From: a virus
Lineage: Duplodnaviria > Caudoviricetes
Virus record (IMG/VR): IMGVR_UViG_3300022178_003255
Coordinates: 1 to 45,128 of that record
DNA length: 45,128 nt
Strand: one strand, 5' to 3'
Every line of letters starts with the position of its first letter. Positions within the stretch are counted from its first letter, which is position 1. A program made the translations under genes and the position numbers. The notes below the pieces were generated by a model. It did not search any database, was not told where the DNA came from, and saw nothing but the letters and a program-made list of their open reading frames with translations. Shown piece by piece: positions 1 through 45,128 of the stretch.

Positions 1-23
1 ATCTAATTTTATTACAATCAAAT

Positions 24-299
24 ATGAACATCAAGGAAACGAAGAAGAGTATAATCCAAGCTGGGCACAAAGCAGTTGAAGAGCTGATTAAAGTAGCGAA
101 GGAAGCAATCGTTGATTCAGACGATGATATATCAGCAGATAGACTTAAGAATGCCGCAGCTACTAAAAAACTAGCTATATTTGACGCATTTGAGATACTT
201 AACAGAATTGAACAAGAGGAAAACTTGCTTGAGGGTAAAACACCTGAAGAGACAAAGGAAAAAACTTTTAAAGGATTCGCAGAAAGTAGATCTAAATAA
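24..299 (+). CDS. Putative terminase small subunit
   Basis: Small helical protein immediately upstream of, and overlapping (TAATG), the large terminase; RLKNAAATKKLAIFDAFEIL segment. Mostly a positional call. Confidence 0.6.
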   Translation: MNIKETKKSIIQAGHKAVEELIKVAKEAIVDSDDDISADRLKNAAATKKLAIFDAFEILNRIEQEENLLEGKTPEETKEKTFKGFAESRSK

Positions 300-2512
300 T
301 GTACGAGCAAAGTTTAGTTAAGACAGTCGAGCCAGTTAAGAAGACTACTATCAGTAGACTTAACAAGGGTAAGAAGTGGAAATACGGTTACGATAAAGAA
401 CACGATATTATAGTGTTATCTCACAGCGGACAAATAGGTGAGATAATAGAAATACAAGGACTAGTTATTGCGCTACCAAAGGCTCCTAAAGAAGTATATA
501 AAAATCCAAAGAACAAATGGGTGAAATTCGAGTATCCCAAGGAGTTGCAGAGAATTAAAAATATATTCGATTGGAGAAACTATCCGGAAAGCAGTAAAGA
601 AAAATGGTACGATTATATAGATGAAGAATTCAAAAGAAGGGAAGAAGGATTCTGGTTCACAAATAATGGTAAACCAACCTGGATAACAGGTACGCAGTAC
701 ATGTACTTGCAATGGAGTAAAATTGATGTGGGTGCTCCAGACTTTAGAGAAGCAAACAGATTATTTTATATATTCTGGGAAGCTTGCAAAGCAGATAAAA
801 GATGTTACGGAATGTGCTACCTTAAAAATAGACGTTCTGGATTTTCTTTTATGTCATCAGCAGAAACAGTTAATTTAGCTACTCTTGCAAGTGATAGTAG
901 ATATGGAATATTATCTAAAACAGGAGCTGATGCTAAAAAAATGTTTACCGACAAAGTTGTCCCTATATCAATTAATTACCCTTTCTTTTTTAAACCTGTA
1001 CAAGATGGTATGGATCGCCCTAAATCCGAACTTGCTTATCGTGTACCTGCTAGCAAGTTTACAAGAAAAAAGATTACAGCTAATGAAAAGCTGGAAGACA
1101 TACAAGGATTAGATACGACGATTGACTGGAAGAATACTGGGGATAATAGTTATGATGGTGAAAAACTAAACCTATTAGTACATGATGAGTCAGGTAAATG
1201 GGAAAGACCCGATAATATTTTAAATAACTGGAGGGTTACAAAAACATGTTTACGATTAGGTAGCAGGATTATTGGTAAATGTATGATGGGCTCAACTTCA
1301 AATGCTTTAGACAAAGGTGGAGAAAACTTTAAAAAATTATACAATGCCTCAGATGTCACGAAACGAAATAGAAATGGTCAGACAAAGTCTGGCTTATACT
1401 CTTTGTTTATCCCAATGGAATGGAACTATGAAGGATTTATTGATGAGTATGGAGTTCCAGTCTTTACTACTCCTGATATCGATAGACTCGCACCAGACGG
1501 TGAATTAATAGATGTAGGTGTAATAGATAACTGGCAAAATGAAGTAGATGGTCTAAAAGATGATCACGACGGTTTAAATGAATTTTACCGTCAATTTCCA
1601 AGAACTACAGAACATGCGTTCAGAGACGAGGCAAAAGGAAGTATATTTAACTTAGTTAAAATATACGAGCAGATAGATTACAACGAAGAGCTATCTAGAA
1701 CCTTAGGGGTTACAACAGGTAATTTTCAATGGGTCAATGGAATTAAAGATTCTCAGGTTATATTTTACCCAGACCCAAAAGGAAGATTCAAAGTTAGTTG
1801 GGTTCCGCCTTCTGGAATACAAAACAAGGTGATACTTAAAAATGGTATCAAATATCCCGGTAACGAACACATGGGAGCCTTTGGTTGTGATAGTTACGAT
1901 ATATCAGGAACAGTGGATGGGGTTGGATCAAAAGGAGCTTTACACGGCTTAACTAGATTTAGCATGGAAGATGCTCCGGCAAACAGTTTCTTTTTAGAAT
2001 ACTTATCAAGACCACCAACAGCCGAGATGTTCTTTGAAGACGTTCTAATGGCTTTAGTATTTTACGGGATGCCTATACTTGCGGAGAACAATAAACCTCG
2101 TCTCTTGTATTATCTGAGACGTAGAGGGTATAGAGGGTTTAGCATGAATAGACCAGATAAAGTTTGGAACAAACTATCTGTTGCAGAAAAAGAAGTAGGT
2201 GGTATACCCAACTCTTCAGAAGATATTAAACAAGCTCATGCCGCGGCAATCGAGATGTATATACAAGATCACGTTGGCATACAACAAGACGGTTCTCATG
2301 GTGATTTATATTTCAATGAATTACTGAGCGACTGGGCTAGGTTTGATATAAACAAAAGAACAAAGCATGATGCATCTATAAGTTCTGGTTTAGCTATCAT
2401 GGCTAATAATAGACATTTATACGCGCCAAACGCTAAGGTTGAAAAACAACCACTAAATATAAATATTTCCAAGTATAGTAATACTGGAAGCAATTCACAA
2501 ATAATCAAATAA
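299..2512 (+). CDS. terL: Terminase large subunit
   Basis: Walker A-like KNRRSGFS, Walker B LLVHDESGKW, motif GSTSN, C-terminal RNase H-like nuclease (FGCDSYD ... KHDASISSG); followed by portal. Confidence 0.92.
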   Translation: MYEQSLVKTVEPVKKTTISRLNKGKKWKYGYDKEHDIIVLSHSGQIGEIIEIQGLVIALPKAPKEVYKNPKNKWVKFEYPKELQRIKNIFDWRNYPESSKEKWYDYIDEEFKRREEGFWFTNNGKPTWITGTQYMYLQWSKIDVGAPDFREANRLFYIFWEACKADKRCYGMCYLKNRRSGFSFMSSAETVNLATLASDSRYGILSKTGADAKKMFTDKVVPISINYPFFFKPVQDGMDRPKSELAYRVPASKFTRKKITANEKLEDIQGLDTTIDWKNTGDNSYDGEKLNLLVHDESGKWERPDNILNNWRVTKTCLRLGSRIIGKCMMGSTSNALDKGGENFKKLYNASDVTKRNRNGQTKSGLYSLFIPMEWNYEGFIDEYGVPVFTTPDIDRLAPDGELIDVGVIDNWQNEVDGLKDDHDGLNEFYRQFPRTTEHAFRDEAKGSIFNLVKIYEQIDYNEELSRTLGVTTGNFQWVNGIKDSQVIFYPDPKGRFKVSWVPPSGIQNKVILKNGIKYPGNEHMGAFGCDSYDISGTVDGVGSKGALHGLTRFSMEDAPANSFFLEYLSRPPTAEMFFEDVLMALVFYGMPILAENNKPRLLYYLRRRGYRGFSMNRPDKVWNKLSVAEKEVGGIPNSSEDIKQAHAAAIEMYIQDHVGIQQDGSHGDLYFNELLSDWARFDINKRTKHDASISSGLAIMANNRHLYAPNAKVEKQPLNINISKYSNTGSNSQIIK

Positions 2513-2517
2513 TAAAT

Positions 2518-4935
2518 ATGGCAGAGTCTGGCATGAAAAATTATTTCCCGAGTCAAACAGTTAGTGATGCTGAAAAGCTAAGCTATGATTATGGTTTGAA
2601 AGTAGGTAAAGCAATAGAGCAGGAGTGGTTTAACAATGATAGGGGTTCTAATAGGCATAGGGCTAATCATAATGATTTTCATAATTTAAGATTGTACGCT
2701 AGAGGCGAGCAGTCTATACAAAAATATAAGGATGAGTTATCTATAAATGGTGATTTGTCCTATTTAAACTTAGACTGGAAACCAGTACCAATTATATCTA
2801 AGTTTGTTGATATAGTTGTTAATGGAATGTCTGACAGATTATATGATATAAAAGCTTACTCGCAAGATCCCTTTGGTTTAAAAGAGAGAACGGAATACGG
2901 TAGAGCTATAATGTCTGATATCAAGATGAAAGGTTTTAACGAATTTGCAGCTCAATTTGGGATGGATTTGACGGAGAGTAATATTGACACGTTACCAGAG
3001 ACAGTTGAAGAAGGAGAGCTCTATATGCAGTTGACCTACAAGCAAGCTGTAGAAATCGCTGAAGAACAAGCATTAAATGTTTTGTTTGATGGTAATAATT
3101 ATGACTTAATAAAAAAGAGGTTTTACTATGATTTAACGGTTTTGGGGATGGGTGCTGTAAAAACTTCATTTAATACTTCTGAAGGTGTTGTTATAGATTA
3201 CGTTGATCCAGCTAACTTAGTCTACTCTCATACTGACTCTCCTTATTTTGATGATATTTATTATGTTGGTGAAGTAAAGACTATTCCTGTAAACGAACTA
3301 GCAAAACAATTTCCTCATTTATCAGAAGATGATCTTGAGGATGTAATGAAGAACAAATCTTACAATAGATCTAATTACAACTCTAGGCATAACCACGACA
3401 AAGAAGACAATAACACTATTCAAGTTTTATATTTTAACTACAAAACCTATATGAATGAGGTTTACAAAGTTAAACAAATGGCAACTGGAGCTGAAAAAAT
3501 TATACCTAAAGACGATTCGTTTAACCCGCCAGAAGAAAAAGAAGGGGTATACAGTAGAATGTTAAGATCAATAGAATGTCTATATGAGGGAGCTATGATT
3601 TTAGGTACGGAAAAACTACTCAAATGGGAAATGGCAAGCAACATGATGCGTCCTAAAAGTGATTTTACCAAAGTTAAAATGAACTACGCTATTGTTGCTC
3701 CTAGAATGTATAACGGTAAAATTGATTCACTAGTAAAGCGTATAACAGGTTTTGCTGACATGATTCAGTTGACACATTTAAAGCTTCAACAAGTGATGTC
3801 AAGAATGGTTCCTGATGGTGTTTATTTAGATGCTGATGGTTTAGCTGAGGTAGATTTAGGTAATGGAACAAACTATAACCCACAAGAAGCTCTAAATATG
3901 TTCTTCCAGACAGGATCTGTGATAGGGAGGAGCTTCACGTCGGAGGGTGATATGAATCCAGGAAAAATACCTATTCAAGAAATTACGTCTGGTTCTGGTG
4001 GAAATAAAATGCAAGCTCTTATAGGTAACTACAATTATTACCTACAAATGATAAGAGATGTGACCGGTCTTAACGAGGCTAGAGATGGTAGTACTCCGGA
4101 TGCGAACGCTTTGGTTGGGGTTCAAAAGCTAGCTGCAGCAAATTCTAATACAGCTACTAAACACATACTACAAGCTGGATTATTCTTAACCGCTGAAACA
4201 GCGGAATGTTTATCCCTTAGAATATCTGATATTATAGAATATTCTCCAACTAAAGATGCTTTTATACAAGCTATAGGCACGCACAATGTAGCGACATTAG
4301 AGGAAATAAAGAGCTTACATTTATATGATTTCGGTATATTTATTGACTTAACACCTGATGAAGAAGAAAAGGCTAAGTTAGAGAATAATATTCAAATGGC
4401 TTTACAGCAAAAACTTATAAATCTTGAAGACGCAATAGATCTTAGAGAGATTAAGAATATAAAGCTAGCAAACCAACTATTAAAGATAAGGAGAAGTAAG
4501 AAAGAAGAGAGAGACAGGGAGATGCAACTAGAAAACATAGAAGCCCAAACACAATCTAACACTCAAGCTGCTCAAGCAGCTGCTCAAGCTGAGATACAAA
4601 AAAACAAAGCTATGCTTGACAATCAGAGTGAACTAGAGCAACTAAAAGCTCAAATCGCGTCTCAAAAAATGCAACATGAAATGGAACTCAAAAAAGAGTT
4701 AATGGCTCTAGAGTTCCAATACAACATGCAATTAAAAGGAGTTGAGGTTGATGGTGTTAAAAACAGAGAAAAGCAGAAAGAAGATAGAAAAGACGAAAGA
4801 ACAAAAATACAAGCCACTCAACAAAGTGAGCTTATAGATCAAAGAAACAATCAAAAACCACCTAAAAACTTTGAGTCATCAGGTAATGATATACTAAGTG
4901 GAGGTTTTGATTTAGGTTCTTTTGATCCTAGTTAG
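2518..4935 (+). CDS. Portal protein
   Basis: 805 aa directly after terL; YLNLDWKPVPIISKFVDIVVNG and IRDVTGLNEARDGS segments; long C-terminal Q/E/K coiled coil as in P22/crAss-type portals. Confidence 0.85.
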   Translation: MAESGMKNYFPSQTVSDAEKLSYDYGLKVGKAIEQEWFNNDRGSNRHRANHNDFHNLRLYARGEQSIQKYKDELSINGDLSYLNLDWKPVPIISKFVDIVVNGMSDRLYDIKAYSQDPFGLKERTEYGRAIMSDIKMKGFNEFAAQFGMDLTESNIDTLPETVEEGELYMQLTYKQAVEIAEEQALNVLFDGNNYDLIKKRFYYDLTVLGMGAVKTSFNTSEGVVIDYVDPANLVYSHTDSPYFDDIYYVGEVKTIPVNELAKQFPHLSEDDLEDVMKNKSYNRSNYNSRHNHDKEDNNTIQVLYFNYKTYMNEVYKVKQMATGAEKIIPKDDSFNPPEEKEGVYSRMLRSIECLYEGAMILGTEKLLKWEMASNMMRPKSDFTKVKMNYAIVAPRMYNGKIDSLVKRITGFADMIQLTHLKLQQVMSRMVPDGVYLDADGLAEVDLGNGTNYNPQEALNMFFQTGSVIGRSFTSEGDMNPGKIPIQEITSGSGGNKMQALIGNYNYYLQMIRDVTGLNEARDGSTPDANALVGVQKLAAANSNTATKHILQAGLFLTAETAECLSLRISDIIEYSPTKDAFIQAIGTHNVATLEEIKSLHLYDFGIFIDLTPDEEEKAKLENNIQMALQQKLINLEDAIDLREIKNIKLANQLLKIRRSKKEERDREMQLENIEAQTQSNTQAAQAAAQAEIQKNKAMLDNQSELEQLKAQIASQKMQHEMELKKELMALEFQYNMQLKGVEVDGVKNREKQKEDRKDERTKIQATQQSELIDQRNNQKPPKNFESSGNDILSGGFDLGSFDPS

Positions 4936-4963
4936 AATTTATTAATTATTATTATATTATATC

Positions 4964-6136
4964 ATGGCAGAAAAAGAAGAGCCAATCGCTAATAGCGAAA
5001 CTGGCAAAATTAAAGTAAAAGCAAAAGAAGCAAAACAACCAGATGGTAACGAAACAAAAGGTAACGTTACTAAGGTTGCGGCGAAAATGAAGAAACCAAC
5101 TGAAACTGTTGAGCCAACAGTTACGAAGGTTGATTTAAACAATACACCAGAAGAAAAACCAGTTGAAGAGGTTAAACCTGAAGCTGAGGTACAAGAGGTG
5201 GAGAAGCAAGAAACACCCGCTTTAGAGGATATTACCAATGAAGTTGCAGAGCAACCAGAAGAAATAGTTGCCGAAGCTATAGAGGAATCAATAGGAACCG
5301 GCGAACCGTTGCCAGAGAATATCCAAAAGTTAATGGAATTCATGGATGATACTGGTGGGGATTTAAATGACTATGTTAAGCTTAATCAAGATTATAGTAA
5401 AATGGATAATCAAGATTTACTATATGAATACTATAAGCAAACAAAACCTCATTTAAACAACGAAGAAATTAACTTCCTTATGGAAGACAACTTCTCATTC
5501 GACGAAGATATAGACGACGACAGAGAAATACGAAGAAAAAAATTAGCGCTTAAAGAGCAAGTTGCCAGCGCTAAAAGCCACTTAGACGGGCAAAAGTCTA
5601 AATACTATGACGAGATCAAAGCTGGAAGCAAACTTACGGGCGAGCAACAAAAGGCAATTGATTTCTTTAATAGATACAACAAAGAGTCAGAAGCAACTCA
5701 AAAAACAGTTAAAACGAACTCTGATATTTTTACACAGAAAACAAATAACGTTTTCAACGACAAGTTCAAAGGTTTTGAATATAACGTCGGTGACAAGAAA
5801 TACAGGTTTAATGTAAATAATGCTGAAGAAATTAGAGACACTCAGAGCGATATAGGCAATTTCACTAAAAAGTTTTTAGACGAAAATTCTGCTTTAAAAG
5901 ATGCTGAAGGTTATCATAAATCTCTATATACAGCAATGAATGCAGACGCTGTTGCGAAACACTTTTACGAACAAGGAAAAGCAGATGCTATGAAAAATAG
6001 TATTGCTAAAGCCAAAAACGTGGATATGAACCCAAGACAAAGTCATGGAAGAATTGAAGCAGATGGTATGACAGTAAAAGTATTAGGTGATAGTTCTTCT
6101 GATTTTAAGTTTAAAATTAGAAACAAAAATAAATAA
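4964..6136 (+). CDS. Putative capsid scaffolding protein
   Basis: Acidic, low-complexity N-half and helical C-half, located between portal and major capsid. Confidence 0.6.
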   Translation: MAEKEEPIANSETGKIKVKAKEAKQPDGNETKGNVTKVAAKMKKPTETVEPTVTKVDLNNTPEEKPVEEVKPEAEVQEVEKQETPALEDITNEVAEQPEEIVAEAIEESIGTGEPLPENIQKLMEFMDDTGGDLNDYVKLNQDYSKMDNQDLLYEYYKQTKPHLNNEEINFLMEDNFSFDEDIDDDREIRRKKLALKEQVASAKSHLDGQKSKYYDEIKAGSKLTGEQQKAIDFFNRYNKESEATQKTVKTNSDIFTQKTNNVFNDKFKGFEYNVGDKKYRFNVNNAEEIRDTQSDIGNFTKKFLDENSALKDAEGYHKSLYTAMNADAVAKHFYEQGKADAMKNSIAKAKNVDMNPRQSHGRIEADGMTVKVLGDSSSDFKFKIRNKNK

Positions 6137-6156
6137 AAATTTAAAATTTAAAAATT

Positions 6157-7647
6157 ATGGCAATATCAAACCCTGGTGGTTTGTTAAATAGTACACCTGC
6201 TCATAGACAGCAAACACTATCAACAAACTACCTAGACTTTACGTCCGGCAACAATGACTGGGCGCAACAATATTTACCAGATCTTATGGAAAAAGAAGCT
6301 GAAGTTTTCGGACCGAGAACTATTTCAGGTTTCTTATCACAAGTAGGAGCTGAAGAAGCGATGTCTGCTGACCAAGTTGTTTGGTCTGAGCAAGGTCGTT
6401 TACATTTATCTTACACTGCAACAATGACTGACAATAACGGTAACGTTGCTGGTTCGACTAATGTTGGGAAAATTACTATTACTGATCATATTGATACTGG
6501 AGCTACTTATACTGCAGGGTCTCATGGAATTAGAGTTAATGACACTGTTATTATATCTAACCCAGAAGCAGTTATCAAAGCTTTAGTAACTGGAATTTCA
6601 GCTGATGTTGTAGAATGTACTCCTTATGGAGCTGCTGACTGTTCTGCAATTACAGATGCAAAAACTGATTTAGTTGTATTAGTTTATGGTTCTGAATATG
6701 CAAAAGGAAAAAGCTATCTTACTGACGCTTTAGCTGAGACAGAATCAAGAGGTGCTAACGAACCACAATTCAAGTCTTACACTAACAAACCAATTATAAT
6801 GAAAGACTACTACGAAGTATCAGGTTCTGATACAGCTAGAATCGGTTGGGTTGAAGTAGCTGCTGAAGATGGTCAAGCTGGTTACTTATGGTACTTAAAA
6901 GCTGAAGCTGATACAAGAGCTCGTTTCAATGATTACGTTGAGATGGCTATGCTAGAAGGTGAGCTTAGTGTACATGGTACAGATGTAGTTGACGATTTCT
7001 TGAATAGTAACGGTGATGCTGTTGGTACTCAAGGTTTATTCGCTGCTATTGAATCAAGAGGTAATATTACTACTGGTGTTACTGGTGTTAATGCTGCTAC
7101 TGATTTAGCTGAATTTGACGCTATCTTAGCTGAGTTTGACAAGCAAGGTGCTATTGAAGAAAACATGATGTTTGTAAACAGAGCTACTTCGTTAGCAATG
7201 GATGACATGTTAGCTTCTATGAATTCTTATGGAGCTGGTGGTACTTCTTACGGAGTATTTGATAACTCTGAAGATATGGCGTTGAACTTAGGTTTCTCTG
7301 GTTTCAGAAGAGGTTCTTATGACTTCTACAAGTCTGACATGAGATACTTAAACGATAAAGCTACAAGAGGTGGTATTAATGACGCTGCTGGTGCAAATGC
7401 TATCAGAGGGGTTGTTGTTCCAGCTGGTACTTCTACGGTTTATGACCAAATGTTAGGTAAAAACTTAAAGAGACCATTCTTACACGTTCGTTACAGAGCT
7501 TCACAAACTGACGATAGAAGAATGAAATCTTGGGTTACTGGTTCTGTTGGAGCTGCTACATCCGCTTTAGATGCGATGCAAATCCACATGTTAACTGAAA
7601 GATGTTTAGTTACACAAGGTGCTAACAATTTCATGTTAATGAAATAA
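6157..7647 (+). CDS. Major capsid protein
   Basis: 496 aa after the scaffold-like gene; codon usage typical of high expression (GCT/GGT/TTC/AAC-rich); followed by a strong terminator; WAQQYLPDL and LNLGFSGFRRGSYDFYK segments resemble Bacteroidota podophage capsids. Confidence 0.85.
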   Translation: MAISNPGGLLNSTPAHRQQTLSTNYLDFTSGNNDWAQQYLPDLMEKEAEVFGPRTISGFLSQVGAEEAMSADQVVWSEQGRLHLSYTATMTDNNGNVAGSTNVGKITITDHIDTGATYTAGSHGIRVNDTVIISNPEAVIKALVTGISADVVECTPYGAADCSAITDAKTDLVVLVYGSEYAKGKSYLTDALAETESRGANEPQFKSYTNKPIIMKDYYEVSGSDTARIGWVEVAAEDGQAGYLWYLKAEADTRARFNDYVEMAMLEGELSVHGTDVVDDFLNSNGDAVGTQGLFAAIESRGNITTGVTGVNAATDLAEFDAILAEFDKQGAIEENMMFVNRATSLAMDDMLASMNSYGAGGTSYGVFDNSEDMALNLGFSGFRRGSYDFYKSDMRYLNDKATRGGINDAAGANAIRGVVVPAGTSTVYDQMLGKNLKRPFLHVRYRASQTDDRRMKSWVTGSVGAATSALDAMQIHMLTERCLVTQGANNFMLMK

Positions 7648-7661
7648 GCACTTATTATATT

Positions 7662-7695
7662 AAAGACCGGGGCTTCGGCCTCGGCCTTTTATTTT
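7662..7695 (+). terminator. Rho-independent terminator after the capsid gene
   Basis: aaagaccggggc-TTCG-gcctcggcctttt-atttt: GC stem, cUUCGg tetraloop, T tract. Confidence 0.85.
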
Positions 7696-7718
7696 ATTAA
7701 TTTATATTATATTATATT

Positions 7719-8570
7719 ATGGCAAAGAAAACAAAGAAGGTTGAGGTAGAACCTCAAATTGAAACAATGGAAGAAGTAGTTACAGAGTTTTTTGAAGAAA
7801 CTGTAGTTGAAGAACCAAAAGCAAGAGAAAGATTAAAACCTACAAATGAGTGGGAAATTAAAGATAGACTTTATCTATTAAAAGGCAACAAAAAGCCACT
7901 TTCTAGATCAATTAAATCAGCGGGTATATATTATTTTGACGAGGAAAAAGGTTATGAAAGAGAACTTAAATACTGTCAAAACCAAAAAACACCGTTTGTT
8001 GATGAAATGAAAGGTGATCAAAGATTAGAGCATATTGTCTTTAGAGGTGGAGCGCTACATGTTCCTAGGAATAAAGTAACGCTGCAAAAGTTATTATCTC
8101 TATACCACCCGAATAAAGATATTATTTACGAAGAGTACAAACCAGCGGCAATAGCAGCTGATGAGATTGAAATTTTAGATATGCAAGTTGACGCTTTAAT
8201 TGCTGCTAGAAATATCGATATAGATATGGCTGAAGCTATTATGCGTGTAGAGAAAGGTTCTGATGTATCTAAGTTAAGTTCTAAGGAGCTTAAAAGAGAT
8301 TTACTTATATTTGCACGAAACAACCCTAAACTATTCTTAGAGTTAGCGGATGATGAAAATGTAATGCTAAGAAACTTTGGTATTAAAGCTGTCGAAAGTG
8401 GAATACTAAGATTATCTTCTGATCAAAGAAACTTCTTATGGGGTTCTAACGGAAGAAAGTTAATGGTTATACCATTTGACGAACACCCATACACTGCATT
8501 AGCACATTGGTTTAAAACCGATGAAGGTATGGAAATTTTTTCTAACATAGAAAAAAGATTAAATAATTAA
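7719..8570 (+). CDS. Conserved phage protein of the head module, function unknown
   Basis: 283-aa ORF with an acidic N-terminus and AT-rich leader, between capsid and tail genes. Confidence 0.6.
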   Translation: MAKKTKKVEVEPQIETMEEVVTEFFEETVVEEPKARERLKPTNEWEIKDRLYLLKGNKKPLSRSIKSAGIYYFDEEKGYERELKYCQNQKTPFVDEMKGDQRLEHIVFRGGALHVPRNKVTLQKLLSLYHPNKDIIYEEYKPAAIAADEIEILDMQVDALIAARNIDIDMAEAIMRVEKGSDVSKLSSKELKRDLLIFARNNPKLFLELADDENVMLRNFGIKAVESGILRLSSDQRNFLWGSNGRKLMVIPFDEHPYTALAHWFKTDEGMEIFSNIEKRLNN

Positions 8571-8576
8571 TCAAAC

Positions 8577-8614
8577 TGTAGAGCGGTCGCCCTACGGGGC
8601 GATCGTAAACTACA
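8577..8614 (+). promoter_or_regulatory. Intergenic stem-loop with cUACGg tetraloop
   Basis: cggtcgccc-TACG-gggcgatcg inner stem, extended by tgtag/ctaca pairing; no T tract on the + strand. Confidence 0.6.
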
Positions 8615-8626
8615 AAATTAAATTAT

Positions 8627-8788
8627 ATGGAAAAGAAATCAAAAGGATTAGGCGACTCAATAGAAAAAATTACAAAAGCAACAGGGATAAAAAAAGTTGT
8701 AGACACGGTTAGTAAGGTTGTTAAAAAAGATTGTGGCTGTGGAAAAAGAAAAGACACTTTAAATAGATTATTCCCTTATAATAAATAA
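8627..8788 (+). CDS. Small basic protein with GLGD...CGC...R...LN motif (53 aa, not in the ORF track)
   Basis: Manual translation MEKKSKGLGDSIEKITKATGIKKVVDTVSKVVKKDCGCGKRKDTLNRLFPYNK*; fills the gap, has an AT-rich leader. Confidence 0.8.
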   Translation: MEKKSKGLGDSIEKITKATGIKKVVDTVSKVVKKDCGCGKRKDTLNRLFPYNK

Positions 8789-8796
8789 AAGAAATT

Positions 8797-9477
8797 ATGG
8801 TTAGTATAGATACGGTATATCAAAAGGTTTTAGCGTTAGCCAACAAAGAGCAAAGAGGCTATATAACTCCTCAAGAATTTAATCTATTTGCTGACCAAGC
8901 ACAGAAGGATATTTTTGAACAATACTTCTACGATTTAAATCAATTTTTACGTAGACCGAGTAACTCAGACGAGTACTCTGATATAATAGATAATTTAAGA
9001 GAAAAAATAGCTATATTTGAAAATACAGGCACTATAACTAATGGAATTATCTCAGCGCCAAACGGTTTGTACAGATTAGGTACCGTTATAGATAATGATT
9101 ACAATTGTGAAATAGAAGAAGTACAGCAAAATGAAATATTATACATAAATAAAGGGCCTCTAACCAAGCCAACGGTTACTCGCCCGGTGTATGTTAGAAC
9201 TGGAGAGTTAACAATAGAGATACACCCATCAAGTGTCGTGTTAGCTAGTTGCACTTATATATCAACGCCATTAACACCGGGTTGGGGATATGTGGTTGTG
9301 CAGGGAAAAGCTATGTACGATGTTACTAATACGACTCACTTTCAACTACACTCCTCAGAGGAGGGTGAATTAGTTAACAAAATATTGATGTATGCTGGAG
9401 TGGCTATAAAAGCTCAAGATATTTCTCAGGCAGCTGGAGGATTGGAGATGGCTAAACAACAACAAGAAAAACAATAA
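8797..9477 (+). CDS. Putative tail tubular/head-tail adaptor (ring) protein
   Basis: VYQKVLALANKEQRGYITPQEFNLFA N-terminus; size and position match podovirus ring proteins. Confidence 0.6.
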   Translation: MVSIDTVYQKVLALANKEQRGYITPQEFNLFADQAQKDIFEQYFYDLNQFLRRPSNSDEYSDIIDNLREKIAIFENTGTITNGIISAPNGLYRLGTVIDNDYNCEIEEVQQNEILYINKGPLTKPTVTRPVYVRTGELTIEIHPSSVVLASCTYISTPLTPGWGYVVVQGKAMYDVTNTTHFQLHSSEEGELVNKILMYAGVAIKAQDISQAAGGLEMAKQQQEKQ

Positions 9478-9481
9478 ATAA

Positions 9482-10357
9482 ATGGGATTACTAGACAATC
9501 AAACAGGACAAGCGTATTATAACGGTAGTGATCACGGTAGTTACCAGTTCGTGTCATTAGAAGATATTATAAGTCAATTTATTGTAGCTTACGTCGGGGA
9601 TGACAAGCTCTTATCAAAAGTAAAAAGAACAGATGTCGCTTTTCATGCTCAAAGAGCTTTACAAGAGTTGTCTTTTGATACATTTAAATCTTTCAAAGCA
9701 CAAGAGATTACAGTACCTGCTTCACTTCAAATGACACTTCCACAAGATTATGTTAATTACACTAAAATTAGTTGGGTTGATTCTGCCGGTATAAAACATT
9801 TGTTATATCCTGCTTCAAAAACATCAAACCCTACAAAGCCAACACAGGCTAGCGATGGTTCTTACACTTTTGATGCAAGCGGTAATTTACTCACAGACAG
9901 CGAATCCACAACGTGGTCAAACTACAAGTCAGGGACACCATCTGAAAATCAAGATGACTATCAAGACGACACTTACTGGCCGATGGAGGGATCAAGATAT
10001 GGTTTAGACCCACAGCACGCACAGGCAAACGGATCTTTTTACATAGACACTCAGTCCGGAAAAATACATTTTAGCTCTAATATTAGTGGAAAAACTGTGA
10101 TCTTAGATTATATAAGCGATAGTCTTGGCACGGATGCTGAGATGCAGGTTCATAAGCTTGCTGAAGAAGCTATATACAAGCACGTAATGTATGCGATCAT
10201 ATCTACATCATCAAACCCACTACATCAACAATTAACACCTAGATTTAAAAAAGAAAGGTTTGCTGAAACTAGAAAAGCGAAATTAAGACTATCAAACATT
10301 AAATTAGAAGAATTAACTCAAATTTTAAGAGGTAAGTCGAAACAAATAAAACACTAG
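9482..10357 (+). CDS. Putative second tail ring/structural protein
   Basis: LPQDYVNYTKISWVD motif and 'ILDYISDSLG' segment typical of adaptor/ring proteins; precedes the large tail protein. Confidence 0.55.
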   Translation: MGLLDNQTGQAYYNGSDHGSYQFVSLEDIISQFIVAYVGDDKLLSKVKRTDVAFHAQRALQELSFDTFKSFKAQEITVPASLQMTLPQDYVNYTKISWVDSAGIKHLLYPASKTSNPTKPTQASDGSYTFDASGNLLTDSESTTWSNYKSGTPSENQDDYQDDTYWPMEGSRYGLDPQHAQANGSFYIDTQSGKIHFSSNISGKTVILDYISDSLGTDAEMQVHKLAEEAIYKHVMYAIISTSSNPLHQQLTPRFKKERFAETRKAKLRLSNIKLEELTQILRGKSKQIKH

Positions 10358-10360
10358 TAC

Positions 10361-13300
10361 ATGCCAGAAATTAAGCATACTTTTACCGGTGGTAAAATGA
10401 ATAAGGATCATGACGAGAGACTTATTAAAAGCGGAGAATACAGAGACGCGATGAACATACAAGTAACAACTTCAGAGGGATCTGATGTTGGTACTATGCA
10501 AAACGTTTTGGGTAATGCTGGGGTTTGTACAAATCTCGGTTGTATTCCTGATAACTCATACACAGTTGGTTCTATTTCTGACGAAAAAAATGACACTTTA
10601 TACTGGCTTGTAGCTGGTGGTGCTTTTTCTGACCTTCAACAGCATTTATACGATGCTTACTCAAATACATATAGCGCATCAACAGCCGTTGGTGACGTTC
10701 TCTACTCTAAAGATCTTATAATGCGTAAAACTCCAAATGGATGCGAGCCGGTGTTCGTTGATATTTACGGTTTTGCCCTTGCTAATAGTGAAAGCGTTTT
10801 AGGTGATGGAAATGCTGCTGAAGGAGTAACCAACACTTTAGTAATCCCAATAGAGTACGATAATGGTAAACCACTATTATCACAGATAGAAGTTGGTATG
10901 ACAGTGCATGGCCTCGATGATACGCTAACTCCAAACACTAGCACGGCTAACGTAATAAGCGTTGGGGCTCTCAAAAAAATCGACACAGTATATACTCCAA
11001 ACACTTACACTTGCCAAGGCGCTGTGCTCACTCCAGGAGGAGGTGTAGATTTCGATGGTGATTATAGTGGTAGTGGTGGGTTCGAAATTGATTATAGTGT
11101 AGCTGGGTCTGCAGGTACTTGGGCAGTAGGAGATGCTATCCCTATAACCGGAAGACTTATTGTTAATGCGAGCGCGTTCGATCAAATATCAAATTACCTT
11201 CTCAGCACGTATGGCGCTGAACAAGTTCCTACCCCTACCACTCCACAAGTTGGGGATAGAATTAGTGTTACCAACCCAGCTGTTGGTGGGACTAATATTG
11301 TTGTTTCACACGCTCTTATTACTGACATTGAAGATGTTAATTTTGGTGGATCGGTAGGAGGTGATTATAAAATAATTACAGTCGATCAACCTGTTAGTAA
11401 TTGGGCGGGTGCCGCATCATTTTCCGCGAACGGTCAAGGTATGATAAATGGAGAAGCTAATGCTTATAATTTCGATATAAATCTGGTAGCGGATGGGAAT
11501 GTGACACCTATGCCACCACTTGACACTATGGCTTTTACATCAGGAACAATGCTCACTGTTGATAGATCCGGAACATGTTTTCGTCCTTACATAGATCTAC
11601 CAAGTAATTCGCCTTGGTTGGACGAGATTTATAATGTGTTTTTTAATAACAATACTAGTTATATCCAAGGTTCTGAGATAAAAATAAAAGTCAACCCCGC
11701 TTGGCCTGACGCTAGTGGTTTTGGTGATGGTTGGGCGGGTTGTATTGATTGGGAGACTACTTACGATGCGGGTAGTGGGTTCGCTCTAAATGGGCCAACC
11801 ACAAATAGACTTCACATGGCTCAATGCGACGATTTTAGCATCGAGGTAACACCAACGTCTACTTACAACTATTTAAGCTTAGTTGCTTCAGGTGATTTGG
11901 GGCAAGATGTTGTTTTGCTAGACAAAGAAATAGACCTCGGAACAAATACAGCATATTTTAATTTTCAAAGAGATAGAGTTTTAAACTTTAGAGCTGATAG
12001 ACTTATAACGGGTATAAATGTTATAGATGACATGTTGTTCTGGACAGACGGGCACACTGAACCTAAAAAAATAAATATACAACGTAGTATTGATGGTACG
12101 ATTCCAGACGGTAGCGCGCACACTCGTGTGGTGACAGATGTTACAACAACTACTATTCCAGTAATGGAAGAACATATAACCGTGATTAAACAACCTCCAA
12201 CTCACCCACTAAGTATGGAATTGAGTACTGGTAGAAAAGAGGAGCACACCCACACTGGTGTTATGATGATCTCAACAGAGGGAAGTCAACCATCTTCTTC
12301 TTTTATTGGTGGTGATGGTACTTCAGAAACAACGGATCATTACGATTTTTCTAGCATGAACGTAGGCGACTTCTTTAACGTTGAGATAGCTTCAGATATT
12401 TATGGTGGTGAAGAGTTCACTTTAAGAAACGTAGACGGGAAACCATGGGGACCCAATACTAAAGTGGTGTTTAAAGAGTTTACCGAAGATAGCGCGCCAG
12501 ATATTCCTGTTTTGCAGTATACCATTAAAGCAACTGTTGGTGGTTGGTCAGGGAATAAAATGGAGGCTACAGCTGGCGATCCAGCAAAAGTTTCTTTTAG
12601 AGTTGATTTTATAGAAGGAAGTGTTCCGTCTACGGACAGTGTATTGAAATTTGCTATTGACGTTTTTGATGAGTCAGAAAAATTATTTGAATTTAAGTTT
12701 CCTAGATTTTCTTATAGATACAAATACGCAGATGGAGAGTACTCTACGTTCGCACCATTTACTGAAGTAGCATTTGTTCCTGGAGGTTTTAGTTACCACC
12801 CTAAAAAGGGTTATAATCTAGGTATGACCAATAGAATAAAAACAGTAACAATTAAGGACTTTGTTACCCCACTAACACCGTCAGATGTCATTGCTATTGA
12901 TATACTCTATAAAGATGACCAATCACCAAACATATATGTAGTAGACACCGTCGCGTCTAATGATGAAACGGTAAATGGTCATAACGAGTGGCAGGCTAAC
13001 GAGTATATAATAAGTAGTGATATTATCCACTCAATACTTCCCGCTAACCAACTATTAAGACCGTGGGATAACGTGCCTAGAAAAGCTGTTGCTCAAGAGA
13101 TAACAAAAAACAGACTAGTATATGCCAACTACACGCAGGGGTATGACTTAACCGTGGGTGGTAAAAACATCAAGCCACAATTTAAACACTCTTTAGTAAA
13201 CAATAAAAACAGTATAAAGTCGATAAAATCCTTAAGAGAATATCAATTAGGAGTTGTTTTTATAGATAAATACGGTAGAGAGACCCCGGTGATAACCAAC

Positions 13301-16300
13301 AGGTCAGGTGGTTTCAAGATAAGTAAAAGTGAATCTTCAAACAAAAATCAACTAAAAGTTGGTTTAAGCGAAATGACCATACCAAGTGATATGGAATACT
13401 TTAAGTTTTTCGTAAAAGAAACTTCCGGCGAATACTATAATATGGCTATGGATCGTTGGTATGATGCGGATGATGGTTCTGTTTGGTTAGCATTCCCATC
13501 TTCAGATAGAAATAAAATTGATGAAGATACGTTTTTAATACTAAAAAAAGGTGTCGAGTCTAGCAGCTTGGTTAAGGAACCGGCTAAGTACAAAATCATA
13601 TCTATTGAAAACCAAGCCCCAGACTTTATAAAAACAACTAAATACAACATCGGAGACGTACAGCAGGATGGCGGTGTCGGAAACGACTCCTTGTTATACG
13701 GAGCGAGTATGGATAACGCTCCTAAAAGAGGTAGGAATAACTTTTCTTGTCTAGCGTCAAGGTTTAACGGGACTAGTTTGAGTCAAGTAGAAGAAATTAA
13801 AGAGGAACTTTATGTTGAGTTTTACATACAGGGAAAACCTAATGTTTCTCATAGATATAAAATTAATTCTGCCTCTAGAGATAAGATGGATGACGGTACT
13901 TTAGGTGAAGATTTTAACTTTACAATTGATGGCTTTTTTGGTGACGACATTAATTTTATACTTAATGGGACAACTACTTCACCATCTAGTGTTTTATCAA
14001 CCGCTAAAACTCGTTTCTACAAAGGTGTTTTAGAGAACGCGGCTAAGTTTGATGGTAAATTTTTTGTAAAAATATACGCTGACGAGTACTTCAATAAATA
14101 TATAGCAAACCCTCCGGTGACAGATGACGATAGGGTTGAGTATGGTGGTATTGATTTTAAAAAAATATATTATTGCTCACCAGACCACCACGCTGTTCAC
14201 GATGGTGATTACGGTGATGGTGCTATAGCTTTTGGTAATAATAATTTTATTCAAGATGCTTTTGAGTCCGTTTACGACAACATGCCCTCCTTTGCTGTAG
14301 CCGGTAATTCCTTGCTCAACTCTAGCCATAGGAACAACGATTTGTATTTTACCATTTTAACGAGGCACCTCAAACTTATGAGCGGGATGGTATGGTGGCA
14401 AGGGGGAATACCCGATCCAGCCAACAGTACAAAACCCGCTTACCAACCTGGTTCAGTTACTGCTAATAGAGCTTTTTTCAAAAACAATTTAGTTTCCATG
14501 TGGGATTATAAGGGTCATTCGGTTAATGATGAAGATGGTTGGTTCGATTATTCAATTGGTCAGTCCGATTCGTATGGGTTAAAGCTTCTGTGGGGGCTAC
14601 AAAATGATCTTAATGCTCGTGGAATTGCAGAGGGTGATCATGGATATGAGGATGTTTTCTTTATTGACGGTGGACCTATCGCTGGTAATAACAGCGGCAT
14701 GAACGGGGCGTTGAATCACATTAGTTACGAAGGTGAGGACTATAACCATGGTAACCCCAGGACAAATTTTGGTATAAGAAACAGCGGGACTTATGGTGAA
14801 ATAGACCTTGGTTTTGGCCCTATAATGCCAGATAAAACCTACCCAAATAGGGGATCAGGAGGTTGGAGTTGGGAAAGCGTGTGGGGTGGTGATAAAAAGG
14901 ATATTTTAAATTGGCACCATGGGGATGAAAAGATATTTGATTTAAATAGAGACGGTTCTAGGTATGAAGATGCTGGAAAATATCTCGATAGACTTGCTTC
15001 TGGTAAAAAATTCCACTGGTTAGAGGATCCTACTAAAACTATTTATACACTATCTACAGCTACCAAAAGAAATAATAGAACAAGAATCACTGGGGAGGGC
15101 GACATCAATACTTATGCATATTCTTTTAGATATGAGGATTGGATGACAAATGATAATAATGATTTTTGGAGCAGCAGATATGCGGATCGAAATCTTATCG
15201 CTAGAATTGCTCATCCTCATTTTTACACTGGAGAGAATTTTAGCAAAAGCAATATTGGAACGTTTAAACCAGCGATGACAAACTGGGAGCCAACAAACTA
15301 TGAGAACGGCGGGGTTGGACCTATTCCCGGAGGTAGAACTATACAGTTTCACGCAAGTCTAGCGACAGCTCTTAGTGCAACGCCAACAGAAACTATAAAG
15401 TCTATAGCGAATAGTTGGACTAACAATTCTTTTAAAGTATCAAAACAACACATCAACCAAGCCTGGGATAGTAACAACGGTACAACTCTTGACGTTGACG
15501 GTGATGATATAGCGGGTGAGTTTACTAGTGTTGTAGAAGGCATGATACTAACTCACATTGGTTCTTCTTCAATAACAAATATAACTACTAATGGAGAATT
15601 TATAAAAACCCCTCTTTTAATAGATTCTATTGTAGGAAGTGGTGATGATTATATAATAAATATAGTTGGTTACAAAAACGTAAGATCTACTAGTAGTAAC
15701 GCGGTTGGTTTATATAGTTTGAACTCCCAAGGTACCGGAAGTGATGGAGTGTTTGATTTAACTTTTAGACAGCCAGCAATGAATGGTTTAAGTGTTAATT
15801 CTATTAAAAATCTTAATAGAGAAAGTTTTAGCACAGAAGCAAACTGGATTGGTATTGGTGCTGTGGGTTATACTTTGGAGTTTTTAGAACCAGTAGAGCG
15901 TGAAACGCTGTTACCTAAAAATCCATCGGTTTGGGAAACAGAACCCAAGGAGTCTACAGATTTGGATATATACTATGAGATAAGTGGTAAAAATCCAGTG
16001 CACTTAAACAAAGACACTATTAAATTAGCCGCGCCGATAGGATCCACAATTTCTGTTAACAACCAGATCAAAACAGCTATCATCCCTACTGTTATTGGTT
16101 ATACTACTGTTCCTAACAAAACGCTTGTCCTTGAACCACCCGTGTGTATTGGCGCGCTTAGCAATTGCCCAGAGGGTGCTATGCCTATTGATATTGGGAA
16201 TGACGATGTTACCATAACTAGACCTGACGGCTCTGAAATAACAGCGCGTGTTGAGGATTTTGTAGAGGTGGCTGGTACCCCAGGTTTAGCTAACAAAATC

Positions 16301-19300
16301 GTGTTAAACGAAAATATATCTAACAGTTCTTATACTTTAAGTTGGCACAATTGTTATTCTTTTGGTAATGGAGTTGAATCTAATAGAATTAGAGACTCTT
16401 TTAATCTACCTTATATAACTAGCGGTGTTAAAGCTTCAACAACACTAGAGGGAGAATACAAGGAAGAACATAGAAAATATGGTCTAATATATTCTGGTAT
16501 ATACAACTCTACGTCTGGTATTAATAATTTAAACCAATTTATACAGGCTGAAAAAATAACAAAAGACGTAAATCCAGTATACGGTAGCATACAAAAACTA
16601 CACACTAGAGATAGTAACTTAATAGCACTCTGTGAGGATAAGATATTAAAGATATTAGCTCACAAAGACGCTTTGTATAACGCCGATGGTAACCCTCAGT
16701 TAATAGCAACAGACAAAGTTCTTGGACAAACAACACCTTTTGTTGGTGAATACGGTATATCTACTAATCCAGAATCATTTGCATCGGAATCCTATAGGGC
16801 TTACTTTACAGATAAGGTTAGAGGATCCGTGATGAGATTGTCAAAAGATGGTTTAACATCAATATCTGATGCTGGTATGAAAGATTGGTTTAGAGATAAT
16901 TTAAAGTTAAGTAGCAAGTTAGTTGGTAGTTATGATGATCATAAAGGTGAGTACAATATCACTTTAAATCAAACGGCTGATCCAGACAACGCTAAGTCAG
17001 TAACATATAGAGAAGACGTGAGAGGTTGGGTTAGTTTTAAATCTTTTGTACCTGAAAACGGATTAAGCTGCGCTAACCAATACTACACGTTTAAGGAAGG
17101 TGATATATACCAACACCACCTTGAAAAAGACGTGTTCGACAACCCAGTTAATAGAAATACCTTCTATAATGTGCATGCTCCATCAAGTTTTAACGTTATA
17201 TTTAACGACCAACCAGGTGTTGTAAAATCGTTTAAAACGTTAAACTATGAGGGTAGTCAATCTAAAATAGATGAAAACTTACAAGACGGACAGTACTATA
17301 ATTTACAAGATAAAGAAGGTTGGTACGTTTCAAATATAGAAACTGATTTAGAAAAAGGTAGTTTAAATGAATTTATAAGAAAAGAAGGTAAGTGGTTTAA
17401 TTATATAAAGGGAAAAGAAGGAGTTGTAACAAATAGTGGTGTTGTTGTTGGTGGTTTTGACAATAGTGATACTTCTTTCCAAGGAATAGGTAGAGTAGAT
17501 GGAAATCCAACCGCAAGTATGGCGGGTGGATGTACAGATCCTACCGCGTTTAATTATAACCCATCGGCTGTTGTAGACGCTGGTAACTGCATATCTGCGG
17601 TTTTAGGGTGTACAGATTCGCAATCTGAAACCTATGACAGTACGGCTAATACAGATGATGGTTCATGTAATTATCCGGGATGTACGAATCCTAGTGCGTT
17701 TAATTATGATTCAAGCGCCAACAGTAACGACGGATCTTGCGTTGGTGTTATTAACGGCTGTACTGATAATAGCATGTTTAATTACGACGGGGCCGCAAAT
17801 ACAGATGATGGAAGCTGCATTGCGATTATAACTGGTTGTATTGATCCAACTGCTGACAATTATAACGATACGGCTAACACGGACGATGGTAACTGTATGT
17901 ATACTGTTTATGGGTGTATTGATGTAAACGCTTGTAATTATGATACCGCTGCTAACACGGATGATGGCTCTTGTGGGTATTGTGGTGATAGCGCTGCTGA
18001 TAATTATAGTGCTAATGTTGAAGATACTTGTACTAATGGTTGTGTGTACTGCGCTTTTAATGACAATTCACTTCAATCTTTAACGACTAGTAGTAATTCT
18101 ATTATTGTTAACGACTCGGCTACGTCTATAGATATAGCTTGGAGCAGTATCGCTGCTAATCCTGGAACTGCTCCTATTGTTAGTTACGACGTTAGATATA
18201 GTGTGTCAGGGCTAGACACTTGGACCGTGATAAACAACGTACCCAACAACACCAACATATGGTACCAAACTTACACGATACAAGGCTTAACGCATAGTAC
18301 TGCTTATGATATTCAAGTAAGAAAGATCTGTAATAACACGGCTTCTGGTTGGTCTCCTATTCTCACTTTGTCAACACAATTTGCGGAGATTTGGGGATGT
18401 ACAGATGCTACTGCTTGTAATTATGATCCTCTTGCAAATATGCCGGACATCTATAATGTTTTATGTAATTATACTTCTTGTGCTGGTTGTATGGATGCAA
18501 CAGCCTCTAATTATGATGCTACTGCAACTATAGACGATGGTAGTTGTATTCCTGTTGTGAACGGTTGCACGGATAACAGTGCCTTTAACTATGATGTTAA
18601 TGCAAATGCAGACGATGGTTCTTGTATTCCGTTTATATATGGGTGTACGGATGCAGATTCATGTAACTTTGACCCGACTGTGAATACGGATGATGGTTCT
18701 TGTATAGGTGCTTGTAGTAGTTTTATTGACTCTGTCAACATATCAGGTAATTTTGTTAATGACGTTACGCTTGGAGTTTATAATACCGAAGTAACTGTTG
18801 CTTGGGACACTTTAACCGACCCTGACGCATCTACAGGTCACAGAATAAAATACAAGAAAAGTAGTGACTCTGGTTGGGTTTTAGTAGCGGGTTTAAGTGC
18901 TGGGAGCGGTAGTACGGTTATAAGTGCTATTTTTGAAGAGAATGAAGACTACGACTTTAGGGTGAAAGCTATTTGCTCGGGAAGTGGGTGTAACGAAAGT
19001 TGGTCAAGCATAACAACTGTTAATATTGGCGCTTTTTATGGCTGTACTGATCCTAACGCAACTAACTATGTGAATGGCGCAACTACAGATGATAACTCTT
19101 GTTTGTATCTTACTGAAGGTTGTATGTACGGGCTCGCGGATAATTATGATCCTAACGCTAGTGCAAACAATTTAAGTTTATGTACATTTACCACAACAGC
19201 AGGTCCTGGATGCATGGATAGCACACAATTTAACTATGATCCTAACGCTACGTCTGACGATGGAGATTGCCAGCCGTTTACTTATGGATGTATAAATTCA

Positions 19301-19429
19301 ACTGCTTCTAACTACAATTCTACCGTGAACACTAGTGATGGTTCTTGTATTTGGTTAGGTTGTACTGATGCAACTGCAAACAACTATGACCCAACAGCTA
19401 CTACAGATGATGGTTCTTGTATGTATTAA
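10361..19429 (+). CDS. Large tail stabilization/nozzle-like protein (3022 aa) with C-terminal Cys-rich repeats and two FN3-like domains
   Basis: N-terminus FTGGKMNKDHDERLIKSGEYRDAMNI and internal FSYRYKYADGEYS, YQLGVVFIDKYGRETPV, GEYGISTNPESFA resemble crAss-related stabilization proteins; about 16 GCxD..A.NY...A..DDGSC repeats after ~17525. Confidence 0.7.
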   Translation: MPEIKHTFTGGKMNKDHDERLIKSGEYRDAMNIQVTTSEGSDVGTMQNVLGNAGVCTNLGCIPDNSYTVGSISDEKNDTLYWLVAGGAFSDLQQHLYDAYSNTYSASTAVGDVLYSKDLIMRKTPNGCEPVFVDIYGFALANSESVLGDGNAAEGVTNTLVIPIEYDNGKPLLSQIEVGMTVHGLDDTLTPNTSTANVISVGALKKIDTVYTPNTYTCQGAVLTPGGGVDFDGDYSGSGGFEIDYSVAGSAGTWAVGDAIPITGRLIVNASAFDQISNYLLSTYGAEQVPTPTTPQVGDRISVTNPAVGGTNIVVSHALITDIEDVNFGGSVGGDYKIITVDQPVSNWAGAASFSANGQGMINGEANAYNFDINLVADGNVTPMPPLDTMAFTSGTMLTVDRSGTCFRPYIDLPSNSPWLDEIYNVFFNNNTSYIQGSEIKIKVNPAWPDASGFGDGWAGCIDWETTYDAGSGFALNGPTTNRLHMAQCDDFSIEVTPTSTYNYLSLVASGDLGQDVVLLDKEIDLGTNTAYFNFQRDRVLNFRADRLITGINVIDDMLFWTDGHTEPKKINIQRSIDGTIPDGSAHTRVVTDVTTTTIPVMEEHITVIKQPPTHPLSMELSTGRKEEHTHTGVMMISTEGSQPSSSFIGGDGTSETTDHYDFSSMNVGDFFNVEIASDIYGGEEFTLRNVDGKPWGPNTKVVFKEFTEDSAPDIPVLQYTIKATVGGWSGNKMEATAGDPAKVSFRVDFIEGSVPSTDSVLKFAIDVFDESEKLFEFKFPRFSYRYKYADGEYSTFAPFTEVAFVPGGFSYHPKKGYNLGMTNRIKTVTIKDFVTPLTPSDVIAIDILYKDDQSPNIYVVDTVASNDETVNGHNEWQANEYIISSDIIHSILPANQLLRPWDNVPRKAVAQEITKNRLVYANYTQGYDLTVGGKNIKPQFKHSLVNNKNSIKSIKSLREYQLGVVFIDKYGRETPVITNRSGGFKISKSESSNKNQLKVGLSEMTIPSDMEYFKFFVKETSGEYYNMAMDRWYDADDGSVWLAFPSSDRNKIDEDTFLILKKGVESSSLVKEPAKYKIISIENQAPDFIKTTKYNIGDVQQDGGVGNDSLLYGASMDNAPKRGRNNFSCLASRFNGTSLSQVEEIKEELYVEFYIQGKPNVSHRYKINSASRDKMDDGTLGEDFNFTIDGFFGDDINFILNGTTTSPSSVLSTAKTRFYKGVLENAAKFDGKFFVKIYADEYFNKYIANPPVTDDDRVEYGGIDFKKIYYCSPDHHAVHDGDYGDGAIAFGNNNFIQDAFESVYDNMPSFAVAGNSLLNSSHRNNDLYFTILTRHLKLMSGMVWWQGGIPDPANSTKPAYQPGSVTANRAFFKNNLVSMWDYKGHSVNDEDGWFDYSIGQSDSYGLKLLWGLQNDLNARGIAEGDHGYEDVFFIDGGPIAGNNSGMNGALNHISYEGEDYNHGNPRTNFGIRNSGTYGEIDLGFGPIMPDKTYPNRGSGGWSWESVWGGDKKDILNWHHGDEKIFDLNRDGSRYEDAGKYLDRLASGKKFHWLEDPTKTIYTLSTATKRNNRTRITGEGDINTYAYSFRYEDWMTNDNNDFWSSRYADRNLIARIAHPHFYTGENFSKSNIGTFKPAMTNWEPTNYENGGVGPIPGGRTIQFHASLATALSATPTETIKSIANSWTNNSFKVSKQHINQAWDSNNGTTLDVDGDDIAGEFTSVVEGMILTHIGSSSITNITTNGEFIKTPLLIDSIVGSGDDYIINIVGYKNVRSTSSNAVGLYSLNSQGTGSDGVFDLTFRQPAMNGLSVNSIKNLNRESFSTEANWIGIGAVGYTLEFLEPVERETLLPKNPSVWETEPKESTDLDIYYEISGKNPVHLNKDTIKLAAPIGSTISVNNQIKTAIIPTVIGYTTVPNKTLVLEPPVCIGALSNCPEGAMPIDIGNDDVTITRPDGSEITARVEDFVEVAGTPGLANKIVLNENISNSSYTLSWHNCYSFGNGVESNRIRDSFNLPYITSGVKASTTLEGEYKEEHRKYGLIYSGIYNSTSGINNLNQFIQAEKITKDVNPVYGSIQKLHTRDSNLIALCEDKILKILAHKDALYNADGNPQLIATDKVLGQTTPFVGEYGISTNPESFASESYRAYFTDKVRGSVMRLSKDGLTSISDAGMKDWFRDNLKLSSKLVGSYDDHKGEYNITLNQTADPDNAKSVTYREDVRGWVSFKSFVPENGLSCANQYYTFKEGDIYQHHLEKDVFDNPVNRNTFYNVHAPSSFNVIFNDQPGVVKSFKTLNYEGSQSKIDENLQDGQYYNLQDKEGWYVSNIETDLEKGSLNEFIRKEGKWFNYIKGKEGVVTNSGVVVGGFDNSDTSFQGIGRVDGNPTASMAGGCTDPTAFNYNPSAVVDAGNCISAVLGCTDSQSETYDSTANTDDGSCNYPGCTNPSAFNYDSSANSNDGSCVGVINGCTDNSMFNYDGAANTDDGSCIAIITGCIDPTADNYNDTANTDDGNCMYTVYGCIDVNACNYDTAANTDDGSCGYCGDSAADNYSANVEDTCTNGCVYCAFNDNSLQSLTTSSNSIIVNDSATSIDIAWSSIAANPGTAPIVSYDVRYSVSGLDTWTVINNVPNNTNIWYQTYTIQGLTHSTAYDIQVRKICNNTASGWSPILTLSTQFAEIWGCTDATACNYDPLANMPDIYNVLCNYTSCAGCMDATASNYDATATIDDGSCIPVVNGCTDNSAFNYDVNANADDGSCIPFIYGCTDADSCNFDPTVNTDDGSCIGACSSFIDSVNISGNFVNDVTLGVYNTEVTVAWDTLTDPDASTGHRIKYKKSSDSGWVLVAGLSAGSGSTVISAIFEENEDYDFRVKAICSGSGCNESWSSITTVNIGAFYGCTDPNATNYVNGATTDDNSCLYLTEGCMYGLADNYDPNASANNLSLCTFTTTAGPGCMDSTQFNYDPNATSDDGDCQPFTYGCINSTASNYNSTVNTSDGSCIWLGCTDATANNYDPTATTDDGSCMY
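17527..19426 (+). repeat. Array of about 16 ~26-aa Cys-bracketed repeats (GC[TM]DxxAxNYDxxAxxDDGSC) interrupted by two FN3-like domains
   Basis: Counted in the translation: 7 repeats (one degenerate), FN3-like, 4 repeats, FN3-like, 5 repeats. Confidence 0.9.
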
Positions 19430-19441
19430 TAAATAATAATT

Positions 19442-19813
19442 ATGCAAATATTAACATTAAATATTGACGGTGATATAAATGCTAGTCTTCAGGTTGGAGA
19501 CATAGCATACTACTCTTCACCTGGAACAGTGGCTACCAGTGGCTTTGCAACCGTTAACACTGGTGGTATATTATTAATTGGAGAAGTAACAGAGATAGAT
19601 AGTGCTTTATCGCAAATAAAAGTATTATACAATAACTGCGACACTTGCCCAGCACCTCCCACTGCTAACGACTATATTATGTTTGCTAAAAACAAAGTGG
19701 TTAACTCCTCTAGTTTAGCTGGTTATTATGCGGATGTAAAGTTTAAAAATTATTCTACAGATAAAATTGAAATGTTTTCAGTTGGTTCGGAAATATCAGA
19801 AAGTAGTAAATAA
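19442..19813 (+). CDS. Small tail-associated protein
   Basis: INASLQVGDIAYY ... SSLAGYYADVKFKNYSTDKIEMFSVGSEISESSK; looks like the terminal part of a tail stabilization module. Confidence 0.55.
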   Translation: MQILTLNIDGDINASLQVGDIAYYSSPGTVATSGFATVNTGGILLIGEVTEIDSALSQIKVLYNNCDTCPAPPTANDYIMFAKNKVVNSSSLAGYYADVKFKNYSTDKIEMFSVGSEISESSK

Positions 19814-19827
19814 ATAAATATATAATT

Positions 19828-21834
19828 ATGCCACACGGATATCCACATACTTCTAGCACAACATCTACTCAAAGTAGAACAAACGCTCAAGGACTAGTAG
19901 CACCTCCTGGCTTTCACTACATGCCAGATGGTACTTTAATGTCAGATGCCGCTCACGCTAAACTTTATGATACAAAGATTATACAAGCTTTTGATTTAGA
20001 TTTATCAGATATAAATGCATCTGGTGAGGTTCGATCGTTTACTGTAAAGGGGTCTAACAATAGTGAGTTTAGGTTAGAAATTAAAAACGAAGATAATTAC
20101 TATTATAACTTTACTACAAACTCCTTTCAAGTCGCCCAAAGCACTCTTAAAGAGAAAGCGGTTGGTGGTAGTTACAATGGTAGAATAAAATTCCCAACAG
20201 TAACAGACGACGATCAATACGACATATTTTTATATGCCATGCCCGGAACAAAGCACGCTCTATATAATGAAGTTAGATTTGGTGATGGTAGTATAGATAT
20301 AAATAGTTCAACGGGCTCTAGTTCTTTAATCATGCAAAAAGTTGTACACCAATACACTGATGTGACGTTGACAATATCAAACTATTCTCCAAGTGGAACT
20401 ATTGAGCTTGGAAGTTTATCTACAAAGCAAATCGCTTTGTCAAGAGGGAAAAGTTTAAGTAAAACTCCATTTGAAATATCCTGCTCTGTAACCACGGCTG
20501 CAAAGTCATATAGAATTATAAAACAACCATCAGCAAATGACGTTATAGCTTTTATAGAGCCGGTGATTGGATCTGCGCCAGTTGATTTACCAGGAGAAAA
20601 AATATATCCGGTTGTTAGTAACACAGACACTGTAGATGGTACTGGTTTTGCTGCTGGTACTGCGGTTAAGATTGTTATGGATACTAACGTTGCTGACAAA
20701 ATGGTTGTAGGAGATAAAATAACTATAGCAACAACCGCCTTAACAGATACGGTAGATGGCGCTGTTTCTAGTGGCGTAAAAGTTGTTATGGACAACAATG
20801 TTGCTACAAAAATGGCTGTTGGTGATAGAATTACAGCTACTTTATCTGGTGTTCCACATGTTCTTTTAAACCAAACAAATCCTACAATAGTAACTGTTGC
20901 CGCTTTAAATCCAGACGGTGACAATGCTAAAGAGTTTTCAATGTCACAAGCAGTAGGTTTGGCCGATGGTGAAACGTTAACTTTTACTCCAAAATGCAAT
21001 AGAGAGTTATTTACAGTTGCGGCTTTAAACCCAGATGAAGATAACGCAAAAGAGTTTTCTTATGTAGATTCAGCAGGTGGTACAAGTTCTAGATTTGGTG
21101 TTCGTGATGGAGCTACGTTGAGCTTTAGCAATCAAAAGAATTTTAGTTGGCCTATAACTAAAGCTAACTTAGTTAAAGAGGGTATGATAGTTGTGCCGGG
21201 CACTAATGTTACAGCGGGCACTATGGTTGGTGTATATGAAGATAAGACAACAATATTTGAGGGCACTAAAGACGAGAGGGTAATCATTAAAAACACAAGA
21301 CCAGCTATAAGTACAGTTGGTAAAACCCCAACAATAGCAAAAGGACTAATCACGGCTCAAGACGGTGATGTTGTTTTTGACAAACAGCAAGTGTTAGCTT
21401 TAGCTGGTGACACTTTAAAAGTCGGTGGTTATGGCGAAAGTCAAATATATAACCTATATGGTTATAAGGTAAAGTTTAGTGACTTAAAAATAAGTTTAGC
21501 AGAAATATCAACAACAACAACTAGCGCTGTAAGTAACAGTACTAGTGTTCCTATTGCTTCTAGAAACGGTATAATAGATGCTATTAGTACCGTTAGTGGT
21601 ATAGGTATAAATCCATCTGTAGCAAATCCAACTGTAGCTAGTGGAGCAGGTGCTGTTAGTGGAGCTGGAACTATTGTTCTTAGTGCGGCGCAAACACTAG
21701 AAGATGGTATAACATTGACATTTAAAGGTGCTGGGCAAACAGCTACTATAAGTGGTAATATAGAGGTTTTAGAAGTAGGTACATCTAGTCAAAACTTAAG
21801 GTTTGATGTAGAAAAGCTACTCTCTATAACGTAA
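19828..21834 (+). CDS. Putative virion structural (fiber-like) protein with nested internal duplication
   Basis: 668 aa, rich in T/S/G/V beta-strand sequence; N-terminal GFHYMPDGTLM motif; duplicated segments at ~20620-21130. Confidence 0.55.
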   Translation: MPHGYPHTSSTTSTQSRTNAQGLVAPPGFHYMPDGTLMSDAAHAKLYDTKIIQAFDLDLSDINASGEVRSFTVKGSNNSEFRLEIKNEDNYYYNFTTNSFQVAQSTLKEKAVGGSYNGRIKFPTVTDDDQYDIFLYAMPGTKHALYNEVRFGDGSIDINSSTGSSSLIMQKVVHQYTDVTLTISNYSPSGTIELGSLSTKQIALSRGKSLSKTPFEISCSVTTAAKSYRIIKQPSANDVIAFIEPVIGSAPVDLPGEKIYPVVSNTDTVDGTGFAAGTAVKIVMDTNVADKMVVGDKITIATTALTDTVDGAVSSGVKVVMDNNVATKMAVGDRITATLSGVPHVLLNQTNPTIVTVAALNPDGDNAKEFSMSQAVGLADGETLTFTPKCNRELFTVAALNPDEDNAKEFSYVDSAGGTSSRFGVRDGATLSFSNQKNFSWPITKANLVKEGMIVVPGTNVTAGTMVGVYEDKTTIFEGTKDERVIIKNTRPAISTVGKTPTIAKGLITAQDGDVVFDKQQVLALAGDTLKVGGYGESQIYNLYGYKVKFSDLKISLAEISTTTTSAVSNSTSVPIASRNGIIDAISTVSGIGINPSVANPTVASGAGAVSGAGTIVLSAAQTLEDGITLTFKGAGQTATISGNIEVLEVGTSSQNLRFDVEKLLSIT

Positions 21835-21835
21835 T

Positions 21836-21866
21836 AGTAAAAAAACAAGCAAAACTGTGACTATAT
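21836..21866 (+). promoter_or_regulatory. Candidate bipartite phage promoter AGTAAA-N15-GTGACTATAT
   Basis: Same two boxes and spacing recur at 34632-34662; both copies lie at module boundaries. Confidence 0.45.
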
Positions 21867-21888
21867 TAGATATAAATTAAATTAAATT

Positions 21889-22437
21889 ATGTCTAAAAAT
21901 GAATTACAAAAACTGTGGAGTTTAGATATAGATCTACCCTACAGGGAGAAAGTAGAGAAACTGCAAAACATGTTTGCTGTAGCTCTTGAGGGTGATGTTG
22001 ATATAAACAATAATGGCAATAGTGTTGTATATCCTGAGTCAACAAAATATAACCATTATTTTTCCGATGGACTATATGTAAGAGAAATGTTTTGTAAGAA
22101 AGATTATTTGTGTTTTACAGTTATACACAACACTGCTAACCCACTTTTTTTAATGAGTGGTAAGGTGGCTTTTTCTTCAGAAGATGGGGTCGAAGAGTTA
22201 ACGGCACCTACTTTTATACTAACAAAACCTGGTACAAAAAGAGTTTGTTATTGGCTCGAAGATAGTGTTATAGTTACAGTGCACCCAAACCCAGATGGAC
22301 TAACGGATCTAAAAGAAATAGAGGAGAAGATGTTCGCGTGTAATTGGGATCAGTATGACGAAGGGCTGAAGCAAGACGTGTGGCAGATGTTTGAGCACAA
22401 AGAGTATCAAAAGAGAATAAAAGAAAAAAACAAATAA
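21889..22437 (+). CDS. Cupin-fold protein preceding internal virion proteins
   Basis: HYFSDGLYVREMF...IH...LMSGKV...APTFILTKPGTKRV...EDSVIVTVHPNP pattern of phage cupin-like proteins. Confidence 0.65.
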   Translation: MSKNELQKLWSLDIDLPYREKVEKLQNMFAVALEGDVDINNNGNSVVYPESTKYNHYFSDGLYVREMFCKKDYLCFTVIHNTANPLFLMSGKVAFSSEDGVEELTAPTFILTKPGTKRVCYWLEDSVIVTVHPNPDGLTDLKEIEEKMFACNWDQYDEGLKQDVWQMFEHKEYQKRIKEKNK

Positions 22438-22438
22438 T

Positions 22439-23152
22439 ATGAGTGGAATAATTATTGGAGCTGGTTTAATTGTGGGCGGTGGCGTATACATGGCAAATAA
22501 GTCCGGGAAGTCAGCTGATAAAGCTGCTTCTGCAGCACAAAAAAACATAGACGAACAAAATAGAATTGCTAAGGAGAATCTTCAGTTTCAAAGAAAAGAA
22601 GCGGCAAAACTCGAAAAACAAAAAGATGTATATAGAAAATTTGAGTTTACAAATCCTTATGAAAACATGGAAAACGTTTATGAAGACGCCACTATAGACA
22701 CAAGACAAGCTGACATGCAAAAGCAGATGTTTGAGCAAAGTCAAGCTAATATTATGCAGAGTATGCAGGGTGCAGCCGGTGGATCCGGTATAGCGTCTCT
22801 AGCACAAGCTATGGCAAACTCAGGTCAATTAGCATCACAGAAGGCTTCCGCATCAATAGGGCAGCAAGAAAGAGCTAACCAGCAAAGATCTTTAGCTGAA
22901 ACATCTAGAATAGATATGCTACATAGGCAGGGTGAAGCTGGTATTGAAGAAAAAGAAATGAACAGACAGTCAACATTGCTTGGTATGCAAATGGGTCAGT
23001 TAACTGGCGCTAATACAGCTGTGGCCCAATCACAGCAAAATCAAATGGCAGCAAACGCCTCGCTAGCAAATATGCATGGTCAGCAAGCAGCTGGTCAAAT
23101 GCAAGCGGCTGGTCAGATGTTTAGTACAGGTGGGCAGATGATGGGAAAATAG
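22439..23152 (+). CDS. Putative internal virion/ejection (pilot-like) protein
   Basis: Gly-rich hydrophobic N-terminus followed by a Q/A/M-rich coiled coil. Confidence 0.6.
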   Translation: MSGIIIGAGLIVGGGVYMANKSGKSADKAASAAQKNIDEQNRIAKENLQFQRKEAAKLEKQKDVYRKFEFTNPYENMENVYEDATIDTRQADMQKQMFEQSQANIMQSMQGAAGGSGIASLAQAMANSGQLASQKASASIGQQERANQQRSLAETSRIDMLHRQGEAGIEEKEMNRQSTLLGMQMGQLTGANTAVAQSQQNQMAANASLANMHGQQAAGQMQAAGQMFSTGGQMMGK

Positions 23153-23180
23153 GGTAAAAGTAAATTAAACAAAAACAAAT

Positions 23181-25085
23181 ATGGGAGCAGATTCGGTTTT
23201 AGTAAACGCAGCGCATAAATTAGGCATGTCCAGGGTTCCTGGTGATACCGCTGAAATATTTAACAAACAATATGAAGGACTTATAGCATATCACAAAGCT
23301 TCTGCAGATGCAACAGTAGAAGGAGTTAAAGCTGGTGTTGTGGGTGGTAGCGTTGTTGGTGGTTTAGTCGCTGATGGTGTTAATGCTATCATTGCTGGAT
23401 CGCAAAAGAGAGGAGCTGAAAAAGATTTTGCTAAAAGTGATCAGACTCAAGCTGACACAGACGCGTTGAATACGAGGAAGGCTGAAATAAAAGAAGATCA
23501 AGCGGGGAAAAAACTAAAAAACAAGAGTAGGCACAAAAAGCTTGCTGACGCTGTGTATGCGAAGGATAGCAAGACTGAGGATGGTGGAGAAACAAAAGGA
23601 GAGACTAGAGCGGGGGACCTTCAGCTTTACAAAGACAAATTAGATTATAAAAGGAAAAGTAAACAAGAAGAAAAGTATGACAGTAACAAATATAGCGATG
23701 GTACTCACAAAACAATAGAAGATTTAGAGAGAGAACATGAAGAAAAGTATGGCGATAAAGACACAAGTGAAGAATATAAGCTTGGCGACTTTAGCGGGTT
23801 AAATCTAAGTGGTGGTAGTGGTAGTGCTTTTGAGAAAAGAACACCGGTTAAAAAAGTATCTCCAGTTAAAAACGTTGATGAAAAACCAGTGGGTATTAAT
23901 ACTAGTAATCTTAGAAAATCCTCTGGACCAAAGAAATCTACTATACTTTCTGAGGATAAAAATGTAAATCAATCTCCAAGCGCTAGTGAGATGAATAAGA
24001 CTATAGAAAAAATGGTTACTGATCTTGCTATTGACGGTATTAAAAAAGCCGGCAAACACTATGATGATGGAGGTGGTATGAATAACGCTCACTTTGAGGC
24101 TGCTGATCTTGGGTTTCGTACTATAAAAAACCAAATATATAGCTTAATCAATAAAAAGAATATGACTCTTGAAGATAAAAAGCAAAATAATTTTCTTCAA
24201 AAAGAAGCTGAAAGGTTGAAAAAGAACGTGGTTAATATAAAAGGCTTAGTCATACAAACCGCTCAGGCTTATAATGAGGGGCATGTAAACGCGGACTTAA
24301 GCTTTTTAGGTAGACCGAACGAGCAAATGCTATTAAAACAAGTGATGGATCCTAAAGCTAATCTTGGGCAACTTGGGATATCAGCTATGTGGAAGGACGG
24401 GGAGTTATATTACGAGTACGGGCCAAGTCAAATGGCGATGGAGTACGCTGCTAATAAGGGTGTTGAAGTAGATCCTGAGCAGATAATGAGTGATGAGAGA
24501 AAAACAATAGCGGCAAGCACACTATTTGGTATGGCTGTCATGAAAGACACTAAGTCAGAAAACGATATTAATGGAGTTATTAAGAAGGCTGGTGAGGATG
24601 CTATAGAGAAAATTGGAAATACTGGTCAACTTTTAAATAGTGATTTTAGTAGAGTAAAAGGTAGTATTGAGAACAATTTTAGAGATATATTTGAAAATAG
24701 TAAGGTAAACTTTCAAGATTTAGCAACTAGAGATTTAACGATAGGTGGCTCGAAAAGAAACTATAAAAAAGATTTAGAACTAAACCCAGAGATCAACGCT
24801 TTAACATATACCAACCTAGGTTTAACAGCTTCGTTTGATGAGAATAGCGATGGTGTTATATCTGGTGATGAATTAGCATCGCGAGATAGAGAGATAATTA
24901 TAGAAACACTAACAAACCCAAAAACTTCAGATCAAAAAGAAGCGGCTGTAAATGAACTAACAAAGTACTGCACATGGTTAGCGGCCCAAGAGTTTCATTA
25001 CATGAGAAAAGCTAGTGGAGAAGATAAAGGTGGAAAAAAATCAATATTAGCACAAGACTTAATCGCAAAATATAATAAAGCTTAA
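23181..25085 (+). CDS. Putative internal virion/ejection protein with an EF-hand-like loop
   Basis: Between the pilot-like and giant genes; Gly/Val hydrophobic stretch near the N-terminus; DENSDGVISGDE loop. Confidence 0.5.
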   Translation: MGADSVLVNAAHKLGMSRVPGDTAEIFNKQYEGLIAYHKASADATVEGVKAGVVGGSVVGGLVADGVNAIIAGSQKRGAEKDFAKSDQTQADTDALNTRKAEIKEDQAGKKLKNKSRHKKLADAVYAKDSKTEDGGETKGETRAGDLQLYKDKLDYKRKSKQEEKYDSNKYSDGTHKTIEDLEREHEEKYGDKDTSEEYKLGDFSGLNLSGGSGSAFEKRTPVKKVSPVKNVDEKPVGINTSNLRKSSGPKKSTILSEDKNVNQSPSASEMNKTIEKMVTDLAIDGIKKAGKHYDDGGGMNNAHFEAADLGFRTIKNQIYSLINKKNMTLEDKKQNNFLQKEAERLKKNVVNIKGLVIQTAQAYNEGHVNADLSFLGRPNEQMLLKQVMDPKANLGQLGISAMWKDGELYYEYGPSQMAMEYAANKGVEVDPEQIMSDERKTIAASTLFGMAVMKDTKSENDINGVIKKAGEDAIEKIGNTGQLLNSDFSRVKGSIENNFRDIFENSKVNFQDLATRDLTIGGSKRNYKKDLELNPEINALTYTNLGLTASFDENSDGVISGDELASRDREIIIETLTNPKTSDQKEAAVNELTKYCTWLAAQEFHYMRKASGEDKGGKKSILAQDLIAKYNKA

Positions 25086-25089
25086 TTAT

Positions 25090-28000
25090 ATGACAAAGGC
25101 AGAAGTAATATTAAACGCTATTAATAGTGGCGCAACAGACGAGGAATTAGTGGTATTGGAAAATACTCCTGAAGAGCAATTTACTGTGGAGGTTAAAGAA
25201 GAAGAGGAAGTAGAAGAGGTTGAAGAAGAAACAACAGCTACCGAGGTAAAGGAAGACCCAACACCGGAGGGTACCACGGTGAAGGAAGAAAGTACGGTAT
25301 CCACTGGGGAAGAAAGTTCTACGGAATCACAAAAGTTTAGTGAGTTAGATAAGGAGAATGACAGGGCTCTTCGTCCAGATCGATACGATGTAAATGGAGA
25401 TCTTAAACCTGAGTTTGAGGTGTATACTGACTCTAAGGGAATAACTCACTCTAGGAAAGTAAGAGAAAAAACAGATACCTCTGTAGGTGAAAATGACTAC
25501 GTATTTAGAATCGACAAAACGAAAGACAAGGTCGGACAAGTTGTAGATATGTACAACACTGTAAATGAGAATGACGAAGAGGTGAAGGGTTTATTAAAAA
25601 GTAGACCTGACCCTAATATTCAAGACGTTATAGAGGAGGTGCAAAAAAGTCGGTATAAAGCTATAACAGATGGCATGAGTCAAGAGGAGCTTGATGACAT
25701 GCACCTTATGCTAAAGACTAAAAAGGGTTTGAATGTAACTACAACTGGGATATTTGCTTTACCAGAAGTAGTTGTTGAAGAAGATTTTATCACAACTGAG
25801 GTAACGAAAATAGATATAAAAAGAGGAAAACAAGTAAGAGCGTTATTAGCTGATATTGATTTTAACAATAAAGAGGTTAAAGAGATAATTGCTGAGGAAT
25901 ATTTTGATTTTAGTGGAATACCTCTGAGAAACACAGGTAAGCCTGAAGATATTATACATGACAACAGGCTACTCGCGAAAACAATACCGTTAGAAAAACA
26001 ACAGCAATTTAGGCGTTGGAAAGAAACAGGTGAATTACCAATGTACTCATCTGTAGACGGGTTTGGAATAAGTATGGATATGATAAACAATGCTGTTGCT
26101 TCGGTAAAGGATAAAACAGTGCAGACTTATTTCGAAGGACTTTCCATCAAAGAAAGATTTGACGTTATGAAACACATGCCCTCTGCTACTCCAGGGACTA
26201 CGTCTTTCGTTGATTACTATAAACAACGTAGAAAAGATGAGATAGATTTCAAAAAGAAATATGGGTATACGTTGTCACACAAGCAAAAAGGCCCAAGTAA
26301 TATGGACGATCGTATTTACACGCCAGTAAATGATTATGGAGCGGATTGGGCGAAGCATTTTTCAAAAGCAGTTAACGAATCGTCTAACGATTATATAAAA
26401 AAGACTTCAGATCGCGTAATAAAAGATAACAAAGACCTAGAACTTGAGAAAGAAAAATTCAACGCGCTTAATGGTGACTTCATGGCTAGGGCGAATAAAC
26501 TAAACAGAGAGTTAGAAGGTCTAGGCAGGGTAACTTCTGATTCTCCACCTGATGTTATTGATAATTACAATGCTATAATTGGGGAATTAAGGGTGTTAAA
26601 GCAAAACATTGCAGATCGTGGGCTAGGTGATATATATGCGGATATTAGTAGGCGCTCTGAAAAACTTAAAGCAGATATCGACGGTCTTACCGATGTAGCT
26701 GAAGTTAACGAGGATTTAAGTATTATTGCTTACGCAAGTGGACTTAATTATTCCAACATAGACAGAACGGTGGCAAGTATTGAAAAGGGATTGGTTAATC
26801 CAGTTAGCGTTGCGGGTTCAGATCTTATAGATTTTGTTTCGGCTGATACGTGGGATTTAGGAGGCAAGGCAAGACAACATAGTATAAAAACTGATGAGGA
26901 TTTTGAAGAAACTTTTTCTAGAAACTTAAGCTTTAGCTGGCAAAATTTAGATATTTGGTTACCACAAGCTTTAGCTAATAACTCAGCTAGTATAGCGGCT
27001 GTTGGTGGGTTTTTTGTAAACCCCGCTTTAGGGTACTCTTTATTTTTTGGAATGGGGTATGGTCATAAAGTTACAGATATAACCCGAAGTAGGCAAGCGG
27101 CAGACAAGCAAATCGAGGGTGTAAACCTTAAACTAAGTAAAGTAACAACGGAGGACGAGAGACTATCTCTTTTAAAACAAAAAGATGATTGGCAAAGAAA
27201 AAAAGATATAAGCTATTGGCAGGAGCGAACATCTGGTATATTAGCTGGAACTTCGGAGTTAGTTTGGGAAAGACTTGGTTCTGTTAACGCTATAAAGAAT
27301 TTCTCCAAATGGTCTAGGGTTGTCGGTAAAAGTGGGTTTAAGAGAGCTATGGGGGTAGGTTATGGTATTGGTCTCACACAGGTAATAGAGCTTGGGGAGG
27401 AGACCGGTACTGAAATCACCAACAACATCTCAGATATAGTGAACTTAAAAGAAGACAAGACGATTATTGATGGTATGAATAAAGATTTTTTTGCCAACGT
27501 AATAGTGACTGGTCTAGCGTTGCAAGGTAAAAATATAGGGCAAACAACTTGGAACTTATTCTCCGAACAAGTTAGAACAAGAGATCAGAAAAAAATAAAT
27601 GGAGATCGATTACAAAGAATTCATGAAATTGACGAGCAGTTGCAAAATCCACTTACGTTAAATTCTATCGAGGTAGAAAAGCTTGAAAACGAGAAAATGG
27701 ATCTTATAGAGCAGGCGGGTATAGAGACAGTCATGAACATCGACAATCTTAATAACTTAACGTTTGAGGAGAAGCAAGTAGTTTTTGAAAAAGCAAGGCA
27801 AGCCCAAGAGACGCTTAGAGAGCTAGAGGCTCTTGGTGCTACTGGTGATCTTACATCTAATTATGCTAAAAAGAATAAGAAATTCTTGATGGATAAGTAT
27901 AATGAGTTGGTTGGGGAAAAAGATCAGTTATTAGATAAGAACGGTAAAGAAATAAGAGAAAGAGCAAAAAACAGTAACAACCCCGCTGCCGCTGCTTACA

Positions 28001-31000
28001 ATGCTGGTTTTAATAATTTCGCAAACAATCTTGCTAGATATAATGCCAATAAAAACGGTAAGCAGTTTACGCAAATAAACGATATTAGTAATCTAAAGCA
28101 AAATGAAGAATTGTTTGATGATTATCAAGAAATATTAGAGGCTTATGAAGCTGGGGACTATGCTTTTCACTCTGAAAACGGTGATGTTTATGTTTTTCAA
28201 GAGAATGTAGATAATCAAATTTACGGAACCGTTGCTACAAATACTATCACTGGAGAAAAGGTTTATTCCGATAACAACACTTTGGAAGCTATGATAGCCG
28301 CTGTATCGCCACTGCACGAAAACCTACACGATAGAAACAGAACTGTTGGTATTATAAAAGATGGAAAGGTAGTAGAGTCAGCGGTTGAGGCTATAGAGGG
28401 TATAGAGGCTGAGATGCAATCTTTATTAGCTGCTAACAGAATAACTCAAGAGGTTTTTGATTTATTTAAAGCTAGAAAAGATTTATACACAGACGAAAAC
28501 TCTGGACAAGTTAACATGGAGGAGCTTATTAACCTCGTGGGTGATCTGCATTTTATAGGGGCTTTACCTATTAGTAGTTTTAATAACTTGTTTGGATTAA
28601 AGTCACTTCTTAACAATGCTGCTAGTTATTTCTTTGAGGAGTCAGCGCCTATGTTTAAGTTTAAAACAAAGGATATATTTGGTTACGTACAAAGTTTTTA
28701 CAAACAAAGTAAGTCTAGGAAGTTAAAATTATCTACGCGTGTTACTGATGATAAAAAAGCTATAAGTTTATCTAAAAGTACATACGATCAGTTTAGCCCT
28801 GAAGAATTAGTAGAAATCATTAAGGATCCACTTTACGATGACACGCAAACAATAGCCGCTGAAAACTCTTTAACAAAACAATTTGACTTATTAGCTTTAG
28901 ATGCTTTAAAATACGACACAAGAAAAGGTGATATTGCTAGAGAAGAGGTTATAGCAGCAGCAAGAGAATACTTACCGGGTATTATAAATAGATTTAATCC
29001 AGAAAGCGCCAAGTTTTCCACATTTGTAAATGGTAATATAGCGCCAAAACAAGCTGTAATATATGAAGAAGCAAAAAGCTTAAGCTTTGAAACAGTTAGC
29101 TTAGATGCTCCACAAGCACAGCAGTTAGCTGATGAGACTACCGAAGTAGAAAGTAATTTAACTGAAGACAAGATAACTAAAGTTAATGTCTTACAGGTTG
29201 GCAAAATAGCTAGTAAACAAAATGAGATTAGAAAGGCTACAAAAGTTAAAAAAGGAGATACACACAAGCAAATTACAGATAACAACAAGGGTAATATTGG
29301 GAGTGTAATATTTAATATTCCAGCAAATAAAATAGCTAATCCTAAAGACAACATAACAACTTCTAGTAAAATTGTAAACCCTCAAACTGGTAAACCAGTT
29401 AAAAAAGGAGAAACTGGTATACCTGAACGTTCTGAAGCTACAAATATTCAAGATCACTTTGCTGATATAAATACAGCTAAAAGTTTTATAAAAATACTAA
29501 ACCCGACCAACGTTAGTGAAAAAGATGCTGATATAAATAAAATAGGAGAAAACATACGAGTTTCAAGAAATGTTTATGGTAGAGCTATAGGTTTACCAAA
29601 TAGAATTTTAGAATATTTTTATGATCAAGCATTTAAACCCGATGGAAAAAGACTAAGATCACAGGGGTTAACATCGCAAGTTGGGATGTGGAAATTAAAA
29701 CCTAAGTTTAAAAATCTTAATGATACTGAGTTAACAAAAGTTGCAGAGCAATTTCAAAGAGATTTAGGTATTACAGAGCAACAAGAGGTTAATAAATTAC
29801 CTACAAAAGAAAATAGATCGGTGATAGGTCAGTTACTCAAAGGAGCGGCTGTGGTTGCTAGTATGCAAGTGTCATTATCCTCAGCTCAGAGAAGATTAGC
29901 AGCGTTTCCTACCTTGGCTCGTAGAGGAGCTAAAAAAGCAAAGGCCCAAGAAATAGCTGATGTAACAGCTGGTCAAAGTAAACTTGCTTTTAGTAAAACT
30001 GGTAAAACTAGTTTAGACAATGGTACTAAAAGGTTAAACAAAACTTTAAATAATTCTGACAATATTATAGAAGCTAGAGAAGAAGCTGGCAATATTGATC
30101 CGGAATTTATAGATAAAGAAAATAGAGATACCTTAAACAAAAATCTCGCATTCCATAAGTTGAAACCAATGCACGCTTATGATTCGGCTACGGATATTGA
30201 TTTTATTATTAAGGGGTTTAAAAGAATCTCCACGGTATTAAATCAAGAAACCGCTAACTACACTATTTTCTTTAAAAGCGATAGACATATACCGGCTAAC
30301 GTCAGAAACAACTTAATTGTTGATCCAAAAACCGGAGAACAAATAAAAGTTAGAGATTATTATAAACGAGAAATTAGAATAGCTTTTCCACCTAAAACAA
30401 CTTACGGAAAGAAATTTACCGGCCCAGCTTCAAAATATAGAAAAGGTAAGAAGTTTGGTAAACTTTATGGTCAAACAGCTGCGGATTTTAGAGCGGCAAT
30501 GAAAACCGGTAGAAATTACGAGGGATCAGGTGAAAACACTGTAAAACTAACTATTCCAGAGATAAATGAGATGCATGAAAGTATGGGTACTCAACTTTGG
30601 CAAAGAATAAATGATGATATAAATGGGCCAAATGGAAACAGAGAAAACGCTAGAATTTGGGCTAACTATCTCGACTTAGCGACAAACAATACCGAGCATC
30701 CACATAGGCAGTGGGCTGAGTTTATAGGTTGGACTAAAAAACCTCTTGGATCGAATCCAAAAGGAAACATTGATCCAAACTCGGAAGGATACAAGGTTTA
30801 TGAGTGGGAACACGCTATGCAATCCGCAAAGTCTATTAATTATTTAATGCATTCTATATTAGGTGATTACAATTTTGACGCTGCATTTGAGTTGATAAGA
30901 AGAAATTACAAGTTAATAGCGTTAGACAACTACGATGATAAGGTTAAATTAAAAGGAGCTAAAAGAACACACAGTATGGGTGACGGGTGGACAGTGTTAG

Positions 31001-34000
31001 ATGCTTTTCATAAAAGATATCAAGATGAGGTAGTTGCCGCTGTAAAAGGGAAAAACGGTAATGGTATAAACCCCGAGGGTATTGAAACCATTTTTGATGG
31101 TAAAACTATGGGTGAGCACTACAATATAAATACTGAAGGTCAACCTAGAGGAGTCAAGCCTAATATTGTAAAAAACAAAAAGCTTGATAAAGTAATAGTG
31201 TTTTCTAGAACAGTCAATCCCGCTAAAGGTATTACGGTTCTAGATTTTGACGATACACTAGCTACGACTAAGTCTGGCGTTAGAGCTAAGGTTCCAAATC
31301 CAGACGGAACACCAAAACCAGGAAGAAAAGTTATATTTTTAGCTGGTGGAGCTGGTAGTGGTAAAAGTAACGTTATTAGTAAGTTAGGTTTAAAAGATCA
31401 AGGATTTAAAATTGTTAACTCTGATATATCCTTAGAATGGCTTAAGGAAAACTCTGGATTACCAGCTAATATGAATGATTTTACTAAAGAACAAAGAAGT
31501 AAGTTAGGTTCTTTACAACATCAAGCCAGAGGTATTGCTAGAAGAAAACAAATGAAGTACCAAGGCGAGGGTAATGGGGTTGTTGTTGATGGTACTGGTG
31601 GTTCTATCAAGTCAATGGAAAAACTAGTTAACGAGTTTAAAGAGAAAGGATATGATGTTAGCATGATGTTTGTTGAAACATCGTTACCAGTAGCATTAGA
31701 AAGAAATGCAGCTAGAAAAGAAAGATCTTTATTGGATAAGATTGTTACAAAAAACCACGAAGCAGTTCAAGGTAACAAAGATGGTTTTAAAACTATGTTT
31801 GGTGATAGATTTATGGAGGTTAATACTGACAATCTAAGCCAACAAGATGCAATGCCTACTAAACTTACAGAGCAAATGAACGACTTTGTTAGCGGTTATG
31901 AGAACAGACGATTAGATGCTGAGGAGTTTGCTAACGAAGGGGCTGATATACTAGATCAAGGTGGAACGTTTGATTTCTCAGAATTTAACAAGGTAGTCGA
32001 AGGTCAGACAGCACCATTGTTTAACAAAGCAATGAAACTACAAGGCAAGTTTGGTAACAAAGATATGTTTGTGTTAACGGCTAGACCAGCTGAGTCTGCG
32101 CCGGCTATATTTGAATTCTTACAAGCTAATGGTTTAAACATACCTTTAGAAAACATTACTGGTTTAGCTAACTCTACATCAGAGGCTAAAGCTCTCTGGA
32201 TGGCTGAAAAAGTTGGCGATGGTTATAACGACTTTTACTTTGCTGATGACGCTTTACAGAATGTACAAGCTGTACAAAATATGTTAGATCAATTCGATGT
32301 TAAGTCTAAGGTTCAACAGGCTAAAATACAATTTAGCAAAAATATTAGCCCTACGTTTAATGATATACTAGAGTCAACAACTGGTGTTGAATCTCAAAAA
32401 GAGTTTTCTGATGCTCAAGCGAGGTTAAGAGGTAGAAACACTAAGTACAAAGGTATAATACCAGCGTCCGCTCAGGATTTCCAAGGGTTATTATACAACT
32501 TTTTAGGAAAAGGTAAAAAAGGAGAGGCTGATATGGCATTTTTCAAGGAAGCCTTAATAGATCCATTTGCTAGAGGTATTAAAGAGTTAAATACGTCAAG
32601 ACAATCAGCCGCGAATGACTTTGAGAATCTAAATAAGAATTTCCCTGATGTTAAGAGAAAGCTTAACAAAAATATAGAAGGTTTAGATTATACAAATGAT
32701 CAAGCGATTAGGGTTTATCTTTGGAATAAAGCTGGGTTTGAAGTTCCAGGTTTATCAAAAAGAGATTTAGCGGCTTTAACTAGCGTTGTGCAAAATAATC
32801 CTGAAATACAAGCTTATGCTGATGCTATAGGTTTAATTTCTAAAAAAGATGATGGTTATTCACAACCTAAAGACTATTGGTTAGCCGAAAGCATTGCTTC
32901 TGATTTGTTAAGTGATGGTGCCATTGGAGATGTTAGAGCTAAGTTTTTAGGTGAATGGCAGCAAAATGTAGATCAAATGTTTTCTAAAGAAAACTTAAAC
33001 AAGATCGAATCTATATATGGTAGTAAATTTAGAGAGGCCTTAGAAGATTCTTTATACAGAATGAGAACTGGTAAAAACAGACCAATGGGTGGTGGTAGGC
33101 TTATGAATGGTTATATGAATTGGGTTAATAACTCTGTTGGTGCTATTATGTTTTTTAACATGAGATCAGCTATACTACAAACTATATCTGCTACTAATTA
33201 TATGAACTGGAGCTTTAATAATCCAGCTAAAGCAGCCGCAGCGTTTGCCAATCAACCACAATATTGGAAGGATTTTAGTATGATATTTAATTCTCCTTAT
33301 TTAAAACAAAGAAGATCTGGTAACCAAAGGGGTATTAACGAAGCCGAACTTTCAGAAGCGGTTGCTGGTAGTGAAAACAAAGCTAAAACAGCTATTGCTT
33401 GGTTACTTAAAAAAGGTTTTTTACCAACACAACTTGCGGATAGTTTTGCTATTGCGTCTGGTGGAGCTAGTTTTTACAGAAACAAAGTTAAAGCTTTGAT
33501 AAAAGAAGGTATGACCCAAGAACAGGCTGAGGCTCAAGCTTTTATAGATTTTCAAGAGGTAACAGAAGTTTCTCAGCAGTCAGCACGACCTGATATGATA
33601 TCACAACAACAAGCTTCGCCTCTTGGTAGGTTAATATTATCGTTTCAAAACACTCCAATGCAGTATGCTAGAATAATAAACAAAGCAGCTAGAGACTTAG
33701 CTAACGGTAGAGGTGATTATAAAACTCACATGTCTAAAATCGCGTATTATGGTGTAGCTCAAGGTATATTGTTTGGATCTCTTCAATCTGCTTTGTTTGC
33801 GGCTTTAGGTGAGGATGAGGAAGAGGAGTATGATAAAAAGAAAGAAAGAATAATAAACGGTATGATTGACTCTTTATTATCTGGTATTGGTTATGGTGGT
33901 AAAGCAATAAGTACTGCTAAAAATACAATAAGAGAGTACGCTAAGCAAAAAGACAAAGGTTGGAACGCTGATCACACATATACTATATTGCAGTTGTTAG

Positions 34001-34632
34001 GTTTTTCTCCACCTATAGGATCTAAGTTACGTAAAATATATGGTTCAATACAAACAGAGCAATTTAATCAAGGTGTGTTTGAAAAAAGAGGCTTAACTTT
34101 AGATAATCCTATTTGGTCTGCCGTTGGTAATGTTGTTGAGGGCGTTACAAATGTACCTTTAGGTAGATTAGCTCAGAAAATGCTTAATATAGATAATGCT
34201 CTTGATGATAATAATAAGTGGTGGGAAAGAGCGGCTTTACTTTTAGGTTGGAATACTTGGGATTTAGGTATCAGAGATAAAGATATTGAAGCTGTTAAAG
34301 ACGAGGTAAAAGAAGAAAAGAAAATAGAGTCTAAGAAGAGAGCTAAGATTAAGAAAGAGAAAAAGAAAAAAGAAAAAGAAGAGGAAAATAAAGCTGTTAT
34401 TGAAGACAATAAAAAGAAAAGTAAAAAAGATGGAGTTTGTTCTGCTGTAAGTAAAAGTGGGAAAAGATGTAAGACTAAGGTTGTTGAGGGTAAGTTGTTT
34501 TGTACAGTTCACGAGAAGGCAGAGCAAAATCAAACCGGAGAAAAATCACAGTGTAAGAAGGTTAAGAAAGGCAACAAAAGATGTAAGATGCAAACATCTT
34601 CAAAGAGTGGTTACTGCTACTACCACGATTAA
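25090..34632 (+). CDS. Giant polyvalent (probably virion-ejected) protein, 3180 aa
   Basis: HENLH zincin motif (~28315); sigma-70 region 2/3-like segment (~28940-29112); HAD motifs DFDDT/LTAR/K/ADD with an inserted GGAGSGKS P-loop kinase; helical C-terminal region; two terminal CCCH motifs. Confidence 0.75.
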   Translation: MTKAEVILNAINSGATDEELVVLENTPEEQFTVEVKEEEEVEEVEEETTATEVKEDPTPEGTTVKEESTVSTGEESSTESQKFSELDKENDRALRPDRYDVNGDLKPEFEVYTDSKGITHSRKVREKTDTSVGENDYVFRIDKTKDKVGQVVDMYNTVNENDEEVKGLLKSRPDPNIQDVIEEVQKSRYKAITDGMSQEELDDMHLMLKTKKGLNVTTTGIFALPEVVVEEDFITTEVTKIDIKRGKQVRALLADIDFNNKEVKEIIAEEYFDFSGIPLRNTGKPEDIIHDNRLLAKTIPLEKQQQFRRWKETGELPMYSSVDGFGISMDMINNAVASVKDKTVQTYFEGLSIKERFDVMKHMPSATPGTTSFVDYYKQRRKDEIDFKKKYGYTLSHKQKGPSNMDDRIYTPVNDYGADWAKHFSKAVNESSNDYIKKTSDRVIKDNKDLELEKEKFNALNGDFMARANKLNRELEGLGRVTSDSPPDVIDNYNAIIGELRVLKQNIADRGLGDIYADISRRSEKLKADIDGLTDVAEVNEDLSIIAYASGLNYSNIDRTVASIEKGLVNPVSVAGSDLIDFVSADTWDLGGKARQHSIKTDEDFEETFSRNLSFSWQNLDIWLPQALANNSASIAAVGGFFVNPALGYSLFFGMGYGHKVTDITRSRQAADKQIEGVNLKLSKVTTEDERLSLLKQKDDWQRKKDISYWQERTSGILAGTSELVWERLGSVNAIKNFSKWSRVVGKSGFKRAMGVGYGIGLTQVIELGEETGTEITNNISDIVNLKEDKTIIDGMNKDFFANVIVTGLALQGKNIGQTTWNLFSEQVRTRDQKKINGDRLQRIHEIDEQLQNPLTLNSIEVEKLENEKMDLIEQAGIETVMNIDNLNNLTFEEKQVVFEKARQAQETLRELEALGATGDLTSNYAKKNKKFLMDKYNELVGEKDQLLDKNGKEIRERAKNSNNPAAAAYNAGFNNFANNLARYNANKNGKQFTQINDISNLKQNEELFDDYQEILEAYEAGDYAFHSENGDVYVFQENVDNQIYGTVATNTITGEKVYSDNNTLEAMIAAVSPLHENLHDRNRTVGIIKDGKVVESAVEAIEGIEAEMQSLLAANRITQEVFDLFKARKDLYTDENSGQVNMEELINLVGDLHFIGALPISSFNNLFGLKSLLNNAASYFFEESAPMFKFKTKDIFGYVQSFYKQSKSRKLKLSTRVTDDKKAISLSKSTYDQFSPEELVEIIKDPLYDDTQTIAAENSLTKQFDLLALDALKYDTRKGDIAREEVIAAAREYLPGIINRFNPESAKFSTFVNGNIAPKQAVIYEEAKSLSFETVSLDAPQAQQLADETTEVESNLTEDKITKVNVLQVGKIASKQNEIRKATKVKKGDTHKQITDNNKGNIGSVIFNIPANKIANPKDNITTSSKIVNPQTGKPVKKGETGIPERSEATNIQDHFADINTAKSFIKILNPTNVSEKDADINKIGENIRVSRNVYGRAIGLPNRILEYFYDQAFKPDGKRLRSQGLTSQVGMWKLKPKFKNLNDTELTKVAEQFQRDLGITEQQEVNKLPTKENRSVIGQLLKGAAVVASMQVSLSSAQRRLAAFPTLARRGAKKAKAQEIADVTAGQSKLAFSKTGKTSLDNGTKRLNKTLNNSDNIIEAREEAGNIDPEFIDKENRDTLNKNLAFHKLKPMHAYDSATDIDFIIKGFKRISTVLNQETANYTIFFKSDRHIPANVRNNLIVDPKTGEQIKVRDYYKREIRIAFPPKTTYGKKFTGPASKYRKGKKFGKLYGQTAADFRAAMKTGRNYEGSGENTVKLTIPEINEMHESMGTQLWQRINDDINGPNGNRENARIWANYLDLATNNTEHPHRQWAEFIGWTKKPLGSNPKGNIDPNSEGYKVYEWEHAMQSAKSINYLMHSILGDYNFDAAFELIRRNYKLIALDNYDDKVKLKGAKRTHSMGDGWTVLDAFHKRYQDEVVAAVKGKNGNGINPEGIETIFDGKTMGEHYNINTEGQPRGVKPNIVKNKKLDKVIVFSRTVNPAKGITVLDFDDTLATTKSGVRAKVPNPDGTPKPGRKVIFLAGGAGSGKSNVISKLGLKDQGFKIVNSDISLEWLKENSGLPANMNDFTKEQRSKLGSLQHQARGIARRKQMKYQGEGNGVVVDGTGGSIKSMEKLVNEFKEKGYDVSMMFVETSLPVALERNAARKERSLLDKIVTKNHEAVQGNKDGFKTMFGDRFMEVNTDNLSQQDAMPTKLTEQMNDFVSGYENRRLDAEEFANEGADILDQGGTFDFSEFNKVVEGQTAPLFNKAMKLQGKFGNKDMFVLTARPAESAPAIFEFLQANGLNIPLENITGLANSTSEAKALWMAEKVGDGYNDFYFADDALQNVQAVQNMLDQFDVKSKVQQAKIQFSKNISPTFNDILESTTGVESQKEFSDAQARLRGRNTKYKGIIPASAQDFQGLLYNFLGKGKKGEADMAFFKEALIDPFARGIKELNTSRQSAANDFENLNKNFPDVKRKLNKNIEGLDYTNDQAIRVYLWNKAGFEVPGLSKRDLAALTSVVQNNPEIQAYADAIGLISKKDDGYSQPKDYWLAESIASDLLSDGAIGDVRAKFLGEWQQNVDQMFSKENLNKIESIYGSKFREALEDSLYRMRTGKNRPMGGGRLMNGYMNWVNNSVGAIMFFNMRSAILQTISATNYMNWSFNNPAKAAAAFANQPQYWKDFSMIFNSPYLKQRRSGNQRGINEAELSEAVAGSENKAKTAIAWLLKKGFLPTQLADSFAIASGGASFYRNKVKALIKEGMTQEQAEAQAFIDFQEVTEVSQQSARPDMISQQQASPLGRLILSFQNTPMQYARIINKAARDLANGRGDYKTHMSKIAYYGVAQGILFGSLQSALFAALGEDEEEEYDKKKERIINGMIDSLLSGIGYGGKAISTAKNTIREYAKQKDKGWNADHTYTILQLLGFSPPIGSKLRKIYGSIQTEQFNQGVFEKRGLTLDNPIWSAVGNVVEGVTNVPLGRLAQKMLNIDNALDDNNKWWERAALLLGWNTWDLGIRDKDIEAVKDEVKEEKKIESKKRAKIKKEKKKKEKEEENKAVIEDNKKKSKKDGVCSAVSKSGKRCKTKVVEGKLFCTVHEKAEQNQTGEKSQCKKVKKGNKRCKMQTSSKSGYCYYHD

Positions 34633-34662
34633 GTAAACAATTGAAAAAATAAGTGATAATAT
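34632..34662 (+). promoter_or_regulatory. Candidate bipartite phage promoter AGTAAA-N15-GTGATAATAT
   Basis: Second copy of the motif at 21836-21866 with identical spacing. Confidence 0.45.
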
Positions 34663-34666
34663 AAAG

Positions 34667-35746
34667 ATGGTAAGAAAACTAATAATATTGCTACTGCTTA
34701 TATCTAATATAACTGTAGCGCAAACATTTGGTAAAGAAGAGATTAAAAGCTTATTAAAGTATTCTACTTTTTACACGGCTGTTAACGGTGGAACATCACT
34801 TTCTGATGTTGATGTATTTTCTGTAGATAATGGTTTGTCTACACAGACTATATCAACTCCTTATGATTATAATTTTACCATAGGATTACGTAAGATCGCT
34901 AGGTTTGGCTATGAAAACAAAGCTCAAACATTTTATGATGGTACAGAATCTAATTACAGTGATGCGGCCACTGTCGGTAAAGTTAAAGGAGTTGAATACT
35001 TGTTTGAGGTTGATTACAAAAGACAAGAGGGTGTTGACTACATGGATCAACATCATTTTATCAGGTTTAGCTCTGATGATGGTTGCCCAGATGAATTATG
35101 TATAAACTTCTTTGCTTTAAAAATAGAATATTTAGAAGATGGTTTTGCTGATATTAAGTACTTTGAGGCATCGGAAAGATACAGACAACGTAAAAGTAAA
35201 AATTTATCTTGGAACGTTGGTTTAACACATAGACTTGCGGAGCCGTATGGCTACAACGCTTTAGATGAGTGGATGTTAGACAACGGTGATTTACATTATA
35301 CATATTTAGCTTTACAAGAAGGTTATACGGTAGATGTGTATAGCAACGAATACTTTAGCCCCGCAGGTGAACTAGTAGCTACTAGCGCTGAAGTTTGGGA
35401 GGCGGTTGTAGTACCTCAAGTACTAGCTGATTACACTCAAAAGAAAAGAAATGAATTAAAGAAAACCATACAGCACTCAGTTGTTGTTGGTTTTGATTAC
35501 TATAAGTACTCTAAGAAAACGTGGATGCATGCTTGGGGAAGTTTAATGCCTTATCATTATGATGATGGCAGCGAATTTAGCTACCACAATTATGTTGACG
35601 GTCAATGGTATGATTATTCTGGTGGATTGATATACGGAATAAAAGTAAACAAAAACTTAGGATACTTTGTTGAAGGAAAATACAATAAGTACTGGAATAG
35701 AGAATGGTACGATTTTAAATTAGGATTAAACTATACAATTTTTTAA
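34667..35746 (+). CDS. Secreted, outer-membrane beta-barrel-like protein
   Basis: Signal peptide MVRKLIILLLLISNITVAQ; alternating aromatic strands; C-terminus FKLGLNYTIF ending in Phe (BAM-type signal). Confidence 0.65.
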   Translation: MVRKLIILLLLISNITVAQTFGKEEIKSLLKYSTFYTAVNGGTSLSDVDVFSVDNGLSTQTISTPYDYNFTIGLRKIARFGYENKAQTFYDGTESNYSDAATVGKVKGVEYLFEVDYKRQEGVDYMDQHHFIRFSSDDGCPDELCINFFALKIEYLEDGFADIKYFEASERYRQRKSKNLSWNVGLTHRLAEPYGYNALDEWMLDNGDLHYTYLALQEGYTVDVYSNEYFSPAGELVATSAEVWEAVVVPQVLADYTQKKRNELKKTIQHSVVVGFDYYKYSKKTWMHAWGSLMPYHYDDGSEFSYHNYVDGQWYDYSGGLIYGIKVNKNLGYFVEGKYNKYWNREWYDFKLGLNYTIF

Positions 35747-35747
35747 C

Positions 35748-35993
35748 ATGAGAAACAAGCCACTACCTGGAATGATGAAAAAATCACCATTAAAAAACAA
35801 GCCAAGCTTTGATATTAAAGGATATTTTAAGGGCGAGCAAGGATTAATACCTGATTACAAGGGTGAATCTACTAAAGAGACTTTTAAGAGTATTTTTGAA
35901 ACTAAACAATATCCCGGGGGTTATTCAAAGCAAAAAAAATATCAAGAAAGAGGTCAAAGTAAATCAGCATCAAGCAGAAGAAAAACTAAATAA
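35748..35993 (+). CDS. Small basic hypothetical protein (SPLK motif)
   Basis: 81 aa, Lys-rich, tightly packed between neighbours. Confidence 0.6.
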   Translation: MRNKPLPGMMKKSPLKNKPSFDIKGYFKGEQGLIPDYKGESTKETFKSIFETKQYPGGYSKQKKYQERGQSKSASSRRKTK

Positions 35994-36275
35994 ATGGCAA
36001 AAGAGTTAAACGAAGACACTGGTTTTGTACTGAGTGTAAAAACATTAATAGCTATAGGTTTCGCTATGGCAACTTTAATTAGCATGTGGTTTATGTTGCA
36101 AGCGGATATTGCTGAGGCAAAAGAACTACCAGTTATACCACCAGATGAAGTTACTCGTATGGAGTTTAACATGAAAGATCAAATGATCCGTAATACTATT
36201 ATGGAAACAAAAAAAGATGTTGATGAAATTAAAAAGTCTTTAGAAAAAATAGAAGACAAATTATACAGCAGATAA
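35994..36275 (+). CDS. Single-TM membrane protein with C-terminal coiled coil
   Basis: Hydrophobic LIAIGFAMATLISMWFML followed by heptad-like KKDVDEIKKSLEKIEDKL. Confidence 0.65.
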   Translation: MAKELNEDTGFVLSVKTLIAIGFAMATLISMWFMLQADIAEAKELPVIPPDEVTRMEFNMKDQMIRNTIMETKKDVDEIKKSLEKIEDKLYSR

Positions 36276-36637
36276 TGGAGACAGAAGAAATAGTTTGGCA
36301 GCAATATGTTATGTATTTAATTGTGATGGTATTTGTGTTTTTTGCTAGCACTGCTTTTGGTCAAATACAAGTAACACAATTTAATGCTGGTTGGAATAGT
36401 GCAAATGATGTTTCTTGGGTTATGGATTTATCTGACTGCAAGACTATAGGTTATTCAGACATAGCTACTGACACAGAGGCACAGTTAAAGCACAAAATAG
36501 CAGTTGTACCTACTATTATAATATTTAAAGATGGAGAAGAGGTTGCTAGATTTCAAGCTGATCTTAGCTTTAAAATGGTAGCAACAAGAGAAGAAGTACA
36601 AGACGAGATAGATAATCAATTAATGAGCGATTTTTAA
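36275..36637 (+). CDS. Exported thioredoxin-fold protein lacking CxxC
   Basis: Signal/TM segment ending TAFG-Q; QFNAGWN in place of FxAxWCxxC; IAVVPTIIIFKDGEEVARF cis-Pro thioredoxin motif. Confidence 0.7.
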   Translation: METEEIVWQQYVMYLIVMVFVFFASTAFGQIQVTQFNAGWNSANDVSWVMDLSDCKTIGYSDIATDTEAQLKHKIAVVPTIIIFKDGEEVARFQADLSFKMVATREEVQDEIDNQLMSDF

Positions 36638-36638
36638 T

Positions 36639-36860
36639 ATGTGGAGTTTATTTAAAGACAAAAATGAAATTAACGAAAAGAATGTAGTAGGATTTATATC
36701 ATTTATAGTAATGGTATTATTTGCTATAGCAGATCTTGTAACTAGTTTTATATTTATAGATGGAGAATTAATAATTAACGAAGTAATATATAACTCATTT
36801 GTGTGGGTAACACTAGGGTGTTTTGGTATTAGTTCATTTGAAAAAGTAAAAGGAAAATAA
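36639..36860 (+). CDS. Two-TM small membrane protein, holin-like
   Basis: Two hydrophobic helices and a basic C-terminus (EKVKGK). Confidence 0.5.
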   Translation: MWSLFKDKNEINEKNVVGFISFIVMVLFAIADLVTSFIFIDGELIINEVIYNSFVWVTLGCFGISSFEKVKGK

Positions 36861-36861
36861 T

Positions 36862-36945
36862 ATGAAAAAAACATTTTGTAAAATTATAAAAAAAATAACT
36901 TTTGGTAAAGTATGTCTTGGATGGTGTGCTTGTGAAGTAAAGTAA
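36862..36945 (+). CDS. 27-aa Cys/Lys-rich peptide (not in the ORF track)
   Basis: MKKTFCKIIKKITFGKVCLGWCACEVK*; exactly fills the gap, with 1-nt spacers on both sides. Confidence 0.6.
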   Translation: MKKTFCKIIKKITFGKVCLGWCACEVK

Positions 36946-36946
36946 A

Positions 36947-37231
36947 ATGGCTTACGATAACAGAGGTGTAAGCCCACTTAAAATTACAGACGCATCTTAC
37001 GCAAAGAAAAATGCTAAGATGAGAAGAGATAATCCAGGTATGGCTAGTAGAAAAACTAGTGGTACACACCCAGATAGAATTAAATTTGCCTGTAGATTTG
37101 GACCACAAGGACACCCAATGAAAAACGAGAAAGGAGAGCCAACGGGGTATGCTCACGCTTTAAAAAACTGGGGTTTTGGTAGTGCGGCGGCAGCAAACTC
37201 ATTTTGTAGAAAACATAAAAAGAAAAAATAA
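36947..37231 (+). CDS. Small basic phage protein, DUF6321-like
   Basis: RIKFACRF...HPMKNEKGEPTGYAHALKNWG resembles the 'RxSFCARM..PMKDEKGxPT..ALxxW' small phage protein pattern, from memory. Confidence 0.5.
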   Translation: MAYDNRGVSPLKITDASYAKKNAKMRRDNPGMASRKTSGTHPDRIKFACRFGPQGHPMKNEKGEPTGYAHALKNWGFGSAAAANSFCRKHKKKK

Positions 37232-37488
37232 TGGCGTACAAAGATCACACAATGGGTAAGGGTAAAGCTAGGGTTACAACTAGAAATAAGGCAGCACATG
37301 ATGTTTTAGAAAAAGATGGTTGGGGCCACGGCCCTTTTAAAATGAAAGGGTTTAGTTACCCTGGTCAATCACCAATGTATAAAAAGAATAAAGAAGGTAA
37401 AGAACAAGGTGCAGACGGTAGAGCTTGTTGGGATGGCTTTAGATATGCAGGGACTGAAAACGGAAAAGATAAATGCGTACCAATATAA
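37231..37488 (+). CDS. Small basic protein with CWxG[FY]...CV motif
   Basis: FKMKGFSYPGQSPM and ACWDGFRYAGTENGKDKCVPI; TAATG overlap with the previous gene. Confidence 0.6.
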   Translation: MAYKDHTMGKGKARVTTRNKAAHDVLEKDGWGHGPFKMKGFSYPGQSPMYKKNKEGKEQGADGRACWDGFRYAGTENGKDKCVPI

Positions 37489-37492
37489 AACT

Positions 37493-39361
37493 ATGAAAAA
37501 ACTACTACTACTATTATTATTACCGATATTTAGCTTCGCACAAAACTGTGTGCCAACTACTATTATCATTAACCTTGATCAATATCAAGGCGAAACATAT
37601 TGGACTATAGAAGATACTAGTGGTAACATGCTTACCTATGGTACTAATTATGGCTCTCAGCCTGATTATGCTTCTGTTGTAGAGCAAAGATGTTTACCTC
37701 AAGGAGATTTAACATTTACAATATATGACACTTATGGAGATGGTTTAAACGGTGCTTTATGGGGTGGTTTAGATGGGTCTTATTACTTAGTACAGTGTAA
37801 TGACACCTTGATATATGGTACGGATGCTGCTTTTGGTAACGACTCAATACACGTATTTGTATCTGATGCTTGTCCACCCGTCATGGGGTGCATGGATCCA
37901 GCTTATGTAGAGTTTAGTCCTTTAGCTGATACAGACGATGGTTCATGTAACACTTTAAAAATATTTGGTTGTACTGATTCAACTATGTACAACTACGATG
38001 CTAACGCAAACACAATGGCTTTAATACCTAATTGTGATTACGTTTTAACTTTATATGATTTAATAGGTGATGGTTGGGTAGGTTCGTATTTAGAAGTAAC
38101 ACAAGATACCAATGTGTATCAATTTTGGATAGACACAGCTGCTTATACACAAGACTTTATTATTAATTTAAAATCACCTATGCCTGTTGAGTTTAGATTT
38201 TATGTAACATCACAGGCACAACTAACTACACCGCATTGTGGGTTTAAACTAACTAATCCACTTGGTAACACTATAATAGAAGTGTTACCACCGTTTATAC
38301 AACCTATGTATAAATACAAAACACCTACATATTGTGGTAACTTATGTATTGAAAAGACTTTTGGTTGCATGGACTCTCTAGCTGTTAACTATATAGACTC
38401 TGTAAATACTGATGATGGTAGTTGTTATTATCTACCTGGTTGTAATAACTCTTCTTACTTAGAATATTACACTCAAGGGTTTACAGCTGACTATAACAAT
38501 GGTGACTGTCAAACAGAAGCTATTTGGGGTTGTACAGATTCTACAGCATTTAACTATGATATAATAGCAAACATCGACAATGGTGGTTGTATACCTGTTA
38601 TATTAGGATGTATGGAATCTTTAGCGTTCAACTTTAATCCACTAGCAAATACACCAGACACTTGCGTTCCATTGATATACGGTTGCACAGACCCAACTAT
38701 GTTTAATTTTAGCGTTATTGCTAATACAGACGACGGTGGTTGTGAACCTTATATTTTTGGATGTACAGACTCAATAATGTTTAATTATAACCCTTTAGCA
38801 AATAGTGATAATAGTTCTTGTATACCTTTTATATCTGGCTGCACGGATCCTTCTATGCTCAATTACAATCCATCGGCAAACACAGAGGATTTTAGTTGTA
38901 TTGCTTATATTTATGGGTGTATGGATAGTACCGCTCTTAACTTTGATCCACTTGCTAACACGGATAACAACTCATGCGTTGAGGTCATTATGGGTTGCAT
39001 GGATCCAAATGCGTATAACTATGAATCAATTGCTAATGTTAACGACTCTGTATCTTGTTTGTATGACGCTAATTGTTTTACTGGTCCTGGGATCCCTTAT
39101 TGGTTAAATGACGAGTGCTATGCTTGGGTTATTTCGGTAGATGATTACTGTTGCGAAAACGAATGGGATACAATATGTCAAGCAACTTACGATTACTGTG
39201 ACGGTACTTGGGTTGGACCACTATTAACTAGAGTACAAGCAGAAAAAGAACTAATAATGATCACTGATTTATTAGGTAGACCAACAAAAGAAATAAAAAA
39301 TCAACTTCTATTTTACATTTATAGTAATGGAAAAGTAGAAAAAAAATTAATCAAACAATAA
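37493..39361 (+). CDS. Secreted Cys-repeat surface protein with a T9SS-like C-terminal sorting domain
   Basis: Likely start MKKLLLLLLLPIFSFAQ (signal peptide, Gln at +1); two DxxGDG beta-domains; about 11 GCxD..NY..DDGSC repeats; C-terminus ITDLLGRPTKEIKNQLLFYIYSNGKVEKKLIKQ. Confidence 0.75.
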   Translation: MKKLLLLLLLPIFSFAQNCVPTTIIINLDQYQGETYWTIEDTSGNMLTYGTNYGSQPDYASVVEQRCLPQGDLTFTIYDTYGDGLNGALWGGLDGSYYLVQCNDTLIYGTDAAFGNDSIHVFVSDACPPVMGCMDPAYVEFSPLADTDDGSCNTLKIFGCTDSTMYNYDANANTMALIPNCDYVLTLYDLIGDGWVGSYLEVTQDTNVYQFWIDTAAYTQDFIINLKSPMPVEFRFYVTSQAQLTTPHCGFKLTNPLGNTIIEVLPPFIQPMYKYKTPTYCGNLCIEKTFGCMDSLAVNYIDSVNTDDGSCYYLPGCNNSSYLEYYTQGFTADYNNGDCQTEAIWGCTDSTAFNYDIIANIDNGGCIPVILGCMESLAFNFNPLANTPDTCVPLIYGCTDPTMFNFSVIANTDDGGCEPYIFGCTDSIMFNYNPLANSDNSSCIPFISGCTDPSMLNYNPSANTEDFSCIAYIYGCMDSTALNFDPLANTDNNSCVEVIMGCMDPNAYNYESIANVNDSVSCLYDANCFTGPGIPYWLNDECYAWVISVDDYCCENEWDTICQATYDYCDGTWVGPLLTRVQAEKELIMITDLLGRPTKEIKNQLLFYIYSNGKVEKKLIKQ

Positions 39362-39380
39362 TAATTAAAAAAGTAAAAAA

Positions 39381-39797
39381 ATGGCAACAACAACAGCGAC
39401 ATTAACGCTTTCTAGTACTGACTTGCTTTCCGACTCGTTGTCTGTGTCAGCAACTCAAACGCTTTATAAAGCAGGAACAACAACAGGTTTAGATGGTATT
39501 CAATATGAGAGGTTAGAAGTACCAACGGGAGACGTATACGATATAGTAGATGCCACTGCCGGAGGAGCAAATAAAGCTAACAAGATATACATAGCTAACA
39601 AAAACACAACAGAAACTAATTACGTAGACGTTTATGTAGCGGCTTTAAACATCGGTAGATTATATGCTGGCGATTGGATGTTTATTCCTTTAGAAGCAGC
39701 TGCAGCTACTCAAGACGTAGGAGTGGAAGCTATTGGCGCAGCTCAACATATTGAGTTTGCTCTAATACACGAGGGGAAAACTTTAGTAGCATCTTAA
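39381..39797 (+). CDS. Small beta-rich putative virion protein, paralog 1
   Basis: MATTTATLTLSS...AGTTTG...KIYIAN...GRLYAGDWMFIP, shared with the next gene. Confidence 0.6.
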   Translation: MATTTATLTLSSTDLLSDSLSVSATQTLYKAGTTTGLDGIQYERLEVPTGDVYDIVDATAGGANKANKIYIANKNTTETNYVDVYVAALNIGRLYAGDWMFIPLEAAAATQDVGVEAIGAAQHIEFALIHEGKTLVAS

Positions 39798-39823
39798 TAA
39801 TAACGATAAATAAATAAATAAAT

Positions 39824-40243
39824 ATGGCAACAACAACAGCAACAATAACATTAGCAAGCTCTGACATAGCTGATAACTCGTTATCTATTTCTAACACGAT
39901 GACAATGACTACAGCGGGAACTACTACTGGTATTACAGAAACAACAGGTTTAGCTAGAAAAAAAGTGGCTAGCGCTTCGTTAGCAGACTTAATTACAGTA
40001 GCTAACACAGACGTTACAGCTGCTAAATCAGCTAAGGTATACATCAAAAACACTGGTACAGCTACAGATAAATATGGTTTAATAGGTATTGGAGATTCTA
40101 GTGGTACACCTATATATCTTGGTAGATTATACGGTGGAGATTGGATGTTATTTCCTTGGGATGCAAATTCAGGAGAAGATATTACTTTAACAATGAGTGA
40201 CGCAACTGAGACTGTAATCGAATATATGGTATTCTTTGAATAA
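39824..40243 (+). CDS. Small beta-rich putative virion protein, paralog 2
   Basis: MATTTATITLAS...AGTTTG...KVYIKN...GRLYGGDWMLFP. Confidence 0.6.
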   Translation: MATTTATITLASSDIADNSLSISNTMTMTTAGTTTGITETTGLARKKVASASLADLITVANTDVTAAKSAKVYIKNTGTATDKYGLIGIGDSSGTPIYLGRLYGGDWMLFPWDANSGEDITLTMSDATETVIEYMVFFE

Positions 40244-40245
40244 TA

Positions 40246-40542
40246 ATGGCTCAATATTTTAATATAACAGGAGCTTTAACACAAGAACTAATAGCAGCTG
40301 GAAGTAATGTTACCGTGTCATCTATATGGTTGACTAACGTACATGCTTCCGACGCTGTTACTGTGGACTTGTATTTGGAGAAAAAGTTAACAGGTAAGTT
40401 CTATATTACAAAAGCAAAATCAATAGCTGTCGCTAATTATTTACTATTAGAAAAAATAGGTTTTAACAATAAGTCTGAAGAGTTTGGATTATATATAAAG
40501 CTCAACGCCTCGGATAGCGCAGTAGATGTAATAATTAAATAA
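40246..40542 (+). CDS. Small beta-rich hypothetical protein, possibly structural
   Basis: SIWLTNVHASDAVTVDLY pattern seen in small phage beta-sandwich proteins. Confidence 0.5.
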   Translation: MAQYFNITGALTQELIAAGSNVTVSSIWLTNVHASDAVTVDLYLEKKLTGKFYITKAKSIAVANYLLLEKIGFNNKSEEFGLYIKLNASDSAVDVIIK

Positions 40543-40548
40543 TATAAA

Positions 40549-41013
40549 ATGAAATTAAAAGTAATTAGATTTAGTAGTCAAAAGGATTCAACAAGTGGAT
40601 TGTTATTTGACATAACAGACGGGACAAAGTTTCTTTGTTACACGTTAGAAGATGAACGTAGGGAAGAAAAGGTAATGGCTGAGACTCGTATACCAGCCGG
40701 AGTGTATAGCATATTACTTCGTAAGGAAGGTGGCTTTCACGGTAGGTATACTAAAAAGTATGGAGACATGCATAAAGGAATGTTACACGTTCAAGATGTA
40801 CCTAATTTTAAATGGATACTAATACACACGGGTAATACTGATGAGCACACTGCCGGTTGTTTAATACTAGGTGATTCACAAGAAAATAATGTATTAATGA
40901 AAGATGGCTTTATAGGTAGATCAGTTCAAGCTTATAAGCGTGTGTATCCACCAATAGCAGAAGCCTTAGAAAATGGTGAAGAGGTAACGATTGAATATAT
41001 TGATTTAGATTAG
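40549..41013 (+). CDS. DUF5675-like protein (L,D-transpeptidase-like His/Cys motif), candidate cell-wall enzyme
   Basis: CYTLED...RIPAGVY...VPNFKWILIHTGNTDEHTAGCLILG. Confidence 0.75.
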   Translation: MKLKVIRFSSQKDSTSGLLFDITDGTKFLCYTLEDERREEKVMAETRIPAGVYSILLRKEGGFHGRYTKKYGDMHKGMLHVQDVPNFKWILIHTGNTDEHTAGCLILGDSQENNVLMKDGFIGRSVQAYKRVYPPIAEALENGEEVTIEYIDLD

Positions 41014-41026
41014 TATATTTATATAT

Positions 41027-41063
41027 AAAAAAAAGGGGATAACTTTCGTTGTCCCCTTTATTA
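41027..41063. terminator. Bidirectional intrinsic terminator between convergent arms
   Basis: A8-ggggataac-tttc-gttgtcccc-tttatta: hairpin flanked by A and T tracts. Confidence 0.85.
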
Positions 41064-41065
41064 AT

Positions 41066-41254
41066 TTAAAACTGTTTGTTCTTTTGATCTTGAACTTCAA
41101 CTCTAATATCTTGAGCCATTTTCTTAATCATCTGCATAGCTTTTCTAACCCGTGTTCCTGCTGAGTTGTTTCCTTCTATAAATTTAGTTACATCAGATTG
41201 ACAGTCATTTATTACGTTTTGTAGTTCATCGAACTCGTTATACAATTTATTCAT
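41066..41254 (-). CDS. Histone H1-like Hc1-family small protein (Bacteroidota type)
   Basis: KFIEGNNSAGTRVRKAMQMIKKMAQDIRVEV matches the GNxxAGTRxRK helical hairpin signature. Confidence 0.75.
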   Translation of the reverse strand: MNKLYNEFDELQNVINDCQSDVTKFIEGNNSAGTRVRKAMQMIKKMAQDIRVEVQDQKNKQF

Positions 41255-41268
41255 TTTATTTAATTTAA

Positions 41269-43143
41269 TTATAAGCTTGATATTTCACAAGAACCACCGG
41301 CGCAAGCTAATTCACCTGATAGATCTGTTTCGTCAGTTGTTTCAACAATCATAGATAAATCTACATCGTTTAAGAGTTTGACTCTCTTATTAAACTCATC
41401 TTCGGTTATATCCTCAAACGGAGCTTGAGTATATGTTCCACCGTCGTAAGGTAGAACTGATAAACCGTTATAACACTCTCTGTTATCCCACATCCATTTT
41501 CCAGCTTTATCCCATTCATCTTCTTTTAAACTAATTGTTGCAGACACGTTGTGAGTGTTAGATCCTTTTCTGTGACCTGGTTTCACCCATTCGGTAGCAA
41601 CTTTTTTAACTCTCTTGAGTAAGTCAAAAGCAGACTCAGTTCTCATTATAGAACCTTTCGGTGCTGATTGTGGTATTTCGATAACAGCGGTATCGTGTGG
41701 TCTAAAGTATTCGTCTTGTACTAGGTCAGGATTGTGAGCCAATAAGTACTTGTAAATCGGCTCATTTTTCCCTACACGCAGTCTACGGATGTAGAAATCA
41801 TTATGCCAAGCATGAATACCAGATGATGTTCCAAGTACCAGAGATGTCGTCCCTGCAGGCTTCACACACGTTGTACGCGCAGCCTTGTTTATTCCTATAA
41901 GTTTTGCAACTCTAGAATTTTCACGTTTAACTACATCAGCGGCTTTAGCCATATCCATCTTCAAGACTTTCTTAGACGCAATACCTGTCATTGACACGCC
42001 AACTAAAGCATCCTTTTCAGTTGTCTCTTGCCATATTTCTCTTAGATAGTGGAATTCCGTATAACCTGCTTGTAGCGTACCTATGAAAGATGCGGCCTTA
42101 ACTCTATCGTTAAGATCTTCCTGGCTCGTGACGTCACTTACATTAACTTCGCACAAGTTACAAAACTGATATGGCCTTAACGCAATTTCACAACATGGAT
42201 TAGTTCCCCAATCTTTATCGTGATTAAAGTATATGCCAGGCTCACCAGCTCCGGATAATTCAATACGTTTCCACAAATCTAAGAAAAATTCTTTAGTTAT
42301 TTTATGTCTCATTAATACAGCTGAATTGTTGGCTCTTCCTCGTTGAGGGTTTGATTCCCACCAATCACCTGATTTACTTGAGATCATTTCTTCATCGTAC
42401 GCCGAGAACAACGATATTAATGCAGCACGGCGAATACCACCAGCAAGCACAGCGTCAGCAATGTGACACACAATATCGTGAACTTCAAGTGTTGATAATT
42501 TTCTCCCATCTTCTTTGTTTTCTAATATTCCTTTAATTTTTACTAAACATTCTTTTAATGGTTGTGGCCCTGGAGCTTTTCCTCCTGAGGTCACAAGTCT
42601 TGCGCCCTTTGGTCTAATATCAGAATAATCAAACTTTATCTTAGATGATCTCTTAGAGCCTAAATAAGACTTAATTAAAACCTTTATCGCGTCTGACCAA
42701 CCTTCAATACTATCACCAATAACAAATCTGCGCGTTCTACCTTGAAATGGTTTTGTTATTTCAGGGAGTACGTTGACATGGTGTTTTTGAACTGAGTAAC
42801 CAACTCCGCAACCAGAGAGTAGCAGAAACATACATTCACTAAAGCAATCAACGTGATCAATAGGTAAGTAAGAACAATTGTATAACCTGTTAGGACTGAT
42901 TTCAATCGGCTTACCGCTAAACTGAAGGCTTCGCATACTTGGTAAAACTTTTTTCTCATAAACATATTGATAATTTAATTGTATTTGATCTGCTAGCTCA
43001 GGGTATCTTTTCTGATGCATCTCTTTATTCCTCGTGACTAGTTCCTCCCAAGTTTCCCTTCTGTTTAACTCGGGTATAAACTTAGCATACTTCATGTGGA
43101 CTGTAAGATCCGAAAGTATCTTTTTGTTTAAATCATTAGGCAT
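41269..43143 (-). CDS. nrdJ: Class II (adenosylcobalamin-dependent) ribonucleotide reductase, monomeric RTPR-like
   Basis: RRETWEE, NCSY, GGIRRAALI, TNPCCEI, CNLCEVN, TCVKPAGTTS, C-terminal CAGGSC; no beta subunit adjacent. Confidence 0.9.
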   Translation of the reverse strand: MPNDLNKKILSDLTVHMKYAKFIPELNRRETWEELVTRNKEMHQKRYPELADQIQLNYQYVYEKKVLPSMRSLQFSGKPIEISPNRLYNCSYLPIDHVDCFSECMFLLLSGCGVGYSVQKHHVNVLPEITKPFQGRTRRFVIGDSIEGWSDAIKVLIKSYLGSKRSSKIKFDYSDIRPKGARLVTSGGKAPGPQPLKECLVKIKGILENKEDGRKLSTLEVHDIVCHIADAVLAGGIRRAALISLFSAYDEEMISSKSGDWWESNPQRGRANNSAVLMRHKITKEFFLDLWKRIELSGAGEPGIYFNHDKDWGTNPCCEIALRPYQFCNLCEVNVSDVTSQEDLNDRVKAASFIGTLQAGYTEFHYLREIWQETTEKDALVGVSMTGIASKKVLKMDMAKAADVVKRENSRVAKLIGINKAARTTCVKPAGTTSLVLGTSSGIHAWHNDFYIRRLRVGKNEPIYKYLLAHNPDLVQDEYFRPHDTAVIEIPQSAPKGSIMRTESAFDLLKRVKKVATEWVKPGHRKGSNTHNVSATISLKEDEWDKAGKWMWDNRECYNGLSVLPYDGGTYTQAPFEDITEDEFNKRVKLLNDVDLSMIVETTDETDLSGELACAGGSCEISSL

Positions 43144-43273
43144 TGTGCGTTGTCAGGCAAACGTCTACAAAAGGTATGTACAACACGTGATTATTTTTAT
43201 TTACTTCATTATAGGTTCTAAAACCTAAACATATTCCCGGGTAAAACCCGAAACTTAATTCCCATTTCTTCAT
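43136..43273 (-). CDS. 45-aa hypothetical protein (not in the ORF track)
   Basis: MKKWELSFGFYPGICLGFRTYNEVNKNNHVLYIPFVDVCLTTHNA*; ATGA overlap with the upstream nuclease and 8-nt overlap with the nrdJ start. Confidence 0.7.
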   Translation of the reverse strand: MKKWELSFGFYPGICLGFRTYNEVNKNNHVLYIPFVDVCLTTHNA

Positions 43274-43725
43274 TTTTGTTTTCTTTTTGTTAATATTAAT
43301 TCTACTACTTTATCACATTCCTTTTGGTTCTGAGGTTTATATAAAGTTACATGTGGATGTTGCTCTTTTACTAATTGTTTGAACATTTTCCATCTCATAG
43401 GGAAACTTTCGTTAGCCCTACCTTTTGTCTCTATAATAAACTCATTCATGTCTATAAAATCAGGTGTGTATCTTATTGGTTGTATTTTCTTACAACCTCT
43501 ATTTACCATATCACCCTTACCATTTGACTGACGTTCGTACGATTCATTTTCAAAGTTAAATCCTTCTTGCAAAACAAATGTATGACCTTCGTACTCAGAC
43601 TTTATCTTAGCTTTTTTCAAAGCTATATACATGTATTTCTCTAAACCAGAGGCAAATGTGATCCCGTCAAAAGTAACTTTTTTACTTCTGACAGGACCTT
43701 TCTTTCTACTATATTTCTTTCTCAC
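43270..43725 (-). CDS. PD-(D/E)xK endonuclease, T7 endonuclease I/DUF1064-like
   Basis: DGITFASGLE ... YTPDF ... IIETKG. Confidence 0.8.
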   Translation of the reverse strand: MRKKYSRKKGPVRSKKVTFDGITFASGLEKYMYIALKKAKIKSEYEGHTFVLQEGFNFENESYERQSNGKGDMVNRGCKKIQPIRYTPDFIDMNEFIIETKGRANESFPMRWKMFKQLVKEQHPHVTLYKPQNQKECDKVVELILTKRKQK

Positions 43726-43981
43726 GGTCTTCTAGCTCTTCACGTGCGGCTTGTATGTATAGCACAGCATCCATTAATTCCTCTTGTATATCGTTAAGAT
43801 ATCCAGCTAGGTTTTTAAACTTACCTCTACGTTCGTCATCTAATGTTCTACCGTATTTTTCATAACCAATATCTGATCTTGATACAAACTTAGTAACTAC
43901 GTGTTTAACAACTGGATCTCTAAAACCAATTGTCTTACGTTCTATGCCATTTCTAGCATCCATAATCTCTCTACTACTCAT
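43709..43981 (-). CDS. Small MazG-fold/all-alpha NTP pyrophosphatase-like protein
   Basis: RSDIGYEKYG ... IQEELMDAVLYI acidic helix motif. Confidence 0.65.
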   Translation of the reverse strand: MSSREIMDARNGIERKTIGFRDPVVKHVVTKFVSRSDIGYEKYGRTLDDERRGKFKNLAGYLNDIQEELMDAVLYIQAAREELEDREKEI

Positions 43982-43982
43982 A

Positions 43983-44930
43983 TTAATCTTTTTTATAAGT
44001 TCCGTTAACCATTTTACCTTTTCTGTTTTTGATCTCTTGATATGCAGCGTCTATGCAGGCTTCAATTGATACACCTTGTAGTTCAGCTAGATTAGTAAGT
44101 ACAACTACACAATCGCCAATACCGTCAATAACTTCATCAAAGTCTTCTTTTAGTATAGCTCTACAAGTCTCGCCAACTTCTTCAACTAGTTTTAATGCTT
44201 GTGTTTTTGTATCACCATTTTCATACAAACCTCTCTCATCAGCCCAAGCTCTAATCAAATCAAATTGAGATGGCTCAAGATGTTTATTTATTCTTTTTGA
44301 GAACTGTGGCTCACAAGTGCAAGGGTTATATTCATCACAGCATTCAACCGGCATATCGTAATCCTCTGGATTGCGATCGTGGTACTCTTTCATTCCAGTT
44401 GGAGATAAACCACCAGCTAATGTTTTACCATTGTATTGATCTCTTCCATTTGAAGGATAGTCGTGTGTTTGGTGGTTGTCATAAAACCTAGCAAACGCTT
44501 TGTTATATACGTATGACCTTTGCTTGTTAAACATAGATGTTTTTACATTAGACATTATCCATTTAATTGAGTATTCATTGATAAAAAATACACCGTGATC
44601 TGTCTCCCACGTCATACCTATATTATCCATTAGTTGCCCTTTCAGTTTGTTAACTGGACAGGGAAACGTTGTTGTTTGTTCTGTTACGTTTATCTTCATA
44701 TTTAATTTATTTTTATTACAATTTAATTTATTGTATGGTATTTGGTCTACTTTGTAACCGAAAGCTTTTTGCATTATTATCTCGCCTTCAGAAATAAAAT
44801 CTATATCATCAGATGATTCGATTATCTCGTATTCGCCAGGACCATAACCCTGTTGATCTTCTACTCTACGTTTAAGGTCTGTTGTTACGCCAACCTTTTT
44901 GCCTGGTATGTGATATAAATAGTATGTCAT
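43983..44930 (-). CDS. MazG-like nucleotide pyrophosphohydrolase fused to an N-terminal GIY-YIG-like segment
   Basis: C-terminus WADERGL..QALKLVEEVGE..DGIGDCVVVL..AYQEIKNRKGKMVNGTYKK; N-terminus YYLYHIPGKKVGVTTDLKRRV. Confidence 0.8.
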   Translation of the reverse strand: MTYYLYHIPGKKVGVTTDLKRRVEDQQGYGPGEYEIIESSDDIDFISEGEIIMQKAFGYKVDQIPYNKLNCNKNKLNMKINVTEQTTTFPCPVNKLKGQLMDNIGMTWETDHGVFFINEYSIKWIMSNVKTSMFNKQRSYVYNKAFARFYDNHQTHDYPSNGRDQYNGKTLAGGLSPTGMKEYHDRNPEDYDMPVECCDEYNPCTCEPQFSKRINKHLEPSQFDLIRAWADERGLYENGDTKTQALKLVEEVGETCRAILKEDFDEVIDGIGDCVVVLTNLAELQGVSIEACIDAAYQEIKNRKGKMVNGTYKKD

Positions 44931-45127
44931 ATCTTATCGTTGTATAAGTGCATATTGTGTGCAAAGTGATAGTAAACACCAGTCTCAATCTCTAGCCTAT
45001 CAGAGACCATCTCTTGCAGTTTAGAGAATTGATATTGATCATTACAAAAACCGTACCAAAGATCGTTAGATCGCATCGTAACACACATATCGAGCCTGTT
45101 ATTGACAATTGTAAACTGTACGGCATA
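44927..45127 (-). CDS. Thymidylate synthase-superfamily enzyme, 3' fragment, dCMP hydroxymethylase-like signature
   Basis: Manual translation ...YAVQFTIVNNRLDMCVTMRSNDLWYGFCNDQYQFSKLQEMVSDRLEIETGVYYHFAHNMHLYNDKI*; truncated by the window end; ATGA overlap with the next gene. Confidence 0.85.
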   Translation of the reverse strand, partial: YAVQFTIVNNRLDMCVTMRSNDLWYGFCNDQYQFSKLQEMVSDRLEIETGVYYHFAHNMHLYNDKI

Positions 45128-45128
45128 A

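Follow-up and report, generated by a model that had tools for sequence, protein, structure and literature searches.

Among described systems, the Pnkp enzymes come closest to the locus reported here, namely T4 Pnkp/PseT (structures 1ltq, 1ly1 and 5uj0) and the kinase of Clostridium thermocellum Pnkp (CthPnkp, 4gp6). They share with it a P-loop kinase and a DxDxT HAD phosphatase, a general-base Asp, a DxT motif and lid arginines, and they provide its best fold matches. The unit analysed here, found in a virus record of 45,128 bases (hereafter the window), differs from T4 Pnkp and CthPnkp in that its kinase is nested in the HAD instead of standing in tandem with it, lacks Asp-x-x-Arg and is optional, and in that the HAD is capped. 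It is also part of a giant virion-module protein, and no RNA ligase was found linked to it among the window ORFs scanned.

The zeta and PezT kinases (1gvn, 2p5t) are likewise related, by a match of the nested kinase to Pfam Zeta_toxin and by the positions of Asp67 and Thr118. Together with Arg120, Thr128 and Glu100, these are described as the UDP-GlcNAc contacts of zeta (PMC3062530). The nested kinase nevertheless lacks the latter three positions, has another lid, and scores lower in fold comparison with zeta and PezT. Polyvalent proteins (Iyer et al. 2017, PMC5512222) are described as very large and modular, with HExxH motifs and swappable enzymes, ART-PolyVal-like and zeta-like modules included, all of which recalls the protein studied here. 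A word search of the main text of that paper yielded neither a HAD phosphatase nor an inserted-domain architecture; its external architecture lists, which lay outside that search, may include one.

Domain insertion at this position of a HAD has a precedent in P-type ATPases (PMC8069645), where a whole nucleotide-binding domain is inserted after motif I. In contrast to the insert described below, that domain is an obligatory part of the enzyme, supplies the HAD aspartate with ATP and does not belong to the P-loop kinases. Iyer 2021 and 2022 describe Pnkp-type and Swiss-army-knife HADs as tandem or stand-alone, and literature searches, which covered few subscription papers, listed none that describes a HAD with a kinase nested in it. 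The nesting reported here is real and widespread.

A giant polyvalent-type protein in a phage of probable flavobacterial-type host

The gene order of the window, which comes from a marine-type phage, is terminase, portal, capsid-like, tail genes, a 634-aa gene, and then the giant ORF (Table 1). The terminase has 87 matches among cultured or deposited phages, 68 of them in Flavobacterium phages and 15 in Cellulophaga phages, and is about 45% identical to the listed Elemovirus records; these relatives suggest a flavobacterial-type host. In Flavobacterium phage elemoA (Elemovirus), the position equivalent to that of the giant ORF is occupied by gp21, a 3,694-aa protein annotated 'structural protein'. 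Judged from gene position, the giant protein is likely a cargo ejected with the DNA. We only infer the virion location and the host, because gp21 is marginally similar to the window giant and carries no HAD or P-loop motif; these motifs are also absent from the syntenic giant of MW202828, and none of the cultured phages of the collection has a window-type HAD.

The protein has the features of a polyvalent protein, being large and modular and joining a HAD, a kinase, a sigma-like domain and an HExxH motif, with ART-PolyVal-like inserts in its relatives. Of 221 giant proteins that were parsed, 211 have an HExxH motif ahead of the HAD, a raw count taken without background control. A Pfam search gave no support to the sigma-like domain, which was found by profile comparison. 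F-S-R and F-S-K motifs stand just before and just after the HAD module, and [FLYA]S[KR] occurs at the post-HAD site in 144 of the 221 giants, versus 3 of 221 in a control window. The giant protein may perhaps be cut at such F-S-K/R junctions.

Table 1. Position of the features of the giant protein and of its kinase/HAD unit in the window
Feature	Position	Strand	Evidence
Giant polyvalent-type protein, 3,180 aa, end of virion module	25090..34632	+	ORF call; virion-gene neighbours; position matches elemoA gp21
HExxH metallopeptidase-like motif (HENLH)	28315..28329	+	Motif scan of giants
Sigma-factor-like domain	28783..29124	+	Profile of 23 homologues vs RNA polymerase sigma factor chain 8x6g_H, E 6.6e-5
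FSR junction-like motif, just 5' of HAD module	31201..31209	+	Sequence motif
HAD N-terminal piece: strand 1, motif I DFDDT (31243-31257), first cap-hairpin strand	31225..31296	+	Sequence, model
Inserted cassette, net +199 aa, in the hairpin turn that is P-D-G in empty relatives	31297..31902	+	Alignment; spacing 331 vs 132; models
P-loop kinase core	31327..31893	+	Pfam, fold, conservation, dN/dS 0.10-0.19
Walker A	31345-31368	+	
N-x-D-x-x-L-E	31417-31437	+	
D-G-T	31588-31596	+	
Three lid Arg	31702-31725	+	
HAD C-terminal piece: second hairpin strand, cap helix, FDFSEF, motifs II-IV	31903..32334	+	Alignments; dN/dS 0.05-0.21
Motif II, TAR	32077-32085	+	
Motif III, K	32188	+	
Motif IV, DD	32245-32250	+	
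FSK junction-like motif, just 3' of HAD module	32332..32340	+	Sequence motif

A P-loop kinase nested in a HAD phosphatase

The initial annotation of this DNA had proposed that a P-loop kinase is nested within a HAD domain, and this was borne out. All HAD and kinase motifs lie in one frame of the giant ORF, within a compact unit of 370 aa. HAD motifs I to IV (DxDxT, S/T, K, DD) are complete, as D2052-F-D2054-D-T2056, T2330-A-R2332, K2367 and D2386/D2387, and are invariant or nearly so in alignments. Motif I had been placed at about 31237; it is present, but that position is the start of the preceding strand. The kinase residues are Walker A G2086-S2093 with K2092, D2112 (31423), D2167-G-T2169 (31588) and lid Arg 2205, 2209 and 2212, and the insert passes the Pfam cut-offs for AAA_33 (E 4e-11) and Zeta_toxin (E 2.9e-9). 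The spacing between motifs I and IV was measured in 201 giant ORFs, a set biased by the query: it was 331 in 129 ORFs, 332 in one and 132 in 62 (9 unparsed), which makes a clean 199-residue difference. Five pairwise comparisons gave dN/dS values (Table 1) indicating purifying selection on the kinase as well as on the C-terminal half of the HAD. Chance, or an assembly artefact, as the source of the nesting is ruled out by this fixed spacing in many homologues together with the purifying selection.

In an AlphaFold model of the nested unit (pLDDT 85.9, pTM 0.71), the two HAD halves are predicted to fold as one domain, which aligns with the T4 Pnkp phosphatase (5uj0) with Z 13.2, rmsd 2.4 and 125 aligned residues. 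This alignment runs across model residues 1..368, so both flanks of the kinase are predicted to contribute to one Rossmannoid fold. Neither of the refuting conditions named in the initial annotation, flanks that do not build one HAD fold or catalytic residues that are not conserved among homologues, was thus encountered. In the model of an empty homologue (pLDDT 90.1), a P-D-G turn connects strands 19-22 and 28-31, and the matching strands of the nested model, 18-24 and 225-231, flank the kinase. From these secondary-structure strings, the kinase would sit in the turn of a hairpin and leave the small native cap around it whole. The insert is in the C1 region, as initially annotated, but it appears to be lodged in the cap and not to replace it.

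The HAD phosphatase and its cap

In both models, nested and empty, motif I is followed by some 45 additional residues that build a small alpha+beta cap, so the window HAD is not capless (C0) with an open active site like the T4 Pnkp 3'-phosphatase. PNKP is named as a C0 HAD in PMC8069645, where capped HADs are said to tend toward small metabolites and capless ones toward macromolecules. The small-capped HAD would be a nucleotidase-like enzyme.

Fold comparison points to another reading. The empty HAD homologue aligned with 5uj0 over 122 of its 166 residues, and the first three ranks went to T4 Pnkp and Pnkp1 phosphatases (Z 12.2, 11.5 and 11.4; 12.2 for 5uj0), ahead of the next HAD at 11.0. 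This favours a virion-delivered, Pnkp-like end healing, in which the HAD would strip 3'-phosphates and the optional kinase would add 5'-phosphates on broken tRNA or on nicks of the incoming DNA, for sealing by a ligase. A lone 3'-phosphatase could be useful, which fits the majority of empty HADs reported below, and motif II, which also speaks for this reading, is T-A-R in 480 of 480 parsed HADs, the parser itself having demanded T-[AG]-R. The window HAD bears a cap that T4 Pnkp lacks, however, and the Z margin over generic HADs is about 1.

Other searches did not name the phosphatase. The whole module had no match in the PDB by phmmer, and the HAD profile had no true match there. Pfam gives this HAD no name (DUF2608 came near the cut-off), and scans of the module against NCBIfam and PADLOC gave nothing above cut-off and no relevant PADLOC match.

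A kinase outside the named families

Residue tests were carried out on 185 distinct kinase copies from giant proteins, of which 184 were parsed at the Asp motif and 180 at the position of zeta Arg120. The P-loop GxxGxGK and the general-base Asp are present (K2092 and D2112, invariant in the alignment), and a lid R-x3-R-x1,2-R was found in all 185 copies. The lid R-N-x-x-R-x-x-R and the DxT motif align to CthPnkp and T4 Pnk, and the kinase ties with CthPnkp at the top of the fold comparison (Z 14.6), all of which speaks for end healing. Bacterial and phage RNA-repair Pnks are nevertheless described as having in common an Asp-x-x-Arg whose Arg is essential (PMC3902929, PMC2831316), and this motif occurs in 0 of 184 copies. 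In place of the Arg, position Asp+3 holds L in 175 copies, I in 6, F in 2 and Y in 1, and 182 copies have E next to it, at Asp+4. At the Walker A Ser/Thr position, equivalent to Ser16 that is essential in T4, the window kinase has Ser, yet 93 of the 185 copies have Gly. Such a Gly may be an adenylate-kinase-like variant, but it could instead be a sign of decay. As a point for end healing, mammalian PNKP is not known to have Asp-x-x-Arg either and still heals DNA ends.

A ligase partner was then sought. The RNA_ligase family PF09414 was detected in 3 of 27 related genomes, one of them over the cut-off, with no relation to the kinase (2 of 13 genomes with it, 1 of 14 without), and the same family also matches in E. 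coli; PF09511 was found in 0 of the 27, its control being equally silent. No RNA ligase was found among the 23 ORFs scanned in the window, which may be incomplete. End healing, which the initial annotation had proposed as a response to anticodon-nuclease defence, is in our opinion rather unlikely: the fold agrees with it, but the lack of Asp-x-x-Arg, the Gly at the Walker A Ser/Thr site of 93 copies and the failure to find an RNA ligase consistently in related genomes speak against it.

Databases call these proteins zeta toxin or UDP-GlcNAc kinase. A UDP-sugar kinase had also been suggested in the initial annotation; it would be a zeta/PezT-type enzyme weakening cell-wall synthesis, as proposed for the zeta-like domains reported in polyvalent proteins (Iyer 2017, PMC5512222). 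The insert is above the Zeta_toxin cut-off, and zeta is its top profile match by a small margin (5e-7, versus 2e-6 for T4 Pnk); the profile scores of zeta, T4 Pnk, PezT, CthPnkp and PSTK (E 5e-7 to 2e-5) are too close to tell these apart. The Asp67 and Thr118 positions are kept as D2112 and T2169, with a HMMER register off by one residue at the Asp, and free relatives have Arg at the Arg120 position in 117 of 120 cases (a redundant set, in which Asp+3 and Asp+4 read F-E in 119 of 120). The giant-protein copies, in contrast, have G, A or N at that position in 180 of 180 parsed, and the Thr128 and Glu100 positions are L and R in the window protein, by sequence alignment only. Moreover, the zeta alignment ends before the lid, zeta (11.7) and PezT (10.9) stay below the best fold score of 14.6, and the PADLOC scan of the module brought up nothing relevant to an epsilon/PezA antitoxin. 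We regard a UDP-GlcNAc kinase as very improbable.

An uncharacterised kinase shares the score of 14.6 with CthPnkp, and PSTK (13.8), Kti12 (12.7) and T4 Pnk (12.3) come next. The PSTK and Kti12 scores leave room for a kinase whose target is some macromolecule other than a strand end (a host protein or an aminoacyl-tRNA, for instance), and the Gly found in half of the Walker A motifs for a sensor that binds a nucleotide but transfers nothing. However, the cassette showed no C-terminal domain for tRNA binding, and phosphoryl transfer is favoured over a sensor because the catalytic Asp and the lid arginines are invariant; both possibilities taken together seem decidedly improbable. No solved small-nucleotide kinase outscores other folds, and NadR-type kinases are absent among the best 50 fold matches listed. 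One fold match falls in a protein named Acb1. The N-terminal kinase profile searched against the PDB was dominated by AAA proteins.

With a Pnk-like fold and residues that fail both the zeta and the Pnk tests, the kinase is built like a Pnk-class hydroxyl kinase but belongs to neither named family. The residue tests therefore point to an unassigned acceptor, which would be a small molecule. In the alignments, a hydrophobic residue stands after the general-base Asp and the Arg that anchors the phosphate is missing, a pattern seen also in shikimate kinase, likewise hydrophobic at Asp+3. Chloramphenicol phosphotransferase has a similar Asp-x-x-Ile-Glu pattern.

The explanation that we prefer, to which we give somewhat less than an even chance, is that of an independent small-nucleotide kinase and a nucleotidase-like HAD, likely injected, with the kinase riding in a tolerant loop. 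The giant protein would likely enter the host together with the DNA, and the cassette, exposed in a surface hairpin of a conserved HAD, would likely work on its own. It would phosphorylate a hydroxyl of a free nucleotide or of a NAD-derived molecule early in infection, and so might blunt a nucleotide-based host defence or reshape nucleotide pools. Counting against this explanation, the top fold matches of HAD and kinase alike come from the two halves of Pnkp enzymes, no solved small-nucleotide kinase is prominent among the fold matches, the Walker A Gly could be decay, and nucleotide-enzyme neighbours, reported below, are few.

The kinase is an optional and mobile passenger of the HAD

Among 80 IMG/VR loci, 18 carried the insert and 62 the same HAD without it. 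Another 80 loci were chosen by their C-terminal core, blind to the HAD, and 77 of them had enough upstream DNA: a HAD was found in 76, 70 having no kinase in view, 5 a nested one and 1 a kinase elsewhere, and the last locus had no HAD. The HAD pattern occurs in about 1,200 IMG/VR stretches (804 representatives at E<=1e-30). With a profile of the HAD C-half, blind to the insert, the best 150 of 1,550 representatives (E<=0.001) were 126 empty and 22 nested, plus one with an ART-like domain and one with a 46-aa insert, 6 rows having been assigned by eye. Among 27 whole records, the 13 picked for having the kinase did contain it, and 0 of the 14 with an empty HAD had it elsewhere in the genome. 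The HAD is thus a near-universal core, and the kinase an optional and mobile passenger.

A HAD tree was built by a quick method from 192 rows thinned from 480. The kinase state requires 12 changes on it, 6 of them forced by starred branches; with 124 columns only and a quick method, these counts are rough. A single kinase-bearing clade was rejected (p-AU 4e-7, 39 rows). The kinase has been gained or lost repeatedly, gain being indistinguishable from loss on the tree. A single ancient insertion followed by clean vertical descent is ruled out by this HAD tree.

The kinase also occurs out of its nest. It was found without a HAD (L293, L294 and L423), upstream of the HAD (L298 and L301), in tandem directly after it (L428) and as a second copy (P0040), and L293 has retained the linker of the nested form. 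In a kinase tree (72 of 185 rows), the copies of giant proteins fall on one side and four free T4-like copies on the other (support 94, long branches), and the copies of L293, L298 and L301 emerge from within nested ones.

These data bear on a coupled switch, in which kinase and phosphatase would oppose each other on one small molecule and nesting would let one regulate or feed the other, in the manner of the inserted nucleotide-binding domain of P-type ATPases. These ATPases are among the HAD fold matches, with their whole domain at this position (PMC8069645); free relatives repeatedly adjoin or are fused to another HAD (NT5C), and the nested state has been long retained. Most relatives are HAD-only, however, and several kinases are alone or displaced. 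The same loop accepts unrelated ART-like and short inserts, and one sequence (L004/P0031) keeps the kinase while missing 11 residues of motif IV, possibly by assembly error. We consider a coupled switch improbable. A nucleotide-directed role, the part of this last proposal of the initial annotation that stands, fits best, but not an obligate kinase/phosphatase switch, since most relatives have the HAD only and some kinases are without a HAD or away from it. Nesting is best read as a tolerant insertion site being used again and again, with recombination as the means of spread, and not as an obligate two-enzyme machine. Against this reading counts the nested majority among sampled giant-protein kinases (176 of 185, a query-biased sample, in lineages only about 40% alike), which may mean that the pairing is useful.

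An ART-PolyVal-like domain was found in the same HAD loop at three loci (L126, L144 and L250; Pfam E 0.0009-0.054, below cut-off; Atlas 0.93-0.94), and two of these three HADs are 98% and 94% identical to empty ones. The hairpin loop of the HAD cap is an exchange slot. In many abundant aquatic phages, one loop of an enzyme has thus naturally gained or lost a complete domain of another enzyme. Because the unit is compact, and because versions that are empty, kinase-bearing or ART-like exist in nature, the question of the substrate is directly testable.

Free kinases of T4-like phages and their neighbourhood

The free relatives of the kinase are found in T4-like phages (HTVC008M gp129, Melnitz _118 and Atu_ph07 gp053; PHROG 2071/12810). 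All are annotated hypothetical, at 25-36% identity, and they have the same N-x-D-x-x-hydrophobic-E and lid motifs as the nested form. They differ from it in being stand-alone or fused to other domains, in bearing L/I-x-E motifs, and in having Arg or Lys at the zeta Arg120 position in most copies. L/I-x-E, described as the motif of the T4 head (prohead) protease (PMC9026906), stands just N-terminal of the domain in 30 of 30 distinct free T4-like segments, versus a mean of 9.4 and a maximum of 16 in 500 shuffles.

Since free copies bear this protease motif, virion delivery may be common to both phage groups. Pushed further, this suggests a bolder and unlikely view, in which the N-x-D-x-x-hydrophobic-E kinases would be an uncharacterised family that tailed phages of two unrelated groups load in the virion, T4-like phages in the form of small head proteins and flavobacterial-type podophages as a plug-in inside a phosphatase. 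Within minutes of the start of infection, they would phosphorylate an immune signal, a nucleotide or a NAD derivative, and thereby disarm it, and the HAD cap hairpin would be a natural exchange slot for such counter-defence enzymes. If the target is indeed a defence signal, this would be a new virion-delivered counter-defence chemistry.

The neighbourhood of non-nested kinases was scanned over 105 ORFs from 24 of the 42 loci, and no RNA ligase family was found among them. Fusions to, or vicinity with, nucleotide enzymes, which count for a small-nucleotide kinase, were seen at only 3 of the 24: a kinase fused to Nudix beside two ART-PolyVal genes (L445), a kinase fused to an NT5C-like HAD, below cut-off (L436), and NT5C and HD as neighbours (L463). 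For many of the free copies, the preceding gene is just the baseplate gene gp53. In Melnitz, NT5C adjoins the kinase gene, and the HTVC008M copy has a HIGH nucleotidyltransferase and NT5C nearby, as well as a DUF6267 protein that is ligase-like by eye. In an Atlas cluster of similar proteins, NT5C was present in 29% of the 85 members.

Inserts in the cap hairpin of the HAD phosphatase domain

The hairpin slot that carries the kinase also houses, in relatives of the giant protein, domains resembling ART-PolyVal, which are spread over two HAD lineages. As these have Asn at the position of the first-strand His, their activity is uncertain. Shorter hairpin inserts had no match to a known family. 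At one related locus (L004:10001-11077), the nested kinase is whole and the HAD lacks 11 residues around motif IV, a gap due either to an assembly error or to natural decay.

Further elements of the giant protein

An HExxH motif marks a candidate peptidase for self-processing; of the 221 relatives whose giant proteins were parsed, 211 carry one ahead of the HAD. F-S-K/R motifs are enriched directly after the HAD (144/221, against 3/221 in a control window). The sigma-factor-like domain found by profile matching received no support from Pfam; if injected, such a factor could initiate early transcription. An EWEH motif looks HNH-like by eye, and the C-terminal part has Cys/His repeats.

Free kinases

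In T4-like phages, free relatives of the kinase start with short L/I-x-E leaders resembling those of T4 internal head proteins, and many of their genes directly follow the gp53 baseplate gene. Paired copies, adjacent or fused within one protein, occur at five loci (L418, L422, L429, L434 and L438). In phage HTVC008M (L096), a K-x-D-G motif resembling that of nucleotidyltransferase ligases was seen by eye in gp127; a ligase-like gp127, if confirmed, would speak for the T4-like kinase copies acting in repair.

Features of the window and of related loci (L) and proteins (P)
Feature	Position	Remarks
HExxH	window 28315-28329	giant protein
Sigma-factor-like domain	window 28783-29124	giant protein; match to sigma factor chain, E 6.6e-5
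F-S-K/R motifs	window 29989-29997, 31201-31209, 32332-32340	giant protein, module borders
EWEH	window 30802-30813	giant protein
Cys/His repeats	window about 34400-34629	weak DUF5763 match
ART-PolyVal-like inserts	L126:2575-2990, L144:2599-2995, L250:2090-2500	kinase-bearing hairpin slot
Short inserts	L162:2713-3411; P0385, P0155	+67 and +46 aa
Free-kinase loci	L096:2185-10136; L435-L466	T4-like phages
DUF6267 gene (gp127)	L096:3236-4468	two genes from free kinase
Second giant ORF	window 10361-19429	3,022 aa; crAss muzzle C-terminal and fibronectin III domains
B12-dependent ribonucleotide reductase, endonuclease/resolvase, MazG-like genes	window 41269-44930	- strand

The second giant ORF is about twice as long as its syntenic gene in the Flavobacterium phage elemoA.
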